Assembly: GCA_002293475.1 (NCBI GenBank)
Contig: DBDG01000059.1
Coordinates: 31,726-95,725, forward strand
Reading direction: 5' to 3'
From: Lachnospiraceae bacterium UBA938
GTDB taxonomy: Bacteria; Bacillota; Clostridia; Lachnospirales; Lachnospiraceae
DNA length: 64,000 nucleotides
In this document: positions 1 to 64,000 of the stretch, piece after piece
Position numbering within the stretch: position 1 is the first letter of the stretch
Layout of the letters: each line of letters begins with the position of its first letter
Position numbers and translations under genes: made by a program
The notes under the pieces: model-generated
What the model saw: the letters and a program-made list of their open reading frames with translations, nothing else
Databases searched by the model: none
What the model was told of the DNA's origin: nothing

Positions 1-580
1 AACCTATGAAGCAGTGGCCAATGCAGCGGTGGTGACGGTGAGACATGATGATACGGACATTCTGGCAGCAGCCCTGACGGTGCGGCCAGGCCGTGCTTGT
101 AGCAAGGAACAAGTTCAAGAGCATATCAGCCGGTATCTGCCGGATTATATGCGCCCCGGTAATATTTTGATCTTACCGGAGTTACCTATGACAAATAATA
201 ATAAGATAGATAAGAAAGCCATCGGCCGACTGATCATGGATAAGCTGACCGGGGAAACGGAAATACAAAACGATGCCGGCACAGAACAGGAAATCAGGCT
301 GAATATCATATGGAATGAAATCCTTAAGACCAAGGTAACCTCTGTTGATAAGGGCTTCTTTGAAGCCGGCGGCAACTCTTTATTACTTAATAAACTTGCT
401 TTGCGTCTTAAGAAAGAATATCACCAGGAAGTTGATATCGTTGAATTGCTGCGGTTTTCTACGATAAGGAAAATGGCGTTATATTTAAATAATAACGGAG
501 CGGCAAGTAAGCTTGATATGGAGAAGCTAAAAGAGACAGCAGGCAGGAGAGGCCGTTTTATACAAAGAAGGAAGATGTAA
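1..580 (+). CDS. NRPS, 3' part only (end of adenylation domain plus peptidyl carrier domain); the 5' end lies outside the window
   Basis: The frame is open from the window edge to the stop at 578-580 (ORF track 14..580). 'LPMTNNNKIDKKAI' fits the A10 core. 'FFEAGGNSLLLNKL' is the GGxS phosphopantetheine-attachment motif of a PCP. The stop is 4 nt before the next PKS gene. Confidence 0.8.
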   Translation, partial: TYEAVANAAVVTVRHDDTDILAAALTVRPGRACSKEQVQEHISRYLPDYMRPGNILILPELPMTNNNKIDKKAIGRLIMDKLTGETEIQNDAGTEQEIRLNIIWNEILKTKVTSVDKGFFEAGGNSLLLNKLALRLKKEYHQEVDIVELLRFSTIRKMALYLNNNGAASKLDMEKLKETAGRRGRFIQRRKM

Positions 581-584
581 TGAT

Positions 585-3500
585 ATGAGAGAACTCAAGG
601 ACAATGACATTGCCATTATCGGATATGCATTTGAACTGCCGGAAGGAATCAACACCAACGAAAAATTATGGGATGTGCTTAAAAACAGGCAGGATCTGGT
701 TAGGGAGATTCCCGCGAAGCGTTGGGACTGGCGGCAGATATATGATGAGAATCCCCAAGCGGAAGGTAAATCCTATTCCTATCATGGGGCTTTTCTGAAA
801 GATATCGAGCAATTTGATCCCAGTGCTTTTCGGATTATGCCGGTAGAAGCAAAAAGCATGGATCCTCAGCAGCGCCTTGTCTTACAGGCGGCTTGGCACG
901 CTATGGAAAACAGCTATCTAAATATCGAACAATTAAAACATTCTGATACCGGTGTCTTTATTGGCGCTACCATGGTTGATTATCTGCAGTTGCAGGTCAG
1001 AATGGATGAAGGGAAACATATTGACCGTTATACTCATTTTGGCAGCATATTGAATGATATCTCCGGACGAGTTTCTTATGTGTTCGGATTTCGAGGTCCT
1101 TCACTGACCATTGATACCGCCTGTTCCTCTTCGCTTACCGCGATTGACGCGGCCATTAAAGCATTAAAGGAAGGGGACTGTGAGATGGCGCTGGCCGGCG
1201 GCGTGAACGTCATCCTTACGGAAGAGATGTATATAAAACTGGCACGGGCCGAGATGCTGTCGAAAACCGGTGCATGCAAAACCTTTGATGACACTGCTGA
1301 TGGATATGTCCGGGGAGAAGGCTGCGGGATCCTAGTTCTTCAGAACTTAAAAAATGCAAGAGAAACGGGAAAACGGATTCTGGCAGTAATCCGCGGAAGC
1401 AGCATTAACCATAATGGTAATAGCGGCGGATTAACGGTGCCCAGTGGAAAGTCACAGACCATGCTGCTGCAAAGCTGTTTGAAAAAGGCCGGCGTTAAGC
1501 CGGAGGAAATTGATTATGTAGAAGCTCACGGTACAGGTACCCAGCTGGGCGATAAAATTGAAGTAAATGCTTTGCAGGATGTCTTTAAAGGCCGGAAGAA
1601 CCCGTTATTGATCGGCAGTATAAAAACCAATATGGGGCATCTGGAATCGGCCGCCGGCGTTGCCGGGGTTATTAAGGTTCTCCTTTGTATGGAGCATAAT
1701 GAGCTGGTGCCCGGCCTTCATCTTAAGCATAAGAATACGAAAATCAACTGGGATGATTCGCCTGTTGATGTACTTAAAGAAAATATCTTGTGGGAAAAGA
1801 CTATTAAACTTGCCGGAGTCAGCGCTTTTGGGGCAAGCGGAACTAACGGGCATATTATCATGCAAAAATATCAGGATGAGCAGCCGGCCGTCGATACAAA
1901 GGCGACGGGGAAGATTTATCTGGCTGTTTCCGCTAAAAGTAAAATATCACTGCAAAAAATACTGATTTCGCTGTCGACATTCATCAAGGATAAGGAAGAG
2001 CGGGAGCTACATGAAATTGCTAGGATATACAATGTGACAAGAAGCGGCTATGAAGAACGGGTGGTGGTCAGCGGAGTCGATAAAGATGAATTGGTCGCCG
2101 CTTTAAATGGGAAGATCGACGAAGCCTTACAGCCGGAAAAACCCAAAGAAGTACAAGACGCTTCTATTTGCGTTTTGTTATGTAATCTCGGCAACAGCCG
2201 GAAAGCATATGAGCAGCTGGAAGCTTTCAGTTTTACATACCGGCAATTGTCCAAAGAGATGCAGGAACAGCTATCCTTACCCACGGAAGACAAATCAGAT
2301 ATTATGCGAGGAATTGCTTTCTGCCGATATGTTGCCGGGATTGGATTCAAAAAATATCAGATTGCCGGTGATGAACTAGTTAAATTTCAAGTCATGCTGG
2401 CATCTAAAGACAGCCCGGCCTATGAAACAGAGATAGAGCGGTATCTCAACAAGGAGGCAGCCTTGTCCGAAGAATTGGCGGGGTTTATCAGTAAAATATA
2501 CGTATGGTCAGATTGTGCTGCGGCCGATAATCAATATTGGCCGGAAATATTGCTGGAAAATGCCGCATTACAATATCAAACAGGGGCAAAGATAAGGTGG
2601 GAATATTTTTACGATATTAATAAAATCAAGCTGTTATTTTTACCGGGCTATGAATTTGATAACCGTTATTACTGGCTGAACCACCAGCGCCATCTTATCG
2701 ATGATCTGAACAGAGCGGACCGTTCAAGTGAGTATCTTACTATGATTAAGCCGTCGGCCATTGATGATGACGGTCAGGAAGAAGCTGACAATGGACAGGG
2801 GTATAGGTTCCGGTTAAGAAGGGCGACTAGGCTTGTCGAACAGCATCAGATCGGTCATCGCGAAGTGCTGGTCGGTTCCTTTCAGATCATCCTGATTAAG
2901 GAGCTGGCCAGCCGCCTGCTGGGGGACAGGGTTGTAATTAAGGATCTGTTTTTTGTTCAGACCATTGAGCCTGAGACAGAACGGCTATTAAAGCTTAGAC
3001 TGGAAGCAAATCCGGAAACCGGAACAGGACGGTATGACGGCAGGATATGGGAGCTTAGTGATGATAATGAATGGGTCACTAAAACTCTTTTTGCTTGCTT
3101 AATAAAAAAGGACGGTTATGCTTCGGACACTGCTGCCGGCGATGAAGAATTTAGGGGCGAAATTATCGGAGAACAAACATTTTATCATGCTCTTTTCCAC
3201 GCGGGTCTGTATCTGGGCAGTGACTACCAGATCATGGATGCGGTTGTAAAGGGCGAGCGGGAAGCAATAGCAGTACTTAAGAAGACAGATTTTGAACCGG
3301 CGGTACTGGACAGCGCCTCGCAGCTATTATATTTATTCCGTGGGCAGGGAACGGATTTGTACCTGCCGTATTATTTTGCATCCTACGAGCAATGGGAAAC
3401 CCTTAAAAGAGTAAATCGTGTCGAGGCCAGACTGCTTAATGTAACGGAAGATGAAATAACGGCGGAACTATCTTATTATACGGACAGTTGTCTGACTGCG

Positions 3501-6044
3501 AGATTTAACGATTATCATTTAAAAAAGATCAAGAAGAGAGAGTTATGGTCGCTGGATCATATTATTGGCAAACGCTCTGGCTTGCCGGACGGAACGGAAT
3601 TGCGTCAGTATCATATTAAACTGGCCGGGACAAGCCTGCAAGACCATCAGGTATATCATCGCCTGACAATACCCGGATCATATTTTATATCGCAGGTAAT
3701 GCAGTTTGCCATGCATAAATTTCCGCAAGCAGCCTTTGAATTATCCGATATTAGTTTTTTTCAAGCGATGGTTCCGGACGAAAATGTCCCGGTAAAAGAA
3801 ATGATAACAGCAAGAAAAAATGACACCGGATATGTAATTGACATCTGTTCGGCTTATGGCAATCAGGATGAATTCATCAAGAACGCGGCAATAACTGTTA
3901 CCCCTAGGCAAGATTTACATGTCCGCATGGAGCCGGAACGGATGCCGGAACGGTCGGATTACGGCCGCCATGTTGAAAGGGCTAAGATCATTGAGATCCA
4001 GGCAAAAATAGGGCTGCAGCTAGGCGGCTCGTTCAATTGGATGCAAGACATCTGGGTGGGAGAAGACAGTGCTTTTGCTGAGTTGGCCAATGATGATTTT
4101 GCGATGCTTAAGGAAAACTATGGAACTCCACCGGGACTGATAGATACTTCGGCGCAAGTCTTGGGTTTTATTAAAAATAGCACGCAAGAAGAAGCCGGAG
4201 CCTACATACCGTTGACAATCAACCGGCTGATCCAGTATCAAAATCTTAAAAACCGATTATATTGCCTAGTTCGTAATGTTAAGGAAAACGGCTTAATGCT
4301 TGTTGGCGATATTTTATATTGTGATCCCGATACCGGCCAAAAGGTATTGGAATTTCAAGGGATGACGCTTATGAAAGCAGACAGGAACAAACTTGGCAGC
4401 ATCAAATCAAATAATAGCATGATATATGAAGAAAGCTGGGACGATTTTAGTGACGGGATTAGCGCAGAAGCGATCTCTTGCCGGTCGGCTGTCGAAATCA
4501 GGCTGGGTATTGACACAAAGAAAATCATTATTTCTAAGTACCGGGCGGCAGAAAAGGAATGGCTCATTCTAGACAAGATTGTGCTGGACTGGGAAGATAA
4601 AGCAGCTTGGAAAGAGGCGGTTATCAAGGAGATCAACTGTCCGGAACAGCTTTTGGTTATTTTATCCGACTCATCAGTGGGTTTACCTAGGCAGGTTCCG
4701 GTGGCGCGAATATCCGAAATAAATATATTGATCACACATTATTATTTAGAACTGTTTACCTTATTACATAAAATAGATTTCTCCAGCCATGTTCTATGCG
4801 TTGTTACCAATCAGGTATATAGCCGGGACGCTGCCGCAAATCTTTTTGGAAGCCTAGTCTGGGGAATGGTTCGCTCCATTCAATTAGAGCTGGCAGAGGA
4901 AAAGATAGTTTTGCTGGATAGTGACAGAAGTGCCTTTAATTTACTGCCAGTGCTAGGGAAGTTGGTAAGAAACCATATTATGCAAGTGACATATTATCAA
5001 GGCACGATAAGAACCCCCTCCCTTGCTACCACAAAAGCTGACGAGCTGTCATCTTCTGCTTATCGCTTTGCGGCTGAGAAAAGTTATCTTGTCATCGGCG
5101 GATTCGGGGCATTAGGCTTAGAAACATGCAAATACATGATTGAAGCAGGGGTGCGGAGATTAATTGTAATTGGCAGCAGCAGTCAGGAACAAAGGCAGCC
5201 GGAATATGATTCCCTGCATGAGATGCAGGATGGTTTAGATTTGCGTTATTATCAACTGGATATTGCTGCCGATAGCGCCGCCGCAGAGCTTTATCCGATT
5301 TTATCCGCGGAAAATCGTCTGGGTGGAATTATATATGCGGCAGGCGTAGTAAAAGATAAGATGTTCGCAAATTATACTGATGATGAGATCCGGTCTGTTT
5401 ACGGGGCTAAGATCAACGGAATGCTGACATTGGCAAAGATTCTCGACAATATAGAATATGATTTCTGTGTCGGATATTCTTCTGTTGTAGGGGTAATCGG
5501 CGCGGCCGGCCAGTCGGTCTATGGTGCCGCCAATAGCTTTATTGATGCCCTTTGCCGCAGTAAACGGGCGCAAGGTAAAAATATGTTTACGATCCAGTGG
5601 GGGCCTTGGTCGGAGATCGGCATGTTTTCTAAAGTCAATAATTTAGCGGTCAAACGCTTTGCTGACCGTAAGATATTTGCTATGGAGCCCCAAGAAGCAA
5701 TGGCGCGATTTCTAGTGAGCCTAAAACGGGGTACCAATCAAATGATCGTGAATAATAAGCAGATCGCTTTAGAAAAAAAGGGAAACATCACGGTATTTGA
5801 CCATGTTGAAGAATCCGTAAAGGAAAGATTAAAGAAAATCGTCGCCCAGGCGATAGGAACGGAACAAGCTGGACAGATAGAGGAAAGCCGCCGCTTAATG
5901 GATTTTGGTATTGACTCGCTGCTAATGATTGAGATCAGAATAAAGATAAATAAAATCTTTCATGTGTCCATAACGTTAGATGAGTTCTTTAATGAGATGA
6001 CAATTGAGAAATTAGCGGCAAGGATTGAATACACCAGTAAATAA
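585..6044 (+). CDS. AT-less (trans-AT type) polyketide synthase module: KS, two hot-dog/DH-like segments, KR, ACP
   Basis: KS motifs are DTACSSSL, EAHGTGTQLGD and KTNMGHLESAAG. Two DH-like stretches have degenerate HxxxGxxxxP motifs (HQIGHREVLVG; HQVYHRLTIPG). The KR has a Rossmann motif 'VIGGFGALGLE' plus 'YGAANSF'. The C-terminal carrier motif is 'DFGIDSLLMIEI'. No GHSxG acyltransferase domain is visible. Confidence 0.85.
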   Translation: MRELKDNDIAIIGYAFELPEGINTNEKLWDVLKNRQDLVREIPAKRWDWRQIYDENPQAEGKSYSYHGAFLKDIEQFDPSAFRIMPVEAKSMDPQQRLVLQAAWHAMENSYLNIEQLKHSDTGVFIGATMVDYLQLQVRMDEGKHIDRYTHFGSILNDISGRVSYVFGFRGPSLTIDTACSSSLTAIDAAIKALKEGDCEMALAGGVNVILTEEMYIKLARAEMLSKTGACKTFDDTADGYVRGEGCGILVLQNLKNARETGKRILAVIRGSSINHNGNSGGLTVPSGKSQTMLLQSCLKKAGVKPEEIDYVEAHGTGTQLGDKIEVNALQDVFKGRKNPLLIGSIKTNMGHLESAAGVAGVIKVLLCMEHNELVPGLHLKHKNTKINWDDSPVDVLKENILWEKTIKLAGVSAFGASGTNGHIIMQKYQDEQPAVDTKATGKIYLAVSAKSKISLQKILISLSTFIKDKEERELHEIARIYNVTRSGYEERVVVSGVDKDELVAALNGKIDEALQPEKPKEVQDASICVLLCNLGNSRKAYEQLEAFSFTYRQLSKEMQEQLSLPTEDKSDIMRGIAFCRYVAGIGFKKYQIAGDELVKFQVMLASKDSPAYETEIERYLNKEAALSEELAGFISKIYVWSDCAAADNQYWPEILLENAALQYQTGAKIRWEYFYDINKIKLLFLPGYEFDNRYYWLNHQRHLIDDLNRADRSSEYLTMIKPSAIDDDGQEEADNGQGYRFRLRRATRLVEQHQIGHREVLVGSFQIILIKELASRLLGDRVVIKDLFFVQTIEPETERLLKLRLEANPETGTGRYDGRIWELSDDNEWVTKTLFACLIKKDGYASDTAAGDEEFRGEIIGEQTFYHALFHAGLYLGSDYQIMDAVVKGEREAIAVLKKTDFEPAVLDSASQLLYLFRGQGTDLYLPYYFASYEQWETLKRVNRVEARLLNVTEDEITAELSYYTDSCLTARFNDYHLKKIKKRELWSLDHIIGKRSGLPDGTELRQYHIKLAGTSLQDHQVYHRLTIPGSYFISQVMQFAMHKFPQAAFELSDISFFQAMVPDENVPVKEMITARKNDTGYVIDICSAYGNQDEFIKNAAITVTPRQDLHVRMEPERMPERSDYGRHVERAKIIEIQAKIGLQLGGSFNWMQDIWVGEDSAFAELANDDFAMLKENYGTPPGLIDTSAQVLGFIKNSTQEEAGAYIPLTINRLIQYQNLKNRLYCLVRNVKENGLMLVGDILYCDPDTGQKVLEFQGMTLMKADRNKLGSIKSNNSMIYEESWDDFSDGISAEAISCRSAVEIRLGIDTKKIIISKYRAAEKEWLILDKIVLDWEDKAAWKEAVIKEINCPEQLLVILSDSSVGLPRQVPVARISEINILITHYYLELFTLLHKIDFSSHVLCVVTNQVYSRDAAANLFGSLVWGMVRSIQLELAEEKIVLLDSDRSAFNLLPVLGKLVRNHIMQVTYYQGTIRTPSLATTKADELSSSAYRFAAEKSYLVIGGFGALGLETCKYMIEAGVRRLIVIGSSSQEQRQPEYDSLHEMQDGLDLRYYQLDIAADSAAAELYPILSAENRLGGIIYAAGVVKDKMFANYTDDEIRSVYGAKINGMLTLAKILDNIEYDFCVGYSSVVGVIGAAGQSVYGAANSFIDALCRSKRAQGKNMFTIQWGPWSEIGMFSKVNNLAVKRFADRKIFAMEPQEAMARFLVSLKRGTNQMIVNNKQIALEKKGNITVFDHVEESVKERLKKIVAQAIGTEQAGQIEESRRLMDFGIDSLLMIEIRIKINKIFHVSITLDEFFNEMTIEKLAARIEYTSK

Positions 6045-6048
6045 AAAA

Positions 6049-6090
6049 GCCAGTGTTTCCGCGCCTTCCGCGTATGCACTGGCTTTTCTT
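6049..6090. terminator. Hairpin terminator between the PKS gene and the convergent tRNA-Trp (could act on both strands)
   Basis: 'gccagtg' (6049-6055) pairs with 'cactggc' (6077-6083), followed by ttttcttt. An A-run lies on the 5' side. Confidence 0.6.
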
Positions 6091-6094
6091 TAAG

Positions 6095-6165
6095 CAGGGG
6101 AAGAGGGATTCGAACCCCCGTGAACGGTTTTGGAGACCGTCATACTGCCGCTGTATGATTCCCCT
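6095..6165 (-). tRNA. trnW: tRNA-Trp (anticodon CCA)
   Basis: Hand-folded cloverleaf on the minus strand. Acceptor AGGGGAA/TTCCCCT, U8, D stem ATAC/GTAT. Anticodon stem ACGGT/ACCGT with loop CTCCAAA. T arm GGGGG-TTCGAAT-CCCTC. Discriminator G. No encoded CCA. Confidence 0.85.
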
Positions 6166-6507
6166 GAGCGTCGGCAGATAAGCTGATAAACTGACGAAAT
6201 CTATTATATATTACTGCACTGTCATCTGTCAACGAGAAATTACCGAGAAACCTATAGGCCATCCCTCGGACTGCCATTCATCAGCTTCGCAGACAGCGAA
6301 TTTAATTCATCGAGAAGCAGCACTCAGATCATCTTTTGGTTACTGTTAAACAGCCGTCACACAATCCTGCCCGCCGCATATAATAAAGTAACGCGTGATT
6401 TTTCAGAGTTCACCTTCTGCTTGTATTGTGCCAAAAAGCAGGAGGGCAGCGTTAATACAGGGAATTCTACTGTAAAAAGTGACAAAAGAAAAACAGGAGG
6501 AACTATT

Positions 6508-7731
6508 ATGTCAATGCAAAGTACTAAGGTACCATCAAGTGAACTGAGCGGCGCGGAAGCAGCTGTAGTAACCAGCAACGAAAATATCGTTTCCTTTACT
6601 ACCGGAGCGGTTAACTGGACGATGCCGACAACCTGGCCTTTTGTTATCAGTGCCTTGGATTTAAGCGGCATGGGAGCAAGCCTGAAACTGGCAGCGGATT
6701 TTTTGCAGGTAATTATGAATGTAGCTTCTACGGTAACTTCTCCGCTTTATATGGTATTTAACCCGTTGCTTTCAGTTTTTCAGCAGATCCTCGAGGCTAC
6801 GCATCTGGCCTATGTACCGGATATGGCTTCCTTGCTGGCCATGCTGACACAGTTTAGCGGCGTGGCCAACACCCCCAATGTAAGCTTGAAATTAAACTCG
6901 ACTATCGGCTTGGCCAATGTCGGAACCCACATCCAGCTTGGCAGCACCGACATTGATATCTGGCGGGGCATGGTCGCCGGTCCGCCATTCCCGATTGTAA
7001 TGCCCAGAGACGGCCAGGTAACCAGTTTTGCTGCTGATTTCAACGCCTTAGCGGCCGTTAATCCTCAGCAGGTACTGAATATCATCCCGGGACTTACCGA
7101 GCTTCTGGATATACTGACCAGTATTTTCGGGGTAATAAGCGGGGCTATCAGCGGATTGAGTTTTCTTTTAAAACCGATATTAGAAGGACTGCTTGAACCA
7201 TTTGGCTTGACAACAGACATTCCGACGATACCGGATATTGCCGCCGATTTCGCCGAAACAGGCTACACTACCGGTCAGACGGTCAATATAACGGCAACCT
7301 TGTGGCAGGTACCCAATACGATGGCAGCGGATCCGAACCAAGTCAATATGGATCCGGTAACCAGCAGCTTTATCGGTGCCCCTGTGGAAATGTCGATCGG
7401 ACACGGTTCCAGCGGTATCGGGGGAACAACCCCGATCTGTAAGATCAACCTCGGCGGAATCGAGCTGGCGCATCTGGCGCCATGGGATGCCACGACTTCG
7501 CTTCCGGGCACGGCTTTGAATGCCATAGCTTCCGTGCTGGGATTAAACGGCGCCGCCAGTGTCAGTGCGGCTGAAAGTGGCCAGTTTGCTTCCTCGCTGG
7601 TAGTGCTTCCGGAGCCGCTGGCAGTTAACCAAGGTGATTCTTTATATGTAGAGTTTGCGATTGAATCCCCTATTGCCCTTGCTGTCGCCATTGCTGCGCC
7701 AAATATGAGCGCCAATATCACTTATATTTAA
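6508..7731 (+). CDS. Hypothetical protein, 407 aa, with very few basic residues; no family recognised
   Basis: The ATG at 6508 lies 7 nt after AGGAGG (6495-6500). The ORF-track start at 6421 has no RBS. The protein is Ala/Ser/Thr/Gly/Leu/Pro/Asn-rich, with about 5 Lys and 2 Arg by eye. No signal peptide or TM segment is evident. Confidence 0.7.
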   Translation: MSMQSTKVPSSELSGAEAAVVTSNENIVSFTTGAVNWTMPTTWPFVISALDLSGMGASLKLAADFLQVIMNVASTVTSPLYMVFNPLLSVFQQILEATHLAYVPDMASLLAMLTQFSGVANTPNVSLKLNSTIGLANVGTHIQLGSTDIDIWRGMVAGPPFPIVMPRDGQVTSFAADFNALAAVNPQQVLNIIPGLTELLDILTSIFGVISGAISGLSFLLKPILEGLLEPFGLTTDIPTIPDIAADFAETGYTTGQTVNITATLWQVPNTMAADPNQVNMDPVTSSFIGAPVEMSIGHGSSGIGGTTPICKINLGGIELAHLAPWDATTSLPGTALNAIASVLGLNGAASVSAAESGQFASSLVVLPEPLAVNQGDSLYVEFAIESPIALAVAIAAPNMSANITYI

Positions 7732-7805
7732 CTAAATTATTTAATTGAATAATACGGATTAAAAGGTCATGCTTGTCATGCATGCAACCGACCCATTGAT
7801 TTAAT

Positions 7806-7842
7806 AAAGCTGTGTCAAGATTGGATATCTTGGCACAGCTTT
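7806..7842. terminator. Bidirectional hairpin between convergent genes
   Basis: 'aaagctgtgtcaag' ... 'cttggcacagcttt' forms an inverted repeat flanked by A- and T-runs. Confidence 0.6.
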
Positions 7843-7879
7843 CTAAATATATTCCCAAGTTGCGTTGCATTTTCGTCTG

Positions 7880-9091
7880 TTACTCAACCTTGCCCGGCTT
7901 TACCAGCATGAAGGACACAATCAGTCCAACGATGTATAGAGCCGCGGTCACATACAGGACATGATTATAGGACTGACCGGTCATGTTTAGGATCAGAGAG
8001 CTCAACTGATTGCCGGCGATTCCAGCAAAAGCCCATGCGGAAAGTGCCAGTCCGTGTACCGCACTAATCGTTTTCATCCCGAAACGGTCGGAAAGCAGCG
8101 TGGGAAGATTACTGAATCCGCCGCCGTATCCAGCATTGACTACACATAACAGGATGATGACCAGAATGTCGAGCTGGCTGGTTATGCCGTTGGTGACAAA
8201 GGTAATGACCGAGAAGCCGGCCGATAAGATGAAAATCAGCTTGTATATCGTGTTCCGGTCTTTTAACTTGTCGGCTGCCGCCGACAAGCCGATCCGTCCG
8301 AAAGCATTGAAGAGAGCCGTCATGGAACAAAGGAAAGTAATCATGGACGCACCGATGCCGGCCGCGGTGTAGATGTATTTCTCTTGGGAAATAATCGCCA
8401 GCCCGCAGGTGATGTTTAAGAAAAACATTAGCCATATTCCGATAAAGGTTTTATTTTTAAAGATATCCGTAACTTTTGCATCGGATTTTTTGTGCGGTTC
8501 TTCGACCCAGCCGTCAGGTTTTTTAAGTAGCAGATGGCCGCAGTACATCATAATAAAATAAATGACCGCTAGGATATAAAACATATTTACGACCCCGAAA
8601 TTACTGATAAGAGAAGCCATGATGGGACTGGCAATCATCTTGGCCAGACCGAAGCCGGCTACGGCCAGGCCGGTAGCTAGGCCTTTCTGTTCTTTGAACC
8701 AGAGCATCAGCGTCTTGACTGGGGACAGATAACCGAAGCCGAGGCCGATCCCCATGATCACTCCGTAGAAAATAAAGATGCCGGGCAGGGATTTAAGATA
8801 AACGCACACGCCGGTGCCCACCATCCCGGCCGTAAAGCAGACTGCGGAGATCAGCGAGGACTTATGGATGTTTTTCTCCACGATATTACCGCCGAAAGCC
8901 GCCGACATCCCTAAGAAGAAGATAGCTAGGCTGAAAGCCCATTCCACCGGTGCCACATTGGTGCCGTAACCGATGGCATCGGCAATCTCCCCTTTGATCT
9001 GTGACCAGCAATATACGGTACCGATACTGCAGTGAATCAGCAGAGCCGGAATAGCCGCCCGTACCCATTTGTTATTCGATAATTTCTTCAT
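7880..9091 (-). CDS. MFS transporter (oxalate/formate-antiporter-like subfamily suspected)
   Basis: 403 aa with about 12 hydrophobic segments. The N-terminus 'RAAIPALLIHCSIGTVYCWS' is typical of OFA/YhjX-like MFS proteins. Confidence 0.7.
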   Translation of the reverse strand: MKKLSNNKWVRAAIPALLIHCSIGTVYCWSQIKGEIADAIGYGTNVAPVEWAFSLAIFFLGMSAAFGGNIVEKNIHKSSLISAVCFTAGMVGTGVCVYLKSLPGIFIFYGVIMGIGLGFGYLSPVKTLMLWFKEQKGLATGLAVAGFGLAKMIASPIMASLISNFGVVNMFYILAVIYFIMMYCGHLLLKKPDGWVEEPHKKSDAKVTDIFKNKTFIGIWLMFFLNITCGLAIISQEKYIYTAAGIGASMITFLCSMTALFNAFGRIGLSAAADKLKDRNTIYKLIFILSAGFSVITFVTNGITSQLDILVIILLCVVNAGYGGGFSNLPTLLSDRFGMKTISAVHGLALSAWAFAGIAGNQLSSLILNMTGQSYNHVLYVTAALYIVGLIVSFMLVKPGKVE

Positions 9092-9256
9092 AAGTAAATC
9101 TCACTTTCCTATGATGGAATCCCTGTCAGATAATCCCTGCCAATTAATTAGTGTCCAATAAAACCTCGACCGATAATTCCTCGGCATACAATTCCTGTCA
9201 TTAATCGGATTCCTGTCATATCATCTCTTTAACTCCTTATATAAGATCCCGTCAGC
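9092..9256 (-). promoter_or_regulatory. 5' leader of the MFS gene carrying six to seven repeats of a GGA-centred motif (UGACAGGGAU-like)
   Basis: The plus strand shows gaatccctgtca (9117), taatccctgcca (9131), taattcctcggc (9174), caattcctgtca (9189), ggattcctgtca (9207) and agatcccgtcag (9244). An SD-overlapping 'aggaaag' lies next to the start codon. Confidence 0.45.
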
Positions 9257-9446
9257 AAGGATAAATCAGTATTGATGCTGCTTGAATCAATAGCTATTAT
9301 ACATCAATGCTGCAAGTTTTCCAATAACAATTTAAGCAAATAATAATATCTTGACATAAACAATGTTTCACATTTAATGATTTTATGGTAATATAGGTTA
9401 TGAAAGCGGGGTAAAGCAACGGATTGACGGGAGGAATAAGGGAAGC

Positions 9447-9905
9447 ATGGATAATGATAAAGCTTACAGACTTCAGAAAATAGCGGAATATCGAGTTGAT
9501 TTCGATCCCTTTTTCCGCTATATACCATGGCTGGAAGAACGTAAGGGCAAGCGCCAGTCGCGGTTGTATGACGGCGGCGATATCAGCCACTCGGTATCGA
9601 TCCCGGTTTATGACGGCACGCTGCTTAACTTTGTCAAAGGCATGCAGGCCACCGGCCTGATGGACCGCAATTATCCTTATATCTATTCAAACCGTAATAT
9701 GATAACGGCGGAGGACGAGCTGTATCAGATCAGTCAGGCGGGGCTCAAAGATATGGAGGTAATCCTCGGCATCCTGTCCAAATATGTGCTTGGCGGGATG
9801 ACTAGGGGCAAGTTATGGACAGATGCGGTAGAAAACGGCCTTTTTTATCATGCTTTGGTAAGAATAAAGGAAATCCTTGAAGTATGGGATGAACCACTCG
9901 TATAG
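9447..9905 (+). CDS. Hypothetical protein (152 aa)
   Basis: ORF with an upstream 'gggaggaataaggg' RBS-like tract. No motif recognised. Confidence 0.55.
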   Translation: MDNDKAYRLQKIAEYRVDFDPFFRYIPWLEERKGKRQSRLYDGGDISHSVSIPVYDGTLLNFVKGMQATGLMDRNYPYIYSNRNMITAEDELYQISQAGLKDMEVILGILSKYVLGGMTRGKLWTDAVENGLFYHALVRIKEILEVWDEPLV

Positions 9906-9939
9906 TCAGGAGCAGTGACAGGAACGGACAGGAGCGGGT

Positions 9940-10521
9940 ATGGGAGATAAATCAGAACAAAAGAAGAATTACATATTGGATATGGCTAAGAAAGTTTTTG
10001 TCGAAAAAGGCTTTCTGAGTGTCACCATGCAGGACATCGTCGAAGCGTGTGACATCAGCCGCGGCGGACTTTATTTATATTTCGGCAGTACTGAAGAAAT
10101 CTTTGCGGAGGTGCTCAAGCTCTCGCAGGCGGAAGAGGACGGGCCGTTTACGGACGGGCTGCCGCCGGAGGCGACAGTTTCCGACATCCTTGCTTATTTT
10201 TTTAAGGAACAGAAAAGAGAAATTCTCCGCAAAAAGAACTCGCTTACCGTGGCGCTCTACGAATATTACTTCCGTGGCCGGGTCGCCAAGAAAGACAATT
10301 TAATAAAACGTCAGTTTGATGCCGGAGTCATCATCCTAGAGAACTTGATCCGGGACGGCATCCGTGCAGGTGAGTTTTATTGTGAGAATCCCCACGGGGC
10401 GGCCAGCAATATTATGTACGTCTTGGAAGGGCTCCGGATTGCCGCAAAGACAATCGGTATTTCCGAAGCGGCGGTCGACAAAGAACTGTTTTATATCATG
10501 CAGGGTTTGGTATTTGAGTAA
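9940..10521 (+). CDS. TetR/AcrR family transcriptional regulator
   Basis: The N-terminal HTH 'FVEKGFLSVTMQDIVEACDISRGGLYLYF' is typical of TetR_N. The length is 193 aa. Confidence 0.85.
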   Translation: MGDKSEQKKNYILDMAKKVFVEKGFLSVTMQDIVEACDISRGGLYLYFGSTEEIFAEVLKLSQAEEDGPFTDGLPPEATVSDILAYFFKEQKREILRKKNSLTVALYEYYFRGRVAKKDNLIKRQFDAGVIILENLIRDGIRAGEFYCENPHGAASNIMYVLEGLRIAAKTIGISEAAVDKELFYIMQGLVFE

Positions 10522-10597
10522 TTAAAGCAACAATTTATTAAGTAAACATATTATAGTTGTTTAAAACATAACAGAAACAAGGAGCAGAATATTTATC

Positions 10598-13500
10598 ATG
10601 GGAAACGTGAAACGCATCTATGTGGAAAAAAAGCCCCCGTTTGCGGTGAGAGCGAAGGAACTCAAGGAGGAAATCATCAGTTATCTGGAAATGCCGGATA
10701 TTAAGGACGTAAGAGTACTGATAAGATATGACGTGGAAAACATTTCGGAGGAAATATTCTTAAGAGCGTGCGATACTGTGTTTTCTGAACCGCCGGTAGA
10801 TATTTTATACCTAGAGAACATTGCCATCCCGGAGAACGGCAGGGTGTTCAGCGTCGAATACCTTCCCGGCCAGTTTGACCAGCGGGCGGATTCGGCGGAA
10901 CAATGCATCCGGTTTCTAAGCGAAGAGGAAGAGCCGGTGATCAAAACGGCGACAACATATTTAATAACAGGTGATATCACGGACGAAGCATGGAACCGGA
11001 TCAAGGCTTATTGTATCAACCCGGTCGATTCCCGGGAAACCGGCATGGTCAAGCCTGAGACGTTGATAACCGCATACGACGAGCCACAGGACATCGGCAT
11101 CCATGACGGCTTCGCCGCTATGTCCATAGCGGATCTGGCGGAGCTCTACGATACTCTCGGTCTGGCCATGACCTTCAAGGACTTTCTGCACATCCAAAAA
11201 TATTACCGGGAAGAGGAACACCGTGATCCCACCACCACAGAAATCAGGGTAATGGACACCTATTGGTCCGACCACTGCCGTCATACCACCTTTTCCACCG
11301 AACTCACCCAGGTAGAATTTGCCGAAGGCTATTACCGCACTCCCATGGAAACCACCTACCAAAGCTATCTTGATACTAGGGCGGAACTGTTTAAGGACCG
11401 TGACGATAAATACATCTGCCTGATGGATCTGGCACTGCTGGCTATGCGCAAGCTGAAAAAAGACGGAAAACTGACGGATATGGAAGAATCCGATGAAATC
11501 AATGCCTGCTCGGTCATCGTGCCCGTGGAAATCGACTACGGACAAGGCCCCATAACCGAAGAATGGCTGGTCTTTTTCAAAAACGAAACCCACAACCACC
11601 CGACCGAGATTGAACCTTTCGGCGGGGCGGCCACCTGTCTGGGCGGAGCTATCAGAGATCCTCTGTCCGGCCGTGGTTATGTATATCAGGCGATGCGGGT
11701 AACCGGCGCGGCCGACCCCACCGTTCCCGTATCGGCGACCTTAAAGGGTAAGCTGCCGCAGAAAAAACTGGTCCGCGGCGCGGCCGCCGGTTATTCCTCT
11801 TACGGAAACCAGATCGGCCTGAACACCGGCTATGTCAAAGAAATATATCACCCCGACTATGTGGCCAAAAGAATGGAAATTGGCGCGGTCATGGGAGCCG
11901 CACCCCGCGACTGCGTGATCCGCGGCGGCACCGCTCCCGGTGACGTCATCATTTTGCTAGGCGGCCGGACCGGCCGCGACGGCTTAGGCGGCGCGACCGG
12001 CTCTTCCAAAGTACATACCGAAAGCTCAATCGAGACCTGCGGCGCCGAAGTCCAGAAAGGCAATCCCCCCACCGAGCGCAAGATCCAGCGCCTGTTCCGT
12101 CGCGGGGAAGTCAGCAGATTAATTAAAAAATGCAACGACTTCGGTGCCGGCGGCGTATCAGTCGCCATCGGCGAGCTGGCCCCCGGCCTGATCGTCGATC
12201 TGGATAAAATACCGAAGAAATATGCCGGCCTGGACGGCACCGAACTGGCGATCTCCGAATCCCAGGAGCGGATGGCGGTAGTTGTCGCCCCCGAACATGC
12301 CGACCTGTTCCTTAGCTTTGCTGCCGGGGAAAATCTCGAAGCTGTTCCTGTCGCCGAAGTGACCGCGTCTAAACGCTTGGTTCTAAGATGGCGGAATCGC
12401 GAAATCGTCAATATTTCCCGGGCCTTCTTAGACACCAACGGTGCCCATCAGGAGGCGGCCGTCAAAGTAGACATTCCTTCCGAAGCCGATAATTATTTCC
12501 GCAAGGCGGCAGTAAAAGGCGTCGCTGAAGCCGTGACGGATGGCGACATCCAAAAAGCTTGGCTTACAGTGCTAGGAGACCTGAACGTCTGCTCCCAAAA
12601 AGGCTTGGTGGAAATGTTCGACTCTTCCATCGGAGCCGGTAACGTGGCCATGCCTTACGGCGGCCGATACCAGCTGACCGAATCCCAGGCCATGATCGCC
12701 AAGTTGCCGCTTTTAAAAGGAAAAACCGACACCGTGACGATGATGAGCTACGGCTTTGATCCATACCTGTCTTCCTGGAGCCCTTATCACGGTGCCGTCT
12801 ATGCTGTAACTGAGTCCATGGCTAAGATTGTGGCCAGCGGCGGCGACTACCGGACGATCCGCTTTACCTTCCAGGAGTATTTCCGGCGCATGACCGATGA
12901 CCCGGAACGTTGGAGCCAGCCCTTTGCCGCCTTACTCGGCGCTTACGATGCCCAGACCGGCTACGGCCTCCCCTCTATCGGCGGCAAAGACAGTATGTCC
13001 GGCACCTTCAACGACATCGACGTACCGCCGACCTTGGTCTCTTTCGCCGTAAACATTGCCCGAGGCAATCACATAATAACCCCGGAACTGAAAAAAGCCG
13101 GCAACAAACTGGTTCATTTTCTCATCACCAGAGACGAATACGATCTGCCCATATATGAGCAGGTCTGCGAAACCTACCAGCAGATCACCGCGATGATCGG
13201 TGAAGGCGTGATCATGTCCGCCTACGCCTTGGATGCCAAGGGACTTGCCGCTGCCCTCAGCAAAATGGCTTTCGGTAATCGCCTTGGCATATCAATCGCC
13301 GCCGACATCCCGCCCCAAAAGCTCTTCCAGAACAATCTGGGCGGCATCGTAGCCGAAATAACCCCCGAAGCCCAGGCAAAACTGGAACAACTTGACCTCA
13401 AATACCGCATCATCGGAACCGTGACCGCAGAAGCCGTCATCACATATCAGGACATGAACCTGCCACTAGACAAAGCGCTCGCGGCATGGACAGCCACACT

Positions 13501-14398
13501 GGAAAAAGTGTTCCCGACCCGCGTCAGCGCCGACCGCACCGTCATAGAGCCCCCCCTGTACAAGGCCGGTTCCATCTATGTATGCAAGGAAAAAATCGCT
13601 AGGCCGACCGTGTTCATCCCCGTATTTCCCGGAACCAACTGCGAATACGACACCAAGATAGCCTTTGAGCGCGCCGGTGCCAAAGTAATCGATAAAGTCT
13701 TCCGTAACCAGACGGCAGATGACATCAGGGAATCGGTAAAGGAATACACCGAAGCCATCACCCGTTCCCAGATCATCGTGTTCCCCGGCGGCTTCTCCGC
13801 TGGCGACGAACCGGACGGCAGCGCGAAGTTCTTTGCCACCGCCTTCCAAAACAGCAAGCTGAAAGAAGCCGTCATGGATCTGCTCTATCAACGCGACGGC
13901 CTTGCCCTTGGCATCTGCAACGGTTTTCAGGCCATGATCAAGCTAGGCCTAGTTCCTTTCGGGGAAATCATCGGTCAGAAAGAAGATTCGCCGACCCTGA
14001 CATTTAATACGATTAACCGCCTGATATCCAAGATGGTGTACATCAAAGTAGTTTCGGATAAATCCCCTTGGCTGCAGGAAGCGGGTCTCGGCAGTACATA
14101 TGTAAATCCGGTTTCCCATGGCGAAGGCCGGTTTGTGGCCTCTAAGGAGCAGATCAGCCGTCTGCTGGCGGCGGGTCAGGTGGCTACCTGTTACGCGGAT
14201 CCAGAGGGGAATATTTCGATGGACGAAGAGTGGAATGTCAATGGCTCGTATGCCGCGGTTGAGGGGATTACCTCCCCGGACGGGCGGTGCTATGGCAAGA
14301 TGGCACATTCAGAACGGATTTCGGAAGGTGTGGCGGTCAATATTTATGGGGAGCGGGATATCAGGATATTTGAGTCCGGGGTGCGGTACTTTCAGTGA
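10598..14398 (+). CDS. purL: Phosphoribosylformylglycinamidine (FGAM) synthase, single-chain large form
   Basis: 1266 aa with an AIR-synthase-like repeat. The C-terminal class I glutamine amidotransferase has 'GICNGFQ' (nucleophile Cys) and 'HGEGRF'. Confidence 0.9.
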   Translation: MGNVKRIYVEKKPPFAVRAKELKEEIISYLEMPDIKDVRVLIRYDVENISEEIFLRACDTVFSEPPVDILYLENIAIPENGRVFSVEYLPGQFDQRADSAEQCIRFLSEEEEPVIKTATTYLITGDITDEAWNRIKAYCINPVDSRETGMVKPETLITAYDEPQDIGIHDGFAAMSIADLAELYDTLGLAMTFKDFLHIQKYYREEEHRDPTTTEIRVMDTYWSDHCRHTTFSTELTQVEFAEGYYRTPMETTYQSYLDTRAELFKDRDDKYICLMDLALLAMRKLKKDGKLTDMEESDEINACSVIVPVEIDYGQGPITEEWLVFFKNETHNHPTEIEPFGGAATCLGGAIRDPLSGRGYVYQAMRVTGAADPTVPVSATLKGKLPQKKLVRGAAAGYSSYGNQIGLNTGYVKEIYHPDYVAKRMEIGAVMGAAPRDCVIRGGTAPGDVIILLGGRTGRDGLGGATGSSKVHTESSIETCGAEVQKGNPPTERKIQRLFRRGEVSRLIKKCNDFGAGGVSVAIGELAPGLIVDLDKIPKKYAGLDGTELAISESQERMAVVVAPEHADLFLSFAAGENLEAVPVAEVTASKRLVLRWRNREIVNISRAFLDTNGAHQEAAVKVDIPSEADNYFRKAAVKGVAEAVTDGDIQKAWLTVLGDLNVCSQKGLVEMFDSSIGAGNVAMPYGGRYQLTESQAMIAKLPLLKGKTDTVTMMSYGFDPYLSSWSPYHGAVYAVTESMAKIVASGGDYRTIRFTFQEYFRRMTDDPERWSQPFAALLGAYDAQTGYGLPSIGGKDSMSGTFNDIDVPPTLVSFAVNIARGNHIITPELKKAGNKLVHFLITRDEYDLPIYEQVCETYQQITAMIGEGVIMSAYALDAKGLAAALSKMAFGNRLGISIAADIPPQKLFQNNLGGIVAEITPEAQAKLEQLDLKYRIIGTVTAEAVITYQDMNLPLDKALAAWTATLEKVFPTRVSADRTVIEPPLYKAGSIYVCKEKIARPTVFIPVFPGTNCEYDTKIAFERAGAKVIDKVFRNQTADDIRESVKEYTEAITRSQIIVFPGGFSAGDEPDGSAKFFATAFQNSKLKEAVMDLLYQRDGLALGICNGFQAMIKLGLVPFGEIIGQKEDSPTLTFNTINRLISKMVYIKVVSDKSPWLQEAGLGSTYVNPVSHGEGRFVASKEQISRLLAAGQVATCYADPEGNISMDEEWNVNGSYAAVEGITSPDGRCYGKMAHSERISEGVAVNIYGERDIRIFESGVRYFQ

Positions 14399-14403
14399 GT
14401 GTT

Positions 14404-14481
14404 CAGCAGGTTTGTTGGCTTAATGGTCATGGACATATTGCCCAGCAGGTTTGTTGGCTTAATGGTCATCGACATATTACC
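14404..14481. repeat. Tandem direct repeat, 2 x 39 bp
   Basis: cagcaggtttgttggcttaatggtcat[g/c]gacatatt[g/a]cc occurs twice. The second copy runs into the left palindromic unit. Confidence 0.9.
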
Positions 14482-14723
14482 CAGCAAATCATCTGATCCG
14501 GTTCCGGCTCCCGAAAATAAGTGCAACTAAGTTTCCCGCCCGTGTTACCGGCCACTTCCGCTACCGGCGTTCAAGCGCCATCCATGGCGCGTGAAGCCTT
14601 GGTCGGACATCCGTGTCCGACCATAGCTAGGCTTATCTTATGCGAGAAACTAAGATGCACTAATTTTCTCCCGCAAGTCACCGGCTCAGATGATTTGCTG
14701 GGCAATATGTCGATTCGGTATTC
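14464..14723 (+). repeat. Palindromic rod-like unit, left copy (~260 nt, terminal 31-nt inverted repeats)
   Basis: 14469-14499 is complementary to 14683-14713 (29/31). Inner stem 14513-14539 pairs with 14642-14668. Internal hairpins are gcgcca-tcca-tggcgc and gtcggacatccgtgtccgac. Confidence 0.85.
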
Positions 14724-14895
14724 TGACCGGTAAGTTTGTATTGGGATTCACTTAGCATATTAAACATAAGACTCATTATTAGTTTCCATTCACGAGGCTA
14801 GATCCCACCATATATTGCGATAAACTGCATAGAGCTCATTATCCCAGTTAATGCTGAACAAAAATAATCAAGTGGTATACACAAGCCTACTAGTT

Positions 14896-15155
14896 GGAAT
14901 ACCGAATCGCCATATGGCCCAAGCATCATCGGCTCAGGTGACTTGCGGGAGAAAAATAGTGCATCTTAGTTTCTCACGTAAGATGAGCCTAGCTATGGTC
15001 GGACATGGATGTCCGACCAAGGCTTCACGCGCCATGGATGGCGCTTGAACGCCGATAGCGGGAGTAGTTAAAACTGAGGGGTGAGGAACTTAGTTGCACT
15101 TATTTTCGGGAGCCGGAACCGGAGCCGATGATGCTTGGGCCATATGGCGATGACC
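14896..15155 (-). repeat. Palindromic rod-like unit, right copy, inverted relative to the left copy (roughly 85-90 percent identical by eye)
   Basis: The reverse complement aligns end to end with 14464-14723. Its own termini 14907-14936 and 15121-15150 are complementary (29 nt perfect). Confidence 0.85.
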
Positions 15156-15245
15156 GCCCAAGCGAGAACCTAAGGCGCTGACCGCCCAAGCGAGAACCTA
15201 AGGCGATGACCGCCCAAGCGAGAACCTATGGCGCTGACCGCCTAG
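15150..15245. repeat. Tandem direct repeat, about 3.4 x 28 bp
   Basis: [a/c]tgaccgcccaagcgagaaccta[a/t]ggcg occurs at 15150, 15178 and 15206, with a partial copy at 15234. Confidence 0.9.
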
Positions 15246-15268
15246 CACTATATGAGGAGTTTAACACA

Positions 15269-17320
15269 TTGAAAGTATTAATAAAAGCCAGAACCCCTAT
15301 TTTGCTCTTTGTGGCAGTTCTCCTGTCGGAACTGTTGTTGTGGAACCTTTCTGCCGTCATCAGCATGTTCTATCAGGAAATCACTCCCGAGCCACAGAAC
15401 TGGGAAGGCAGGGCAATCCGGCAGGAGGACGGTTCGTACTTGCTTCCTGACGGGCAGCTTACGGTCACGCTCTCCGGTATACATGAAAAGGTGCACAATC
15501 TTCACCTTGACGTAGTGCCGCTTCCTTATGCGGAAGACGTCGGCAGCGCTCAGTCCGTATCTTATGAAATCTCGTTGAGCGATGAAGGGAATTACTATCC
15601 TTATGAACTGCCTGTCGGCATTATCGTGGAAGGAATCAGGGCAACGGAGTATACAGATATTCATGCCGCTGGTGAGGTTAAAGATGTCCATGTTACTTTT
15701 TCGGCCCCGGCGAATACCGTTGTCGGCAATTTGGCCGTTAAGGCGAATGTGAGGCTGCCCTTTGTGATTTCTATTCCAAGGATTGTTTTAGCGTATTTAT
15801 TGTTGATGGTTGGCTGGCTCTTGCTTTCCGGCAGAGCCTTGATGCCGGCAGGCCGGAATCTGGGAAAGGGGCAGATGGTGGCGGTTATCGTGCTTCTGGC
15901 GTTGCTCATGATCGGCTGTTATCGGCTTGCCGTACTGAATCCGGTGCATGTTAAGCCACCTTGGCCGCATCATCGGCAGTACCAAGAACTGGCGGAACTG
16001 TTGCTTAAGGGTAAGGTGGCCTTGGAGGAGAAGCCATCGTTGAAGCTGGTTGAGTCGATGAACCCTTATGATACCATCTGGCTGCAGGCGCAAGGGATAG
16101 AGTACAAGGCGGACTACGCATATCATGAAGATAATTATTTTGTTTATTTTGGGATTGTGCCGGAGCTTTTGCTGTATCTGCCTTTTCAAGTGATTATGGG
16201 TTTTCCGTTGCCTAATTATATGGCGGTATTTTTGCTTTTTTCCGGCTTTATGGTGATGGTTTTTGCTTTGTTCCGGGAAATTATCCGGAGCTTTTTTCCC
16301 GACACGCCGTTTTTGATCTGGTTGATGGTCGCTTTGATGACGGTGTTTGTGGGCAGCCATGCTTATCTGATGGCGGAGCCGGATATGTACAAAGTACCTA
16401 TTAGCGCCGCGTTGATGTTTACTGCCGCGGGGCTTTGGTTCTGGTTTAAGGCACTGAGGGCGGACGGGGTAAGGGGGCGGCTGTTGCTGGCCATGGGTTC
16501 ATTCTGCATGGCGCTGGTGGCCGGATGCCGACCACAGATGATTTTGTATTCGGGCCTAGGGATTTTGGTTTTCCGGGAGAAGAAGCTGTTTGCTTTGGGG
16601 AAAGATTTTTTTTCGCGGAAAAAGGAAAACTTTTCTTTGAAAGCTGTCGGGGATGTGCTGGCGTTTAGCCTGCCGTATCTGGTGGTCGGAGCCGGCGTCA
16701 TGTATTATAACTGGATCCGTTTCGGTTCGGTGCTGGACTTTGGTGCGGCATATAGCCTGACCAGCAATGATATGACGAAGCGAGGGTTTGACATAGAGCA
16801 GACCCTTCAAGGGCTGTATTATTACTTTATGCAGCTGCCGTTACTTGATACGGTATTTCCTTTTCTCCATCGGAATCCAGTGGAAACGGCTTATATGGGA
16901 AAGCTCAATGCGGAGTATGTATATGGTGGACTACTGGCCAGTAATGCATTTATATGGTTTGTCGGTTTTCTGCCTGTCGTCGGGAAGAGGCTTAGGGAGA
17001 AAGGGCTTTCCATATTTGTATGGACAGCATTGTCGGTTTCAGTAGCAGTGGCGGTTATAGATACGAATCTTGCCGGTATTCTGCAGCGCTATATGGCGGA
17101 CTTTACATGGGGGTTCGGCTTGGCGGCAGGGGTAGCGGCATTGGCATGGGCGGAACAGATGGCGGAAAGAAAACATACGGCGTTACCGAAGGTATTTATG
17201 GGTATATTTGTCCTTCAGGGCTTGTTTTCGTTGGCCCTTATCTTTGGCGGCGGAGATGCTGCTTTTGGGCTGCAGAACATGGCGCCGCAGGTGTTTTACC
17301 GTATTTATTCTTGGTTTTAG
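15269..17320 (+). CDS. Polytopic membrane protein, possibly a GT-C-fold glycosyltransferase (function uncertain)
   Basis: At least 10 hydrophobic helices by eye, after an N-terminal TM and a ~170-aa loop. TTG at 15269 lies 9 nt after GAGGAG (15254-15259). The ORF-track ATG at 15206 lies inside the 28-bp tandem repeat and lacks an RBS. Confidence 0.6.
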   Translation: MKVLIKARTPILLFVAVLLSELLLWNLSAVISMFYQEITPEPQNWEGRAIRQEDGSYLLPDGQLTVTLSGIHEKVHNLHLDVVPLPYAEDVGSAQSVSYEISLSDEGNYYPYELPVGIIVEGIRATEYTDIHAAGEVKDVHVTFSAPANTVVGNLAVKANVRLPFVISIPRIVLAYLLLMVGWLLLSGRALMPAGRNLGKGQMVAVIVLLALLMIGCYRLAVLNPVHVKPPWPHHRQYQELAELLLKGKVALEEKPSLKLVESMNPYDTIWLQAQGIEYKADYAYHEDNYFVYFGIVPELLLYLPFQVIMGFPLPNYMAVFLLFSGFMVMVFALFREIIRSFFPDTPFLIWLMVALMTVFVGSHAYLMAEPDMYKVPISAALMFTAAGLWFWFKALRADGVRGRLLLAMGSFCMALVAGCRPQMILYSGLGILVFREKKLFALGKDFFSRKKENFSLKAVGDVLAFSLPYLVVGAGVMYYNWIRFGSVLDFGAAYSLTSNDMTKRGFDIEQTLQGLYYYFMQLPLLDTVFPFLHRNPVETAYMGKLNAEYVYGGLLASNAFIWFVGFLPVVGKRLREKGLSIFVWTALSVSVAVAVIDTNLAGILQRYMADFTWGFGLAAGVAALAWAEQMAERKHTALPKVFMGIFVLQGLFSLALIFGGGDAAFGLQNMAPQVFYRIYSWF

Positions 17321-17390
17321 GAGCGCTTAAGGAGCTTAAATCATTGGAAATGATACGTTCGTTGGTAAGAAGAGAAGCTGTATTTTTTAA

Positions 17391-17418
17391 TTGACAAATT
17401 ATGAAAAAGTAATATAAT
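17391..17418 (+). promoter_or_regulatory. Sigma-A-type promoter
   Basis: TTGACA (17391-17396), 16-nt spacer, TATAAT (17413-17418). Confidence 0.55.
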
Positions 17419-17653
17419 GGAGAAAGAAGTTCCCTTATCGGTCATTTTGACTGTCTGTGTGCGATTCTTTATTTACTGTAATATCCCTAGATTTCATTGT
17501 TTTAATAATTATGACATTGAATTATGGCTTGATTAAATAATGATCAAATATTTGTTGAATACTTGACACTAGGAGTGGATGAGAGTATTGTCAATATACA
17601 GGCAGTGTTTTCGGTGGCTTAATCGCGACTGTCAGAGCTTACAAGGAGAGCGT

Positions 17654-17995
17654 ATGGTATGTAAACGGCATGAGTTCATGAATAGGATAAAGGCATTGAA
17701 AGGGCTTACAGTCCTTGTTCTTTTGATGATATTTTTGGCGGTTTCGCTGACTGCAGAAGCGTTCATCCTGACGCATCGGGAACATACACATGATTTTCGG
17801 GGGTTTGGCGGCAGCTGTGCCACATGTGCGCAGGTCAAATATGCGGAAAGTTTGGCTAGACAATTCAGTACGTCTCTTATCAGCACATTATTTTTGTTGA
17901 TTCAATTAATATCGGCAGCGGCGGTTATTAGTATTGTATATTACCGTTTCGAAGTCCAGACTCTTGTAAAAATGAAAACACGCATGGATTGTTGA
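17654..17995 (+). CDS. Small membrane protein (113 aa, two TM helices) with HREHTHD and CATC motifs in the loop
   Basis: ATG at 17654 lies 5 nt after AAGGAG (17643-17648). Hydrophobic segments are 'LTVLVLLMIFLAVSLTA' and 'LFLLIQLISAAAVISIVYY'. Confidence 0.5.
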   Translation: MVCKRHEFMNRIKALKGLTVLVLLMIFLAVSLTAEAFILTHREHTHDFRGFGGSCATCAQVKYAESLARQFSTSLISTLFLLIQLISAAAVISIVYYRFEVQTLVKMKTRMDC

Positions 17996-18108
17996 ATCTA
18001 TCTCCGGCAGGTAAATACCTTGCCATATGAGAAGTGCTTATAGGCATTGATCAGGGGCATTTTTGAGTAACCTATTTTTGGTTTCAAAAAATCGGAGGTT
18101 TAGATAAT

Positions 18109-19371
18109 ATGAATGTGAATATGTATGTGAATATGAAGGAGAAACGAAATAAGAGAAATAAGATAAGTAAGATAAGTAAGATAAGTAAGATAAGTAAGGC
18201 GGCAACTATATTTTGGGTTTTGATGTTTGTTTTAGTGAGCATATCTGGTTGCAGTCAGAACAATATTGCAGTTGATAACGAACAGATATCGGCAGAGAAT
18301 GAACAGGCAGATAATGAACAGGCAGATAATGAACAGACAGATAATGAACAGACACCGGCAGATCAGACGGATAGTCAGTCTGTGGAGGATCAGCCAGAAG
18401 AGAAAATAAGTATTGTCTGTACGATTTTTCCGCAGTATGACTGGGTGCGGGAGATTTTAGGCGACAGGACAGAGGATGTGGAACTGACGCTTTTGCTGAA
18501 CGGAATGGCCGATCTTCACAGTTATCAGCCTACGGTAGAGGATATTGTAAAAATATCAAGCTGCGATCTGCTTATCTATACTGGCGGCGAATCTGACGTT
18601 TGGGTGGAGGATGTGCTTCAAGATGCAACGAATCCGAATATGGTGATCATCAATCTTCTGGAGTCTCTGGGAGATGCCGCCAAGTTAGAAGAGATACTCG
18701 AAGGCATGGAAGATGATGGGCACGAGCATGGCAGCGAAGAAGCGCACGAGGGCGAAGAAGCGCATGAAGACGATGAAGCGCATGAAGACGATGAAGCGCA
18801 TGAAGACGATGAAGCCCATGATGATCATGAAGAGGTACTTGATGAACATGTGTGGATGTCACTTAAAAATGCTGAGACGCTCTGCTTAGTTATTGAAGAG
18901 ACATTGTCTGTTCTGGATTCTGAGCATGCCGAGCAGTATGAAAGCAATATGCTCACATATGTAGAAAAACTTTCAACCTTAGACAGGCAGTATCAGGAGG
19001 CAATAGGTGCAGCACCGAATAAGACCTTGTTAATCGGGGATCGGCATCCTTACCGCTATCTGTTGGATGACTATGGCTTGAGCTGCTTTGCGGCCTTTGT
19101 CGGATGTTCAGCCGAAACTGAGGCGAGCTTTGAGACGATTGTCTTTTTATCAAAGAAGCTTGATGAGCTGGATCTGAAGCATGTTATCGTGACAGAAAGC
19201 ACTGATCAAGCCTTGGCCAATACCATTATTGAAAACAGCACGGACAAAGATCAGAGGATTCTTGTGCTGGACTCCCTGCAGTCTGTGACGACGCAAAATA
19301 TGGGGGAAGGCATGACGTATCTTTCCATCATGGAGAGCAACCTAGATGTATTAAAAGAAGCTGTGGGATAA
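18109..19371 (+). CDS. znuA: Metal (probably zinc) ABC transporter substrate-binding lipoprotein, ZnuA/AdcA-like
   Basis: Lipobox 'LVSISGCSQ'. His/Asp/Glu-rich loop 'HEHGSEEAHEGEEAHEDDEAHEDDEAHEDDEAHDDHEE' is typical of Zn-specific cluster A-I binding proteins. It is followed by ATPase and permease genes. Confidence 0.75.
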   Translation: MNVNMYVNMKEKRNKRNKISKISKISKISKAATIFWVLMFVLVSISGCSQNNIAVDNEQISAENEQADNEQADNEQTDNEQTPADQTDSQSVEDQPEEKISIVCTIFPQYDWVREILGDRTEDVELTLLLNGMADLHSYQPTVEDIVKISSCDLLIYTGGESDVWVEDVLQDATNPNMVIINLLESLGDAAKLEEILEGMEDDGHEHGSEEAHEGEEAHEDDEAHEDDEAHEDDEAHDDHEEVLDEHVWMSLKNAETLCLVIEETLSVLDSEHAEQYESNMLTYVEKLSTLDRQYQEAIGAAPNKTLLIGDRHPYRYLLDDYGLSCFAAFVGCSAETEASFETIVFLSKKLDELDLKHVIVTESTDQALANTIIENSTDKDQRILVLDSLQSVTTQNMGEGMTYLSIMESNLDVLKEAVG

Positions 19372-19421
19372 AAGGTACTATAAAACTATATAAAAATACA
19401 GCACAATAAGGAGATGTTAAT

Positions 19422-20135
19422 ATGCCACAGCTGTCCTGTCAGGACATTACCCTTGGATATGAAGGGAAGATCGTAGTTGCCAATCTTTCTTTTACGGTCA
19501 GTGCCGGAGATTATCTGTGCGTGGTCGGGGAGAACGGTTCCGGTAAAACTACTTTGATGCAGTCAATACTGAGGTTAAAAGCGCCTATGTCAGGTCAGGT
19601 CGTCACCGGTGACGGCCTGAAGCCTGCTGAGATTGGCTATTTACCCCAGCAGACGGAGGTTCAGAAGGATTTTCCTGCCTCCGTGCGGGAAGTGGTCCGT
19701 TCCGGCTGTCTGAACGGATGCGGCTACCGGCCTTACTATAGTAAGGCGCAAAAGGATATGGCAGACGAGAATATGGAAAAACTGGGTATTGCGGATCTGG
19801 CGAAACGCTGTTACCGGGAACTGTCCGGCGGCCAGCAGCAGCGGGTGCTGCTGGCTCGGGCATTATGCGCAACTAGGAAGCTTTTACTGCTGGATGAGCC
19901 GGTGGTGGGGCTTGATCCCAAAGTCACGAAAGAATTGTATGATATAATAGAAACACTGAACAAAAGCGGCATTACCGTCATGATGATATCGCATGACATT
20001 GCCATGGCGGTAAACTATGCTTCGCATATCCTGCATATCGGCAATCAGCAACTGCTGTATTACGGGATTACAGAAAACTATCTGCAGAGCGAGCTGGGTA
20101 AGAGATATGCCGGATGGGGAGGTGCCAGGGTATGA
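19422..20135 (+). CDS. znuC: Metal ABC transporter ATP-binding protein
   Basis: Walker A 'GENGSGKTT', signature 'LSGGQQQRVLLARA', Walker B 'LLLLDEP'. Confidence 0.8.
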   Translation: MPQLSCQDITLGYEGKIVVANLSFTVSAGDYLCVVGENGSGKTTLMQSILRLKAPMSGQVVTGDGLKPAEIGYLPQQTEVQKDFPASVREVVRSGCLNGCGYRPYYSKAQKDMADENMEKLGIADLAKRCYRELSGGQQQRVLLARALCATRKLLLLDEPVVGLDPKVTKELYDIIETLNKSGITVMMISHDIAMAVNYASHILHIGNQQLLYYGITENYLQSELGKRYAGWGGARV

Positions 20136-21025
20136 CAGCGGGAACTTTTTGGGAGAATGTCCAGAAGCTATCAGCTCAGGAAATAATAAGCAAACTGGCA
20201 GAATATTTTGAATTTGTCAATGTCCGCTATGCGTTGGTGGTCGGTATTTTCATTGCCTTTTGCTCGGCGCTTCTGGGGGTTACGCTGGTATTGAAGAGAT
20301 TTTCGTTTATCGGCGACGGGCTTTCCCATGTCGCGTTCGGAGCTACGGCGGTGGCTACGGCGTTAGAACTGGCCAGTGATTTTGTGCTGGTCCTGCCAGT
20401 TACGGTTATTTGTGCTATTTTACTGCTTAGATCCAGTCAAAACAGCAAGATTAAGGGAGATGCCGCGACGGCGATGATCTCAGTGGGTACCCTGGCAATC
20501 GGCTATCTGGTGATGAACTTAAATCCTCAGTCGACGAACGTGGCCGGTGATGTCTGCTCGACGCTGTTCGGCTCCTTGTCGATCCTGACGCTGACTGCGG
20601 CAGAGGTATGGCTATGTGTGATTCTATCGATTGCCGTTATCATAATATTTTTTGTTCTTTATCATAAAATATTCGCCGTTACCTTTGACGAAAACTTTGC
20701 GACGGCGACCGGAACCGGAGCAAAAAGCTATAATCTAATCCTGTCCGTAATCATTGCCGTGATTGTCGTCTTGGGGATGAATATGGTAGGCTCGCTTTTG
20801 ATCTCGGCGCTGGTGATCTTTCCGGCCTTATCGGCTATGCGGGTTTTTAAGAGCTTTAAGGCCGTGATCCTTTGTTCGGCGGCGGTTTCGGTAATATCGG
20901 CGACGGTCGGGATGTTGATTGCGATCCTGGTGGGGACACCGGTGGGTCCCACGATTGTAGCTATTTATATTGTCGGGTTTGCGTTTTTTAGCGCAATTGG
21001 ATTTCTGACTGGTCTAAGACGTTAG
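20132..21025 (+). CDS. znuB: Metal ABC transporter permease
   Basis: ATG at 20132 overlaps the upstream stop (ATGA). The protein has about 8 hydrophobic helices. The operon context fits. Confidence 0.75.
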   Translation: MTAGTFWENVQKLSAQEIISKLAEYFEFVNVRYALVVGIFIAFCSALLGVTLVLKRFSFIGDGLSHVAFGATAVATALELASDFVLVLPVTVICAILLLRSSQNSKIKGDAATAMISVGTLAIGYLVMNLNPQSTNVAGDVCSTLFGSLSILTLTAAEVWLCVILSIAVIIIFFVLYHKIFAVTFDENFATATGTGAKSYNLILSVIIAVIVVLGMNMVGSLLISALVIFPALSAMRVFKSFKAVILCSAAVSVISATVGMLIAILVGTPVGPTIVAIYIVGFAFFSAIGFLTGLRR

Positions 21026-21059
21026 TAGAAATGAGGCAGTTTTGCGGGAAGGAGAATAA

Positions 21060-21554
21060 ATGAGGAAAAAGTGGATGTTACTATTAGCAGCCAGCTTGTT
21101 ATTGACATGGAGTGTTGGCTGTGCGGAAGTTCCGTCGGAAGGCACCGGCAGCGTAAGCAATGGGGAAAGTACCGGAGGTGGCGAAAGCGGTACGGCGGCG
21201 GATGTCGATATCGACCTGACGACGCTCAGCAGTACCATGGTATATGCTGAGGTATATAATATCATGACAAACCCGGATGATTATATCGGGAAGACGATCC
21301 GCATGCGTGGCCCATATATTAATTCGTTTTACGACGTAACAGGCCTGAATTATCATTATGTGATGATCAAGGATGCGGCGGCCTGCTGCCAGCAGGGAAT
21401 AGAATTTAAATTGCCGGAAGACCTTGCCTATCCGCAGGATTATCCGGTAGTGGATACGGAAATCGAAGTGGCCGGCGTGTTCGGAAGCTATGATGAGCTG
21501 GATTATACCTATTATTATCTGGAAGTGGATGAAATGTCAGTAATCGAAGGATAG
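21060..21554 (+). CDS. Putative lipoprotein, function unknown
   Basis: Signal peptide plus lipobox 'LLLTWSVGC'. RBS 'ggaaggag' lies upstream. Confidence 0.6.
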   Translation: MRKKWMLLLAASLLLTWSVGCAEVPSEGTGSVSNGESTGGGESGTAADVDIDLTTLSSTMVYAEVYNIMTNPDDYIGKTIRMRGPYINSFYDVTGLNYHYVMIKDAAACCQQGIEFKLPEDLAYPQDYPVVDTEIEVAGVFGSYDELDYTYYYLEVDEMSVIEG

Positions 21555-21647
21555 GCCCATTGGTCAAGCCGTTTCAGTGTAATTTGCCCGAGCAACCGCC
21601 ATCAGGCAGTCCGGCGATTACATGAAGCGAGCCTAAGGAGCAGCCTT

Positions 21648-22532
21648 ATGGTCAGTAATCTGGAATATTATAAAGTGTTTTATTATGTGGCGCAATGCGG
21701 GAGCCTGACGGTTGCGGCGGAAAAACTGTCCATTTCCCAGCCGGCCGTAAGCCAGGCGGTGAAGCAGCTGGAGACCAATCTGGGTGTCAGGCTGTTTTCC
21801 CGCGTGTCTAAGGGGGTTCGCCTGACGAAAGAAGGCGCCCTTTTACATGAATATGTGGCAACGGGATATGAACGGATTGAGCTGGGAGAGCAGAAGCTAA
21901 GAAAGATGCTGGATCTTGAACTAGGAGAGCTGCGGATCGGAGCCAGTGATATGACCCTGCAGTTTTATCTACTGCCGTATCTGGAAAGCTACCATGAAAA
22001 ATATCCTCAGATCAAGGTTCAGGTCAGCAACGGGCCGACACCGGAAACGTTGATGCTGTTAGAGAACGGGAGCATTGACTTTGCTATCGTGAGCAGTCCG
22101 TTTGAGAAGAAGCGGCACATGAAAGTGACAGAAGTAAAGGAAATAGAAGATGTGTTTGTTGCGGGACGAAAGTTCATGCAGTACAAAAACCGGATGCTGG
22201 ATCTGCAAGAGCTGGAAAAACTCCCTTTGATTACGTTAGAGCAAAATACCAGTACAAGGACTTTTATGGATGATTATCTACGGAAGAACGGAGTAGAGAT
22301 CAGCCCGGAATTTGAGCTGGCCAACAGCGGAATCATCGTCCAGTTTGCTTTGCGCAATCTGGGGGTCGGCAGCGTCATGAAGGATTTTGCCCAAAAAGAC
22401 CTGGATTCGGGGAAGCTGTTTGAACTGCGGTTCAACAAGATAATACCGAAGCGTCAGTTCTGTGTAGTAACCCATACGGAGAACCGACTTTCGGTGGCAG
22501 CAGAGAATTTCTTGGAAGTACTTGGCAAATAA
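21648..22532 (+). CDS. LysR family transcriptional regulator
   Basis: N-terminal HTH 'GSLTVAAEKLSISQPAVSQAVKQLE'. Length 294 aa. Confidence 0.85.
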   Translation: MVSNLEYYKVFYYVAQCGSLTVAAEKLSISQPAVSQAVKQLETNLGVRLFSRVSKGVRLTKEGALLHEYVATGYERIELGEQKLRKMLDLELGELRIGASDMTLQFYLLPYLESYHEKYPQIKVQVSNGPTPETLMLLENGSIDFAIVSSPFEKKRHMKVTEVKEIEDVFVAGRKFMQYKNRMLDLQELEKLPLITLEQNTSTRTFMDDYLRKNGVEISPEFELANSGIIVQFALRNLGVGSVMKDFAQKDLDSGKLFELRFNKIIPKRQFCVVTHTENRLSVAAENFLEVLGK

Positions 22533-22566
22533 GCGCAGTGGGTTGCAGTAGTGTGAGAGGCGTATA

Positions 22567-22779
22567 TCAGTTATCCGGCTCTCTTTTTTTCATCTTACCG
22601 ACAGACCAGATAGTCAGCCATAAGAGAATAGGCAGCCCGATGGAGGCAACCAAGCAGGCGGCAAACAGGCGTTCCTTGCCAGGGAAATCCAAGATGGCCA
22701 CAACAAAGGTGACGATATAGAGGGAGACCAATAAAACGATGCCTGTGATAGCGGCAATCTGTTTTGGTGTTTTTTTCAT
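22567..22779 (-). CDS. Small membrane protein (70 aa, two TM helices)
   Basis: ORF with two hydrophobic stretches and a charged C-terminus. Confidence 0.45.
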   Translation of the reverse strand: MKKTPKQIAAITGIVLLVSLYIVTFVVAILDFPGKERLFAACLVASIGLPILLWLTIWSVGKMKKREPDN

Positions 22780-22907
22780 TGGATATTTTTCCTTTACAGT
22801 TTTTCCTTAAGATTGACTATATCACAAATCATGAAGATTGAAAACCCCCCAAGATAGGCGACGATACAAGAATATAGACAAAAATATAATTTTGTTAATT
22901 TTTATTG

Positions 22908-22936
22908 TTTACAAATTTGGTTTTTTCATATATAAT
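22908..22936 (+). promoter_or_regulatory. Sigma-A-type promoter in front of the precursor-peptide candidate
   Basis: TTTACA (22908-22913), 17-nt spacer, TATAAT (22931-22936). Confidence 0.55.
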
Positions 22937-23015
22937 CATATTGTTAAAATAACATTTAATATTGTCATACTACAATATCAGGTGTTTAATAATGTATTAT
23001 TATAAGGAGGTCAAG

Positions 23016-23258
23016 ATGAATATTACCGATGAACAAATGCAGATGCTGGAAAAGCAAGCAGTAGATATGGTTAAGCGCTCAATAAAGGGGGCTTTCGAGT
23101 CGCCAGACCTTGTCCGGCTGGGCGAAGATGAAACAGGCAATAAGACAAGCAGGGATATGGGTGAGTCTGTGGTGGCATCTGTGGCAGGCGGAGTGGCAAG
23201 CGGTGTAGCAAGTGCCGTTGTGGCTTCCATGATACCAGGACCGGTGGTTCCGGGCTGA
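23016..23258 (+). CDS. Candidate RiPP precursor peptide (80 aa)
   Basis: ATG at 23016 lies 5 nt after AAGGAGG (23004-23010). The N-terminal half is charged and helix-prone. The C-terminus is Cys-free: 'SVVASVAGGVASGVASAVVASMIPGPVVPG'. It is the first gene of a PqqD-like / radical SAM operon. Confidence 0.6.
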   Translation: MNITDEQMQMLEKQAVDMVKRSIKGAFESPDLVRLGEDETGNKTSRDMGESVVASVAGGVASGVASAVVASMIPGPVVPG

Positions 23259-23477
23259 TCAAAATGATTCATACATGCTTCGCGAAGGTTTGCTGGTTAG
23301 TAGTAAATGTTATAAAAAGATAATTAATGGAATAAGATACAATAGAACAATAGCACATATGACAAAGGGGATGGACCGATGAGCGAGATGATGCATGAAA
23401 ACCAGCGTAATGGTTCCCAGCCCGGTGATTCCAGGCTGATTTTAACAGAGTTGCCACTATAATAAAGGAGCACAAAG

Positions 23478-23756
23478 GTGCAAAAAAGGATACGTTTAGA
23501 ATGTGCAAGCTGGTATCGCCGTGATGACGGAGTGGTTCAGATAATCGGCAAAAACGGCAGAACTACTATTTTAAATAAAGCTTATTCGGAAGTTTGGGAC
23601 AAAATCGGATATGAGATAGAGAGCGGCGATCTGTGTAACGAAATGAAGGATGTTATGTCGGAAGAACTGATTATGCACATTTTGGATGAATTTATCAATA
23701 AAAATATGATTACGGTTACATCCGAAGCAGATAATTTTGATATGCTGTTCAATTAA
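23478..23756 (+). CDS. PqqD-like small protein (putative RiPP recognition element / peptide chaperone)
   Basis: 92 aa, GTG start after AAGGAG. The pattern 'LNKAYSEVWDKI...ESGDLCNEM...EELIMHILDEFINKNMI' resembles the PqqD family. It lies immediately upstream of radical SAM genes. Confidence 0.6.
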   Translation: MQKRIRLECASWYRRDDGVVQIIGKNGRTTILNKAYSEVWDKIGYEIESGDLCNEMKDVMSEELIMHILDEFINKNMITVTSEADNFDMLFN

Positions 23757-23778
23757 AAAGCGGATATGGGGTGTAACG

Positions 23779-25083
23779 ATGCGAAGCACGGATGTTTTAT
23801 TGATCAATCTCCCGACCGGGAGCTGGTATAAAGAAAGGCTGGCAGAATCCAACTCAATGCCGCCGCTGGGGCTACTATATATAGCGGCGGTCCTAAAGGA
23901 TAATGGGTTTGCGGTCAAGCTGGCAGATTTTGCCGTAGAGGAGTTCTCAAAAGAAAAATTATCGGCATATTTAGATGAATGTCAGTCGGGCATTGTAGGT
24001 ATGAGTACATATAATGAGTCTTGGAATGCCCAAAAGATTTTATGCGAACATATTAAGGCAAACTATCCGGCTATAACAGTTCTGGCTGGGGGTGCTTTTG
24101 CGACATTCTGCTATTCTGATATATTGCGTAAAACTAAAACAGACTATGTGCTTCGTGGTGAAGGGGAAAGATCCTTTTTACAATTCTGCAATTGCTTTTT
24201 TCATAAGGAAGGCTTTAAGGAAAAAGTCAGAAGCGTAAAGGGGATCGCTTTTTTGGAAGAAAACAATCAGGTGTTTGAGAATGGTCTAGCGGGCCGGATA
24301 TGCGATCTGGATGAACTGCCGTTTCCTGACCGTAGCTTGGTGAATCTGAAAAATTACGTACTGCCTTTTACGGTAAGTACATCCCGGGGCTGTCCGGGCA
24401 ACTGTATTTTCTGTTCTTCCAAGTCCTTCTGGGGGCAAAAGGTTATTATGCGTTCGGCAGAGAATATATATAAAGAGGTAGCGCAACTCCACAAAGAGTA
24501 TAAAACAAATCTATTTTATATTACCGATGATACATTTACGGCATCTAGGAAAAGATGTAATGATTTTTGTGAAATGCTGTTACAATCGGGCATTAAATAT
24601 ATCTGGGGCTGTGAGTCTAGGGCTGATATTGTTGATGAAGAATTAATTAAATTATTATATGAATCAGGCTGCCATAAGATTCAGTTTGGCTTTGAAAGCG
24701 CGAATAATGAAATCTTAAGGAAGTTAAAAAAACATGTAACAATAGAACAAATAGAAAATGCGGTAAGACTTGCCCATAAATATAATATGCACATACAGAC
24801 GTCATATATTATCGGGCACGCATTTGATACAAAGGAAACAATTGAACATACAATTTCTTTTGCAAGATACCTGCGGGACACCTATGGGGCTCGGGTAGCT
24901 TGCAGCGTAAATACGCCGTTCCCTGGTACCGAACAATTTGAAAAACGCGAAGAACTGGGAATCAAGATATATACTGATGACTGGTCGCAATACCTTTTGA
25001 ATGTTCCGATTATCAGTACAGATCATATGTCCCGGAATGATCTTGGATATTATCTGGGAGTGGGTCAGCAATTGGTCGATTAA
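23779..25083 (+). CDS. B12-binding-domain (class B) radical SAM enzyme
   Basis: The N-terminal segment 'LLINLP...PPLGLLYIAAVLKDNGFAVKLADF' is cobalamin-binding-domain like. The radical SAM motif is 'RGCPGNCIFCSS' (CxxxCxxC). Confidence 0.8.
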   Translation: MRSTDVLLINLPTGSWYKERLAESNSMPPLGLLYIAAVLKDNGFAVKLADFAVEEFSKEKLSAYLDECQSGIVGMSTYNESWNAQKILCEHIKANYPAITVLAGGAFATFCYSDILRKTKTDYVLRGEGERSFLQFCNCFFHKEGFKEKVRSVKGIAFLEENNQVFENGLAGRICDLDELPFPDRSLVNLKNYVLPFTVSTSRGCPGNCIFCSSKSFWGQKVIMRSAENIYKEVAQLHKEYKTNLFYITDDTFTASRKRCNDFCEMLLQSGIKYIWGCESRADIVDEELIKLLYESGCHKIQFGFESANNEILRKLKKHVTIEQIENAVRLAHKYNMHIQTSYIIGHAFDTKETIEHTISFARYLRDTYGARVACSVNTPFPGTEQFEKREELGIKIYTDDWSQYLLNVPIISTDHMSRNDLGYYLGVGQQLVD

Positions 25084-25129
25084 GGCGGTGTGCCGGTATG
25101 GAGCGGAACAGAACGAGAAGGAGCGAGGA

Positions 25130-26443
25130 TTGGAAGTATTAAATAAATATTATATATTTGCGAAAGACAAATATTTAATTAAGCCAATAGAAAACAGCTT
25201 TTTCCTTATTTCCAACGAGTTATTTGAAGTGCTGTGTGTCAATGAAACAGGTATTGAAATCATTAATGAATTAGATGGAACCAAGACAGTTAATGATATA
25301 ATTTCCAAGCTTTCCGGAGACTATGGCATTGAGGAGGATATTATATCCGAGCTGGTAGTGCAGTTTGTCATTAAATTAGTTAAGAGTGATCTGATAACCG
25401 ATGTTTTGTCTGAATATTCCTCAAATACAATTAACAAGCAAGACAGACTCCGAAGATTCTATGTTAGTATAGCCGGAAGGGAAGGGGAAGAACTGAATCC
25501 TGATATCATTGCTGATATTCTGGAAATGGTCCAGACAGATAATGACAAAATATTAATATATGTACATGGCAAAGAGCCAATGCTTCATTCCCGTTTTGAT
25601 GAGGTGTTGCAAATCCTTAGCAAAACTAAGCAGAACAATATTATTGTTTGTACGGATGGAAATATTTTACGCCATGGCTGGAAGACCGCTATACAAGAAT
25701 ATGTAAATGGTATTATGCTTAAATTTGCCCATACGGATAGAGAAATTAATGATCAGGTATTGGGCAAGGGTCATTATGACCATTATAAAGAAGCGCTGCA
25801 GTTTTACCGGGATTGCCGCGTGCCGGTCTACATGAATGTCATACCGACGGAGAAAAATATTGATAGTTTAACCGATATTCAGCAGTATGCGTATGACCTC
25901 CATATGAATGGGATTCAATTTCAGACTTCCTGTTTCCCGGGCAGTGTGAAGCCGCAGGACGGCTTGGTCAAAGATTACGAAGGGCAATATAAACAGGTTA
26001 AAAAGGAATTATATAAATTAAGCAATTTTTTGAACGCTTGGCGAAACAATCGTAGCAAAAGTGCAGGCCGGGAATTTCCGCTGTTCTTTGAGGATGACAG
26101 ATGCTTTTCCGGGTTTCGTGCCCTTTCCTGCATGTCTCATTGCGGTCTGATGTTAAATGAAATCAGTGTGGATTTACAAGGCCGGATATATCCTTGTCAT
26201 AAGCTGCACTGCGATGAGTTTATGTTTAAAAACGCCGATGAGTATCTGGCCAATAAAGATAGATTCAAGAAAGAGAGGGTTACTAACAATAAGTGTAATG
26301 AATGTGATTTCTGGCTGATTTGCATGGGAGGGTGCCGGGCAGATACCTATCATCATCGGGGCGAGATGTCGGCATTGAGCAGTGCCTGTGAGGAGCAAAA
26401 GCTGAAAATCATGGAAAGGCTTACAATGATTGCAAAAAGATAA
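25130..26443 (+). CDS. PqqD-like domain plus radical-SAM-fold plus SPASM domain protein that lacks the CxxxCxxC motif
   Basis: The C-terminal SPASM pattern is 'C-x12-G-x4-C' (CGLMLNEISVDLQGRIYPC) and 'CNECDFWLICMGGC' (Cx2Cx5Cx3C). 'RFYVSIAGREGEELNP' sits where the radical SAM cluster motif is expected. TTG at 25130 lies 6 nt after AAGGAG. The ORF-track start at 25001 would overlap the upstream gene by 83 nt. Confidence 0.7.
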   Translation: MEVLNKYYIFAKDKYLIKPIENSFFLISNELFEVLCVNETGIEIINELDGTKTVNDIISKLSGDYGIEEDIISELVVQFVIKLVKSDLITDVLSEYSSNTINKQDRLRRFYVSIAGREGEELNPDIIADILEMVQTDNDKILIYVHGKEPMLHSRFDEVLQILSKTKQNNIIVCTDGNILRHGWKTAIQEYVNGIMLKFAHTDREINDQVLGKGHYDHYKEALQFYRDCRVPVYMNVIPTEKNIDSLTDIQQYAYDLHMNGIQFQTSCFPGSVKPQDGLVKDYEGQYKQVKKELYKLSNFLNAWRNNRSKSAGREFPLFFEDDRCFSGFRALSCMSHCGLMLNEISVDLQGRIYPCHKLHCDEFMFKNADEYLANKDRFKKERVTNNKCNECDFWLICMGGCRADTYHHRGEMSALSSACEEQKLKIMERLTMIAKR

Positions 26444-26504
26444 GCAATAAAAAGCAAAAGCTGTAAAAATTAATATAATATCTTTATTTGAGTCTTTGCA
26501 AAGA

Positions 26505-26522
26505 ATATATATATATATATAT
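26505..26522. repeat. (AT)9 dinucleotide repeat
   Basis: atatatatatatatatat lies in the AT-rich intergenic region. Confidence 0.95.
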
Positions 26523-26611
26523 CAAAAAACATCTTATTCGTTAATTTAATATTGTTTATTTAAATCAAAGTCTAATCAGACAAAAATAACCACAAATATA
26601 AACAAAAAGAC

Positions 26612-26640
26612 TTGCGCAAATTGATTAAACATTATATAAT
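26612..26640 (+). promoter_or_regulatory. Sigma-A-type promoter ahead of the ABC/NRPS/PKS genes
   Basis: TTGCGC (26612-26617), 17-nt spacer, TATAAT (26635-26640). Confidence 0.5.
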
Positions 26641-26704
26641 GTACAAATACAAGCACTATATGAATTATAGATATTGTTAGTTGTTTAAGTAAAGGAGACA
26701 ATAC

Positions 26705-28429
26705 GTGTTCAATTTGCAGAAAAAGATACTTGTAAAATCATTTGTAAAGCCCTATCAATACTGGATAATAATTATTGTCGCGGCAGCGATTATTGGCACG
26801 GCTACAGATATCGCAGTGGTTTATTATGTTCAGATGTTAATTGATGACACGGTAATGTCAAATACGAGCATAAATAATATAATTAACATATGCTTATATT
26901 TAATAACAACTACTTTTTTGGGCATTTTAGTTAGATTTATTGTAAAGAAAGGTACAATGCTATTTGGGGTTTATGTAGTCAGGGATATCCGTCAGAGTGC
27001 CTATCGCCATATAAGTATCATACCCGTTTCTGATCTAGAGAGGTTTCATACCGGTGATATTGTCTCAAGACTTACAAACGATATTTTTACTATTCAGAAT
27101 TTTCTCCAAAATGATTTTTACTATCTCATATATTATCCGCTCTTGATATTTTTTACCTTTGTCTATATGCTCATTATTAATTGGAAGCTTGTCTTGTTTA
27201 GCTCCCTGCTTACTCCGATGATCCTCTTTTTGATTACGCTTTTAAGCAAACCGATAACGAAGTACACCAAATATATTCAAGAAAGCCTGGGCGATGCCAA
27301 TTCACTGGTTCGCGACAGCGTAGTGGGGGCTTCGGCAATAAAAACTTATAGCTTAAGCAGGTTCATGTCAGAAAAATATAAGGGGATTATGAAAGAATTA
27401 TTACAAAAGAGTCTTTCGCTAGAAAAGCTCCGCAGTGTCCTAGCGCCTGCCAATGTCGTATTAAGATTGCTCCCCTTTGTGTTATGCCTGCTATATGGCG
27501 GGTATTTAATGGTTCAGGGATCATTGGATATTGCTGGTTTTATCGCTTTTTTTCCGCTGCTTAATTACATGCTTCAGCCGACGGCCATGATACCTTATTA
27601 TATTGGCAGTATCAGAGCAGTAACAGCGGTGACGGAGCACATTTTTGACATATTTGCCCTGCCGCATGAAAGGCAAGACGGAGGGAGTTTTTTGCTGGAC
27701 GGACATTCTGTTGTGTTAGAGTTCGATAAGGTTTCCTTCCAATACGGGGATCATGAAAAAGTCCTTGATAATTTAAGCTTTCAGTTAGAAACAGGAAAAA
27801 CCATAGCTATCGTCGGTTTAAGCGGCAGCGGAAAAAGCACCATACTTAAACTGGGATGTGGGTTTTATGAGCCGACGGATGGACAGATCAGGCTAGGCGG
27901 GACATCCTATTCCGAATGGAACCTGAAAAAGGCAAGGGAGAATATCGCTGTGGTGTCACAGGATAATTATCTTTTTCACGCCAGCATAGCGGATAATATT
28001 TCCTGCGGCAGGCCTGAGACTGTCAGAGAGGACATCATAGAAGCGGCGCAAGCCGCCGGTGCCCATGAATTTATTGTTAAGCTGCCTAGCGGCTATGACA
28101 CTTTAGTAGGAGAAATGGGAACAGGAATCTCAGGAGGACAACGACAGAGAATCGCAATAGCAAGGGCTTTCCTGAAAAATGCCCCGATATTTTTCTTTGA
28201 TGAACCGACATCAGCACTTGACACCCAGACAGAAGCTTCTGTGCACGATGCCCTTGTGAAGCTGAAAACAAAATACTCTGTACTTATTGTGACGCACCGT
28301 TTGAGCACCGCGAAGCTGGCAGATGAGATCATCGTTCTGGACGGAGGGCGTATCGTACAGACCGGCTCACATGACCAGTTGCTGAAGGAAGAAGGGGCAT
28401 ATAAAGCACTTTACAGTTCCTTAAGCTAG
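26705..28429 (+). CDS. ABC exporter, fused permease-ATPase (half transporter)
   Basis: Six N-terminal TM helices. Walker A 'GLSGSGKST', signature 'ISGGQRQRIAIARA'. No N-terminal C39 peptidase domain. Confidence 0.85.
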   Translation: MFNLQKKILVKSFVKPYQYWIIIIVAAAIIGTATDIAVVYYVQMLIDDTVMSNTSINNIINICLYLITTTFLGILVRFIVKKGTMLFGVYVVRDIRQSAYRHISIIPVSDLERFHTGDIVSRLTNDIFTIQNFLQNDFYYLIYYPLLIFFTFVYMLIINWKLVLFSSLLTPMILFLITLLSKPITKYTKYIQESLGDANSLVRDSVVGASAIKTYSLSRFMSEKYKGIMKELLQKSLSLEKLRSVLAPANVVLRLLPFVLCLLYGGYLMVQGSLDIAGFIAFFPLLNYMLQPTAMIPYYIGSIRAVTAVTEHIFDIFALPHERQDGGSFLLDGHSVVLEFDKVSFQYGDHEKVLDNLSFQLETGKTIAIVGLSGSGKSTILKLGCGFYEPTDGQIRLGGTSYSEWNLKKARENIAVVSQDNYLFHASIADNISCGRPETVREDIIEAAQAAGAHEFIVKLPSGYDTLVGEMGTGISGGQRQRIAIARAFLKNAPIFFFDEPTSALDTQTEASVHDALVKLKTKYSVLIVTHRLSTAKLADEIIVLDGGRIVQTGSHDQLLKEEGAYKALYSSLS

Positions 28430-28459
28430 AGATTGATATTTGTTTAACTATAATACGTT

Positions 28460-30217
28460 GTGGCGCAGATGGGAGATGAGATGGGAGAAATAAAAAAACT
28501 GTTTTCTTTGATGGGGCGAAGAAAGTACGGATATTTGACAGGGATTCTTATAACCGCCTGTGCGGAGACAAGTATTTATATTGTGGTTTCTTTTGTGCTA
28601 CGGGATATGTATAATGCCGGGGTGCGTACAGATATGGCGATCCTGATCCGAGCGGCCGGAATTATGGGGATAACAACAATTACTGTCAGCATTTTATATG
28701 GTATGTTCAGTTACATGTACAATGCTTCGGCCAGAAAGGCAATGGCTGAAATAAGGCTTAAGTCATATGTGACGGCAGGAAACCTCCCGGTTTCTTATTT
28801 CGAGCAAAATCACAGTGGCGATGTTGTGTCCAGAATGACTAATGATATGCAACTTCTGGAGCAGATATACACCCTTCAGATTTACTCATTTGCCTACACA
28901 GTCATTTATGGAAGCGCCTCGGCAGTATTCATGCTACTGACTGACTGGCAGCTCTCTATATATTTTCTGGCAATGGGAGGGATATTGCTGGGGATAAACG
29001 CCGGACTGGCAAAAGCACTGCGACGGCTAAGTAAAAAGATTCAGGAATTACAGAGCCGGCTGACTTCCGGGCTGTCAGATTTGCTATCTGGCCTGAAGAT
29101 TGTCAGGATGTTCCATCTAGAAGTAATTACCTATAAGGAATATGAGGAGCTGAACCGGGAATCGGTTCGCTTGAATAAGAGACGTGCCAATAAAAATGCC
29201 TTGATTGAGAGCACTAATTATTTCATGGGTACGGCCAGCTATGCCGGACTGGTTGCGGTGGGAGTTTTAATGGCGACATTGGGCAAGATTGAAGTGGATA
29301 AGGTGATCGGTCTTACGCAATTGATGATGGGGGTCACTTTTATGTTTCAGCAACTAGGCAATGCCGTTGCCGGCTTGCAGAGCTCGCTGGCCGGGGCGAG
29401 GAGGGTGACGGAGCTGTTGAATGAGAAACCGGAACCGGAATCCTATCATAATCTGGTGATTTCCGAGCAGGCAGAGTACGCCTTGTCGGTGGAGCATCTA
29501 TATTTCAGCTATGATGGTTCTGCCAACATCCTTGAAGATATCAGCCTTAACGTAAAGGCTGGGGAGATGATTGCGATAGTAGGCAACAGCGGGAGTGGAA
29601 AAAGTACATTGATAAAGGTGCTGTTAGGGCTTTATGAAGCCGACAGCGGAATGATTACAGTCAAAAATAACGCTACTACGACTGGAACGATAAACAGGCT
29701 CAGAAGTTCGATGTCTTATGTATCGCAGGATGTCTGTCTGTTCAATGCCAGCATCAGGGAGAACGTAAGCTATGGAAGGTTCGATGCAAAGGATGCGGAA
29801 ATCGAAGCAGTATGCCGGGCAGCACATGCCCATGATTTTATTGTAGAATTCGAAGAGGGTTATGACACGTCAGCAGGTGAAAACGGGTCAAGGCTGTCAG
29901 GCGGTCAGAAACAAAGAATTGCATTGGCTAGGGCTCTGTTAAAAGAAGCACCCATCATCCTGCTGGATGAAGCGACATCGGCATTGGATAATCAGACAGA
30001 GCGGTATGTGCAGGAGTCGATGGTAGAACTGATAAAAGGGCGGACAGCGATAGTAGTAGCCCATCGGCTTTCGACGATAAAAAATGCGGATAGGATCTAT
30101 GTTATGGATAAGGGCAGGATTGTTGAATGTGGCAGCCATGATGAACTGCTGCAGACTGGAGGAGTGTATGCCGGTCTCTACCATATTCAGAGGATAGAAA
30201 ACAAGCTAAAGGAATAG
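28460..30217 (+). CDS. ABC exporter, fused permease-ATPase (probable heterodimer partner)
   Basis: Walker A 'GNSGSGKST', signature 'LSGGQKQRIALARA'. The start is ambiguous: GTG 28460, or ATG 28481 after 'gggag'. Confidence 0.85.
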   Translation: MAQMGDEMGEIKKLFSLMGRRKYGYLTGILITACAETSIYIVVSFVLRDMYNAGVRTDMAILIRAAGIMGITTITVSILYGMFSYMYNASARKAMAEIRLKSYVTAGNLPVSYFEQNHSGDVVSRMTNDMQLLEQIYTLQIYSFAYTVIYGSASAVFMLLTDWQLSIYFLAMGGILLGINAGLAKALRRLSKKIQELQSRLTSGLSDLLSGLKIVRMFHLEVITYKEYEELNRESVRLNKRRANKNALIESTNYFMGTASYAGLVAVGVLMATLGKIEVDKVIGLTQLMMGVTFMFQQLGNAVAGLQSSLAGARRVTELLNEKPEPESYHNLVISEQAEYALSVEHLYFSYDGSANILEDISLNVKAGEMIAIVGNSGSGKSTLIKVLLGLYEADSGMITVKNNATTTGTINRLRSSMSYVSQDVCLFNASIRENVSYGRFDAKDAEIEAVCRAAHAHDFIVEFEEGYDTSAGENGSRLSGGQKQRIALARALLKEAPIILLDEATSALDNQTERYVQESMVELIKGRTAIVVAHRLSTIKNADRIYVMDKGRIVECGSHDELLQTGGVYAGLYHIQRIENKLKE

Positions 30218-30227
30218 GGAAAAACAT

Positions 30228-33200
30228 ATGAAAATTACCAAAGAGCAGCTGTTTGGGCTGACACATGCACAAAAGCGGATATGGTACGGTGAGAAACTGT
30301 ATCCGGAATTACGGGATGAAATTATATGTCTTATTATTGCTTTTACAGTAGAGATATGTCCCGACTTATTAGCAGAGGCAGTAAATGCCTTGATCAGAAA
30401 CAACCCCGATATGAGGTTAAGAATGCATTCCCAGGACGGGGAATGTATGCAGTATTATTCAGAATATCATGGTTATCAAGCAGAGGTTCTGGAATTTGCC
30501 GGGGTAGAAGCGGACAGACAGGCAGAACAGTATTTCAGTGACCTGTATGACCAGAAATTTGCGTTGTATCATTGTGATCTTTTTCATTTCTCCGTTTTAA
30601 AAATCAACAATTCCGTTAGGTTTTTTATTAAAATTCATCATTTAATCTCCGACAACTGTACCATTGCCCTTATTATGGATAAAGTATTGGGTTATTACCG
30701 GACACTGAAAGCAGGGCAGAAGGTCCTGGAGCCTATCGGGGAGCAAGGCAGGTACCGGCAGTATTACCAGTGGGAACAAGAGTATCTGGTTTCTGATAAG
30801 TATTCACAGAACAAAGAATATTGGAATAATAAATTCAAGACAGTTCCCGATGAATTAAGCATAGAACCGTTTAAGACATTAAACCGGCAGGATTACAGCT
30901 CGGCCAAGTCTAAATTTGTGATGCCCGTTGAATTTGTCGACAATATTAAAAGATTCTGCGGTAAATATGATACTACGGTTTACCGGGTTATTTTAGCAGC
31001 ACTGTACATCTACATTTATAAGGCATCAAGCAGAGAAGATATCATTATTTCCACTCTGAAGCATAATAGAACGGAAGCAACCATGGATATATTGGGGATG
31101 TTTGTATGCACGGTTCCGGTTCGCTTAGCAATAGATAAAGAAATGGATTTTCTGGCTGTTTTGCGCCTACTCAGAAAGGAATTGCGATTATGTGCAAAAA
31201 ATCAAGACTATCCGTATGACCAGCTCATAAATGACCTCAGGGAGAATGGTGTAGACAACGGAAATTATCTTAATGATATCCAAGTGTCTTATCATACGGC
31301 ATATCCGGCAGAAATTGATTATGCGACATGGTACTTTAAAGGCGGCATTGCCAATGCAATTTATTTTACCATAAGCGACTGGGGGGATAACGGAATACTG
31401 GACTTCGAGATCAATTATCGTACGTCGCTCTTTGACGAAGCAGCCATCAACAGAATATACCGCTGTATGTGCAGATTGATAGAGGAAGGAATCCGATATC
31501 CGGAACATAAGCTCGCACAGCTAGACATGCTCGGTGCCGAACAGACAAACAAGCTACTGTTTGAATTTAATGCCACTACGGCAGCTTATCCCGATCAGTC
31601 GACGATACATCAGCAGTTTGAAGCACAAGCCGAAAGAACTCCGGATCTGATTGCGGTTATTTATAAAGCAACAGCGCTGACTTATTCACAGCTGAACGCT
31701 AGGACTAATCAATTGGCGCGGACACTTAGAAAAGCGGGGGTTAACCGAGACAGTATTATTGCGCTGCTGCTTAACCGGACAGAAGAAATGATAATAGCTA
31801 TACTCGCCATCCTAAAAGCAGGCGGCGCATATCTACCGATAGATTCTAGCTATCCCCTTGATAGAATCAGCTATATGATCAAAGACTCAGGCGCGGAAAT
31901 CATATTGACAAAGACGGATATGGCTGGGCTGTCTTACGCGGGAAAAGAAATATTTATTGACGATAACGTTTTTTATGATGCCGACCAGAGTAATCTGGCC
32001 AATATAAACAAAAGCTGTGATCTGGCATATATGATCTATACGTCCGGCTCTACCGGAAAACCCAAGGGAGTCATGATAGAACATCGGGCAGTTCTTAATT
32101 TTGTTAAAGGAATGACGGACCGCATCGATTTTCATGAGAATAAGACCATTTTATCGTTAACCACCATTTCCTTTGATATTTTCGTGTTAGAGGCCCTGCT
32201 TCCCTTGATGACAGGAATGAAAACGGTTATTGCTGATGAAACGCAACAGTACGACCCTGTCCAAATGAACAGTCTGATTATCACAAATAATGTTGATATC
32301 ATCCAGATGACACCGTCTCGCATGCAGCTGCTTTTAGCAAACGGACAGAATATCACCGGACTGAAAGACATTAAGGAAATACTGCTGGGCGGCGAGGCGG
32401 TTACGGAGAGCCTCATCAGAAGCTTAAGGCCGTTGACCGGCGCGAAGCTATACAATATGTACGGCCCCACGGAAACGACAGTCTGGTCATCGGTAAAAAG
32501 TATTGAGAAGAATGACGAGATTACAATCGGAAAACCTATTGCCAATACCCGTATTTATATTGTAAATAAGCATAACGAGCTTGTGCCGGCCGGGGTTATA
32601 GGAGAAATCTGTATCGCTGGGACCGGAGTTGCCAGGGGATATCATAACCGAGAAGAGCTTAACCGAGAAAAGTTTGTTAAAATCCCCGCCGGCTTTAGTA
32701 AGGACGGTGGCGGGCATGAGATTATGTATCGAACCGGGGATCTGGGGTGGTGGCGGCCGGACGGTGACATAGAATTCGTGGGAAGAATAGATACACAAGT
32801 CAAGCTTAGGGGATACCGGATCGAACTGGAAGAGATAGAGAGGGCTGCTATGGAACACGGGTCGATTACTAAATGTGCGGCTATCGTGAAAGAGAATAAC
32901 AAGGGGCATCAATATCTTGTCCTGTATTATGCGGCCGGGGAAACTATTGCCGCCCAAGAGCTTGATCGCTTTTTGAAAGATAAGCTGCCTCATTACATGA
33001 TACCGGGCGATTTTATCTGGATGAAAGAATTACCGATGACACCCAACGGCAAGCTCAACAGGCAAGCGTTACCGGAATCGACTTTGCCGGCAGAGCCAGT
33101 AAGCAATACATTCATAGATCCCGAAACTAGGTATGAAAAGCAGGTACTTGATATCTGGAAAAAAGTACTGGATAAGGATGCCATTGATATTCATGAGAAT

Positions 33201-33974
33201 TTTTTTGAAACTGGCGGGAATTCATTCTTTTTGATTATGATGCATTCACTGCTGGATGAAAAGTATCCCGGAAAGGTCAAGATCGCGGATATTTTTGATC
33301 ATCCGACTATTTACCGACTGGCAGCTTATATTGAGAAGCAGGCAGATAGCATTGACAAAAACGGCATTATAGATAAAATCCTTACTCTGAAGCTTCCTAG
33401 GAAATACTTTGCGGAAGACAAAGATGGCCATGAAGGCGGCTCGCTGCATGTAAAGCTGGATTCTTCCTTACACAATGAGATAATCGGCATATGCCGATCA
33501 AACAATATAGAATCAGAGTATTTCATGTTGGGAATGTATCTTTATCTTTTGGCGGAAGTTTCTCAGAATGATATCGTATCGGTTCAGGCTGTCAGCAGCG
33601 ATTCGGCCAGTATGCGGCAGATAAATGTTAATTTTGCTGATGTTTCCAAGTTGGAAGCTTTGTTCTGTCAAGTAAAGGATAGCTGCAGCCCCACCGGAGA
33701 TGGATTGAAATATAAGCTGGAAAATCTCAATTATCTGGCGCTCATAAAGGAGCCGAATACGATCCTGCCAGTATTTAGCTACAATAAGGAAGAAGTTTAT
33801 ATCAAGAGAGCAATGTATGACCTTATGCTTTCGATAAAGTGTACGGAAGATGGCATGGAGTTTTATGTAGACAGCATTAACAATAGAATTAACCAAAGAA
33901 CAATGAAAGCGCTGGCAGCAGGATATGTAGACCTGTTATACGCTTACGTTAAACAAACTAAAGTCAAGATTTAA
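30228..33974 (+). CDS. NRPS module C-A-T with a C-terminal truncated condensation-like region; A domain predicted to activate glycine
   Basis: C domain 'HHLISDNCT' (HHxxxD). A domain 'LAYMIYTSGSTGKPKG', 'NMYGPTETT', 'YRTGDL', 'PNGKLNRQAL'. PCP 'FFETGGNSFFL'. Hand alignment to GrsA-PheA gives the specificity code D-I-L-Q-L-G-M-V-W-K. Confidence 0.85.
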   Translation: MKITKEQLFGLTHAQKRIWYGEKLYPELRDEIICLIIAFTVEICPDLLAEAVNALIRNNPDMRLRMHSQDGECMQYYSEYHGYQAEVLEFAGVEADRQAEQYFSDLYDQKFALYHCDLFHFSVLKINNSVRFFIKIHHLISDNCTIALIMDKVLGYYRTLKAGQKVLEPIGEQGRYRQYYQWEQEYLVSDKYSQNKEYWNNKFKTVPDELSIEPFKTLNRQDYSSAKSKFVMPVEFVDNIKRFCGKYDTTVYRVILAALYIYIYKASSREDIIISTLKHNRTEATMDILGMFVCTVPVRLAIDKEMDFLAVLRLLRKELRLCAKNQDYPYDQLINDLRENGVDNGNYLNDIQVSYHTAYPAEIDYATWYFKGGIANAIYFTISDWGDNGILDFEINYRTSLFDEAAINRIYRCMCRLIEEGIRYPEHKLAQLDMLGAEQTNKLLFEFNATTAAYPDQSTIHQQFEAQAERTPDLIAVIYKATALTYSQLNARTNQLARTLRKAGVNRDSIIALLLNRTEEMIIAILAILKAGGAYLPIDSSYPLDRISYMIKDSGAEIILTKTDMAGLSYAGKEIFIDDNVFYDADQSNLANINKSCDLAYMIYTSGSTGKPKGVMIEHRAVLNFVKGMTDRIDFHENKTILSLTTISFDIFVLEALLPLMTGMKTVIADETQQYDPVQMNSLIITNNVDIIQMTPSRMQLLLANGQNITGLKDIKEILLGGEAVTESLIRSLRPLTGAKLYNMYGPTETTVWSSVKSIEKNDEITIGKPIANTRIYIVNKHNELVPAGVIGEICIAGTGVARGYHNREELNREKFVKIPAGFSKDGGGHEIMYRTGDLGWWRPDGDIEFVGRIDTQVKLRGYRIELEEIERAAMEHGSITKCAAIVKENNKGHQYLVLYYAAGETIAAQELDRFLKDKLPHYMIPGDFIWMKELPMTPNGKLNRQALPESTLPAEPVSNTFIDPETRYEKQVLDIWKKVLDKDAIDIHENFFETGGNSFFLIMMHSLLDEKYPGKVKIADIFDHPTIYRLAAYIEKQADSIDKNGIIDKILTLKLPRKYFAEDKDGHEGGSLHVKLDSSLHNEIIGICRSNNIESEYFMLGMYLYLLAEVSQNDIVSVQAVSSDSASMRQINVNFADVSKLEALFCQVKDSCSPTGDGLKYKLENLNYLALIKEPNTILPVFSYNKEEVYIKRAMYDLMLSIKCTEDGMEFYVDSINNRINQRTMKALAAGYVDLLYAYVKQTKVKI

Positions 33975-33986
33975 AGGAGGATTGTC

Positions 33987-35267
33987 ATGAGTAAGATTGC
34001 TTTTATGTATCCAGGGCAGGGGTCACAGTACGTCGGAATGGGGAAGTCTTTATGGGAGAATTTTTCACTGGTTAAAGAAATATATGAGGAAGCGGAAAAT
34101 ATACTGGGTTTCGGGCTGAAGCAGCTTTGTTTTGAAGGGAGCATGGAAGAACTGTCGCAGACGGAGAATACTCAGCCGGCTATATTCGTGGCAAGCTATG
34201 CGGCATACCGGGTGCTGACGGCGGAAACGGGCATACGGCCGCTCTTAAGTGCCGGCCATAGCTTGGGGGAGATCACGGCGCTGACTTGTGCCGAGGCAAT
34301 CCGTTTCCCAGACGCGGTCAGGATCATAAGGGAGAGAGGGAGGCTGATGCAGGAAGCGGCAGCGGCCGAAAGCGGGATCATGGTTGCTATATCCGGAGTG
34401 GATAAAACAACCATCAAAGAAGAATGTGAAAAGGCCAGCCGGCCGGGTGATATTGTAGCTATATCCAACTATAACTCACCGATGCAGGTTGTCATATCAG
34501 GAAACCGCGATGCTGTGGAAAGGTTATGTGCAAAGATGAAAGAGCTTGACGGCAGGACGGTTCAATTGAAAGTAAGCGCCCCCTTTCATAGCCCGATTAT
34601 GGCTCCCGCCGCCGCCGCACTGGAAGCAGTCCTCCAGGATTATCGCTACGCAGAACCGAAATTTGACGTGGTCTCCAATGTAGATGCTAGAACCTATGCC
34701 GGAGCCCATGAAATAATTCCCCGGCTTAAAGAACAGATGGTGAAACCGGTTAGATGGCAGGAATCCATGAAGTATTTCCGCCGGCTGGAGATTGATACGG
34801 CGATTGAAATCGGACCGCATAATGTCTTAAAAAAACTGATGGTTCAGAATATACATTCGGTCAATACATTTTCTTGTGAAAAAGAGAAGGATATATCGGA
34901 GCTAAAGAACAGGCTTGGCACGGCGCCGGAGCAAGAGCCGCCTGCCCGCCCGGAGCTTTCGGTGGTTACCAAGTGTATGGCAGTTGCTGTCTGTACCAAA
35001 AACCGTAATTGGAATAATAATGAATATGAACAGGGAGTGATACGCCCATATAACAGGGTCCAAAAGATCCAGGAGAGAATTCAAAATGAGGGACGGCAGC
35101 CGGACATTGCGGAAATGAAAGAGGCTATCAATATGCTGATAAGTGTGTTTAATACAAAGAAGACACCCGTCCAGGAGCAGAACATCCGCTTTCAACAGAT
35201 TTACGAACAAACAGGAACAAAGGAACTATTTCGCGAATTGGGTTTGATATCGGCCAAAGCAATCTAA
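33987..35267 (+). CDS. Discrete (trans-acting) malonyl-CoA:ACP acyltransferase with a ~130-aa C-terminal extension
   Basis: FabD-like motifs 'MYPGQGSQYVGMG', 'GHSLGEITAL' and 'SAPFHSP'. The flanking PKSs lack AT domains. Confidence 0.85.
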   Translation: MSKIAFMYPGQGSQYVGMGKSLWENFSLVKEIYEEAENILGFGLKQLCFEGSMEELSQTENTQPAIFVASYAAYRVLTAETGIRPLLSAGHSLGEITALTCAEAIRFPDAVRIIRERGRLMQEAAAAESGIMVAISGVDKTTIKEECEKASRPGDIVAISNYNSPMQVVISGNRDAVERLCAKMKELDGRTVQLKVSAPFHSPIMAPAAAALEAVLQDYRYAEPKFDVVSNVDARTYAGAHEIIPRLKEQMVKPVRWQESMKYFRRLEIDTAIEIGPHNVLKKLMVQNIHSVNTFSCEKEKDISELKNRLGTAPEQEPPARPELSVVTKCMAVAVCTKNRNWNNNEYEQGVIRPYNRVQKIQERIQNEGRQPDIAEMKEAINMLISVFNTKKTPVQEQNIRFQQIYEQTGTKELFRELGLISAKAI

Positions 35268-35283
35268 GTGAAAGGGGTGCGGT

Positions 35284-38200
35284 ATGCAGAAATTAATTGA
35301 TTTTAAATATATTGATATTGAAGAAGGTAAGGACTGGGACAGACTCCCCGAAACCGACCGGAAAAATATTGCGGTAATCGGCCTGTCGGCAAAATTAGGA
35401 GGAACTAAGAATAAGGAGGACCTCTGGAGAATGTTGGCAGACGGCAAAGATGCCATAAAGCCCTTTCCGGAGCAAAGAAGGCAGGATGTAAACCGTTATC
35501 TGAATTCTTTGCGGTTATATCCAGACAAGATAGACTATCACCATGGGGCATACATGGAAGAAATAGATAAATTTGACTATAAGTTTTTTAAGATTTCTAA
35601 AAAGGAAGCCGACCTGATGGAGCCGAATCAGAGAGCATTCTTAGAAACGGCATGGGAAGCAGTCGAGGACGCCGGTTATGGGGGAGCGCAGTTATCCGGC
35701 AAAAACATAGGTGTCTTCTTAGGATATAGTTCTGACTTCGGCGAAGAGTATAAAAAGATAGTCCAGATGATGGATCCGGCCAGTGCAAAACTGGCTGCTA
35801 CCGGGAACATCAAATCGATTATTTCAAGCAGAATCTCTTATTTATTAGACCTGCACGGTCCCAGTGTGATGATTGACACAGCCTGCTCCTCTAGTCTTGT
35901 GGCGATTCATGAGGCCTGCCGCTCGATCAGGAACGGGGAATGTGAGGCGGCGATTGCCGGCGGCGTCAAGATTCTGATGATACCGGGAACAGCAGAGAGC
36001 TGTGCTGAAGCAGGAATCCATATTATAAGCGATATTTTGTCTTCAGACGGAAAGACGAGGACATTTGACGACAATTCGGACGGTACCATGCTGGGAGAGG
36101 GAACAGCAGCCGTTTTGCTTAAGCCTCTGAACCGGGCTATCGTGGATAAAGACCATATATATGCTGTTATCAAAGGCAGTGCCATCAATCAGGATGGCGG
36201 TTCAATTGGGATCACGGCACCCAATTCAGCGGCCCAGGAAGAGGTGATCTGCAAAGCATGGAGGGATTCGGACATTGCCGTGGACACTATTTCCTATATC
36301 GAGGCACACGGAACGGGAACAAGGCTAGGGGATAGCGTGGAGATTAACGGATTAGAAAGGGCATTCCGTAAGCACACTGATAAAAAGCAGTTCTGCGCAA
36401 TCAGTTCCATTAAGACAAATATCGGACATCTGGACTGTACTGCCGGAATATCCGGTTTTACCAAAGCCATTCTTTCTTTACACAAGAAAAAGCTGCCGCC
36501 CAGTCTTAATTTTACTTGCCCGAACAGAAACATCCCGCTTGTGGATTCCCCAGTATTCATCAATGACAGCCTGACTGACTGGGATACCGGAGACATTCCC
36601 AGAAGATGCGGGGTAAGCTCATTTGGACTCAGCGGCACCAATTGCCATATTATCCTGGAAGAGGCTCCGGTTATGGAAGTAACGGAAGTAAGTAAGGGAA
36701 TTAAGAGGACAAACCTGTTTGTTCTATCCGCGCAAGACCCCCATTCCCTAAAGGCAATGGTAATAAAATATATTGATTATTTCTATACCGATAACCCGGC
36801 TTCCATAAACGACATATGCTACACTGCCAGCATAGGCAGAGGGCATTACCGGTACCGCTTGGCCATACCGGTAAAGAGTATTGAAGAGTTAGAATGTAAG
36901 CTGGTTTTACTGCAATCCAATAACTTCCAATATGATAAGGTAAAGGACGTGTATTATGGAGAACACATAGTAGTAAGCCAGGCTAAGGAGGACAAGGAAC
37001 AAGGCGACATCACCGCGGAAGAAAAGCGCAGTCTTACGGCACAGGCTAATTCCTTGATACAATATTTTATCACAGGCCGGACAACTGCTGAACAATATAA
37101 TAATCTAGCGAACTGCTATATCAGAGGGGCTGATATAGCATGGGAAACATTGTATCATGCCGGAAGCTATCGGAGAGTAAACCTGCCGACCTATGCGTTT
37201 TTAGAAACCAGATGCTGGGTAGAGGATAACGGTAATAAAATTAATACGATGCCCCAAAAGACTGATTCAATAAGTCCGTTGATTGATACCCGTCTGGCCA
37301 AGACCTTGAGCCAGGAGATTTACACGACCTGTTTTAGGGTAGAGCGGCAGTGGGTTTTACGGGAGCATAAAGTGTTCGGCAAATATGTTGTTCCCGGGAC
37401 GGCCTATATTGAAATGCTAAGGACAGTACTGGATAAAGGGAGCAGTGCCCAGCATGTGATGATACGGGATCTCAAATTTACCGCCGCACTTGCGTTGGAA
37501 GAAGCTGAAGAAAGAGAAGCCCATCTGCTCATCCGGGATCTAGGTGACCACATAGAATATGAGATTGCCAGCAAGAGTGAAAAGTCGGATGAATGGGTGA
37601 TACATGTGAGCGGGGAAGCTGTATATGTTACCGAAGCAGGGGAAGAGGCATGGGATCTTACGGAACTCCTTTCCCGGTTTACCAAAACCGATGCCCTGAC
37701 GTACCGGCAGTTCCCGGATAACCCGATTCAAACCGGAGCCAGATGGGATACCTATGGTCAGATATTCCATAAGGCAGATGAATACGTTTCCCATATTAAG
37801 CTTGCGGAAAGCTACCACGAGGATCTGCAGGAGTACTTTATCCATCCTTCCATGATGGATTGTGCGGTCAATACGGCCAATGCGTTTATCGGAGACGGAT
37901 ATTACCTGCCATTTTCCTATAAGAAACTAATAATATATGGTGCGACTCCGCCGTCTTTTTATTGTCATCTTAAACGGAAGGATAAGCACAATAGTGATGA
38001 AACGGCAACCTTTGATATTGTATTTCTGGATATGGAAGGCAAAGTTTTATTGAAAGCAGAAGAATATGTCATCAAGAAAGTCAGAGATTCCATCAAAGAA
38101 AACCGCGCAGACAGTTATTATCGGACCGCATGGGTCAAGAAGCCGGCAACTGAGCTAAGAGCCGGCTTGGCGACCGGACGCGTGCTGGTATTCACCAGCG

Positions 38201-41200
38201 GCGCCGCCCTGAGCGGCGAAGTGTTCCGGGAGCTTAAAGCAACGGGAATCGAAGCGGTAGAAGTATCGATAAGAGACTGTTTCCAGCAAGTAACTGCCAG
38301 TAGCTATACGGTCGGAAGCAGCCAGAAGGATTATGACAGGCTTATCGGGGAGACCGGGGACGGACTGGCGGCGATTATCCATATGTCTGCGACCGGGAGC
38401 AGTGGCGCATATGCAAGTTCGCAGCAGCTGGAAAACGCATTAAATCATGGCATTTACAGTGTGTTTTACTTAGCGAAAGCATTGGCGGAGAAAAAAGTGA
38501 AGAGCGTGAAACAGCTGTTTATAATCACGGATTATGCCGAGGCCGTTACGGACACGCAGCATATCATAAAACCGGCCAATGCTTCTGTAAAAGGTTTATT
38601 GACGGCTATGGAAAAAGAGCAGCCGCAAGTTGCCTGTCGTATCATCGACATAGATGAGACTGTCAGTGCAAAATCACTGATTTTAGAGATGAGTTTAAAA
38701 GATACGCCTTTTGCTGTTGCTTTTCGGGAAAATACTAGGTATGCGGAGACATTCGGGCCGGTGGCCCTTCCCGCTCAGGACGGAGAAGAAAACGTTGCGC
38801 AAGAAGCCGGGGGTGCTTATGTGATAACCGGGGGAACCGGCGGACTGGGGCTTTTGGCCGCTAGGCAGCTGGCATCCCGGAAAGGAGGAGTCAAGTTAGC
38901 CCTTATTAGCAGAAGCGGCCTGCCCGGCAGGGAAGACTGGGACGGGATTACGGATGACGTGATAAGAGAAAAACTAAATGCGGTCAGGTCCTTAGAAGAA
39001 GCTGGGGCAAAGATCGAAACATATTCGGCAGATATAACGGATCAAGAAGCATTAAAGGCAGCGCTTGATGATTTTCGCATGAAACACGGCCGGATACGGG
39101 GGATAATCCACTGTGCCGGCATAGCCGGCGAAGGTTTTCTGTTCAGGAAGGATGAGACGGTATTCCAAAATGTAGTCGGCCCCAAAATAAAAGGAACCTG
39201 GCTGTTAGAAAAACTGACCCAAAACGATGACCTTGCGTTTTTTGTTATGTTTTCTTCCATTGCCACAGTCGTACACATGGCCGGACAAGGTGATTATGCG
39301 GCAGCTAATTCATTTATGGATTCATTCGCTTATTATATGAACAGGCAGGGCAGAAAAGCCGTGTCGATCAAATGGGCACCTTGGAAAGAAGCCGGGATGG
39401 CAGTGAATTATAAAGTGGATATGGACAAAGGAGTTTTCTGGCCGGTTACGAACGCGGAAGGCATGGCTTACATGGAAAACATTATCCGTACCGGGGCGGC
39501 CGGCATTATTACCGGCCGGCTCAATTATGCCAATATAGATCAGCTTTCAGGCTACCAGCTAACGGATCCGGTACGTCAGGCAATGTATAAAAAGAAATCA
39601 GTCAGGATGGCCGACGGCGGAAAAGAAAGCGGCGGAAACATCAATGCAGTGATTACCGGCAAGCAGTCGGCATCCTTAAGTGAAACAGAAATAAAAGTGG
39701 CCGGAATATGGGCTGGTTTTCTCAGCCTAGATTCTATTGACATCTACGCAAGCTTCTATGATATGGGAGGGGATTCGCTGATCGCAACGGTATTGCTGCA
39801 AGAAATGGAAAAAATCTTTCCGGGGGCTTTGGATATAACGGATATCTTTACTTATCCGTCAGTCGTGGCGATATCAGATTATATCGACAAAAAAATAAAG
39901 AAACCTATGCCGAATGAACAAGACAGCAGAAATTACGTTCCCCAAAATGAAAGTATAGCCATTATCGGGATGGCCGGGCGCTTTGCCGACTGTGATAATA
40001 TAGAAAAATTCTGGACAGCCGTAAAAGAAGGCAAGAACAGTATCCGTGATTTTCCCAGCCAAAGAATACCGGATATCGAACACATGATCAGAGATCACTC
40101 CTATCTGGAGTTTATTCAAGGCGATTTTTATACGGAGCTGGCGGAGGATATCAGCAAAATATTCAGGAAAGGCGGTTATCTGAATGAGGTAGACAAGTTT
40201 GACGCGGCTTTTTTTGGCATTTCGCCTAGAGAGGCAAAGTACATGGAGCCGATGCAGCGTTTCTTTCTGGAAACAGCATATGAAGCAATTGAAGATGCCG
40301 GATATGGCGGGGATAAAATCGTCGGAACTAATACGGGCGTATTTGTCGGCCGGGATAATACCAGTATACCCCTTTACCGATATGTCACGGAACCCGACAC
40401 CATGCATTTGACAGGCTCTTATGGAGGAATCCTGGCAAGCAGGCTTTCTTACCTGCTTAACATGAAGGGGCCGGCCATGGTAATTGATACAGCCTGTTCT
40501 TCGGCCTTGATTTCTATTCATGAAGCTTGCCAGAGTATCCGTAACGGCGATTGTGACATGGCCGTCGCAGGCGGTATCAGTGTATTTTCCTGTGGTACCA
40601 TGAAGGATATTAAAAATCAGATGAGCTTTGATTCTGTCGAATCACCCGATGATATCGTCAGGACATTTGATAATGAAGCAACCGGAACAGTCTGGGGAGA
40701 AGGAGTAGGCGTGCTTCTGCTGAAGCCATTAAACAAGGCGCGGGAAGACGGCGATAATATCCATGCAGTCATTAAAGGAAGTGCAATAAATAATGACGGC
40801 GCATCCAATGGAATAACGGCCCCTAGCGCGATAGCCCAGGAAGAAGTTATTGTAACGGCGTGGAAGAATGCGGGAATTGAACCCGAAACCATCGGTTATG
40901 TGGAAGCTCATGGAACCGGTACGGTGCTGGGTGATCCGATTGAAATCAAAGGGCTTACCAATGCCTTTGCTAGGTATACGGATAAGTCCCAGTTTTGCGG
41001 GATAGGGTCGCTAAAGTCTAATATGGGGCATCTGGTAGCAGCTTCCGGAGTTGCATCAGTGATTAAGGCAGTGATGTCGCTTAAGAATAGAATGTTGCCT
41101 CCCAGTATCCATTTTGACAATCCTAACCAGTATATCAATTTTATTAAGTCCCCTGTTTATGTAAATGACGCTTTGAATGATTGGGAAAGTGGTAATTATC

Positions 41201-44200
41201 CCCGACGAGCCGGTGTCAGTTCTTTTGGGTTTTCCGGTACTAATTGCCATATGGTACTGGAAGAGGCAGAAGTGACCAATGAGGACAGCGGCAAGGAAAA
41301 CGGGCAGACATATTGTCTTACCGTCTCGGCTAAAAGTGAAACCGCGCTGTTAACCATAATAGAAGAATATAAAAAGTCCCAACCTAAATTACAGGATCAG
41401 CATATTGAGAGCATCTGCTGTACGTCAAACACCGGAAGAGGCCATTATACATATCGTCTGCTTATTCTGGTCAGATCAGTGCCGGAGATGATGGAAAAGC
41501 TCAGTCAGCTAAACACGTTAAAAACGTTAAAAACGGATGAGCAGCAAGGTATTTTTTATGGACAGCATAAGATAGTCCTAGAAAGTAAAAAGAACCGGAA
41601 CCCCGGCGACCTGACCGAGGCTGAAAGGGCACAGCTCACCAAAAAAGTACAGACCGCCTTAGCAGGGCTTAGAAATACCATAAATGACAACTATGTTGAC
41701 TTATTAAAAGAAATCGGCAGCCTATATATTGCCGGGGCAAAGATTGACTGGACTGAAATATATGAAGGGAGAACAATAAAAAAGGCGTCATTACCGGTAT
41801 ACCCGCTGGAAAGAACCCGGTGCTGGGCAGCGCCTAAGAGGTTAAAAAACTCTTTTGCGAAAAGTGAAATCGCACCGGTTCATCCCCTTGTCCACAGACT
41901 GGCAGCGGATTCTATCCAAGGTCGGATATATGAGACGTATTTTACGACCGAAGACTGGGTATTGAGCGACCACAAGATTATGGATGAAAACGTGATTGCC
42001 GGAACGACGTATCTGGAAATGGCAAGGAAAGCCGCATCTGATGTCTATGGCATAAGTCATATCGAAATAAAGGACATCACTTTTCTTACTCCTTTAAAGG
42101 TCATGCAAGGTGAGAAAAAATATGTACAGGTAATACTTATAGAGGAAAAAGAAGGCTTTGATTTTATAATAGCCAGCAGGCAGACAGCGCCTGAGCAGGA
42201 AACCGACAGCCAATGGATCAAGCATGTCCAATGGATCAAGCATGTCCAATGGATCAAGCATGTCCAATGGATCAAGCATGTCCAAGGGAAAATCTTTCGT
42301 CTGGAAGAGAAGCAGCCCGTCGACCTGAATATTGATGAAGTGATCAGCCGGTGCGGGCAGAGACGTTTACAGGTTGACATGGAAAACATGGAAGGAATAT
42401 TTCAGTTCGGGCCGCGCTGGCACAGCCTGAAGGAAATAAATTATGGCCTTGATATAGTTACGGCAAAAGTAGAACTGGCAGAAATACTAAGGCCTGATCT
42501 GGATGAGTATTATTTACATCCAGCACTTTTGGACAATGCAGTCAATGCGGTCATAAAGGATAATGAGGGTGCCTATTTGCCGTTAAGTTACAAGAGCATT
42601 AAGATTTATGGCAGTAGTCCGGCAGTATTTTATAGTTTAATCAGAAAGAAAAAAAAGTCAGCCAGTAATGAAACCATCACATACGATGTGACGCTGGCTG
42701 ACAGCCAAGGGAAGGTTTTTGCTGAAATCGCCGATTATGTCATCAAGAGATTCGATGCTGAAAAACTAAGAACCGGCTTTTATTACGAGATGGCTTGGAT
42801 TAAAGAACCGAGGCAGGATACCGGTTCACTTGGGGATGGAACTTTACTGATCTTAAAAGATCTAACCGGGAGGGCGGATGAGCTGGCGGAAAAATTAACA
42901 GAGCAAGGCCGGCAGTATATCGAAGCAGAGCTAGGCGATCATTTTGAGAAATTAGATGACAGAACCTATATGATCGGCAATGATCAAGAAGACTATAATA
43001 AGCTGGTTGCTGATATAAAAGGAAAAAATGTTACGGGCATCCTTCATATGAGCAGCCTCTGCCGTGACAGCCAGCTGAAGACGTTATCTGACCTAGAGAA
43101 AGCCCAGGACGGCGGAGTCCATAGCCTTTATTATCTAACCAAGGCAGTAATCAGCCAGAAACTGAATAAAGAGCTGAATATAACCGTGATATCAAGCTAT
43201 GCGTATGAAGTAACTCAAAACCAGAAGATTATCCGCCCGCAAAACGCTGCGCTTATGGGGCTGGGCAAGGTCATCGGCCAGGAGCATGATCGGATGAAGG
43301 TCCGGTTCATCGATATTGACGAGCAAACCGGCAGTGATGAGCTGTTATCTGAGCTGGCCGGCCGGGAAGTGCCTTATGCAGTTGCCTTCCGGAATCACGA
43401 AAGATACGTAGAGCAGTTGAACGGCATAAGGCTGATCAAGAATAACAAGGCTGATATTGCGGACGGCAAGACATACCTGATTACCGGCGGAACCGGGGGA
43501 CTGGGACTGGAAACGGCAAAATATCTGACTTCCCAGGGCAAGATAAACCTGGCGTTAATTAACCGTTCTTCCTTCCCGGAGCATGATGAGTGGGAGAATA
43601 TCCTTGCCGGAAACCGCTCTCCCCGGTTATGCGATAAGATCAGAACCATTATGGATATGGAAAGCAAAGGGGCTTCGGTTACCTGTTATAGTGCAGATAT
43701 ATGCCGGCCGGAGGAGCTGCAAAAGGTACTTTCCGATATCCGGATAAGATATGGGCAGATCCATGGGATTATTCATTGTGCCGGTATTGCGGGAGACGGT
43801 TTCCTTATGTTCAAAGAGGAAAAGGTATTTAAGGATGTGTTAGCGCCGAAGGTAGCGGGAACATGGCTGCTGGATCAGATGACCAGAGCGGACAAACCCC
43901 AGTTCATGGTTATGTTTTCTTCAGTAACAGCCTTGACCGGGGCACCCGGACAAGGGGACTACGCCGCTGCTAATGCATTTATGGACGCCTATGCAGCTTA
44001 CCGGAGTGCCGACGGACTGAAAACCGTATCCGTTAACTGGCCGGCATGGAAGGAGACCGGGATGGCGGCAGATCATCATGCGACCGGCGACGTCATGGTT
44101 TTCAGAGCGGTTTCGACAGCTAAAGCGACCAATTCTTTATCTGAGATACTAGATGGCGATCATAGCCGTATAATCGTGGGAGACCTTAATTACGATGTGC

Positions 44201-44586
44201 TTACCGTCATCCAAGGCAGCCGTTTGTTCGGCATATCGGAACAGATCGGTTCAGACCTGAAAAAACAGCAGAAAACTGACATCAGCAAGGTTAACCTGCC
44301 GGTCAAGACGGTGACTGACCAAGAAATTGTCTTACAAGGCAAAGGGGATGAGGGATACACTCAGACGGAAACGCTCCTTGGGCAGATTTGGGGAGATGTA
44401 CTTGGGATTTCACAACTTGATATTTATGAGAATTTCTATGATCTAGGCGGGGATTCCATATTGGCAACCAATCTGCTTAAGCAGATCGAGAAGGTGCTTC
44501 CCGGTGCAGTAGACATTTCTGACATATTTTCCTATCCGACAGTGGTTAATATGGCAGAATTTATCGATGCCAAGCATGAGAGTTAG
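35284..44586 (+). CDS. Bimodular trans-AT polyketide synthase: KS-DH-KR-ACP-KS-DH*-KR-ACP, with no thioesterase
   Basis: KS1 DTACSSSLVAIHEA / EAHGTGTRLGD / NIGHLD. DH1 'HKVFGKYVVPG' (HxxxGxxxxP). KR1 'ITGGTGGLGL' plus 'YAAANSF'. ACP1 'MGGDSLIAT'. KS2 DTACSSALISIHEA / EAHGTGTVLGD / NMGHLV. DH2 'HKIMDENVIAG' is degenerate. KR2 'ITGGTGGLGLE'. ACP2 'LGGDSILAT'. Confidence 0.9.
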   Translation: MQKLIDFKYIDIEEGKDWDRLPETDRKNIAVIGLSAKLGGTKNKEDLWRMLADGKDAIKPFPEQRRQDVNRYLNSLRLYPDKIDYHHGAYMEEIDKFDYKFFKISKKEADLMEPNQRAFLETAWEAVEDAGYGGAQLSGKNIGVFLGYSSDFGEEYKKIVQMMDPASAKLAATGNIKSIISSRISYLLDLHGPSVMIDTACSSSLVAIHEACRSIRNGECEAAIAGGVKILMIPGTAESCAEAGIHIISDILSSDGKTRTFDDNSDGTMLGEGTAAVLLKPLNRAIVDKDHIYAVIKGSAINQDGGSIGITAPNSAAQEEVICKAWRDSDIAVDTISYIEAHGTGTRLGDSVEINGLERAFRKHTDKKQFCAISSIKTNIGHLDCTAGISGFTKAILSLHKKKLPPSLNFTCPNRNIPLVDSPVFINDSLTDWDTGDIPRRCGVSSFGLSGTNCHIILEEAPVMEVTEVSKGIKRTNLFVLSAQDPHSLKAMVIKYIDYFYTDNPASINDICYTASIGRGHYRYRLAIPVKSIEELECKLVLLQSNNFQYDKVKDVYYGEHIVVSQAKEDKEQGDITAEEKRSLTAQANSLIQYFITGRTTAEQYNNLANCYIRGADIAWETLYHAGSYRRVNLPTYAFLETRCWVEDNGNKINTMPQKTDSISPLIDTRLAKTLSQEIYTTCFRVERQWVLREHKVFGKYVVPGTAYIEMLRTVLDKGSSAQHVMIRDLKFTAALALEEAEEREAHLLIRDLGDHIEYEIASKSEKSDEWVIHVSGEAVYVTEAGEEAWDLTELLSRFTKTDALTYRQFPDNPIQTGARWDTYGQIFHKADEYVSHIKLAESYHEDLQEYFIHPSMMDCAVNTANAFIGDGYYLPFSYKKLIIYGATPPSFYCHLKRKDKHNSDETATFDIVFLDMEGKVLLKAEEYVIKKVRDSIKENRADSYYRTAWVKKPATELRAGLATGRVLVFTSGAALSGEVFRELKATGIEAVEVSIRDCFQQVTASSYTVGSSQKDYDRLIGETGDGLAAIIHMSATGSSGAYASSQQLENALNHGIYSVFYLAKALAEKKVKSVKQLFIITDYAEAVTDTQHIIKPANASVKGLLTAMEKEQPQVACRIIDIDETVSAKSLILEMSLKDTPFAVAFRENTRYAETFGPVALPAQDGEENVAQEAGGAYVITGGTGGLGLLAARQLASRKGGVKLALISRSGLPGREDWDGITDDVIREKLNAVRSLEEAGAKIETYSADITDQEALKAALDDFRMKHGRIRGIIHCAGIAGEGFLFRKDETVFQNVVGPKIKGTWLLEKLTQNDDLAFFVMFSSIATVVHMAGQGDYAAANSFMDSFAYYMNRQGRKAVSIKWAPWKEAGMAVNYKVDMDKGVFWPVTNAEGMAYMENIIRTGAAGIITGRLNYANIDQLSGYQLTDPVRQAMYKKKSVRMADGGKESGGNINAVITGKQSASLSETEIKVAGIWAGFLSLDSIDIYASFYDMGGDSLIATVLLQEMEKIFPGALDITDIFTYPSVVAISDYIDKKIKKPMPNEQDSRNYVPQNESIAIIGMAGRFADCDNIEKFWTAVKEGKNSIRDFPSQRIPDIEHMIRDHSYLEFIQGDFYTELAEDISKIFRKGGYLNEVDKFDAAFFGISPREAKYMEPMQRFFLETAYEAIEDAGYGGDKIVGTNTGVFVGRDNTSIPLYRYVTEPDTMHLTGSYGGILASRLSYLLNMKGPAMVIDTACSSALISIHEACQSIRNGDCDMAVAGGISVFSCGTMKDIKNQMSFDSVESPDDIVRTFDNEATGTVWGEGVGVLLLKPLNKAREDGDNIHAVIKGSAINNDGASNGITAPSAIAQEEVIVTAWKNAGIEPETIGYVEAHGTGTVLGDPIEIKGLTNAFARYTDKSQFCGIGSLKSNMGHLVAASGVASVIKAVMSLKNRMLPPSIHFDNPNQYINFIKSPVYVNDALNDWESGNYPRRAGVSSFGFSGTNCHMVLEEAEVTNEDSGKENGQTYCLTVSAKSETALLTIIEEYKKSQPKLQDQHIESICCTSNTGRGHYTYRLLILVRSVPEMMEKLSQLNTLKTLKTDEQQGIFYGQHKIVLESKKNRNPGDLTEAERAQLTKKVQTALAGLRNTINDNYVDLLKEIGSLYIAGAKIDWTEIYEGRTIKKASLPVYPLERTRCWAAPKRLKNSFAKSEIAPVHPLVHRLAADSIQGRIYETYFTTEDWVLSDHKIMDENVIAGTTYLEMARKAASDVYGISHIEIKDITFLTPLKVMQGEKKYVQVILIEEKEGFDFIIASRQTAPEQETDSQWIKHVQWIKHVQWIKHVQWIKHVQGKIFRLEEKQPVDLNIDEVISRCGQRRLQVDMENMEGIFQFGPRWHSLKEINYGLDIVTAKVELAEILRPDLDEYYLHPALLDNAVNAVIKDNEGAYLPLSYKSIKIYGSSPAVFYSLIRKKKKSASNETITYDVTLADSQGKVFAEIADYVIKRFDAEKLRTGFYYEMAWIKEPRQDTGSLGDGTLLILKDLTGRADELAEKLTEQGRQYIEAELGDHFEKLDDRTYMIGNDQEDYNKLVADIKGKNVTGILHMSSLCRDSQLKTLSDLEKAQDGGVHSLYYLTKAVISQKLNKELNITVISSYAYEVTQNQKIIRPQNAALMGLGKVIGQEHDRMKVRFIDIDEQTGSDELLSELAGREVPYAVAFRNHERYVEQLNGIRLIKNNKADIADGKTYLITGGTGGLGLETAKYLTSQGKINLALINRSSFPEHDEWENILAGNRSPRLCDKIRTIMDMESKGASVTCYSADICRPEELQKVLSDIRIRYGQIHGIIHCAGIAGDGFLMFKEEKVFKDVLAPKVAGTWLLDQMTRADKPQFMVMFSSVTALTGAPGQGDYAAANAFMDAYAAYRSADGLKTVSVNWPAWKETGMAADHHATGDVMVFRAVSTAKATNSLSEILDGDHSRIIVGDLNYDVLTVIQGSRLFGISEQIGSDLKKQQKTDISKVNLPVKTVTDQEIVLQGKGDEGYTQTETLLGQIWGDVLGISQLDIYENFYDLGGDSILATNLLKQIEKVLPGAVDISDIFSYPTVVNMAEFIDAKHES
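42211..42282 (+). repeat. Perfect in-frame tandem repeat, 4 x 18 bp, inside the second DH-like domain
   Basis: caatggatcaagcatgtc x4 encodes QWIKHV x4. Confidence 0.95.
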
Positions 44587-44654
44587 GGTGAAAGAAAAGC
44601 CATTTCAACTATTGATTTCGAATGCGGCAGAGCCGCAGATGGGTATAAGTAAAT

Positions 44655-47375
44655 ATGAATAAATTAAATGAGTTCTTAAAAAAGGTCATCTATAATTGTA
44701 GTTTTGATATTACGTTTAACGGTGATAAGCAGGGCGCTATCAATAAATGGGCGGTAAAAAAAGTGTCTTTCGATCAAGCGGGCAGGAACGATGAGAGACC
44801 TTTCCTAGAAACAAAATATGTGAATACAATAGGGGCGGATCATGGCAATATTCCTGAGCATATTCTTGAGAAAGCATGGAAGTACTATGTTTCATCAGAA
44901 AAGAAATATAATGTTTATCAAGATAATTGCCCAGAAATACTTTTTCCGGATGACACAGAGAAATATATTTATTGTCTCAGTGCCATTTATTGCCGCAGTG
45001 AGCAGGAAGTATATATATATATAAATGCCGAAACGCCTCTGCGGGTTTGGATAAACGGGGAGATGGCAGCGGTTACACATTACCGCTACCATGTCAAACC
45101 CTATACTATTTTGCAAAGGTTAGATCAAGGCACCAATACGATACTGGTGGAAAAAAGTATCAGAGCGGATTATTCCCATATCCGGGATCAGAGCTTTGTT
45201 ATCGGCATCAATCCTTTGGCGGCGCTCCTTACAGATCATAACAGAAGGTTCATTGATGATTCGGCGGTTACTTTTGCGGAACAGGCATGCTTTGTCATAC
45301 CGGATCAGGCATTTTTTATGAAGGGTGAGGAGATCGGGATTACCATTATGAAAAGAAAATATCCCGGAAAGCAGGAAAATGATGTCGGCGTGGAGGTGAA
45401 GAACAGTTTTGAGGAACTGATACTTAGCTTGAAGGTTCGAACAAAACAGAGATTTTTACTGGATCTGGCGTCTGAACCGGAAGGAGTCTATAAAATCGAA
45501 GTGCATGATCTGATTAATGATAAAAGGTCTGGATCTGCTTACATTTATATCGGGGATTTTAAGACTGGCTGCGATGACCTGCGCAAAAGCGTGATAGAGA
45601 AAATAAACGATTCGGATGAAATAGCAGAAGCCCTAGAAAAATATGCCGAAATAGCCAATACGGCTACCGGATGCTACCAATTGGCTCCTGAGCTTATGAA
45701 TGAACGGATGTACGGTTTTATGCTGGAAAAATATGCCGAAATAGAATCGGCGCTACATTTCGGGCAAGATTCCGGCAATAGACTGATAAATAACATATTT
45801 AGAAACAGTGCGTTCCTCTTTAGAAAAAGCAACATAGATGGCGGCAGTATTGCCTATGGGGTTTTTCTTCCGATTAATTACGCCAAGGACAGAGACTATC
45901 CCTTGGTGGTAATGTGTGCAACGGGATATGCCGCCTCAAGATACCCCTTACCGGTTCCTTATCAAACGGAAAATAAGATTAAAGACTGCATTATTTTAAA
46001 TGTTGTTGCTAGGGGAGACTATGAGCATGAATTTATCTATGAAGCCGAATTACAGGGTCTGATTAAGGATATCGTAAGCCGTTTTCATATAAAAAGGAAC
46101 CGTGTTTATCTGCTGGGAGTATGCCTTGGTGCCAAGGGGGCTTTTAGCCTGGCTTTAAAAATGCCGGATTACTTCGCGGGGATGGCCTTAGTATTCGGGC
46201 CGGCTTATTATCTGACCTTGACTCCTTATTTTCTGATTTATGAGAATAGAGCATTTGGCAATATCGGTGCGGAATACTTGAAACATTCTGAAATGGATAA
46301 GGAGTACATTAACAACATTGGCAATATACCGGCCTGTCATTTAGCGTTACTCGGTGATTTTGCCGGAAACGTTGCTAGGGATTTGTATGTGACAAGCTGT
46401 CTAGGGAACTGCCGGGATTTTTGCTTCGCGGATTTTTTACGGGATGAATTTGACGAACTGGTCAATTCTTTTAAGCTGGCAGAGGAATTAATAAAAAATG
46501 AAAAAGATGAATATCCGCGGACAGTCAATTTCACTTCTTATTATAGAAAATACAATAAATCCTATTGGGTTCGGATAGATAACCGTAAGGATCTTACGGA
46601 ACGGTCATTTATCAGTGCCAAGATTGCCTCGGAAGTACTGATTATTATTAAGACCGAAAATATTGCCGGCTTCTCTCTGCTGCTTAGTGCTGACCAATTG
46701 GGCTTAGACCGTACAGTTACTGTGAATGTAGATGGCCGCGATATTGTGGTTCGGCTCGGTGATTACACAAACGTTAGCTTTGAAAGTAATTCGGATGTGA
46801 CTTCGGCATCTGCCACAGAGCTTGACAGGGATAGCTTTGAAGCGCTGTATTTCAGTTGGGGAACCGAGGTAAGCAATACCGGAATAAAACAGGTATATAT
46901 GAATAAGTGTGTCATCATAAAAGCAGATTATTATAAGGAAGACAGGCGGGCTTACCTGCGCAAAATGTTTAACCAGCTGGCCGCTCCGTTATCATCGCCG
47001 CGCCGCTTTTACCATTATCCTGTTTTTGAGGAAAGTGAAGTAGATATAGACGACTTGGGAGGCGGCAACTTTATTCTGGCAGCCGACACAAGGATGCTGA
47101 GCCAGTTCCAGCAAATGATCTTAGACAGTACGGGCATCCATGCCGGTTCTGCTTACCTGCAATATAAAGACAGGACATTTAACGGAGAGTATTTTGCCCT
47201 GATAAAATGCCAGAATCCGGTCAATGTCAGGTATTGTACGGTATTATTACTGTTTAACAGTGACACGATGCAACAGCTGTTAACGCAAATATATGCATCT
47301 TTTCAATATCATCCGCTATTTGAAAATGACATTATCATTTTTAACGAGCAAGAATATTATTGCGATATTGAATAG
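44655..47375 (+). CDS. Large hypothetical protein (906 aa) with a central alpha/beta-hydrolase-like (esterase/peptidase) segment
   Basis: 'YGVFLPINYAKDRDYPLVVM' followed by 'VYLLGVCLGAKGAFSLAL' resembles an alpha/beta-hydrolase nucleophile elbow, with Cys in place of Ser (GxCxG). The N-terminal ~170 aa look jelly-roll-like. No family is firmly recognised. Confidence 0.45.
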   Translation: MNKLNEFLKKVIYNCSFDITFNGDKQGAINKWAVKKVSFDQAGRNDERPFLETKYVNTIGADHGNIPEHILEKAWKYYVSSEKKYNVYQDNCPEILFPDDTEKYIYCLSAIYCRSEQEVYIYINAETPLRVWINGEMAAVTHYRYHVKPYTILQRLDQGTNTILVEKSIRADYSHIRDQSFVIGINPLAALLTDHNRRFIDDSAVTFAEQACFVIPDQAFFMKGEEIGITIMKRKYPGKQENDVGVEVKNSFEELILSLKVRTKQRFLLDLASEPEGVYKIEVHDLINDKRSGSAYIYIGDFKTGCDDLRKSVIEKINDSDEIAEALEKYAEIANTATGCYQLAPELMNERMYGFMLEKYAEIESALHFGQDSGNRLINNIFRNSAFLFRKSNIDGGSIAYGVFLPINYAKDRDYPLVVMCATGYAASRYPLPVPYQTENKIKDCIILNVVARGDYEHEFIYEAELQGLIKDIVSRFHIKRNRVYLLGVCLGAKGAFSLALKMPDYFAGMALVFGPAYYLTLTPYFLIYENRAFGNIGAEYLKHSEMDKEYINNIGNIPACHLALLGDFAGNVARDLYVTSCLGNCRDFCFADFLRDEFDELVNSFKLAEELIKNEKDEYPRTVNFTSYYRKYNKSYWVRIDNRKDLTERSFISAKIASEVLIIIKTENIAGFSLLLSADQLGLDRTVTVNVDGRDIVVRLGDYTNVSFESNSDVTSASATELDRDSFEALYFSWGTEVSNTGIKQVYMNKCVIIKADYYKEDRRAYLRKMFNQLAAPLSSPRRFYHYPVFEESEVDIDDLGGGNFILAADTRMLSQFQQMILDSTGIHAGSAYLQYKDRTFNGEYFALIKCQNPVNVRYCTVLLLFNSDTMQQLLTQIYASFQYHPLFENDIIIFNEQEYYCDIE

Positions 47376-47395
47376 AGAATAGAAGAGGTGTAGAG

Positions 47396-48154
47396 ATGAT
47401 TTTACATGAAGAAGAGATACAGGATCTGGAAAGCTTTTCAGGTTACCGGTTTTGTAATAATATTACAACGATTGATAAAGAAGAGTGGATAGAAAAAGAA
47501 ATCAGGATAATCAATCAGGCCCAGCGTTTCTCAGGACTGGTCTATGCCAAGATTCCTAACCGAAATCGGAAAATCTGTCTTACTTTTGACGATTCTCCGG
47601 ATAAAAAGAATACCCCGAAGGTATTGGATATATTAAAGGAACATGAGATTAAAGCGACTTTTTTTGTTCTGGGGAAGCGGGTTCCCCGGTATTCTGATCT
47701 GGTCAGGCGGATGGCAGACGAAGGTCATTATATCGGAATACATACCCAGAATCACTACGATCTTACATTACTGAGCAATGAGGAAATAAGGTCAGAAATA
47801 ATGATTTCATCACAAAATATTAAAAAGGCTATCGGCAAGGTGCCGACTTTTTTCCGGCCGCCCTATGGCGCTTTGGATGACCGGGTCATCCAAGTTCTTA
47901 GGGATATGGGGATGAAGATAATCTTATGGTCTGTCAATACCTGTGACTGGCTAGAAAGAAAGCCGGAAAATATCATCCATAATGTAACCCGCCATACCAA
48001 TAACGGCGATATTATCCTGCTGCACAGCTATGTAGGGAAAGAGCCGACAGTCAAGGCGCTGCCGGAAATCATTAAGATACTCAAAGCTAAAAAATACGAA
48101 TTTGCTACCGTAGAACAACTTCTGACCGCCTCCGGATACCTGCCGCAGAAATAA
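47396..48154 (+). CDS. Polysaccharide deacetylase family (CE4 / NodB homology domain) protein
   Basis: NodB motifs 'TFDDSPD', 'HTQNHYDL', 'RPPYGAL', 'NTCDW' and 'IILLHS'. Confidence 0.85.
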   Translation: MILHEEEIQDLESFSGYRFCNNITTIDKEEWIEKEIRIINQAQRFSGLVYAKIPNRNRKICLTFDDSPDKKNTPKVLDILKEHEIKATFFVLGKRVPRYSDLVRRMADEGHYIGIHTQNHYDLTLLSNEEIRSEIMISSQNIKKAIGKVPTFFRPPYGALDDRVIQVLRDMGMKIILWSVNTCDWLERKPENIIHNVTRHTNNGDIILLHSYVGKEPTVKALPEIIKILKAKKYEFATVEQLLTASGYLPQK

Positions 48155-48185
48155 GATATGAATACTGGTTATTCCGTACCAAAAC

Positions 48186-48219
48186 AGCACCCCCCGCCCA
48201 GAATCGGGCGGGGGGTGCT
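48186..48219 (+). terminator. GC-rich hairpin closing the 26.7-48.2 kb gene string
   Basis: agcaccccccgccc-agaatc-gggcggggggtgct is followed by ttt. Confidence 0.65.
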
Positions 48220-48434
48220 TTAAGGGGAGGATAAGTATTTAACTTATCTGTTGTATGAATGTAATCAAAGGAGGGGGATCCATTGATTAATCATAGTATA
48301 GACCGGAAACGGAAGTTTATTCATAAATAATAAAAAATTTTACTTTTTTGGAAAAGTATTATATACTTACTCTTGAAAACTGACTCATATGATTCGGAAC
48401 AATCGGAAAATAAAACACAAAGGTGGTAAATACG

Positions 48435-48941
48435 ATGGCATTACTTAAAAAATGGCGGGACATGGCTTACTCGGAAACGGCCAACAAAGGCGATCTGCAG
48501 CGGATGTGGGCGGATTATTTTGAAAAAGAAAAAGCAGTTTATGCCACGCTTCTTAAGACCCCCGACCAGACCGTCACCGGCACGGTCAAAGAACTGGCGG
48601 AAAGATTCGGTATCGACATCATGATGATGACCGGTATCTTGGACGGCATGAACGACAGCCTGACAAAAGCCAATCCCATTGATGATATGGAAGAAGACAC
48701 GCCGGTCAATCTGGGCTTTGACAAAGAGCGCCTGTACAAGAACATGGTCGCCGCCAGTGCGGACTGGCTATATGAGCTTCCCGAGTGGGAAGAGATTTTT
48801 AGCGAAGAAAAACGCAAGGAACTCTACCGGGAACAGAAAGCCTCCGGCACCGTGGTAAAGGATGATAAGATATATCCCAACGATCCCTGCCCTTGCGGCA
48901 GCGGCAAGAAATATAAGAAATGCTGCGGTAGTAAAGTGTGA
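48435..48941 (+). CDS. SEC-C motif domain protein
   Basis: C-terminal '[14 protein letters not shown]'. ATG at 48435 follows 'aaaggtgg'. Confidence 0.7.
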
Positions 48942-48978
48942 TTTATTTAGCCTGCATTGCGGACAGATAGGAGCTTAT

Positions 48979-50928
48979 ATGAAAATAACGTTAAAAGACG
49001 GGACGCACAAGGAATATGACAGTCCTTTAAGCATCTTTCAGATCGCTTCCGACATCAGCGAAGGACTAGCCAGGATGGCTTGTGCCGGAGAGATTGACGG
49101 CGTAGTCAAGGATCTGCGGACGGTCGTGGCAACTGACTGTAAACTGAATATCTTGACGGCCAGCGACAAAGCCGGGCTTAGCGCGATGCGCCATACGGCC
49201 TCCCATGTCCTAGCGGAAGCTGTAAAAAGTCTTTACCCAGAGGCCCGGCTGGCCATCGGTCCCAGCATCGAAAACGGCTATTACTATGATTTTGAGCATG
49301 AGCCTTTTTCCCGCGAGGATCTCGACCGCATCGAAACCGAGATGAAGAAAATCATCAAAGCGGGGAAGCCGCTGGAGCGGTTTACCCTGCCGCGCATAGA
49401 AGCCGTCCAGTTGATGGAGACGGCGGGAGAACCATATAAGGTTGAACTGATCAAAGACCTGCCGGAGGACGCCGAAATCTCCTTTTACCGGCAGGGAGAT
49501 TTTGTCGATCTTTGTGCCGGCCCGCATCTGATGAGTACCAAAAACATCAAGGCCTTTAAACTGACTTCTTCTTCCGGAGCCTATTGGCGCGGCAAATCAG
49601 AAAATGCCATGCTGCAGAGAATCTACGGGACAGCTTTCGCGAAGAAAGAAGAGCTGGAAGAGTATCTGGTATATCTGGAGAATATCAAACAGCGCGACCA
49701 TAATAAGCTAGGCCGGGAGATGGAGCTCTTTACGACCGTGGATATCATTGGCCAAGGCCTTCCCCTGCTGATGCCCAAGGGCGCCAAAATCATCCAGACC
49801 ATGCAGCGCTGGATCGAGGACGAGGAAGACTATAACCGGGGCTATATCCGCACTAGGACCCCTTTCATGGCCAAAAGCGACCTTTATAAGCTGTCCGGAC
49901 ACTGGGATCATTATAAAGACGGCATGTTTGTTATGGGTGACGAGGAAAAGAATAAGGAAGTATACGCGCTGCGTCCGATGACCTGCCCTTTCCAGTATTA
50001 TATTTATAAGGCCGGCCAGAAATCCTACCGCGACCTTCCCTTGCGCTACGGCGAGACTTCCGTCCTGTTCCGTAATGAAGACTCCGGGGAAATGCATGGG
50101 CTTACCAGAGTCCGTCAGTTTACCATATCCGAAGGCCACCTGATCGTCCGTCCCGACCAGATGAATGAGGAGTTTAAGGGCTGCCTAGATCTGGCAAGAT
50201 ATTGCCTTACGACGCTGGGTGTGGCGGATGATGTTACCTACCGCCTGTCAAAATGGGATCCCGATGACAGCGAGAAATATATCGGGGCGCCGGAGGTCTG
50301 GGAAGAAACCCAGGACAGGATCCGGAATATCCTTTTGGAGCTTAAGATCCCCTTTACCGAAGCCGTCGGGGAAGCGGCCTTTTACGGCCCCAAAGTTGAC
50401 ATCCAAGCGAAAAATGTCTACGGCAAAGAAGACACGATGATCACCATTCAATGGGACGCGGTACTGGCAGAGCAGTTTGACATGTATTATATTGACCAAA
50501 ACGGAGATAAGGTGCGGCCATACATCATCCACCGGACAGCGATGGGCTGTTATGAAAGGACGTTAGCATGGCTGATTGAAAAATATGAAGGTAAATTCCC
50601 CACCTGGCTCTGTCCTGAACAGGTAAGGGTCCTGCCGATTTCAGATAAATACGAAGAATATGCCCAAAATGTGCAGGCAGAGCTTAAAAAAAGCGGCATC
50701 TTGGCCGCTACCGACATGCGCTCAGAAAAGATCGGCTTTAAAATCAGGGAAGCGCGGCTGGATAAGATCCCCTACATGCTGGTAGTGGGGCAGCAGGAAG
50801 AAGCCGACCGGACCGTTTCGGTCAGGAGCCGCTTTGCCGGAGACGAAGGAGTCAAGCCATTGAAGGTTTTTATTGATCAGATCAGTGAAGAAATCCGGAC
50901 AAAGGCGATCCGCAAGACGGAAGCCTAG
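48979..50928 (+). CDS. thrS: Threonine--tRNA ligase
   Basis: N-terminal TGS domain 'MKITLKDGTHKEYDSPLSIFQIA', a class II core and a C-terminal anticodon-binding domain. ATG at 48979 is preferred, because the ORF-track start at 48862 overlaps the upstream gene. Confidence 0.9.
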   Translation: MKITLKDGTHKEYDSPLSIFQIASDISEGLARMACAGEIDGVVKDLRTVVATDCKLNILTASDKAGLSAMRHTASHVLAEAVKSLYPEARLAIGPSIENGYYYDFEHEPFSREDLDRIETEMKKIIKAGKPLERFTLPRIEAVQLMETAGEPYKVELIKDLPEDAEISFYRQGDFVDLCAGPHLMSTKNIKAFKLTSSSGAYWRGKSENAMLQRIYGTAFAKKEELEEYLVYLENIKQRDHNKLGREMELFTTVDIIGQGLPLLMPKGAKIIQTMQRWIEDEEDYNRGYIRTRTPFMAKSDLYKLSGHWDHYKDGMFVMGDEEKNKEVYALRPMTCPFQYYIYKAGQKSYRDLPLRYGETSVLFRNEDSGEMHGLTRVRQFTISEGHLIVRPDQMNEEFKGCLDLARYCLTTLGVADDVTYRLSKWDPDDSEKYIGAPEVWEETQDRIRNILLELKIPFTEAVGEAAFYGPKVDIQAKNVYGKEDTMITIQWDAVLAEQFDMYYIDQNGDKVRPYIIHRTAMGCYERTLAWLIEKYEGKFPTWLCPEQVRVLPISDKYEEYAQNVQAELKKSGILAATDMRSEKIGFKIREARLDKIPYMLVVGQQEEADRTVSVRSRFAGDEGVKPLKVFIDQISEEIRTKAIRKTEA

Positions 50929-51084
50929 TGTCGGCAACATTCATTTTTGAGCAGCATAATTGGCAATACAGCAATACAATAAGCAATACAATAAACAATA
51001 CAATAAGCAGAAACAGTGAATAGAATCGGTAATACTGAGCCATACTACTACTACCAACCAAGAGTAAATTTTCAGGAGGTAAAT

Positions 51085-51399
51085 ATGGCTCAGTTAGATT
51101 GTACGGTTCATAACTGTCTTTACAACAAGACCATGTGCTGCTGCAAAGGTGATATCCTAGTGGGCGGGACACATGCCGATACAGAAGAAGAAACCTGCTG
51201 CGAAAGCTTTTATGAGCGCCGGGGCGATTCCTATACCAGCGCGATCGAGCATCCGAGTAAGTTTATCAGTATCGACTGCGAGGCCGAGAACTGCACTTAC
51301 AACAGCAACTATAAGTGTACGGCCGATCATGTGGATATCTGCGGAAGCGGCGCAAACACCAGTATTGAAACGATATGTGCAACATTTGAAGAACGGTAA
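51085..51399 (+). CDS. DUF1540-like Cys-rich protein (two repeats)
   Basis: 'CTVHNCLYNKTMCCCKG' and 'CEAENCTYNSNYKCTA' repeats. ATG at 51085 follows 'aggaggtaaat'. Confidence 0.65.
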   Translation: MAQLDCTVHNCLYNKTMCCCKGDILVGGTHADTEEETCCESFYERRGDSYTSAIEHPSKFISIDCEAENCTYNSNYKCTADHVDICGSGANTSIETICATFEER

Positions 51400-51582
51400 G
51401 GGCACCATTGTTACTGTGGAGAACCATTGGAATAATTATGCGAGAATAATTATGTGAGATTAATTATGTGAGATTAATTATGGCAAGGAGTGAACAGTAA
51501 CTAGCGGAAGGATATTGCTGGATAGCGGACACAGGTAGGGACACAGGCAGACACAGGCAGCGAGGCAGCGAAAAAATAATAC

Positions 51583-51810
51583 TTGACAGCCATACAACAA
51601 AGTGTTATCCTACTTAAAGCATGTTGAACAGCATGCTTTATAGCAAAGCAGAGTATCCGCTCTCACCCTGTGGCAATCGCGCCGACAGGTGTTTATAGGT
51701 CAGAATATCAGGCATGCGGCACGGTATGTGATGAATTATAGCACATCACCGGAATGTTTCGATAGTTTGGAATGTAATTTAAGTGGATAGTTATGCTATT
51801 CACTTATTTT
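51583..51810 (+). promoter_or_regulatory. Promoter plus structured leader with intrinsic terminator upstream of infC-rpmI-rplT (probable L20-responsive leader)
   Basis: TTGACA (51583-51588), 17-nt spacer, TATCCT. Hairpin aaagcatg-ttgaaca-gcatgcttt. Terminator aagtggatag-ttatg-ctattcactt followed by attttta (51781-51810). The position matches the Firmicutes L20 leader. Confidence 0.5.
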
Positions 51811-51919
51811 TATGTTATTTTTATGTTTTATAAATTTATATTTTATAAATAGTTAAGATAATATAAATCAGGAATGCTAGTTAAGGAAAGTTTTTTCTTG
51901 TATAGAGGAGGGTAAAGTT

Positions 51920-52426
51920 ATTAGCGATTTATTCATTAACGAACAGATCAGGGACAAAGAAGTACGTGTCGTCGGAGCCGCCGGCGAACAGCTGGGTATC
52001 ATGGCCACCAAAGATGCATTGAAGATCGCGGAGGAAGCCGGTCTTGACCTAGTAAAGATTGCGCCCACGGCGCAGCCGCCGGTCTGCAAGATTGTCGATT
52101 ACGGCAAATTCAAATACGAACAGACTAGGAAGGAAAAGGAAGCCCGTAAGAAACAGCGGGTGATCGAAATAAAGGAGATCCGTCTGTCTCCCAATATTGA
52201 CACCAATGACCTGAATACTAAAAGAAGCGCTGCTAGGAAATTCCTGACCAAGGGCGATAAAGTCAAAATAACCCTTAGGTTCCGCGGGCGTGAGATGGCT
52301 CACATGGCTAAAAGCAAGCATATCCTAGATGAATTTGCCGAGGCGCTGGCGGATATTGCGGTCATTGAGAAGGCTCCTAAGGTAGAAGGCAGAAGTATGA
52401 CTATGTTTTTAACTGAGAAACGGTAG
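51920..52426 (+). CDS. infC: Translation initiation factor IF-3, initiated at ATT
   Basis: The frame is open from ATT 51920, 8 nt after GAGGAGG. 'ISDLFINEQIRDKEVRVVGAAGEQLGI' matches the conserved IF-3 N-terminus. The ORF-track ATG at 52001 would delete it. Confidence 0.9.
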   Translation: MSDLFINEQIRDKEVRVVGAAGEQLGIMATKDALKIAEEAGLDLVKIAPTAQPPVCKIVDYGKFKYEQTRKEKEARKKQRVIEIKEIRLSPNIDTNDLNTKRSAARKFLTKGDKVKITLRFRGREMAHMAKSKHILDEFAEALADIAVIEKAPKVEGRSMTMFLTEKR

Positions 52427-52469
52427 TTTGTCGGTTGAGATAAAAAAGTAATGACAGGAGGAAAAATCA

Positions 52470-52667
52470 ATGCCCAAAATGAAAACAAAAAGAGCGGCAG
52501 CGAAACGTTTTAAACTGACAGGTACAGGTAAATTAAAGAGAAATAAAGCTTATAAAACCCATATCTTAACTAAAAAATCCACTAAGAGAAAAAGAAATCT
52601 CAGGAAGCCGGCGATGACCGATGCTTCCAACGTTAAGAATATGAAAAAGATATTACCATATTTATAA
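52470..52667 (+). CDS. rpmI: 50S ribosomal protein L35
   Basis: '[24 protein letters not shown]'. Confidence 0.95.
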
Positions 52668-52689
52668 TTCGTAAGGAGGAAATTAAGAC

Positions 52690-53046
52690 ATGGCTAGAAT
52701 AAAAGGCGGCATGAATGCCCGAAAAAAACACAATAGAGTATTAAAGCTGGCAAAAGGCTACCGTGGCGCAAGAAGCAAACAGTACCGGGTGGCTAAGCAG
52801 TCCGTTATGCGTGCCCTGGCATCTTCTTACGCAGGTCGAAAAGAAAGGAAGCGTCAGTTCAGACGTCTCTGGATCGTCAGGATTAATGCCGCGGCGCGGA
52901 TGAACGGACTTTCATACAGCCGCTTCATGTTCGGCTTAAAGGAAGCCGGCGTAGAGATAAACCGCAAGATGCTTGCGGATATGGCCGTTAACGATGCTCA
53001 GGGCTTTGCCACGCTGGCAGACTTGGCTAAAAGCAAAATTGCATAG
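52690..53046 (+). CDS. rplT: 50S ribosomal protein L20
   Basis: '[30 protein letters not shown]'. Confidence 0.95.
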
Positions 53047-53067
53047 GATATAAGAAGAGGCGATATA

Positions 53068-53120
53068 ACCCCGGCGGCAGGATGAGATGTGACTATAAAC
53101 ATCTTGCCATGCGGGGTTTT
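53068..53120 (+). terminator. Intrinsic terminator after rplT
   Basis: 'ccccggcggcaggatg' ... 'catcttgccatgcgggg' followed by tttt. Confidence 0.6.
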
Positions 53121-53206
53121 ACTTTCATACATGTTTTCACATATCTTTTTGAAAAGCGGATGACTTAAGATAAGTATTGAGGTAAGGAAGGTAAGGAAGG
53201 TAAATA

Positions 53207-53626
53207 ATGAAGCCGTATAAACATAAAGCGCAGTACTATGAAACGGATCAGATGGGCATCATCCACCACTCCAATTATATCCGGTGGATGGAGTCGGCTA
53301 GGATTGATGCCATGAATCAGATGGGGAATGATTACCGCAAAATGGAGGAAAGCGGTATTGTCAGTCCGGTTCTGGATATTCGTTGTGAATATAAATCTAT
53401 GGTACATTTTGATGAGACGGTAGCTGTTTTAGTACAGATCAAGCAGTATAATGGGATAAAATTACAGCTTTCTTATACCATTACAGATAATGTAACCGGC
53501 GAATTACGGGCACAGGGCGAAAGCAGCCATTGCTTTCTTAACAAACGGAACCGACCGGTTTCGTTAAAAAGAACATGCCCGGACTTCCATGACGCCTTTG
53601 AAAAGTGGGCTGAAAAAATTGATTGA
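53207..53626 (+). CDS. Acyl-CoA thioesterase, hot-dog fold (4HBT/YbgC-like)
   Basis: 'YYETDQMGIIHHSNYIRWMESAR' is the typical 4HBT N-terminal motif with a catalytic Asp. Confidence 0.75.
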   Translation: MKPYKHKAQYYETDQMGIIHHSNYIRWMESARIDAMNQMGNDYRKMEESGIVSPVLDIRCEYKSMVHFDETVAVLVQIKQYNGIKLQLSYTITDNVTGELRAQGESSHCFLNKRNRPVSLKRTCPDFHDAFEKWAEKID

Positions 53627-53674
53627 CACTCAAAAACAAATCATGTATATTATAACTTGTGAGTTTCATAATAT

Positions 53675-53747
53675 CGGGGTGTGGCTCAGGTGGTAGAGCG
53701 CTACTTTAGGGAAGTAGAGGCCGCAAGTTCAAGTCTTGTCACTCCGA
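53675..53747 (+). tRNA. trnP: tRNA-Pro with apparent anticodon AGG
   Basis: Hand fold. Acceptor CGGGGTG/CACTCCG, U8, D arm GCTC-AGGTGGTA-GAGC. Anticodon stem CTACT/AGTAG with loop TTAGGGA (U33, A34 G35 G36, G37). T arm GCAAG-TTCAAGT-CTTGT. Discriminator A. Confidence 0.8.
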
Positions 53748-53749
53748 CT
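53723..53749 (+). repeat. attL-like 27-bp direct repeat (3' part of tRNA-Pro)
   Basis: gcaagttcaagtcttgtcactccgact matches 56709-56735 at 26 of 27 positions. Confidence 0.85.
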
Positions 53750-53751
53750 GT

Positions 53752-53782
53752 AAAACCCTTGATTTACAAGGGTTTTATTTTT
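53752..53782. terminator. Hairpin after tRNA-Pro, also at the 3' end of the integrase pseudogene
   Basis: aaaacccttg-attta-caagggtttt followed by atttttat. Confidence 0.55.
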
Positions 53783-54646
53783 ATATGTTGTATTCTGTGT
53801 TGCATAGTGAAGAAAAGTGATCGTTAGCAAGCTTATTCATTTTGGTAACTTTTTCATCCATAGTATGCCTGTAAACGCTTTTCAAGACTCCATCAGAACC
53901 CCAACCGCCACGCTGCATGATATATGCATCGGGAACCCCCAAAGCATGTTGAATGGATGCTGAATAATGCCTGAGGTCATGAAAACGGAAAGGCTTACAG
54001 CAAATTCCACATGAATAATGTTGTCATTTATATGGTCACTATTCAAGGCACATATTTCACCACGACGCATAGGCCCAAAAGCGGCCAATAAAATGGGTAA
54101 CTCCATGTCAGTACCTTTGACATATTGAATGAGTCGTTTAACATCCATATCAGAGGGAATATATAGGCTAGGACGTACCTTTTTAGGTAGAATGGTGTTA
54201 AGAGCAAAATCAGGCCGCTCTTGTTTCATAACGGATGCTATTAGACCGTGATTACATCGGACTGTTTTAGGGGAGTGATTCACAGAGTCTTTATTGATTA
54301 ACTCTTGTATGTATTCTTGAGTGATATTATGAATTTTCTTCTCCATAATATCATAATAGCCTACTTTCCTTATGCGTTTGTACTCTCTGATTGTTCCGGG
54401 GGAAAGGACAGAAGAACGGCGAAGTATATAGTTGTCCAAGGCAGAACCGAAGGTTAATGAGGATAATTTTGTAATATCCCTTTTGTTTGCTGCAAACTGT
54501 GCGGCTGCATACTCCGCTTCCCGTTTTCCCTTTGGGGAAGGATCGGCCGACGTGAATGAGCGGTAATGTCTCTTGCCGTTTTCATCCATGTGATCGAATA
54601 CCTGACACCGCCATGAACCGGACGGTAATTTTTTAGCTTTTGCCAT
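53781..54646 (-). pseudogene. Tyrosine recombinase (phage-type integrase), disrupted by an internal deletion plus frameshift
   Basis: The N-terminal frame runs 'MAKAKKLPSGSWRCQVF...RRGEICALNSDHINDNIIHVE' and then becomes nonsense. A different frame encodes the catalytic C-terminus 'RFHDLRHYSASIQHALGVPDAYIMQRGGWGSDGVLKSVYRHT...' ending at 53781. Roughly 70-90 aa between the two parts are missing. Confidence 0.75.
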
Positions 54647-54800
54647 AAAAAATAACACTTCCTTTCTGAAAAAATGATGCATTTGGTAAAGGAATGTGTT
54701 ATACTATTTTTGTCTTGTATAGTATCACATATTCCTTTTGGTGTATGGGTTACATTTATCAAAACCGTTCATGCTGCTAACATGGGCGGTTTTAAACGTA

Positions 54801-54830
54801 TTGACACCACCGGCATAGGTGGTTTATAAT
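54801..54830 (+). promoter_or_regulatory. Sigma-A-type promoter of a short non-coding transcript
   Basis: TTGACA (54801-54806), 18-nt spacer, TATAAT (54825-54830). Confidence 0.55.
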
Positions 54831-54836
54831 GTACTT

Positions 54837-54940
54837 AACAAGACAGCCGATAAGATAGATACAGCCTATCCGTTCCGGCGAGATTATACGTTTTAAAAAA
54901 TAACCGTTAGTCTGCCAAGATCAAGACGGTTATTTTTTAT
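54837..54940 (+). ncRNA. Candidate ~100-nt sRNA (putative type I antitoxin), from promoter to bidirectional terminator
   Basis: No ORF. It ends at the hairpin aataaccgt...acggttatt plus T-run (54899-54938). Its 3' end is antisense to the 3' end of the 25-codon ORF on the minus strand. Confidence 0.35.
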
Positions 54941-55007
54941 GCTTCAATAAAGTAATTATCGCACATAGCATGATTACGAAGGTAAACAACTCCATATATG
55001 TAATCAT
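54930..55007 (-). CDS. 25-aa hydrophobic peptide, candidate type I toxin (MITYMELFTFVIMLCAIITLLKHKK)
   Basis: ATG (55007-55005) lies 7 nt after 'aaggggg'. One TM-length hydrophobic stretch is followed by KHKK. The stop codon sits inside the shared bidirectional terminator. It is too short for the ORF track. Confidence 0.4.
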   Translation of the reverse strand: MITYMELFTFVIMLCAIITLLKHKK

Positions 55008-55274
55008 CTAAGCACCCCCTTCCCAAGACCGGATTTAGGATGGCATCACCGCCCTATCGGCTGCCCTGTTAAATATATTATACTGTCAAGGTACTACTTA
55101 CAGTGACGATGTAAGTCAAACTTACATCCTCTATCGTCAAAGACCGTCACGCAGCCGCCATATTGACCTTATCGGCCTTTCTCAGCGATACATCACTATT
55201 CAGCATCAGAGCATGAATACCTCTGCCACCTTCCCTGTCCGTCACATAGCAGGATAATTTCTCACCTTCTATAA

Positions 55275-56421
55275 TCTTTTGGAGATTGTCACATAAAAGA
55301 TAAGTTTCTGGCTAATAAATTCGCGGAACATATCATTAAGGAAAGGCACATTAAAAAGATCAATAGTCAGATTCACGTATATCAGAATGGTATTTATGTG
55401 TCAGGACGTATTGCGATAGAAAGGGCAATGCTGGGTGAAATCCCTTCTTTGTCATCACATAACCGCAGTGAAGTACTTAAATATTTAGAAGTCATGTGTG
55501 ATGAAGCGGAAGCAGCAGAACTAAACTTGATAGCCTTTAAGAATGGTATTTATGACATTGATTCTGACCGGCTGATACCGTTTGACCCCAATATTATAAT
55601 CACAAATATGATACCGTGGAATTATAACCGTGATGCCAAGTCCAATCTGGTAGATAAGGTTTTTTACGATATATCATGCGGTGATGAAAATATCAGATAT
55701 CTATTGGAAGAAGCTGCCGGTTCATGCTTTTACCGGTCAAATAAAATAGGTGGTGGTAAAACATTCGTGTTAACAGGCGGTAAAAACAACGGTAAATCAA
55801 CATATTTAGATATGGTCAAGTGCATGATCGGTAAAGGGAACTACTCTTCTTTGGATTTAATGGAACTTTCAGATCGGTTTCGCACTGCTGAAATGTTCGG
55901 TAAGTTGGCTAATATTGGTGACGATATATCAAGTGATTATCTGCAAGGTAAGCAGCTATCTATATTTAAGAAGATAGTCACCGGAGAAAGTATAACGATA
56001 GAGCGTAAAGGGCAAGATCCATTTGACTTTGATCCGGTACAAAAGCAGTTTTTTTCGGCTAATGATATCCCCCGAATGAAGGACCATACCGGAGCAGTAT
56101 TAAGGAGACTGCTAATTATTCCCTTCAATGCCACATTTGACAAGTCCGATCCGGATTATGATCCGAATATCGGAAATAAATTGAATCAGGCTGAACATAT
56201 GGAGTATTTCATTCAGTGTGCTTTAGAGAGTCTATAAGCGGTATCAAGTATTCTGTGCTGACAACGGTTTTCAGCCGGGAAGTAATTTGACGTTTTCAAA
56301 GAATATTAACCGAGCATTAGGAACTGAATCAGTAAATAAGAGAATCAATAGTAAGGTAATCAAGGTTTTTGTACATTCTGTAGCGGTTATGTACAACTTA
56401 TTATATATTATATACAGTTGA
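55275..56421 (+). pseudogene. P4/D5-family primase-helicase, truncated at the N-terminus and frameshifted near the C-terminus
   Basis: The frame opens right after a TAA at 55272-55274 with 'DKFLANKFAEHIIKERHIKKINSQIHVYQNGIYV', with no plausible start codon and no primase domain. Walker A is 'GGKNNGKST'. After the stop at 56237, another frame encodes a typical C-terminal tail 'FSKNINRALGTESVNKRINSKVIKVF' ending at 56421. Confidence 0.6.
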
Positions 56422-56708
56422 TGTACAACAATTATAGATTATATATAAAAGAATTATATATATATCGCTACTATATACCGCAACACTTCAAAGAAAAGAG
56501 GTATAATGAGAAGATTAAACAAAAAAGGAAGGACAAACTTTCAATAATTAATTCCGTGTTGTATTTCGTGTTGCATAATGAAGAAAAATAGGTTGATTTT
56601 AAGAAAAACAAAGCAATTTTAGGAAATATATAAGCATTGAAAAATCCAGTAAAGAAGCGGATTTTGATATAAATGGCTTATTTACGGATTTTCTGAAAAT
56701 AGTTTTGA

Positions 56709-56735
56709 GCAAGTTCAAGTCTTGTCATTCCGACT
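56709..56735 (+). repeat. attR-like 27-bp direct repeat (duplicate of the tRNA-Pro 3' end)
   Basis: gcaagttcaagtcttgtcattccgact. Confidence 0.85.
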
Positions 56736-56856
56736 AGCATTAGGCCTTTAGCTTGGCTAGGCCTCACCTGTCTTATCGGCTGTCTTGTCAAGTATATTAT
56801 AACATGTCTGTTCCATATAAAGGAAATATCATTCGTACTACTAGCAAACGATCTGA

Positions 56857-56928
56857 TGGAGCAAAAGGGACTCGAACCCTCGGCCTATGCGTTGCGAACG
56901 CATCGCTCTCCCACTGAGCTACTGCCCC
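56857..56928 (-). tRNA. trnA: tRNA-Ala (anticodon CGC)
   Basis: Hand fold. Acceptor GGGGCAG/TTGCTCC with the G3:U70 identity pair. D arm GCTC-AGTGGGA-GAGC. Anticodon stem ATGCG/CGCAT with loop TTCGCAA. T arm GAGGG-TTCGAGT-CCCTT. Discriminator A. Confidence 0.85.
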
Positions 56929-57095
56929 GGAACAATCTTATCTTATCACATTCTACACAATTGTCAAATAAAAAATAAGCAATCGCAGCAAAATATTCCA
57001 GTAAAATTTGCCCATATTATATTTGCTATCCTTTAAAAAAAGTTTATAATAGTGGTATGTTTATAATATAATAAGATAAGGAATAATGCACTGTA

Positions 57096-57359
57096 ATGAT
57101 TGATAAGGAAAGGTTTCACGTCTATAACTATATAAAAAAGGAAGAATACCTAGGCAGTATGAACGGCATGCGGTTTATGCTCCACAAAACGTTAAGCGGC
57201 GATGCGGAACTTTTGCAGGCTGTAATCTGGCCCCAGCCCGATAGCTATGGCAAGACACCGGAAGCTAAAAAGCGGCGCCAGACCTTTCCTTTCACTGAAG
57301 CCGGCCTGGAAAGTGCGGTTGACTGGCTAAATGAACATTGTAGCTTGTGTAGCGATTAA
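57096..57359 (+). CDS. Hypothetical protein (87 aa)
   Basis: ORF only. Confidence 0.4.
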   Translation: MIDKERFHVYNYIKKEEYLGSMNGMRFMLHKTLSGDAELLQAVIWPQPDSYGKTPEAKKRRQTFPFTEAGLESAVDWLNEHCSLCSD

Positions 57360-57434
57360 GATATATTTTGCTTGAATTAATATGGTTTCAAGGCTTATAA
57401 TAAAGTAGTTAACATAAATAAGGGGGGGCATAAT

Positions 57435-57713
57435 ATGGCATCCATTGTATATCAGCCAGAGTTTTATCATAGAGAGGTGGCATTCTGCAAGGTATACGGA
57501 AGTAAAAATAAATCTGTGGTAGAAAATATTTTATTAAAACACAGGATATCTTATTTTATTGATATGCAGAAAGAATCTATGCTTAGGCGCCTGTTTCTGA
57601 CCGGAAAAGGCAAGGATAAGACCATTTTTATATTTAAAATAAATGAGGCTGACGTAGAAAAAGCCAGTGATTTGATCAAAGAGTTCGACCAGAACCAGAT
57701 AACCCCGATTTAG
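57435..57713 (+). CDS. Hypothetical protein (92 aa)
   Basis: ORF preceded by 'aagggggggcataat'. Confidence 0.5.
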   Translation: MASIVYQPEFYHREVAFCKVYGSKNKSVVENILLKHRISYFIDMQKESMLRRLFLTGKGKDKTIFIFKINEADVEKASDLIKEFDQNQITPI

Positions 57714-57841
57714 TATCTATGTGTCACCATAGGACAGCGTGCCCATATCAGTTCATTTGCACAGGCCACCTTGTCGGTATATAGTAATAATCGGTAAATA
57801 AAATAATATAATTAAATAACAGATAGTCAAGGGGTATCCAT

Positions 57842-58129
57842 ATGGAATACACCTATGAGCCGGTTGGAACCTGCACTTCCCGGATACGCTTTAACCTAAA
57901 TGGAAATATTGTCACAAACGTGGAGTTTACCGGAGGCTGTAACGGCAATTTAAAAGCCATCCCTATATTAGTGGAGGGCTTTACTGTAGAACAGATAGAG
58001 GAAAAATGCCGCGGGATCCGTTGCGGCCGGCGCGAAACATCCTGTGTCGATCAACTGGCCAGAGCAGTACGAGAGGCCTACGACAAGGAACGAGACATCA
58101 TAAATAAGAATTCTTATAAATTGGAATGA
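57842..58129 (+). CDS. TSCPD-domain small protein (TIGR03905-like, 4-Cys)
   Basis: 'GTCTSRIRFNLNGNIVTNVEFTGGCNGNLKAI...RGIRCGRRETSCVDQLA'. Confidence 0.65.
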   Translation: MEYTYEPVGTCTSRIRFNLNGNIVTNVEFTGGCNGNLKAIPILVEGFTVEQIEEKCRGIRCGRRETSCVDQLARAVREAYDKERDIINKNSYKLE

Positions 58130-58371
58130 AAAAACCGTTCTAACGATTCCGCGGTATTTGTTTCGTCTTCCCCTTCGATCAAAACAGCAATATTATCACC
58201 TTTTTGAATATTCATACCCTTTACACTGAACAGGCGCTTGGCATCGCCTGTTTTTCCGTTACACTCTAATATGACGTCAGACTTGGATTTGGAGGCTTCC
58301 CTGACTAAATGCCCTACCGCACTGTCTTCTAGGCCGATGGCACTGGAAATCTCATATTGAAAACTTTTCAT
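58114..58371 (-). CDS. HPr-like phosphocarrier-fold protein lacking the His15 phosphorylation site
   Basis: It aligns by eye with HPr. 'GLEDSAVGHLV' stands where HPr has 'GLHARPATLLV'. Confidence 0.6.
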   Translation of the reverse strand: MKSFQYEISSAIGLEDSAVGHLVREASKSKSDVILECNGKTGDAKRLFSVKGMNIQKGDNIAVLIEGEDETNTAESLERFFHSNL

Positions 58372-58478
58372 AATATACCAGCATTCCTTTCTGAACAGTT
58401 AATAACTGTATATCTGCTAGTTATTGTACCAAAGTTCTCAATAAATATTCTGTGGCATTCATTATTTTAAGTGCAATA

Positions 58479-58907
58479 TTACAAGCGGCTGTACTTTTCC
58501 TCACAATACTTGCATCGGTACACTTCGTTTTTTTCGTCGGCAAGGATGAAGACGTGGGGCAGACCCTGTTCAACAGAAGTGATACAGCGGGGATTTTTGC
58601 ATTTGATGATGTTTTTGATCTCCTTGGGGAGAACCAGTACTTTTTTATCAACGATTTTTTCGTCCTTGATTACATTGACGGTAATATTATGGTCAATAAA
58701 AGCTAGGACGTCAAGATTCAGCTCGTTAATATCACATTCTACCTTAAGTATATCCTTTTTACCCAGCTTATTGCTCCGGGCATTTTTGATGATCGCCACG
58801 GTGCAGTCCAGCTTATCAAGCTGTAAGCTGTGATAGAGGGAAAGGCTGGCGCCGGCCTTAATATGATCTAGGACAAACCCTTCCCTGATTTTCCCTACGT
58901 TCAGCAT
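58479..58907 (-). CDS. pyrI: Aspartate carbamoyltransferase regulatory subunit
   Basis: C-terminal zinc domain 'CKNPRCIT...YRCKYCE'. It overlaps pyrB by 7 nt. Confidence 0.9.
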
Positions 58908-59833
58908 GACTTCTCCTTGCCTCCTTCCAGTCCCAGTAACGTCAGTATCAATGCCATCCGCACATAAACGCCGTACTGCACCTGCTTGAAATAAGCCGCC
59001 CGCGGATCGTCGTCCAATTCCACGGCGATTTCGTTGACCCGGGGAAGCGGGTGAAGCACCAGCATTTCTGCTTTGGCGGTTTCCATCTTGGCTTTATCCA
59101 AGATGTAGAAGTCTTTCAGGCGGACATAATCCTCCTCATTAAAAAACCGTTCCCTTTGTACCCTAGTCATATAAAGAAAGTCCAGACGGGGCATCACATC
59201 GTCAAGGCGGATGACTTCTTCAAAACGGATATTCTGCTCTTTAAGCCGGTCGGTAATATAGTCGGGAACCTGCAGTTCTTCCGGCGAGATAAAAATAAAC
59301 TCAATGCCCTCATAGCGTTCCAAGGCATGAATCAAAGAATGGACGGTGCGCCCGAATTTTAAGTCGCCGCATAAGCCGATGGTAAAGTGATCCAGGCGTC
59401 CCTTCAGGGAGCGGATGGTCAGCAGATCGGTCAAGGTTTGGGTGGGATGCTGGTGGCCGCCGTCGCCGGCATTGATGACCGGTATGGAGGACTTGTCGGC
59501 GGCGACCATCGGCGCCCCTTCCTTGGGATGGCGCATGGCACAGATATCGGCAAAGCAGGAAATCACCCGGATCGTATCGGCGACGCTTTCGCCTTTGGAA
59601 GCCGAAGAAGAACCGGCATCAGAAAACCCCAATACGCTGCCGCCTAGGTTATACATCGCGGCTTCAAAGCTTAAGCGAGTGCGGGTACTGGGCTCATAGA
59701 AACAAGTGGCCAGTTTCTTGCCGACGCAGACCGTGGAATATTTCCCCATGTTTTTTTCGATGTCACAGGCAAGGTCAAATAAACTGTCAAGTTCTTCCGC
59801 TGTAAAATCCAGCGGGCTCATCAGATGTCTCAT
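58901..59833 (-). CDS. pyrB: Aspartate carbamoyltransferase catalytic subunit
   Basis: 'STRTRLSFE', 'HQHPTQ', 'HPLPRVNEI'. Confidence 0.95.
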
Positions 59834-59860
59834 ACTACATTCTCCTTCTTAGCGTCGCAT

Positions 59861-59888
59861 AAAAAAATCGAAGACAGTATCTTCGATT
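59861..59888 (-). terminator. Intrinsic terminator between the nitroreductase-like gene and pyrB (could also act as a pyr attenuator)
   Basis: The minus strand reads aatcgaaga-tact-gtcttcgatt followed by ttttttt. Confidence 0.6.
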
Positions 59889-59889
59889 C

Positions 59890-60252
59890 TTAGCTTTTAA
59901 ATGATAACAATTCAGAAGCCGTCTTTCTGGCAGGAACGGAAGGTGCTTCATCGGTATATCCTGCGGCAATCAAAGCCACGAGTTCCCTTCCTTCCGACAG
60001 TTCCAGCAAGTCGGTGGCCTTCAGGCGGTCAAAGATACCCATGATAACAGTACCAAGCCCCTGTGCGTGAGCAGCTAGGCAAAATGCCAGAGAAGCGGCA
60101 CCGGCATCAAACATCTGCCAGCCATCGCCACGGTCGGAGGATAAAAGGGAATGATCAACAGTCTGTTCCGTAAAACGGCGGATGCTTCTGCGGCCGGTAA
60201 GACAATCTGATGCGGTCATAATGATGGCTACCTCCTCCAAGATCAACGTCAT
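59890..60252 (-). CDS. Nitroreductase-family remnant (short; an internal segment appears to be missing)
   Basis: 'GRRSIRRFTEQTV' at the N-terminus and 'AAHAQGLGTVIMG...ALIAAGYTDE' at the C-terminus are nitroreductase-like. The ~60 aa normally found between them are absent. Confidence 0.5.
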   Translation of the reverse strand: MTLILEEVAIIMTASDCLTGRRSIRRFTEQTVDHSLLSSDRGDGWQMFDAGAASLAFCLAAHAQGLGTVIMGIFDRLKATDLLELSEGRELVALIAAGYTDEAPSVPARKTASELLSFKS

Positions 60253-60494
60253 GACAGGTTATTATCATTGACATTTTTATTTTATCCATAATAGCACATC
60301 TCCCGCATGGTTGCAATCAAAAAACAGTTAAATCCTTTTAATTTTATAAATAATTTTCATAAATTTAAGTTATTATTTTTATCAAAACCTTTGCATTTTA
60401 ATAAAAAATTTAGTATACTCCTAGTATCTGCTGTAATATATAATTATATGTCCGGCTTGTCGGCCGACACTGTTCATAAAAGCGTGAGGTAGAT

Positions 60495-60863
60495 ATGGAA
60501 TATAATGAAAGAAAGAGATTGCTATTATTTGGCCTGCCGTGGACGTTTACTAAATACAGCATCACGGATGACATGATAAATATCCGTAACGGCTTCCTGA
60601 AGACCTATGAAGATGACTGTTATATGTATAAAATACAGGATGTCAAGCTGGAGACTTCATTAACCGAAAGAATCTTCAAGCTCGGAACCGTGGTCTGTTA
60701 TAGCGGCGATTCTACCCATCCCCAGTTACGGATGATCCATATTAAAAATTCCAAAGAAATCAAGAATTTTATTCTGGAGGCCTCTGAGAAAGCCAGAATC
60801 AAACGGCGTACCCTGCATACCTTGGACATAGGACTGGAGCCAGACGACATAGACAGCTTATAA
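60495..60863 (+). CDS. Bacterial PH-domain (bPH_2/DUF304-like) protein
   Basis: 'ITDDMINIRNGFLKTYEDDCYMYKIQDVKLETSLTERIFKLGTVV' fits the bPH_2 pattern. Confidence 0.5.
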   Translation: MEYNERKRLLLFGLPWTFTKYSITDDMINIRNGFLKTYEDDCYMYKIQDVKLETSLTERIFKLGTVVCYSGDSTHPQLRMIHIKNSKEIKNFILEASEKARIKRRTLHTLDIGLEPDDIDSL

Positions 60864-60993
60864 CAAGAAGAGCTTTAGCAGATGACGTGCCGGTTGCCGC
60901 CAATCGGCACGCTGTTTGTATAGCTCTCTTTTATTGCAAAGATAACGATGCAAACATAATATAGCAAACATAAAGAAAAGAAGGATGTAAGTA

Positions 60994-62436
60994 ATGGAAA
61001 AAGAAAAACGCATGGTATTGGATATGACGAAGGGCAGGCCGGTGTCGCTGATCGTCAGGTTCATGGTTCCCCTTTTATTTGGCAATGTTTTTCAGCAGCT
61101 CTATAATATGGTTGACACGATCATCGTCGGCCGTTATATCGGCGTGAGTGCCCTAGCTGCGGTCGGTGCCACTGGGACGATCGTGTTCCTGATATTCGGA
61201 TTTGTGATGGGTCTGACCAGCGGCTTTACAGTCTTGACCGCGCAGCGGTTCGGTGCCGGTGATATCGAAGGGATGAAGAGCAGCGTGGGAAGCGCGGTAA
61301 TCCTTGCCGCCATAGTCACTTTCATCATAACGATCATAAGTGTTTCCAGCATGGATCTGCTGCTGCGGGTCATGAATACGCCGGAAGATATCTTGGCGAT
61401 GTCCAAAGACTATATTGTCGTCATCTGTCTTGGCCTGTTCTGTTGTGTGCTTTATAATCTTGCCAGCGGCATCCTGCGTGCTTTGGGGAACAGCCGGGTG
61501 CCGCTGTATTCCCTGATCGTGGCGGTAGTTATCAATGTTTTCCTAGATATGCTGCTGATTGTCGTGATCCCTTTAGGGGTTGCCGGCGCTGCCATAGCGA
61601 CGGTGGTCTCGCAGGCTATAGCCGGCATTGTCTGTGTAGTCTACATCATCAAAAAGATGCCCTTGCTGCAACTGGAAAAGCGGCATTGGAAGCTGAACCA
61701 GCACTGTGCCGGCAATCAGCTCAAAATCGGCGTACCGATGGCGCTGCAATTCTCGGTTACGGCCGTCGGAACGATTCTCGTCCAGACGGCGATCAATCTG
61801 TTTGGCTCAGTCATGGTAGCGGCATTCACGGCCGGCAATAAGATAACCCAGCTGGTGACGCAGCCGTTTGGCGCCATGGGTATTACCATTGCCACGTTTG
61901 CCGCCCAGAACCGCGGCCTTGGCGATATTAAAAGGATCAGGCAAGGGGTCAGGATATCGTGCATTCTATCGACGGTTTACGCGGTGGTGATATTTGCTGT
62001 CGTCCTCCTTATCTTTCCTTACATCATCCGTTTATTTGTTGAACCCGTTGAATACAATCTGATCATTGACTATGCCCGGATATCGGTAATATACTGCGGC
62101 ATCTGTTATGCGGCACTGGGGGCGATATTTATATTTCGCAATGCCATGCAAGGCTGCGGGCATTCTTTGCTGCCGTCCATCGGCGGAGTCGTGGAAATGG
62201 TAGTCCGCGTCAGCGCCGCCTATGTGGCGATAAAGATGATGAGCTACCGTGCCGTTTTTGTGGCCGACGGCATCACTTGGGTGATCACCGCGGTTTATCT
62301 GGGTATCTGCTATCTCTATGTCTTTAAGAAGCATTATTCGGCCGATCAGGTGTCCTATCAGAGTGCGGCGGGGTCAGCAGTCTTTCAAACAGAAGCCCGG
62401 CAAGAATCCAGTTGGGAAGATAATCTAGGCGGATGA
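60994..62436 (+). CDS. MATE family efflux transporter
   Basis: 12 TM helices. The N-terminus 'PLLFGNVFQQLYNMVDTIIVGRYIG' is typical of MatE. Confidence 0.85.
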   Translation: MEKEKRMVLDMTKGRPVSLIVRFMVPLLFGNVFQQLYNMVDTIIVGRYIGVSALAAVGATGTIVFLIFGFVMGLTSGFTVLTAQRFGAGDIEGMKSSVGSAVILAAIVTFIITIISVSSMDLLLRVMNTPEDILAMSKDYIVVICLGLFCCVLYNLASGILRALGNSRVPLYSLIVAVVINVFLDMLLIVVIPLGVAGAAIATVVSQAIAGIVCVVYIIKKMPLLQLEKRHWKLNQHCAGNQLKIGVPMALQFSVTAVGTILVQTAINLFGSVMVAAFTAGNKITQLVTQPFGAMGITIATFAAQNRGLGDIKRIRQGVRISCILSTVYAVVIFAVVLLIFPYIIRLFVEPVEYNLIIDYARISVIYCGICYAALGAIFIFRNAMQGCGHSLLPSIGGVVEMVVRVSAAYVAIKMMSYRAVFVADGITWVITAVYLGICYLYVFKKHYSADQVSYQSAAGSAVFQTEARQESSWEDNLGG

Positions 62437-62755
62437 CCTTCTTGACATGCCATTTGGAACGGTCATAGTTCCACGGGCAGATATCTTTGTCGGCTAACAG
62501 CGTTCCGGTGGCATATTCCGCAGTCAATATCAGGGCAGCGTAAAATAACCCGCGTACTAAGGGGCGCTTGCCTTTAAGCATCCGGCAGAAAGGTTCCAGC
62601 AAGGCAGCGCTTCCATAGATCGGGAACATCCACAGCGAGGTCTGCCCCATCAGTTTCATGTCCCGCCGCCGTAGCGAATTTAAAGCGGTAAAGCTGATTT
62701 CAATACACCAGCCGGTAACCCCGCATTTCAGAAAGTTAAGCATTAATTTCTTCAT
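62324..62755 (-). CDS. Membrane protein, DUF1113 / putative ABC-transporter type IV-like
   Basis: 'CGVTGWCIEISFTAL...SLWMFPIYGSAALL' resembles that family. Confidence 0.5.
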   Translation of the reverse strand: MKKLMLNFLKCGVTGWCIEISFTALNSLRRRDMKLMGQTSLWMFPIYGSAALLEPFCRMLKGKRPLVRGLFYAALILTAEYATGTLLADKDICPWNYDRSKWHVKKVIRLDYLPNWILAGLLFERLLTPPHSDRTPDRPNNAS

Positions 62756-62973
62756 TACTAAGTGCTCCCTTCACCGGCACCCATGCCTTTCGCGGTCATG
62801 TCGGCGAAACGGCAAAATAACGAGTGTCTTCACAGTGTAAGTATGTGCCGTCGGAAGATAAATATGCGTTTCGGTTACCGACCGGTTACCGGTTTGTTTA
62901 TAGGAATATTTATAGGTATATTTATAGGTATGTTTACAAGCGTATGACAAGCCTATGTATATGAGGTACGTAA

Positions 62974-64000
62974 ATGACATATAAAGAAGCAGAAGAATAT
63001 ATCAACAGGATCCAGGGTTTTGGCAGTATGCTTGGCCTGGATTCGGTCAGGGAGCTGTGTAAGAGGCTGGGCAATCCGCAGGAAAAACTTAATTTTGTGC
63101 ATATAGCGGGGACGAACGGCAAGGGTTCGGTTCTGGCGTTTGTATCAACCGTGCTGAAAGCGGCGGGCTTCCGGACCGGAAGATTTTTTTCGCCGGCTAT
63201 TTTTGAATATCGGGAAGGGATTCAGGTAAATGAGCATATAATGTCAAGAGCCGCCTTTTGCCTTTATTTAGAGAAGATAAAAACCGCTGCCGACAGGATG
63301 ACGGCGGACGGCCTGCCCCATCCGACTGCTTTTGAAATAGATACGGCCATGGCTTTTTGCTATTTTCTTGACCAGAAATGTGATATAGTAGTCCTGGAGA
63401 GCGGCCTAGGCGGCGCTCTTGATGCCACCAATATCATCGAGAATACGCTGGCAGCGGTGCTGACACCGATCAGCATGGATCATGTCGGCTATCTGGGGCA
63501 GTCTTACCAGGCAATAGCGGAAAATAAGGCCGGTATCATTAAAAAAGGCTGTACGGTCATCAGCGCGCCGCAGCATGACGCGGTAAGCCGGGTGATAAAG
63601 GAAAAATGCCGGCAGTCCGGCTGCCCGTTACACTGGTCGCGTCCGGAGCAGGCGCGCGGGATAAAATACGGAAATCCGCTGTCTCTCCGAGACGGTCTAA
63701 GCAGCCGGCAGCGTTTTAGCTATGGCCCCTTTAAAGAGATAGAGATTACATTGGCCGGAAAATACCAGATTGACAATGCTATCCTAGCTTTGGAAGTCTT
63801 GGAGGTCCTGGCTCAGAAAGGGTTTCCGGTAAAGGAGCCGAAGCTGCGGAAAGGTTTGCGGGAAGCAACATGGCCGGGCCGGTTCCAGATACTGGACCAA
63901 AAGCCGCTTTTTATTGCCGACGGTGCCCATAACGAGGCGGCGGCGGCAACCTTGGCGGAATCCTTGCAGCTTTATTTTACAAACCGTAAGATAATCTATA
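62974..64000 (+). CDS. folC: Folylpolyglutamate synthase / dihydrofolate synthase, 3' end outside the window
   Basis: ATG at 62974. 'MTYKEAEEYINRIQGFGSMLGLDSVRELCKRLGNP...FVHIAGTNGKGSV' (P-loop), later 'ADGAHNEAAA'. The frame is open to the window end, so it is absent from the ORF track. Confidence 0.85.
   Translation, partial: MTYKEAEEYINRIQGFGSMLGLDSVRELCKRLGNPQEKLNFVHIAGTNGKGSVLAFVSTVLKAAGFRTGRFFSPAIFEYREGIQVNEHIMSRAAFCLYLEKIKTAADRMTADGLPHPTAFEIDTAMAFCYFLDQKCDIVVLESGLGGALDATNIIENTLAAVLTPISMDHVGYLGQSYQAIAENKAGIIKKGCTVISAPQHDAVSRVIKEKCRQSGCPLHWSRPEQARGIKYGNPLSLRDGLSSRQRFSYGPFKEIEITLAGKYQIDNAILALEVLEVLAQKGFPVKEPKLRKGLREATWPGRFQILDQKPLFIADGAHNEAAAATLAESLQLYFTNRKIIY

Follow-up and report, generated by a model that had tools for sequence, protein, structure and literature searches.

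The element analyzed here belongs to TwoAYGGAY, an RNA motif found in Clostridia, gamma-proteobacteria, and gut metagenomes, whose P1 stem was described by its discoverers as "often very large" (Weinberg et al. 2010, PMC2864571). A CsrA-motif match was later reported for it, and a CsrA-binding role proposed, by others (PMC4333381). Rfam lists the family as RF01731 and files it under CL00106, its clan for Csr-Rsm protein binding. This motif has been an orphan since 2010, and the sole idea about its function is that of a putative CsrA sponge for Clostridia; to our knowledge, no CsrA sponge RNA has been identified in that class. Rod-like intergenic repeats co-transcribed with their neighbors are exemplified by the Correia elements of Neisseria (PMC2649163), ERIC, and BOX; RNase III binds or cleaves the hairpins in their transcripts, and these hairpins alter the expression of nearby genes.

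The locus in question spans positions 14399 to 15268 of the 64-kb window (the whole stretch of DNA analyzed) and is intergenic, since a purL-type ORF ends at 14398 and a membrane-protein ORF lies beyond, its most likely start being the TTG at 15269, preceded by GAGGAG. The original prediction had divided this gap into five parts, i.e., a 39-bp tandem repeat, a unit L, an AT-rich spacer, an inverted unit R, and a 28-bp tandem repeat, and all five were found in place. Unit L (14468 to 14714, RNA sense on the minus strand) is a rod-like element of 247 nt, and unit R (14906 to 15151, RNA sense on the plus strand) is one of 246 nt, both delimited by their fold, stem arms, and covariance model. Alignments of paralogs revealed a conserved 19-nt 5' leader in front of each, at 14715 to 14733 for L (minus strand; TTACCGGTCAGAATACCGA in the RNA sense) and at 14887 to 14905 for R (plus strand; CTACTAGTTGGAATACCGA), and, together with the sequence itself, a GACC tail at the 3' end of L (minus strand, 14464 to 14467; GGTC on the plus strand). 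The central spacer between the leaders (14734 to 14886) was delimited by composition and by comparison of pairs; the interval from 14724 to 14895 has a GC content of 36%, versus 45% for the window. The two tandem duplications, identified with TRF, a repeat search, and the sequence itself, comprise 2.1 copies of 39 bp (14404 to 14486, 95% matches) and 3.5 copies of 28 bp (15146 to 15242, 94% matches). The former overlaps the RNA-sense 3' end of L, each copy consisting of the last 19 nt of the 3' stem arm, the GACC tail, and ~16 nt of flank; the latter begins in the final 6 nt of the 3' stem arm of R and repeats GGCG(A/C)TGACC plus flank. No further copies of the unit were found within the window by blastn, Rfam, or our own covariance model with filters off.

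L and R are copies of the already catalogued TwoAYGGAY motif. The original prediction had recognized no named RNA family in them, a view overturned by the Rfam cmscan that it had itself suggested: the core of L (14506 to 14675, minus strand) scored 105.8 bits and that of R (14944 to 15114, plus strand) 100.6 bits, both over the full model (positions 1 to 168 of 168) and against a gathering score of 43 bits. Within each core there are two adjacent hairpins with AYGGAY terminal loops, at 14601 to 14622 and 14575 to 14590 in L (minus strand; ACGGAU and AUGGAU) and at 14997 to 15018 and 15029 to 15044 in R (plus strand; AUGGAU in both). The outer arms add 34 to 35 bp to the modeled stem, giving the very long P1 typical of the motif; the Rfam model leaves the last ~35 bp of the rod uncovered, a difference that is in no way disqualifying. 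The host range fits as well, as homologs of the flanking proteins bear Lachnospiraceae names and related units were found in Roseburia, Dorea, Eubacterium, and Lachnospiraceae genomes of the kind expected for a motif of gut Clostridia, and so does the lack of a fixed gene partner. The apical domain of ~100 nt is conserved from Clostridia to Psychromonas. Many pattern matches in Pseudomonas, Halieaceae, and spirochaetes comprised only the two-hairpin core or fell below the threshold and were excluded from all conclusions concerning the rod.

Each unit had been described as a long palindrome, and this description was borne out. The outer stem arms of L (14468 to 14502 and 14680 to 14714) are 35 nt long and 94% complementary, and those of R (14906 to 14939 and 15118 to 15151) are 34 nt long and 97% complementary. 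Each unit folds as a single rod, with energies of -144.1 kcal/mol for L (z = -12.2) and -143.9 kcal/mol for R (z = -12.5), and none of 200 shuffled sequences folded as well as either of them. The two small internal hairpins that had been noted (GGTCGGACA/TGTCCGACC and GCGCCA/TGGCGC) were confirmed. As copies in inverted orientation, L and R share 85 to 86% identity, and the compensating changes reported between them are real: in a four-sequence alignment of L, R, and an orthologous pair (L' and R', see below), pair-keeping double changes occurred at 10 of the 91 predicted pairs.

The proposal that conserved pairing with diverged sequence reflects selection on a folded single strand gained strong support when the covariation was examined in more copies. 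In an alignment of 28 paralogs of the close subfamily, 98.0% of cells paired, versus 88.2% after shuffling (0 of 500 shuffles reached 98.0%) and only 35 to 48% in slid registers, and 35 of the 83 pairs covaried. The GGA was retained in both loops in 27 of the 28 paralogs, GATGAC was invariant in all 28, and the last C of the GACC tail was present in most. The outermost ~10 bp of the rod (ATCGyCATAT/ATATGrCGAT) were nearly invariant, and the inner stem covaried. Similarity between paralogs begins at the leader and the unit ends are sharp, so that the module, comprising the 19-nt leader, a nearly perfect 247-nt rod, and the GACC tail, is ~270 nt long. The wobble pairs were asymmetric between the strands, with 81 G.U versus 14 A.C across rods from diverse members and about 36 versus 11, as read off the pair table, in the close subfamily. 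With our own covariance model, L reached 141 bits when read on the minus strand, versus 19 bits on the plus strand; R scored 140 bits in the sense orientation, and the antisense strands of the units scored 17 to 19 bits. A helix between the leader and the 3' flank (GUUGG with CCAAC) was also considered and was dropped, as its value of 5.00 did not exceed that of mismatched or shuffled controls (5.02).

The fold is thus kept by selection on one particular strand. The strand-asymmetric wobble pairs and the complexity of the apical domain lead us to infer that the selected form is RNA, although a single-stranded DNA hairpin of that strand would leave an identical signal. It is very improbable, in our view, that the element acts solely as double-stranded DNA, through cruciform extrusion or the binding of nucleoid or topology proteins as proposed for some REP/BIME sites, with RNA being irrelevant. 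The near-perfect helices (99.2% of outer-helix cells pair in the 28 paralogs), the intergenic positions with random gene orientation, and the breaking or folding back of assemblies at the palindromes are all compatible with such a role, but neither a duplex nor a symmetric cruciform is expected to favor G.U over A.C, and the units, with their conserved asymmetric internal loops and asymmetric apical domain, score 140 bits on one strand and 17 to 19 on the other. An outer helix that is 99% Watson-Crick nevertheless exceeds the usual demand of an RNA, and palindrome correction at the DNA level may be a contributor.

The same arrangement of purL, pair, and membrane-protein gene was found in a second species, at a locus designated L120. 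There, L clustered with L' and R with R', at 87 and 92% identity, respectively, whereas four-fold sites are 55 to 60% identical and a different intergenic region 63%. The pair was in place before the two species split, and its vertical inheritance has been strongly constrained. The spacer of L120 (691 bp) resembles that of the window only beside the units, the interiors being unalignable. Loop 1 of L' carries GAA in place of GGA, so that a canonical site is missing from at least one of the conserved copies. No further locus could be added to the orthologous series, since a 58%-identical homolog of the membrane protein lies in a different synteny with no element upstream; exact-protein look-ups with the membrane protein (three starts and the cluster representative) and with a 138-amino-acid ORF gave no match, and that with purL led to a contig ending inside the 39-bp repeat.

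In another explanation, R would serve the membrane-protein gene as a cis-regulatory 5' leader, and L would be its decaying duplicate. R is indeed co-oriented with that gene, whose likely start follows 117 nt downstream, and the orthologue shows the same arrangement; of the two units, R is the better conserved (92 versus 87%), one GGA is gone from L', and the family carries the label "Cis-reg" in Rfam. Against this, the discoverers of the motif scored it as not cis-regulatory (PMC2864571), the 58%-identical homolog does without the element, and a survey of 51 units revealed neither an orientation bias of the units toward the downstream gene nor a common gene class. We therefore give this explanation hardly any weight.

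We then considered whether the units have the attributes of genes. The only promoter-like site in the spacer of the window (14789 to 14816) faces R, and its occurrence is at the chance level (1 found versus 1.6 expected). No -10 enrichment was found at a fixed distance upstream of the leaders of 27 close paralogs, and a -10 just upstream of the leader, suspected by eye, proved to be merely AT-richness. No terminator-like sites were found at the locus, and nothing consistent in the way of promoters or terminators emerged from 18 diverse units. Among 14 pairs, blastn and tblastx detected no conserved spacer content besides leaders and stem arms; the GC content of the spacers was 28 to 48% in all but one of them, and their length ranged from 80 to 2000 bp, with a Roseburia spacer containing three operon genes. 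The element is an intergenic repeat that occurs in multiple copies in Lachnospiraceae and related Clostridia, has sharp ends, and carries no promoter.

These results make it quite unlikely that L and R are two independent small RNA genes, with a bidirectional promoter in the spacer driving their divergent transcription, that act as classical CsrA-sequestering sponges. Such an arrangement would agree with the invariably divergent orientation of adjacent pairs in Firmicutes (13 of 13 independent pairs are head to head), the AT-rich spacers, the membership in the Csr-Rsm clan together with the reported CsrA-motif match, and the one promoter-like site facing R. It is at variance with the chance frequency of that site, the missing -10 enrichment and terminators, the unconserved and sometimes gene-containing spacers, the many solitary and randomly oriented units, and a copy number far above that of known sponge RNAs.

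As regards the copies themselves, one metagenome scan yielded ~31 units of the subfamily, one Lachnospiraceae genome contained at least 5, and a finished 243-kb Roseburia replicon carried four, two of them inside a cobalamin operon. The 51 units surveyed were all intergenic save for 2 heuristic ORF overlaps, and their orientation relative to the neighboring genes was random: 21 units pointed the same way as the gene on their 5' side and 22 the opposite way, the corresponding counts for the gene on the 3' side being 21 and 23. Within pairs, the partners were often not each other's closest relatives (similarity ranks of 8, 4, 15, 2, 2, 26, and 1 of 27), and three loci contained pairs of mixed subtype. 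The identity between paralogs had a median of 80%, and the maximum of 92% was that of an orthologous pair; two decayed copies lacked the 3' arm. Tandem duplications at unit ends occurred in at least 12 units of the subfamily and also in other subfamilies, and both tandem repeats of the window are such unit-end duplications, a trait of the family. Assemblies were observed to break or fold back at these palindromes, and since short-read assemblies are affected in this way, the copy numbers of TwoAYGGAY in metagenome-assembled genomes are probably too low. The apparent tandem (+,+) pair of L154 is the L152 locus folded back on itself, at a palindromic unit that begins at the contig end, and most likely represents an assembly artifact.

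The original prediction had argued against an ordinary MITE, for which conserved terminal sequence would be expected, and this argument held only in part. No target-site duplication was found (the longest word shared by the upstream and downstream 25-nt flanks averaged 4.00 nt, versus 4.14 nt in mismatched controls), and there were no near-identical copies. On the other hand, the divergence of the terminal sequence had been concluded from two copies only; the outermost ~10 bp and the GACC tail are nearly invariant, and the element is multi-copy with sharp ends, so its nature as a dispersed repeat must enter any explanation. Terminal inverted repeats are thus present, yet the element does not look like an ordinary active MITE. 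The maximum identity between copies is the said 92%, and the sole orthologous comparison shows retention. No empty insertion site was found, nor was there a transposase among the major ORFs of the window. There were no matches in 50,697 phage records and no full-length units in IMG/VR viral contigs; the one plasmid record is the 243-kb Roseburia replicon, which is typed as non-mobilizable and carries housekeeping genes. A link to the IS110 transposases of that replicon was rejected, as they lie kilobases from the units.

We consider it unlikely, on these grounds, that the units are simply non-autonomous mobile DNA similar to REPINs or MITEs, with the rod being a single-stranded DNA hairpin for a transposase encoded elsewhere (HUH/RAYT-like or other). 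The covariation and the conserved termini would then reflect transposability, and the GGA hairpins would be incidental or serve the enzyme. The multiple copies with sharp ends, the nearly invariant outer ~10 bp and GACC above a covarying inner stem, and the decayed copies without a 3' arm all speak for mobility, and the distant ranks of partners and the mixed subtypes point to separate adjacent insertions rather than local duplication. A strand-specific DNA hairpin would account just as well for the asymmetry of G.U (G.T in DNA) over A.C. Like REPINs, which also form inverted doublets and persist vertically for long periods (PMC3116915; bioRxiv 10.1101/2021.07.10.451892), the units are dispersed intergenic hairpins occurring as inverted doublets, with an orthologous pair retained across species. 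Mobility is, however, disfavored by the absence of target-site duplications, near-identical copies, empty sites, a transposase in the window, and phage or viral carriage, and by a locus-specific conservation far above neutral. A conserved apical domain of 100 nt, shared by Clostridia and Psychromonas, is also much larger than what transposases recognizing hairpins are known to require.

The locus is a head-to-head pair of TwoAYGGAY elements, and the explanation that we favor, with moderate confidence, is that each of them forms an RNA rod that displays GGA hairpins to a dimeric protein, CsrA being the leading candidate. The RNA would arise when transcription from neighboring genes or from the AT-rich spacer crosses a unit, and not from a promoter of its own. 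The long helix would provide a stable scaffold, and possibly an RNase III site, for the conserved apical domain, whose two GGA-loop hairpins lie ~29 nt apart, a geometry that would suit a dimeric RNA-binding protein; the element could then recruit or titrate this protein on any transcript carrying it in the sense orientation. Correia, ERIC, and BOX set a plausible precedent for the action of a rod that has no promoter. For the end duplications, the simplest candidate cause is replication slippage at the foot of so stable a hairpin. With random orientation, however, roughly one copy in two would lie antisense in an mRNA crossing it, which counts against this model. The CsrA sponges known so far are encoded by a small number of genes with strong promoters and do not form sets of dozens of promoter-less copies with perfect 30-bp helices. 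The strict head-to-head pairing is not predicted by the RNA-module model, and the spread of the copies, together with their constant head-to-head neighbors, lies outside the present explanation.

A broader proposal, possible but rather doubtful, is that TwoAYGGAY rods constitute a REPIN-like, vertically persistent, non-autonomous population that spreads candidate CsrA-type modules over transcripts, with the head-to-head pairing (often of mixed subtypes) and the end duplications being footprints of an undescribed, hairpin-dependent insertion that leaves no target-site duplication. The locus and its relatives reveal strong strand-specific structural selection in a multi-copy, promoter-less repeat that follows a head-to-head rule. 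The question accordingly shifts from which gene the RNA regulates to what a genome gains from dozens of protein-binding rods and how these originated; the cultured carrier Roseburia sp. 831b and the pair conserved in two species offer systems in which it can be addressed. The TwoAYGGAY literature that we found makes no mention of the leader, the GACC tail, the sharply bounded multi-copy nature, the head-to-head pairs, or the end duplications, nor does it describe the motif as an intergenic repeat with many randomly oriented copies, sharp ends, no promoter, and no target-site duplication.

The element shares features with several known systems. With the sponges CsrB and CsrC and RsmX/RsmY/RsmZ (CL00106), it has in common GGA motifs in hairpin loops and a pair of sites spaced for a CsrA dimer. 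The SELEX consensus of CsrA is RUACARGGAUGU, and the ACAYGGAUGU of the units is close to it. Known Csr/Rsm sponge RNAs carry 7 to 22 GGAs, far more than the units, which have two conserved loop GGAs each and further ones in or beside the internal loops. The units also differ from these sponges in having a 110-bp rod, dozens of copies, and neither promoter nor terminator (the sponges having a regulated promoter and a terminator of their own), and CsrA binding by them is only putative. Correia elements differ in their TA target duplications, IHF sites, outward promoters, and length of 100 to 155 bp; the GGA-loop hairpins of TwoAYGGAY are absent from Correia, ERIC, and BOX alike, and the processing of the units by RNase III is putative. 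BIMEs consist of adjacent inverted units of differing subtype, and the inverted neighboring units of different subtype seen here resemble them in this respect. REPINs differ in being linked to RAYTs, whereas neither a RAYT nor any other transposase is linked to the TwoAYGGAY units and none of the kind occurs in the window; the units are, moreover, 2 to 3 times longer, contain a complex, conserved, asymmetric apical domain, and reside in Firmicutes. The resemblance to REPINs and REP/BIME sequences (PMC3116915, PMC3337134) lies in the dispersed intergenic hairpin palindromes without a classical target-site duplication and, for REPINs, in the maintenance of a diverged population inside a genome over long periods of vertical descent.

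The layout set out in the original prediction proved accurate; every listed part between the purL-type ORF (10598-14398; 1266 aa, with Pfam AIRS_C and GATase_5 on record for the same protein) and the next ORF, that of a membrane protein (most likely start TTG 15269; no Pfam hit), was found by TRF, arm complementarity, or folding. TRF placed a 39-bp tandem repeat (2.1 copies, 95% matches) at 14404-14486 and a 28-bp one (3.5 copies, 94% matches) at 15146-15242. Units L (14468-14714, minus strand) and R (14906-15151, plus strand) are inverted copies of each other, with outer arms at 14468-14502/14680-14714 (35 nt, 94% complementary) and 14906-14939/15118-15151 (34 nt, 97% complementary), respectively, and the GC content of the central spacer between them is 36%, versus 45% window-wide. 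As RNA, each unit was predicted to form one rod of -144 kcal/mol (z of about -12), and none of 200 shuffles was as stable. No third copy was found within the 64-kb window.

Although the units had been taken for an unnamed class, in an Rfam 15 scan their cores matched TwoAYGGAY (RF01731) over its full length, L at 14675..14506 (minus; 105.8 bits) and R at 14944-15114 (plus; 100.6 bits), against a gathering score of 43. Judged by these matches, L and R are members of a known, named, orphan RNA family. Since L matches on the minus strand and R on the plus strand, both RNA senses point outward from the central spacer. The two internal hairpins described earlier are present and are the paired AYGGAY-loop hairpins that give the family its name, while the RF01731 model ends about 35 bp short of the true end of the rod. 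The motif was described from human-gut metagenomes, Clostridia, and gamma-proteobacteria, was graded a probable, non-cis-regulatory RNA, and has a P1 stem that is "often very large," e.g., 24 base pairs (Weinberg et al. 2010, PMC2864571). A motif-annotation study proposed it, without a test, as a sequesterer of CsrA in Clostridia (PMC4333381); our literature search found no functional study of TwoAYGGAY. The window locus adds a new and well-conserved example to the family, and the family-level regularities reported here are modestly novel.

A 68%-identical homologue of the membrane protein lies on another contig (L120; GCA_002293525.1) in the same gene order as in the window (TetR-purL-spacer-membrane gene). 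The spacer there (1252 bp) holds a divergent TwoAYGGAY pair, L' and R' (94 and 109 bits, 691 bp between), with a degenerate two-copy end duplication at R' and no tandem repeat detected by TRF. The outer-stem sequences of L clustered with those of L' and those of R with R'; therefore, the pair is older than the divergence of the two species, with no homogenization after that. Between the two species, identity was 87% for L and L' and 92% for R and R', compared with 84% for purL DNA, 63% for the tetR-purL intergenic region, and 55-60% at four-fold degenerate sites; the interiors of the central spacers could not be aligned past ~20-25 nt beside each rod. The pair has been retained vertically under constraint, and these identities mean purifying selection that is strong on the units and absent on the spacer. 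In L' (L120 4886-4919), the otherwise invariant GGA of loop 1 is changed to GAA (ACGAAU in place of ACGGAU); this loss and the lower identity of L' may reflect weaker constraint on one partner of the pair.

The earlier claim of selection on structure was right. In the four-sequence alignment of L, R, L', and R', compensatory double changes were found in 10 of 91 predicted pairs. In an alignment of 28 close paralogues that a scan of metagenomes had yielded, 35 of the 83 pairs predicted by RNAalifold covaried, 20 of them among the 37 of the outer helix, which was 99.2% paired. Standard pairs occupied 98.0% of cells, versus 88.2% with partners shuffled (0 of 500 shuffles reached 98.0%) and only 35-48% with registers slid by 1-3 columns, and double-change cells numbered 225 against 72 expected. 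G.U pairs outnumbered A.C pairs, the wobble expected if the opposite strand were the folded one, by 81 to 14 in the rods of diverse members and by ~36 to 11 in the window's subfamily (one conserved U.G left out of the count), and a custom covariance model scored 140 bits on the assigned strand versus 17-19 bits on the opposite one. Thus, it is the fold of one specific strand, single-stranded, that is under selection, and RNA and single-stranded DNA both fit. A function at the level of double-stranded DNA is at odds with this strand asymmetry, and we consider it very improbable.

The degenerate two-hairpin pattern occurred in more than 118 genomic stretches among the matches listed. Full-length rods were found in Lachnospiraceae, other Clostridia, and Psychromonas, while in Pseudomonas and several other groups the match was limited to the two-hairpin core. 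By folding, all Clostridial members were rods of 230-330 nt with near-perfect outer stems of 25-45 bp, mutually unrelated in sequence; some copies lacked the 3' half. One Lachnospiraceae isolate genome carries at least 5 units, and the finished 243-kb replicon of Roseburia sp. 831b, the sole plasmid record with units, carries 4, 2 of them in intergenic gaps of a cobalamin operon; no full-length unit was found in phage records or viral contigs. Three Pseudomonas stretches (L038 3588-4743, L098 1550-3068, and L092 649-1087) hold arrays of up to 4 tandem two-GGA-hairpin cores without the long rod, covering Rfam model positions 45-113 at 43-53 bits; they may be a separate Rsm-like class.

A single 19-mer scan of metagenome contigs yielded ~31 units of the window's subfamily. 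Their alignment was sharp-ended, comprising a 19-nt leader (consensus CTACCAGTTGGAATACCGA), the rod, with its outermost ~10 bp nearly invariant, and an invariant GATGAC, followed by C in nearly all. The first ~30 nt after GATGACC were CA-rich (A 32%, C 35%, G 18%, T 16%; 28 units), and CCAAC-like words were frequent in the 3' flanks; pairing of these with GUUGG of the leader was no better than in controls. This multi-copy element is promoter-less, neither promoter nor terminator signals being found in association with the unit, and it showed no orientation bias toward neighboring genes (21 versus 22 at the 5' side, 21 versus 23 at the 3' side). That R is a cis-leader of the membrane gene is hardly credible given the random gene context of the units. 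A REPIN- or MITE-like element, whose hairpin serves a transposase, would fit the conserved termini, the copy number, the decayed copies, and the pairs of mixed subtype. We nevertheless regard it as unlikely, since no target-site duplications were found flanking units, no transposase among the window's major ORFs, and no empty site; the paralogues are old (median identity 80%; the maximum, 92%, is that of the R orthologues), with no recent copies, and deep conservation of the apical domain would be left unaccounted for.

Adjacent units in Firmicutes were all divergent (-,+), with leaders facing, at 13 independent loci, and none were convergent or tandem; the chance of this is ~1.5e-8 if the four arrangements are equally likely. 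The window and L120 were counted as one locus, as were L002 and L048 (near-identical units); the others were in L065, L001, L016, L152, L140, L130, L172, L147, L157, L129, and Roseburia (L185 25497-25673 and 27819-27989). Partners were often not mutual closest relatives, and 3 pairs were of mixed subtype; therefore, simple inverted duplication in place was rejected as the origin of the pairs. The pairing rule would suit divergent sRNA genes sharing a bidirectional promoter, but the promoter signal is missing, the spacers (~80 to 2000 bp between cores, mostly AT-rich) have unconserved interiors, and many copies are solitary; we consider this reading slightly less likely than a transposase-served hairpin. 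In Psychromonas (L070), units run (-,+,-), so the head-to-head rule may hold for Firmicutes alone. One stretch (L154; QMCE01775636.1) opens with a forward unit followed by the reverse complement of the sequence that precedes that unit in L152 (8488-8737); this fold-back at the palindrome is probably a short-read assembly artifact, an in-vivo apex flip being the lesser possibility.

Short tandem duplications at unit ends comprised the terminal bases of the unit plus adjoining flank. In the subfamily, at least 12 units had 3'-end repeats of 16-39 nt beginning GATGACC, and a few had the leader duplicated at the 5' end; duplications of this sort were also found in other subfamilies, 3'-terminal in L068 and L108 and near the 5' terminus in L016 and L065. 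Family-wide, the duplicated units measured 15-70 bp and differed in sequence at each site (3' flanks of L152, L141, L148, L140, L129, L130, L147, L174, L150, L157, L068, and L108; 5' flanks of L141, L131, L016, and L065). The window's 39- and 28-bp repeats each lie at the RNA-sense 3' end of their unit and are of the same kind; they are by-products of the element rather than independent features. Together, this regularity and the head-to-head pairing, both family-wide, explain the window's layout. The simplest account of the duplications would be that replication slips at the base of the highly stable hairpin. In the Psychromonas ingrahamii sequence (NC_008709) of the TwoAYGGAY authors' alignment, a ~70-nt sequence (..ACACGCCGUCAGGGCGGAAGACCAACAA..AAGCGAAAGCCU..) recurs once or twice downstream of units; 3'-side flanking repeats therefore extend beyond Firmicutes. 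A public short-read contig with an identical purL (L119 7802-7877, equivalent to window 14399-14474) terminates within the 39-bp repeat. Because TwoAYGGAY loci break assemblies, the copy number of the element in MAGs is probably too low.

Elsewhere in the window, a secondary-metabolite gene cluster (14-6044) comprises a 1819-aa PKS (KS-DH-KR-ACP) preceded by the tail of an adenylation/carrier-protein ORF (14-580). A second such cluster (23737-47375) holds B12-radical SAM and PqqD-like radical SAM genes together with two ABC exporters and a free acyltransferase. It also includes a C-A-T NRPS module and two further ORFs, of 3100 aa (35284-44586) and 906 aa, the latter without a Pfam hit. Several tandem repeats of short period (6-18 bp), at 18106-18351 and 18735-18833, lie within a gene for a ZnuA-type metal-binding lipoprotein (18109-19371); the ABC ATPase and permease genes are downstream of it. 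A primase-like ORF (55398-56237; D5_N and DUF5906) lies amid tRNA genes (53675-53747 and 56857-56928) and short ORFs without Pfam hits, a region that may be left over from an integrated element.

The explanation that we favor, with modest confidence, is that the selected molecule is an RNA produced as transcription crosses the unit, as suggested by the large, asymmetric conserved apical domain and by the copies that lie within operons. As a stable scaffold, the rod would present two GGA loops ~29 nt apart, a spacing suited to a dimeric binder. CsrA would be the best candidate for that binder because of the Rfam clan (Csr-Rsm protein binding) and the published motif match, although the assignment, taken by itself, is tentative. 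Speculatively, DNA-level correction between the palindrome arms could have helped to keep Watson-Crick pairing near perfect. The family-level regularities make the biology of TwoAYGGAY easier to test. The rod could also be a substrate of RNase III, for which Correia elements, themselves RNase III substrates, provide a precedent (PMC2649163).

Follow-up and report, generated by a model that had tools for sequence, protein, structure and literature searches.

A predicted RiPP operon with a B12-binding radical SAM enzyme in Lachnospiraceae bacterium UBA938

Which peptide, if any, is made by the four genes found at positions 22908-26443 (+) in 64,000 nucleotides of DNA from Lachnospiraceae bacterium UBA938 (the window, meaning this whole stretch)? 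Sequence reading gives a promoter and a ribosome-binding site (RBS) followed by a gene for a short polypeptide, a small protein gene, and genes for a B12-binding radical SAM enzyme and a SPASM protein (Table 1). The first-pass annotation had described this region as a RiPP-like operon behind good expression signals, and all its elements were found. The promoter is the top-scoring match within the scanned region 22500-30400 and is near-consensus, the four ORFs are uninterrupted and preceded by good RBSs, and identical proteins are present in several independent assemblies. A homologous small ORF is conserved beside the enzymes in every full-length related locus examined, which supports the RiPP-operon reading; the four-gene order is seen again at no fewer than 17 distinct other loci and is far beyond chance. 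From its sequence, the product of the operon is apparently a peptide made on the ribosome and modified by enzymes; it belongs to a conserved, apparently undescribed clostridial family. The only intact radical enzyme of the operon is predicted to be vitamin-B12-dependent.

Table 1. Features of the operon and of the genes that follow it (positions in the window).
Feature	Position	Strand	Basis or remark
Sigma-70-type promoter TTTACA-17 nt-TATAAT	22908..22936	+	11/12 positions matched
Precursor-gene RBS AAGGAGG	23004..23010	+	5 nt upstream of ATG 23016
Precursor peptide gene, 80 aa	23016..23258	+	homologous small ORFs in the same position at all related loci
Leader recognition motif FESPDLVRLG ([YF]xxPx-hydrophobic), residues 27-36	23094..23123	+	family-wide motif
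Predicted core ESVVASVAGGVASGVASAVVASMIPGPVVPG	23163..23255	+	family core HMM
C-terminal tail MIPGPVVPG	23229..23255	+	family signature (I/V/F)PGPx(I/V)PG-stop
Probable second-precursor relic ATGGTTCCCAGCCCGGTGATTCCAGGCTGA = MVPSPVIPG-stop	23410..23439	+	frame translation; in-frame stops upstream
Small protein, 92 aa, probable discrete RiPP recognition element (RRE)	23478..23756	+	GTG start; AAGGAG 6 nt upstream
B12-binding radical SAM enzyme, 434 aa, 'A-type' orthologue	23779..25083	+	Pfam matches
Cobalamin domain	about 23854-24177	+	PF02310, 67.6 bits vs cutoff 32.1
Radical SAM domain of the B12 enzyme	about 24373-24864	+	PF04055, 78.3 bits vs cutoff 29.5
Radical SAM cluster motif CPGNCIFC (C205-x3-C209-x2-C212)	24391..24414	+	three Cys invariant in alignment A1
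RRE + degenerate radical SAM core + SPASM protein, 437 aa	25130..26443	+	Pfam and NCBIfam matches
PqqD-type RRE domain	25238..25396	+	PF05402, E 4.5e-8, 33.8 bits vs cutoff 23.4
Deleted CxxxCxxC loop site (RFYVSIAGR/EGEELN)	25454..25498	+	intact relatives read ...DITNACNLKCKYCNK...
SPASM-region cysteines C325, C338, C356, C389, C392, C398, C402, C420	26102..26389	+	alignment
Two full-length ABC exporters (574 and 585 aa, no C39 domain)	26705..30217	+	Pfam matches

Products of the four genes

The precursor contains no Cys, Trp or Tyr, as had been remarked in the first reading. It is homologous to the small ORFs of the family (phmmer E 2e-16 to 3e-5) and has no match among NCBIfam and Pfam models at E <= 0.01. 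It displays the family traits, namely the FESPDL leader motif, a core rich in Gly, Val, Ala, Ile and Ser, and the MIPGPVVPG-stop tail. The [YF]xxPx-hydrophobic leader motif, present in 18/18 family precursors, resembles the [Y/W]xxPx[L/V/I/F/A] sequence read by discrete lasso-peptide RREs (PMC13381572), and the (I/V/F)PGPx(I/V)PG-stop signature closes 16 of the 18. The window core scores 55 bits (E 2.9e-15) on an HMM built from family members, and all tail-bearing precursors are matched by the family core HMM (E 1e-11 to 1e-17). The final 30 residues (n = 16 family precursors) are dominated by Gly (22%), Val (21.5%), Ala (15%), Ile (11%), Pro (10%) and Ser (9%). The N-terminal boundary of the core is uncertain because no double-glycine site precedes it in the window. 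Positions 23410-23439 are the probable relic of a second precursor gene; the likeness to the precursor is confined to the tail, and local DNA alignment of the whole gap with the precursor gene did not recover the relic, the score being within the shuffle range. Tandem precursor pairs are found in loci L011 and L013.

In 13 aligned loci, and in L028 and L030 too, the gene of the 92-residue protein directly precedes that of the first B12 enzyme. The protein has three invariant residues, W12, L32 and F91, and an ECxxW[YF] motif that is widespread among the homologues. The PqqD-like label given to this protein stands at the level of fold only. Sequence profiles do not support it, with no match in Pfam or NCBIfam and an hhalign probability of 3% in comparison with the SPASM protein's recognition domain. 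Its AF2 model, of low confidence (pLDDT 59.5), has a beta-beta-beta then alpha-alpha-alpha order. The top five Foldseek hits, at E values of 0.07-0.27, are TigE, TbiB1 (two entries), TruD and another heterocyclase. RRE-containing proteins head these structural matches (TM 0.57-0.60 for TbiB1), and we assign a recognition-element-like fold with moderate confidence.

The third gene product has the organization of class B radical SAM proteins that was first attributed to it: an N-terminal B12-binding domain and a radical SAM domain, both above the Pfam cutoffs, and an intact CxxxCxxC. It lacks an RRE. With the first B12 enzyme of related loci it shares 50-74% identity, and the family tree places it in clade A. 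No other component of the operon is as well conserved (74% identity to its L003 counterpart, dN 0.16). Its best curated models are BchE, HpnJ, ApyD, PhpK-type and HpnR methylases, and the MCR glutamine C-methyltransferase, all below cutoff. The cyclase BchE is on top with 218.7 bits, followed by HpnJ and by ApyD (146.5 bits vs a 750-bit cutoff). No curated methylase equivalog reaches its cutoff and, all matches being far below cutoff, no curated model predicts the chemistry of the enzyme. The closest solved structures by sequence include the dehydratase AprD4 and the ring-contracting OxsB. Reactions other than methylation are known for B12-radical SAM enzymes as well.

TTG 25130 is the most likely start of the last gene (437 residues), as supported by an upstream GAAGGAG, homologue N-termini and the NCBI gene call (P0001); a start at ATG 25001 (480 residues) is less likely. 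The PqqD-like N-terminus and the SPASM domain attributed to the protein both score above cutoff, with 49 bits vs 27 for the SPASM model TIGR04085. The Radical_SAM profile matches from its position 21 onward only (26.3 vs cutoff 29.5). Alignment with intact relatives reveals a deletion of ~17 residues exactly at the CNLxCxYC position; the loss of the radical SAM cluster stated in the first reading is thereby confirmed, and it is a trait of a whole subfamily. Among the 50%-identity representatives (E < 1e-30), 6/11 lack the CxxxCxxC loop, and the eight SPASM-region Cys are conserved in intact and degenerate family members alike. The closest solved structure by sequence is CteB (5wgg). Scores on curated models are low: PapB 49 bits vs 340, SCIFF 43 vs 425, PqqE 35 vs 381 and MftC 37 vs 265. 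The intact relatives match CbpB, ScmE and PapB best, all far below cutoffs. Comparison with the L003 protein (43% identity) gives a dN of 0.51 while dS is saturated, indicating purifying selection. The SPASM protein's rate of evolution is about threefold that of the B12 enzyme.

A clostridial family with two locus types

The cassette of precursor, small protein, B12 enzyme and RRE-SPASM protein is also found in L003-L018, L028 and L030, its at least 17 distinct other loci belonging to Clostridia and Erysipelotrichia. Among its hosts are C. perfringens and a Lachnospiraceae lineage that is very common in the gut. Two subtypes can be told apart. In Clostridium-type loci the radical SAM cysteines are intact and an S8 peptidase is present, whereas in Lachnospiraceae-type loci, the window included, the loop is deleted, and most have double-glycine leaders and C39 exporters. 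C39-ABC exporters, S8 peptidases and ABC-2 immunity-type transporters give the related loci a bacteriocin-like context. The number of B12 enzymes per locus is one to three, with two or three in most relatives. The window has one, like L018, and no B-type second one within 64 kb. No S8 or C39 homologue is found in the whole 64-kb window, and neither a leader peptidase nor a family-type exporter was found for its operon. With one B12 enzyme and no S8/C39 protein the window carries a reduced member of the family. Since parts are missing and the second precursor has decayed, the operon may be eroding.

Comparison with characterised RiPP systems

The locus has general attributes of a RiPP cluster, a conserved small precursor gene and a PqqD-type leader-binding domain (PF05402). 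The first-pass annotation regarded its combination of genes as different from known systems. This view is borne out by the curated models, which give no match to the precursor and scores far below every equivalog cutoff for both enzymes, and by a literature search that found no description of a clostridial family with a PGPxIPG tail.

Proteusins of the polytheonamide type combine the precursor PoyA with the B12-radical SAM C-methyltransferases PoyB/PoyC and the radical SAM epimerase PoyD (PMC11285071). The family shares with them a ribosomal precursor with a hydrophobic core rich in Val, Ile, Ala and Gly, a likely membrane-active hydrophobic product, at least two paralogous B12-radical SAM enzymes per cluster and, in its Clostridium-type members, a non-B12 radical SAM enzyme alongside them. 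It differs by a window precursor with neither a nitrile-hydratase-like (NHLP) or Nif11 leader nor an NCBIfam/Pfam match, by a lasso-like [YF]xxPx-hydrophobic leader motif with a discrete RRE, by a SPASM partner that is cluster-less in the window, by its Firmicutes hosts and by a PGPxIPG tail of its own. Assignment to the proteusins was rejected for want of an active PoyD-type epimerase, the sole non-B12 radical-SAM-like protein having no cluster loop. In the clavusporins (Mpc, Streptomyces) the B12-radical SAM enzyme requires a DUF5825 partner protein (PMC10849626). Here the common points are hydrophobic ribosomal peptides, multiply C-methylated at unactivated carbons in the clavusporins, and a B12 enzyme with a non-catalytic or unusual partner; the RRE and SPASM partner, the precursor family and the clostridial rather than actinobacterial origin are different. 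No operon protein has a DUF5825 domain, and a clavusporin-type system was discarded. ApyD (aminopyruvatide) is an RRE-containing B12-radical SAM beta-methylase modifying a RiPP (PMC11117315); it has its own RRE and methylates one Tyr, whereas the window RRE is separate and the precursor Tyr-free.

The form of the leader motif and the match of the 92-residue model recall lasso-peptide B1 proteins and discrete PqqD-type RREs (TbiB1), from which the small protein differs by an extra conserved N-terminal ECxxW[YF] strand and by a PqqD domain undetected by profiles. A lasso peptide was rejected, the B2 cysteine protease and asparagine-synthetase-like cyclase genes being absent from the operon and related loci. 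The SPASM protein has the RRE, radical SAM core and SPASM architecture of the CteB/PapB ranthipeptide, SCIFF, CbpB and TigE/TvgB maturases, from which it is set apart by the missing radical SAM cluster and by scores all far below cutoffs. A sactipeptide or ranthipeptide was dismissed on the same missing cluster, the PapB and SCIFF scores and the Cys-free precursor, which by itself excludes thioether formation. PQQ and mycofactocin need a Glu-Tyr or Val-Tyr precursor and do not fit a Tyr-free peptide, nor do PqqE and MftC reach their cutoffs. The cyclopropyl synthases TvgB/TigE have a strictly conserved GYW that ligates auxiliary cluster I (PMC10878394); this motif is absent from the 437-residue protein, whose cluster loop is deleted. 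TIGR04347, the haloarchaeal 'pseudo-SAM/SPASM protein' of NCBIfam, offers a precedent for a SPASM protein named as having no true SAM cluster. Its lineage is unrelated (P0129, the nearest of the intact relatives, reaches 49.9 bits vs a cutoff of 525), and it has no known tie to RiPPs or B12 enzymes.

A possible pathway and its alternatives

The reading that we favour, and consider reasonably probable, is that the window contains a functional but reduced member of a conserved, apparently uncharacterised clostridial RiPP family whose B12 enzyme C-methylates the core and whose SPASM protein is accessory. Family membership points to C-methylation of the hydrophobic core as the most likely chemistry. 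The precursor combines a leader bearing the [YF]xxPx-hydrophobic motif, a core rich in Gly, Val, Ala and Ser, and the IPGPxVPG tail, its gene being predicted to be co-transcribed with those of the RRE-like protein, the one B12 enzyme and the loop-less RRE-SPASM protein. The discrete 92-residue RRE and the RRE of the SPASM protein would bind the leader motif, as lasso-peptide B1 proteins do with YxxPxL, and the RRE would present the hydrophobic core to the B12 enzyme. The [4Fe-4S]/SAM site and methylcobalamin of this enzyme could then add methyl groups to unactivated carbons in the side chains of Val, Ile, Ala or Pro, leading to a more hydrophobic, protease-resistant and membrane-active peptide. 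We can only infer that the SPASM protein, presumably unable to cleave SAM, is kept as a non-radical accessory, possibly a peptide scaffold or an electron relay to the B12 enzyme via auxiliary Fe-S clusters. Its ancestral Clostridium-type counterpart would be an active radical SAM enzyme adding a further modification that was given up in the window lineage. A bolder proposal, tentative and in our opinion rather doubtful, is that the cluster-less protein belongs to a novel type of RiPP accessory: an Fe-S 'pseudo-radical-SAM' protein that has been kept after the SAM-cleaving cluster was lost, perhaps more than once and independently. Its RRE would hold the precursor and its two auxiliary [4Fe-4S] clusters would feed electrons to the B12 enzyme(s). 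The peptide C-methylating complex, of which it would be an indispensable subunit, would produce a polytheonamide-like hyper-hydrophobic peptide in common gut Clostridia.

The B12 enzyme could also act on the same RiPP family by another radical reaction on the core or on the PGPxVPG tail. Cross-links (C-C or C-N), cyclisations and rearrangements are examples. The ranking of BchE and HpnJ as top curated models and the presence of AprD4 and OxsB among the closest structures point in this direction, as does the near-invariant Pro/Gly tail, an odd target for simple methylation that could be a cyclisation handle. However, those curated matches are all far below cutoff, most B12-radical SAM enzymes characterised as peptide modifiers are methylases (PoyB/C and the bottromycin enzymes, PMC11285071; ApyD, PMC11117315; the clavusporin enzyme, PMC10849626), and a Val/Ile/Ala-rich core served by one to three paralogous B12 enzymes parallels the polytheonamide and clavusporin logic; we find a non-methylating enzyme unlikely. 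Still less likely is an eroding remnant without product, its four remaining genes drifting after loss of the second B12 enzyme, of the protease/exporter and of the second precursor. The presence of only one B12 enzyme, against two or three in most relatives, the window devoid of S8 or C39 peptidase, the core without a double-glycine site ahead of it, the relic tail and the fast evolution of the SPASM protein would all fit such decay. It is opposed by the intact ORFs with their expression signals and by the identical proteins in independent assemblies, as well as by the preserved leader motif, core and tail, the retained RRE and eight SPASM-region cysteines, and the existence of a single-B12 version elsewhere (L018).

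Besides the methylated peptide that we favour, the genes downstream raise the case of a larger system. The two ABC exporters may belong to the RiPP operon or to the NRPS/PKS genes that follow. It is very improbable that the RiPP operon is functionally joined to this NRPS/trans-AT PKS, with the shared ABC pair exporting its peptide, or even with the assembly line acylating or extending it into a hybrid product. The RiPP, ABC and NRPS/PKS genes are all on one strand, no terminator-like site is seen between 26443 and 26705, the ABC genes come after the RiPP genes and show tight coupling to the NRPS, the same arrangement is found in the independent assembly L001, and a condensation domain opens the first NRPS module. 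Yet 0 of the other family loci have NRPS/PKS genes, and the likeness of the ABC pair to family exporters is generic only (24-38% identity, over full or partial alignments). The gaps from ABC to NRPS genes are 10-30 nt, compared with an AT-rich gap of 261 nt (27.5% GC) after 26443, which separates the two gene sets together with a shift in GC content.

Organization and distribution of the operon

All four genes that the first-pass annotation placed on the forward strand between 22908 and 26443 are present, preceded by the good promoter and ribosome binding site it had described (table). The 80-aa product of the first gene is indeed free of Cys, Trp and Tyr. The B12-radical SAM enzyme matches class B domain profiles and carries, as proposed, an intact CxxxCxxC motif, CPGNCIFC (residues 205-212). 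The last product has the expected PqqD-like N-terminus and SPASM domain, and its gene is the only one whose start needed correction. Translation most probably begins at TTG 25130, giving a protein of 437 aa, since this codon is preceded by GAAGGAG, coincides with one NCBI gene call (P0001) and allows the N-termini of homologues to align; the alternative ATG 25001 implies an 83-nt overlap with the preceding gene. The precursor gene and the 92-aa ORF are separated by 219 nt. No attenuator or terminator was detected past the precursor gene: the RNA fold of segment 23250-23480 is no better than that of shuffled sequences (z = 0.15) and no terminator-like site is seen within it. Neither a cobalamin riboswitch nor any other riboswitch was found near the operon.

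Features of the operon and of the adjoining DNA, in positions of the window
Feature	Position	Strand	Remarks
Promoter TTTACA-17-TATAAT	22908-22936	+	11/12 positions; top match in 8-kb scan
RBS AAGGAGG of precursor gene	23004-23010	+	5' of ATG 23016
Precursor ORF, 80 aa	from ATG 23016	+	product MNITDEQMQMLEKQAVDMVKRSIKGAFESPDLVRLGEDETGNKTSRDMGESVVASVAGGVASGVASAVVASMIPGPVVPG
Tail-like stretch MVPSPVIPG-stop (putative relic)	23410-23439	+	ATGGTTCCCAGCCCGGTGATTCCAGGCTGA; frame other than that of the precursor; stops upstream in that frame
92-aa ORF	23478-23756	+	GTG start; AAGGAG upstream
B12-radical SAM enzyme, 434 aa	23779-25083	+	PF02310 67.6 bits; PF04055 78.3 bits
SPASM protein ORF	ends 26443	+	PqqD domain E 4.5e-8; TIGR04085 49 bits, cutoff 27
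Loop-deletion junction RFYVSIAGR/EGEELN, SPASM protein	25454-25498		alignment with intact members
Two ABC exporters	26705-30217	+	downstream of RiPP operon

Word-indexed homology searches returned the 92-aa protein alone and, for the SPASM protein, essentially itself plus two matches at E about 1e-3. The B12 enzyme has many clostridial relatives with 47-74% identity. The family was reached through these homologues and an exhaustive HMMER search, loci being collected from contigs encoding relatives of the B12 enzyme and from a scan of GTDB representative genomes. The same gene order (small ORF, protein of about 92 aa, B12 enzyme, and a radical-SAM/SPASM protein with a RiPP recognition element, or RRE) is found in at least 17 distinct loci from these two sources, usually followed by the gene of a second B12 enzyme and by ABC transporter genes. 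Among the hosts are Clostridium perfringens, C. frigidicarnis, C. punense, Lacrimispora amygdalina, Anaerosalibacter, a Clostridiaceae isolate, an Erysipelotrichia MAG and MAGs of gut Lachnospiraceae/Ruminococcaceae. The RiPP family is widespread in anaerobic Firmicutes and C. perfringens has a version of it. Among GTDB representatives the locus nearest to that of the window shows 64% identity. In the metagenome collection the index entry of P0017, one orthologue of the B12 enzyme, covers 1,893 blocks, which makes its lineage a very common one among sequenced samples. In L003, the related locus closest to the window (B12 enzyme 74% identical), the cassette lies between two LanM-type lanthipeptide synthetase genes, 1694-4633 (-) and 12031-15039 (+), that come with separate small ORFs and a C39-ABC exporter, so that the locus interleaves two RiPP systems.

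Precursor peptides and the 92-aa protein

The first-pass annotation had made its RiPP reading depend on conservation of the small ORF next to the enzymes in other genomes. Homologous operons were searched and a homologous ORF is found in every full locus, with two each in L011 and L013, so the RiPP reading stands. The window precursor itself matches no Pfam or NCBIfam model and has no double-glycine site. A leader motif [YF]xxPx-hydrophobic, which reads FESPDLVRLG in the window, is common to 18/18 precursors. It has the same form as [Y/W]xxPx[L/V/I/F/A], the leader motif read by the discrete RREs of lasso peptides (PMC13381572). In 16 of the 18 the core is composed mainly of Gly (22%), Val (21.5%), Ala (15%), Ile (11%), Pro (10%) and Ser (9%), and the C-terminus is (I/V/F)PGPx(I/V)PG-stop. 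The two precursors with divergent cores and tails are those of L017 (C. punense, 6359-6592), which has a Lys-rich core with AIKS repeats and IPGPV as its end, and of L018 (Lachnospiraceae MGBC000170, 6431-6601), which is entirely devoid of the PGP tail. As in the window, the L018 locus combines a lone A-type B12 enzyme with a SPASM protein whose loop is deleted.

Downstream of the precursor gene, MVPSPVIPG-stop resembles the tail of the window precursor, MIPGPVVPG-stop, and is probably what is left of a decayed second precursor gene. Compared at the DNA level with the precursor gene, the whole downstream gap scores 42, which is not significant against shuffles (mean 27.6, maximum 45); within the gap the resemblance is convincing for the 30-nt tail relic only. 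A 20-aa ORF in another frame (MSEMMHENQRNGSQPGDSRL, 23379-23441) overlaps the relic; its reading frame is open, but it is not conserved elsewhere.

The 92-aa protein is maintained in position and sequence across the family, with W12, L32 and F91 invariant and ECxxW[YF] widely shared. Its earlier description as PqqD-like finds no support in sequence profiles. The protein has no match in Pfam or NCBIfam, 13 family members scanned singly gave one PqqD match (E 0.085), a PDB profile search reached YydG and a lasso PqqD chaperone at E about 0.5 only, and hhalign to the RRE of the SPASM protein yielded a probability of 3%. An assignment to PqqD from sequence was rejected on these profile searches; what support the description has is at the fold level. 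A single-sequence AlphaFold2 model of low confidence (pLDDT 59.5) has three or four strands followed by three helices. Its top five Foldseek matches are TigE, leader-bound TbiB1 (two entries), TruD and another cyanobactin heterocyclase, with query TM-scores of 0.50-0.61 and E of 0.07-0.27, all of them proteins in which RRE domains are known. The modelled fold makes a discrete RRE the probable, though not proven, identity of this protein.

A SPASM protein with a deleted cysteine loop

What sets the operon apart most is its pseudo-radical-SAM SPASM partner. In an alignment of 16 family members, DITNACNLKCKYCNK and then TGGEPLL are found in the Clostridium-type proteins and in a planctomycete outgroup. 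A gap of about 17 residues replaces this cysteine loop in the window, L003, L004, L009, L010, L016 and L018; the window protein still has the GGEP motif, in the form HGKEPML. Against the Radical_SAM profile this protein scores below threshold and aligns only from profile position 21, past the cluster-binding loop. The proposal that this partner has lost its radical SAM cluster is borne out by the deletion, and the window protein cannot bind that cluster. Eight cysteines within and just before the SPASM domain (C325, C338, C356, C389, C392, C398, C402 and C420) are conserved whether or not the loop is present, so the ligands of the auxiliary clusters are probably retained. Comparison of the window with L003 gives 43% identity (dN 0.51) for the SPASM protein and 74% (dN 0.16) for the B12 enzyme, with dS saturated, which indicates that the SPASM protein is relaxed yet still constrained. 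The concept of a pseudo-radical-SAM protein has a precedent in NCBIfam TIGR04347, a haloarchaeal "pseudo-SAM/SPASM" family, although this belongs to an unrelated lineage and is known from annotation.

Representatives at 50% identity with E < 1e-30 in the exhaustive search divide into six without and five with the loop (n=11). A neighbour-joining tree places P0129, the nearest intact relative, with the window and L003 inside an otherwise degenerate clade. This hints that the loop was lost more than once, a reading on which we do not rely since the tree has no support values.

Presence of the loop parallels the gene content of the loci. We compared intact-loop loci (L006-L007, L011-L015 and L017) with loop-deleted ones (L003-L005, L008-L010, L016, L028 and L030). 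An S8 peptidase gene lies between the SPASM and second B12 genes in 7/7 distinct intact-loop loci and is absent from every loop-deleted locus, a perfect association. A C39-peptidase ABC exporter is encoded by six distinct degenerate loci, and one lies at the edge of L003; most degenerate-locus precursors have a double-glycine site ahead of the core. The B12 enzymes split into clade A, whose genes adjoin that of the small protein, and clade B. Three copies (two A-type, one B-type) are encoded in each of L028 and L030; the window and L018 have the A-type enzyme only. No homologue of the S8 or C39 peptidases occurs in the 64 kb of the window, and its operon is a reduced member of the family. Related clusters whose radical SAM/SPASM partner is active in some and cluster-less in others provide a natural experiment. 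Characterisation of the family could reveal the modification made by the active SPASM enzyme, test whether SPASM auxiliary clusters work without a radical SAM site, and give a new peptide scaffold of the gut microbiota, probably a membrane-active bacteriocin.

Proposed pathway and neighbouring genes

The conserved precursors, an RRE-type protein, one to three B12-radical SAM enzymes and the RRE/SPASM protein are inherited together. The leader, with its [YF]xxPx-hydrophobic motif, would be bound by the RREs. The B12 enzyme of the window, which has all cofactor motifs and no RRE, would receive the core and C-methylate unactivated carbons, while the SPASM protein could act as scaffold and/or electron relay. 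C-methylation is known for peptide-modifying relatives of the B12 enzyme: PoyB/C and the bottromycin enzymes (PMC11285071), ApyD (PMC11117315) and the clavusporin enzyme (PMC10849626). This chemistry, drawn by analogy, is the weakest step of the proposal. The best curated matches of the enzyme, BchE and HpnJ, are like all others far below cutoff, and the nearest solved structures include non-methylases. The product would be a hydrophobic, probably membrane-active peptide, which fits the exporter and immunity-type transporters of related loci. We hold it very probable that the operon belongs to a conserved RiPP family; the complete mechanism is favoured with considerably less assurance.

The RiPP interpretation of the first-pass annotation is supported, and the operon belongs to none of the known classes with which it was compared. 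In its working logic it most resembles the proteusin and clavusporin systems, joined with a lasso-type recognition of the leader. A proteusin is rejected by the lack of an NHLP or Nif11 leader and of an active epimerase, a clavusporin-type system by the lack of DUF5825, and a lasso peptide by the lack of B2 protease and cyclase. The Cys-free precursor excludes a sactipeptide or ranthipeptide; PQQ and mycofactocin systems are excluded by scores well under the cutoffs and by the absence of Tyr from the precursor. Cyclopropyl synthases have a strictly conserved GYW motif (PMC10878394), absent here, which discards such a system, and the SPASM protein, lacking also the cluster, is not such an enzyme. 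Full-text searches of literature outside subscription-only sources turned up no description of the cassette or the precursors, and only irrelevant papers for the peptide motifs. We classify the operon as a B12-radical-SAM-tailored RiPP, possibly described earlier in subscription-only literature. Few RiPPs are known to be tailored by such enzymes (proteusins, bottromycins, thiostrepton, clavusporins, aminopyruvatides). They have given unusual chemistry at unactivated carbons.

Immediately downstream, also on the forward strand, comes a secondary-metabolite locus (26705-47375) made up of the two ABC exporters, a 1248-aa NRPS module (C-A-T), a free acyltransferase of 426 aa, a 3100-aa AT-less PKS (two KS; KR, DH and ACP domains) and a 906-aa ORF without Pfam match at E <= 1e-5. 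Orthology of the ABC pair to the exporters of the RiPP family was rejected, their 24-38% identity reflecting generic similarity. The pair is tightly coupled to the NRPS, acyltransferase and PKS genes and is separated from the RiPP genes by 261 nt of 27.5% GC; we provisionally assign it to the NRPS/PKS unit. A (TA)8 microsatellite (26507-26522) lies inside this gap.

Elsewhere in the window, two divergent TwoAYGGAY RNA motifs (Rfam RF01731; 14506-14675 (-) and 14944-15114 (+)) reach 105.8 and 100.6 bits, well over the gathering score of 43, and lie just upstream of a 704-aa ORF (15206-17320). ARAGORN calls a tRNA-Pro with anticodon AGG at 53675-53748 (+); A at position 34 is unusual in bacterial tRNA-Pro. 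An ORF for a ZnuA-like substrate-binding lipoprotein (18109-19371, +), upstream of ABC ATPase and permease genes, contains the simple repeats ISK x4 and ADNEQ x3 and a long His/Asp/Glu-rich loop of EAHEDD repeats.

Follow-up and report, generated by a model that had tools for sequence, protein, structure and literature searches.

The window analysed here, a stretch of 64,000 nucleotides from the Lachnospiraceae bacterium UBA938, encodes a 437-residue protein built like a radical SAM (rSAM)/SPASM peptide maturase but devoid of the CX3CX2C motif that would hold the SAM-cleaving cluster. Its gene is part of a RiPP operon family from Firmicutes of the gut and rumen that, as far as the literature searched extends, has not been described, and in which no fewer than three independent events have abolished the SAM-cleaving cluster. 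The balance of evidence tips, by a modest margin, toward a role for this protein as a non-radical, Fe-S-bearing, leader-binding accessory subunit of the B12-binding radical SAM enzyme (B12-rSAM) encoded next to it, which has no recognizable RRE; the complex between the two proteins, leader binding and Fe-S occupancy are inferred. The operon comprises the following features.

22908..22936, forward strand: promoter-like site TTTACA-17-TATAAT (11/12, consensus match only), ahead of the precursor gene
23016..23258, forward strand: precursor peptide gene, 80 aa, supported by alignment with 11 precursors from related operons
23478..23756, forward strand: gene for a conserved 92-aa protein (ECASWYxRDDG...LNK...W), which all related operons have in this position
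23779..25083, forward strand: gene for the B12-rSAM, with an intact CPGNCIFC motif (Pfam)
25130..26443, forward strand: gene for the cluster-less RRE-barrel-SPASM protein, 437 aa, PqqD/RRE domain at about residues 1-95
25472..25495, forward strand: short beta1-alpha1 loop GREGEELN of that protein (residues 115-122), from alignments and AF2 secondary structure
26705..30217, forward strand: two genes for ABC exporters of 574 and 585 aa, both comprising a transmembrane domain and an ATPase (Pfam)

This arrangement meets the definition adopted for the family, which requires genes for the precursor, the 92-aa protein, the B12-rSAM and the RRE-barrel-SPASM protein in that order, and a precursor with an [FY]ExP leader and a GVASGV core. 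The precursor gene has an AAGGAGG ribosome-binding site 6 nt upstream, and its product, for which neither NCBIfam nor Pfam holds a family, carries the family leader motif as AFESPD and a Cys-free core, ...SVVASVAGGVASGVASAVVASMIPGPVVPG; in its alignment with the 11 related precursors, the [FY]-E-x-P leader, the GVASGV core and the C-terminal IPGPxxPG are all kept. The frame of the B12-rSAM gene opens at 23737, and the ATG at 23779 (MRSTDVLLINLP...) is its likely start, judging from homologues. The B12-rSAM scores 67.5 bits for the B12-binding domain and 78.2 bits for Radical_SAM in Pfam, has no equivalog-level match in NCBIfam (the best, BchE, reaches 218 bits against a 481-bit cut-off) and shows no Pfam match to a PqqD/RRE domain. 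The operon is nonetheless atypical, with a single B12-rSAM, no C39 peptidase and no GG leader site: in related operons the exporter is of the C39-ABC type and a GG leader site is present, whereas neither window exporter has a C39 peptidase domain. The two exporters could be an export or immunity component, or could be part of the NRPS/PKS cluster located next to them downstream.

The open frame of the cluster-less gene spans 25001-26443 on the forward strand, and its true start is the TTG at 25130, since an AAGGAG ribosome-binding site 8 nt upstream, a distance of 46 nt from the B12-rSAM stop codon (25083) and the register with the N-termini of all homologues in the alignment agree on it. The upstream start at 25001 lacks a ribosome-binding site and would add a 43-aa extension that overlaps the preceding gene and contains two Cys; homologue starts match 25130 instead. 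A previous sequence-only reading of the window had claimed that CxxxCxxC is lost and that no alternative Cys triad exists in the N-terminal 300 aa, and both claims held in the Cys inventory and the alignment. Only C36, C174, C229 and C268 precede residue 300, none of them conserved among relatives, and no conserved Cys, His or Asp triad was found in the first 300 residues. In the alignment, about 15 residues between beta1 and alpha1 have been cleanly deleted without disturbing the frame, and homology resumes on either side: the GREGEELN loop, within YVSIAGREGEELNP (residues 111-124), stands where active relatives have a loop of about 20 residues with CX3CX2C, and AF2 secondary structure places a strand (109-115) and a helix (124-134) around it. 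A search of the other frames of the gene for CX3CX2C found none, so that a frameshift or assembly error cannot be hiding the motif. Two of the observations that would have refuted the earlier reading, a sequencing or frame artefact restoring the motif and an upstream start supplying a set of Cys ligands, are therefore not met.

SAM-binding motifs are partly kept in the protein, as HGKEP, CTDGN and LGKGHY, and the strings quoted earlier for a partial TIM-barrel signature, ILIYVHGKEPMLH (residues 141-153) and IIVCTDGNIL (residues 170-179), are all present. Because the loop that binds the SAM-cleaving cluster is deleted, the protein can be inferred, from sequence alone, to be unable to make a 5'-deoxyadenosyl radical by itself, which supports what the previous reading had deemed probable. 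The opposite view, that it remains a radical SAM enzyme binding its cluster through non-canonical ligands or through Cys supplied in trans, for instance by the 92-aa protein, is all but excluded. Variant motifs do occur in a few radical SAM enzymes, and one Cys of the 92-aa protein is nearly invariant; however, the entire loop has been deleted rather than substituted, the GGE SAM-binding motif is altered in the window and destroyed in relatives, the first 300 residues lack a conserved triad of possible ligands, and a single Cys in trans is insufficient for a site.

The rest of the maturase architecture is retained, and the previous claims of a PqqD-like N-terminal domain, a partial TIM barrel and both SPASM Cys sets all held. 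The PqqD profile (PF05402) matches residues 37-89 with 34 bits against a cut-off of 23.4, and in the AF2 model the N-terminal domain comprises three strands and three helices; the protein hence satisfies the criterion for a PqqD/RRE winged helix by sequence and model, with peptide binding inferred. The AF2 model used was obtained with a 120-sequence alignment (pLDDT 89.9, pTM 0.87), prediction from the single sequence being uninformative (pLDDT 37.5). A degenerate radical-SAM barrel occupies residues ~105-300, and the alternation of strands and helices over residues 109-264 is predicted to meet the criterion for a partial (beta/alpha)6 TIM barrel. The Pfam Radical_SAM profile reaches only 26.5 bits, below its 29.5 cut-off, along profile positions 21-157, in a match that begins after the Cys-motif region, and the criterion for a functional radical SAM domain, a Cys triad after beta1, is not met. 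Beyond the barrel, a conserved bridge, FLNAWRNNR (residues 300-308), leads to a SPASM domain in which all eight expected cluster-ligand Cys were found (C325, C338, C356 and C402; C389, C392, C398 and C420), spaced as C338-x12-G351-x4-C356 and C389-x2-C392-x5-C398-x3-C402, then C420. With 48.6 bits for TIGR04085 (cut-off 27), the protein meets the SPASM criterion by motif and score, its metal content being an inference from these data.

Structure searches with the model using Foldseek return only rSAM structures, with full-length matches to CteB (5WGG), SuiB (5V1Q) and TigE (8VPO) at E-values of 1e-15 to 1e-17; CteB is also matched by phmmer (3.7e-07). These three enzymes, together with anSME and PqqE, share with the window protein the combination of RRE, partial TIM barrel and SPASM (7/8-Cys). 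They carry CX3CX2C and GGE and cleave SAM, however, whereas the window protein, at 13-18% identity, has the loop deleted, and none of them is paired with a B12-rSAM. The protein falls below every NCBIfam cut-off for the named maturase equivalogs PapB, DynA, SCIFF maturase, anSME, MftC, PqqE, AlbA and CbpB; the best match is PapB, with 49.8 bits against a 340-bit cut-off, and scores for the other models are likewise 5- to 40-fold under theirs, ruling it out as a named equivalog. CbpB (TIGR04163, 'peptide-modifying radical SAM enzyme'), an active rSAM, is the best NCBIfam match of the cluster-retaining relative P0005 (110.6 bits) and a weak one of the window protein (31.2 bits), neither score coming close to the cut-off of 375 bits. 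In the Cbp system, too, a B12-type rSAM and a small peptide accompany an rSAM/SPASM enzyme.

The previous reading had noted that it knew of no characterised system with such a division of labour, and this held, in that the literature searched contains no characterised precedent for a radical-SAM-dead SPASM partner protein; but the idea of a dead rSAM/SPASM protein already exists in NCBIfam as TIGR04347 ('pseudo-SAM/SPASM protein'), a family for which no paper describing a function was found in the literature searched. TIGR04347 is absent at E<=1 from the complete list of matches to the barrel region and absent from the top 25 matches of the whole protein; membership was rejected on the lack of a barrel match and the unmet curated cut-off of 525 bits. 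The sole relative touching this family, with 49.9 bits against that cut-off, is P0003, which retains the cluster motif.

Divergent full-length homologues with the same loss of CX3CX2C, at 22-34% identity, were reached only by an exhaustive HMMER scan, which gave 889 hits in all; word-indexed searches with the single sequence or an 8-sequence profile returned almost only the query and P0015. The motif is absent from 10 of the 129 full-length representatives at 50% identity, and further cluster-less copies occur in genomes and metagenomes, including, as operon L016, that of a cultured bacterium, Lacrimispora amygdalina. Retention of CxxxCxxC in all homologues, which had been put forward as the mark of a recent pseudogene, is thus false, and a recent isolated pseudogene is not indicated. 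A search of contigs for the window protein found no second copy or close relative.

The genomic context of the cluster-less homologues is strictly conserved. Wherever it can be read, the gene lies directly downstream of a B12-rSAM gene: outside the window, 18 of 18 cluster-less copies (L001, L003, L005, L006, L008, L013-L017, L018-L020 and L021-L025) adjoin one, with gaps of 0-41 nt and some stop/start overlaps. The adjoining B12-rSAM is intact (CPGxC[IV]FC) in all but one of these loci, the exception being L025, a decayed copy with broken B12-rSAM genes. At every locus the cluster-less gene follows a B12-rSAM orthologue, and the same precursor family and a gene for a protein of ~92 aa lie upstream. 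The gene order of the family is thus precursor, ~92-aa protein, B12-rSAM, cluster-less protein, zero to two more B12-rSAMs and exporters, and its precursors are Cys-free, with an F/Y-E-x-P-E leader and a core of the form ...GVASGVSGA...IPGPxxPG.

Sisters that retain CX3CX2C fill the same operon slot (P0005 in L011, P0003 in L010). In a bootstrapped neighbor-joining tree, P0001 and P0003 are grouped in 94 of 100 replicates and nine members form a clade in 100 of 100, with P0089 never placed inside that clade (0/100). These groupings and the presence of cluster-retaining sisters in the same operon type establish the minimum of three independent losses. The nearest relative of the window protein, P0003 (36% identity, neighbor-joining bootstrap 94/100), retains CNLGCCYC, and the loss in the window is therefore an independent, comparatively recent event within a repeatedly losing family.

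Among 14 cluster-less relatives, all eight SPASM Cys are the same in 13, and seven of the positions in all 14. The TGGEP, TNG and RGxGxF/Y motifs have decayed, being destroyed in the 13 proteins other than that of the window, which is the least decayed member. Pairwise identity in the barrel is 19% among cluster-less versus 28% among cluster-retaining relatives, and the drop is confined to this domain: the corresponding values are 28.5% versus 31% for the RRE, 34% versus 33.5% for SPASM and 39% versus 24% for the bridge. Across barrel positions 100-300, only R109, Y111 and G261 are invariant in dead copies. Selection was assessed on other dead members, because no close relative of the window protein was found. 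Between dead copies, dN/dS is 0.17 for a Lacrimispora pair and 0.11 for the L006/L013 pair; by domain, constraint is strongest in SPASM (0.10 and 0.08, respectively) and weakest in the barrel (0.21 and 0.16), with 0.16 for the RRE, and the adjoining B12-rSAMs show values of 0.04-0.07. Related dead copies are hence under purifying selection, while selection on the window copy itself cannot be measured.

These data bear on the possibility that the window gene is a relic that is turning into a pseudogene, having lost the rSAM step recently and with its decay still pending. In favor of this view, the closest relative keeps the cluster, the near-canonical GxEP, TDG and GxGxY motifs point to a young loss, the operon departs from the usual layout and is reduced (a single B12-rSAM, neither C39 nor GG site), no close homologue is available for measuring selection, and decayed copies of such operons, such as L025, do exist. 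Against it, the frame is intact over 437 codons behind a good ribosome-binding site, the RRE and the full set of eight SPASM Cys have been preserved, three other lineages show a dead state stably held under selection, and the operon of P0089, with the same minimal one-B12 layout, is found on 18 contigs. A relic is hence considered very unlikely, even if the status of the window copy as the least decayed member makes a recent, still drifting loss conceivable, which remains a weakness of the accessory-role reading.

In the accessory-subunit model, an ancestral RRE-rSAM-SPASM peptide maturase would have given rise to a radical-SAM-dead descendant that retained the fold, the RRE and the eight SPASM Cys, while the radical chemistry of the family would be carried out by one to three B12-rSAMs. 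The latter would most likely C-methylate or otherwise alkylate the Val/Ala/Ser/Gly/Ile/Pro-rich, Cys-free core, a chemistry that is inferred. In the dead SPASM protein, the RRE and the conserved NSWKNNR bridge would bind the F/Y-E-x-P-E leader, and the precursor would be tethered or presented to the B12 enzyme or enzymes; the two Fe-S clusters of the protein would persist as a requirement of the SPASM fold, and possibly also for electron transfer. Non-catalytic PqqD domains that bring a precursor to an RRE-less enzyme, as proposed here, are known from PqqD with PqqE, from lasso-peptide B1 and from stand-alone RRE partners of MNIO enzymes such as PbsD (PMC12257519). Those proteins are small, single-domain and free of Fe-S, whereas the RRE of the window protein is fused to the full-size body of a disabled maturase that is inferred to bear clusters. 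On the side of the catalyst, PoyB/PoyC-type C-methyltransferases and PbsB share the B12-binding and rSAM architecture of the window enzyme, and polytheonamide-type substrates resemble the family core in being rich in Val, Ala, Ile and Gly, but there is no equivalog-level match and no dead SPASM partner for such systems is described in the literature searched.

The earlier proposal that the protein is a partner of the adjacent B12-rSAM is thus supported by strict synteny and by purifying selection on dead copies, without physical evidence; synteny is the sole evidence of partnership, and no experiment or complex prediction joins both proteins. The scaffold argument would also weaken, with the fused RRE becoming redundant, if the 92-aa protein were a second, free-standing PqqD-like winged-helix peptide-binding protein. 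This is possible, but the evidence is merely suggestive: two of ten members of the 92-aa family match Pfam PqqD weakly (E>=0.007), an hhalign comparison with the fused RRE yields an E-value of 0.002 with a probability of 14%, and a PDB lasso PqqD chaperone is matched at E 0.2; peptide binding is again inferred.

Whether the protein serves in peptide binding or in electron transfer, the two roles first suggested for it, remains a matter of inference, and a structural, an electron-transfer or a catalytic role would each explain equally well why the SPASM Cys are conserved. In an electron-relay version, the SPASM [4Fe-4S] clusters would be the point of the protein and the RRE secondary; docked on the B12-rSAM, it would pass electrons to the RS cluster or cob(II)alamin, or take them from a substrate radical in a net-oxidative cross-link. 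Class B rSAM methylases require two reducing equivalents per turnover, and SPASM auxiliary clusters are thought to shuttle electrons. Furthermore, SPASM is under the strongest constraint in dead copies (dN/dS 0.08-0.10), and its eight ligand Cys are retained while the other catalytic apparatus decays. SPASM is also the best-conserved domain in active relatives, however, and the constraint is thus not specific to dead copies; the RRE, needless in a pure electron carrier, is kept as well (dN/dS 0.16, Pfam score above cut-off); and no B12-rSAM is known, to our knowledge, to have a dedicated Fe-S partner, none having been found in the literature searched. The relay appears unlikely as the main role, but it is not excluded and is compatible with a scaffold. 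It is very unlikely, on the other hand, that the protein is a SAM-independent enzyme whose barrel cavity and auxiliary cluster I act on the peptide before or after the B12 step, for example in a redox or Lewis-acid reaction. The barrel is under purifying selection (dN/dS 0.16-0.21), its fold is predicted confidently, and in some relatives, MoaA and CteB among them, substrate can bind directly to an auxiliary cluster. Yet only structural barrel residues are conserved across dead copies, the barrel is the fastest-evolving part, a Cys-free core cannot ligate a cluster, and at least three independent lineages would each have had to gain the same chemistry.

RS/SPASM maturases are normally recognised, counted and mined through CX3CX2C, so that most rSAM-RiPP surveys overlook a conserved clade without the motif. 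The repeated loss of this site, under selection and beside a B12-rSAM, argues for a second, non-catalytic job in substrate delivery, Fe-S electron handling or both, which, if real, would suffice to keep these maturases. A bolder reading is possible, in which an RS-SPASM maturase has repeatedly been turned into an Fe-S pseudoenzyme, an obligate subunit that provides B12-rSAMs with recognition and auxiliary clusters in trans for the making of heavily C-alkylated, Cys-free peptides, a new class from gut Firmicutes. If true, it would define a two-component B12-rSAM, with electron handling for the cobalamin/RS cycle or radical quenching in trans. The finding opens the questions of how B12-rSAM peptide modifiers without an RRE locate their substrates, whether the auxiliary clusters of SPASM can work in trans, and what the widespread gut and rumen GVASGV...IPGPGIPG peptide family is and does, and the cultured carrier L. 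amygdalina makes the system experimentally accessible.

The sequence-only reading had described the 437-aa product of the gene at 25130–26443 as a SPASM protein that lost CxxxCxxC, the motif binding the SAM-cleaving [4Fe-4S] cluster, and as a possible partner of the adjoining B12-binding radical SAM (B12-rSAM) enzyme. Neither this protein nor the gene's other reading frames contain CX3CX2C, so that the claimed loss held, as did every string quoted from the protein; sequence evidence, as far as it goes, supports the interpretation. Translation most likely starts at TTG 25130, because this codon has AAGGAG as a ribosome-binding site 8 nt before it, lies 46 nt past 25083, where the preceding gene stops, and is equivalent in alignment to the start of all homologues.

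Features of the window operon and of the cluster-less protein
22908–22936: promoter-like site ahead of the precursor gene
23016–23258: precursor gene, with a strong ribosome-binding site
23478–23756: 92-aa gene
23779–25083: B12-rSAM gene
25001–26443, + strand: cluster-less gene as listed; most likely start TTG 25130
26027–26053: bridge motif (residues 300–308)
26705–30217: two ABC exporter genes, without C39-peptidase domain
Residues 37–89: PqqD domain (PF05402), 34 bits against a 23.4-bit cut-off
Radical_SAM match: profile positions 21–157 only, after the Cys motif; 26.5 bits, just below the 29.5-bit cut-off
SPASM domain (TIGR04085): 48.6 bits against a 27-bit cut-off

Aligned at the motif site, active relatives, which keep the motif, read for example 'IYIDITGSCNLGCCYCFKP..NNRNSEI' and the window protein 'FYVSIAGREGEELN'; some 15 residues between β1 and α1 are deleted in frame, and homology continues to either side. 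The motif has been deleted rather than mutated, which leaves the protein unable to bind the canonical SAM-cleaving cluster. Its cysteines are C36, C174, C229, C268, C325, C334, C338, C356, C361, C389, C392, C398, C402, and C420, and the alternative of non-canonical cluster binding is all but excluded. A confident AlphaFold2 model based on a 120-sequence alignment (pLDDT 89.9, pTM 0.87) places an eight-residue loop between strand 109–115 and helix 124–134, and over its whole length Foldseek matches it to RRE-rSAM-SPASM maturases (CteB 5WGG, E 1e-16; SuiB 5V1Q, 9e-16; TigE 8VPO, 5e-15), followed by anSME, SkfB, and PqqE. The protein retains the fold, as predicted by the model, together with the PqqD-type peptide-recognition domain (RRE) and the residues to ligate two auxiliary clusters; what it lacks is the site for SAM cleavage. 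It thus resembles CteB/SuiB/TigE-type maturases in fold and architecture and lacks the defining feature of functional radical SAM enzymes.

A word-indexed search with the window protein returned no match besides the query, and an exhaustive HMMER search through 1.84 billion representatives yielded 889 matches, of which 12 fall below 1e-30. The best 150 matches include 129 full-length proteins; of these, CX3CX2C is absent from ten (the window protein P0001 and homologues P0002, P0004, P0007, P0011, P0012, P0014, P0015, P0089, and P0098) and present at the expected place, around residues 105–145, in the remaining 119. Further cluster-less copies occur in genomes of an uncultured Ruminococcaceae bacterium, a Lacrimispora MAG, the Lacrimispora amygdalina isolate src4, and an Erysipelotrichia MAG, and in human-gut metagenomes. 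The motifs of the SAM-binding core (TGGEP, TNG, RGxGxF/Y) are near-invariant in active sisters and decayed in dead ones, least so in the window protein (HGKEP, CTDGN, LGKGHY). All eight SPASM ligand cysteines are invariant in the core alignment; seven are identical in 14 of 14 cluster-less sequences and the eighth, C325, in 13. By analogy with anSME, we take C325/C338/C356/C402 to be the ligands of auxiliary cluster I and C389/C392/C398/C420 those of cluster II. A role as dedicated electron relay, compatible with a scaffold role, remains an unlikely alternative. The window protein and all relatives also share a bridge motif, [FL]-[LI]-N-S-W-[KR]-N-N-R, between barrel and SPASM domain; in SuiB, the bridging region touches the leader peptide.

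All cluster-less homologues with a readable contig lie in the same type of operon (loci L001, L003, L005, L006, L008, L013–L017, and L019–L025): at least one small precursor gene, a gene of 91–99 aa, a B12-rSAM gene, and the cluster-less gene, followed by zero to two further B12-rSAM genes, with ABC transport genes and usually a C39-peptidase ABC exporter nearby. In the distant L018, the small gene sits between the B12-rSAM and cluster-less genes. The layout is tightly coupled, with gaps of 4–32 nt between B12-rSAM and cluster-less gene (the genes overlap in L020) and the downstream B12-rSAM often starting 0–17 nt away. The preceding B12-rSAM has an intact CPGxC[IV]FC motif, save for a truncated one in the decayed L025, and domain searches detect no RRE in the paired B12-rSAMs; on readable contigs, the cluster-less protein is hence always paired with B12-rSAM enzymes without a detectable RRE. 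The window shows the same order, ending in two ABC exporters. Compared with nearly all relatives with readable flanks, its operon is atypical in lacking both a C39 domain and a Gly-Gly site, so that core release, if the peptide is made, needs another protease; it has a single B12-rSAM. The L025 operon (human gut metagenome contig OQJH01000678, 4655–8558) is a decayed copy, with a truncated first B12-rSAM of 389 aa, only a 306-aa ORF left of the cluster-less gene, and its other B12-rSAM broken into two pieces, which shows that the operon can be lost through pseudogenisation. In L006, a SAM synthetase gene with MetK domains (2477–3673) lies inside the cluster, immediately ahead of the C39 exporter and precursor genes, which might reflect a high SAM demand of the pathway.

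In operons of this kind, the position of the dead copies can also be taken by cluster-retaining homologues. For example, P0005 (L011) lies in the order precursor, 96-aa gene, B12-rSAM, active rSAM-SPASM, S8 peptidase, B12-rSAM, ABC, and P0003 (L010) follows the 3' end of a B12-rSAM gene. The P0005 operon is flanked by MobA/MobL relaxase, DDE transposase, and resolvase genes (340–5821 and 16635–17204), suggesting that it moves on mobile elements. In a bootstrapped neighbor-joining tree (100 replicates), a rough method on such highly divergent sequences, the window protein pairs with P0003 in 94 replicates, and both join a seven-member dead clade in 100; the dead P0089 falls inside this group in none, and P0098 is still more distant. 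Since a joint regain of GGE and the deleted CX3CX2C loop is implausible, the B12-associated family has, within the limits of this tree, lost the SAM-cleaving site at least three times, probably four.

Related dead copies have pairwise Nei-Gojobori dN/dS values of 0.17 (Lacrimispora MAG and L. amygdalina, 80% amino acid identity) and 0.11 (L006 and L013, 64%); the adjoining B12-rSAMs have 0.04–0.07.

Constraint by region: dN/dS (Lacrimispora pair; L006/L013) and mean pairwise identity (dead group; active group)
RRE: dN/dS 0.16; not computable (dS saturated). Identity 28.5%; 31%
Barrel: dN/dS 0.21; 0.16. Identity 19%; 28%
Bridge (F-L-N-S-W-K-N-N-R): identity 39%; 24%
SPASM: dN/dS 0.10; 0.08. Identity 34%; 33.5%

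Identity drops in the dead group, relative to the active one, in the barrel alone, with RRE and SPASM roughly steady. Constraint is relaxed on the former catalytic barrel and maintained at the peptide-recognition and Fe-S ends, and a SAM-independent catalytic role is very unlikely. The dead state is stable under selection, as measured on dead copies other than that of the window; for the window copy specifically, the view that it is a decaying relic is quite unlikely.

Twelve precursors align. Their leaders share the motif [IVA]-[FY]-E-x-P-[EDGA], and most also have a GG cleavage site; the core, free of Cys, reads ...E-A-V-x-G-GVASGVSGA-x4-M-IPGPxxPG, right after which 11 of the 12 terminate. 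The window precursor (…GAFESPDLVRLG…SVVASVAGGVASGVASAVVASMIPGPVVPG) matches this pattern without the GG site, in keeping with the missing C39 domain of the window exporters. In L017, whose operon has just one B12-rSAM, the precursor of the independently dead P0089 lineage (MAYTVPEISISCATPEPAISIIVGTILGSVASGVSGGVVSSLLG, 6211–6345) keeps the leader motif and a GSVASGVSGG core and lacks the IPGPxxPG tail. Neither precursor nor 92-aa protein has a model in Pfam or NCBIfam, and the core motif was not found in the literature searched. The 92-aa protein weakly resembles PqqD, in register (hhalign E 0.002, at a probability of only 14%), and two of ten members of its family match Pfam PqqD; it could itself supply the actual RRE of the B12 enzymes.

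The surroundings of the operon in the window hold further features.

14506–14675, − strand: full-length TwoAYGGAY RNA (RF01731)
14944–15114, + strand: full-length TwoAYGGAY RNA (RF01731)
18109–21025: lipoprotein with long His/Asp/Glu-rich insert (HEHGSEEAHEGEEAHEDDEAHEDD...), then ABC ATPase and permease
30228–50928: NRPS/PKS-type cluster, comprising a C-A-T NRPS (30228–33974), a free acyltransferase (33987–35267), a 3100-aa ORF (35284–44586), and further genes beyond

The two RNAs (105.8 and 100.6 bits), about 270 nt apart, lie in the gap between an ORF ending at 14398 and one starting at 15206. The lipoprotein locus looks like a ZnuABC/AdcA-type importer of Zn/Mn. The NRPS/PKS-type cluster begins 11 nt past the second ABC exporter, and the two exporters might serve it or the RiPP operon, or both clusters might be co-regulated.

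Against named NCBIfam maturases, the window protein scores 5- to 40-fold under every cut-off. The curated NCBIfam family TIGR04347 ('pseudo-SAM/SPASM'), for which no paper was found in the literature searched, makes dead rSAM/SPASM homologues an already recorded phenomenon; P0003 matches it weakly, and profile search ruled out membership of the window protein.

The reading we favor, with moderate confidence and by inference, is that the cluster-less protein is an accessory subunit that would bind the conserved leader and present the precursor to the B12-rSAM(s), which would perform radical chemistry on the aliphatic core, C-methylation being what enzymes of this class would be expected to do by default; retention of the SPASM clusters would serve fold integrity and possibly also electron transfer. 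Its strongest argument is repeated independent loss: the protein persists after losing its own radical reaction, and one with that reaction as its sole job would have been deleted. Its main weakness is the free, possibly PqqD-like 92-aa protein. The proposed mode of action is similar to that of PqqD with PqqE and of the RRE proteins that partner MNIO enzymes, PbsD (PMC12257519) among them; unlike in these cases, the RRE of the window protein has stayed part of a disabled enzyme that is still full-size and cluster-bearing. The literature searched yielded no account of a B12-rSAM that works with a partner of this kind, which is weak evidence, few subscription-journal papers being covered. The finding extends beyond the window protein to a family of RiPP operons that is conserved and undescribed and in which the radical site has been lost repeatedly.
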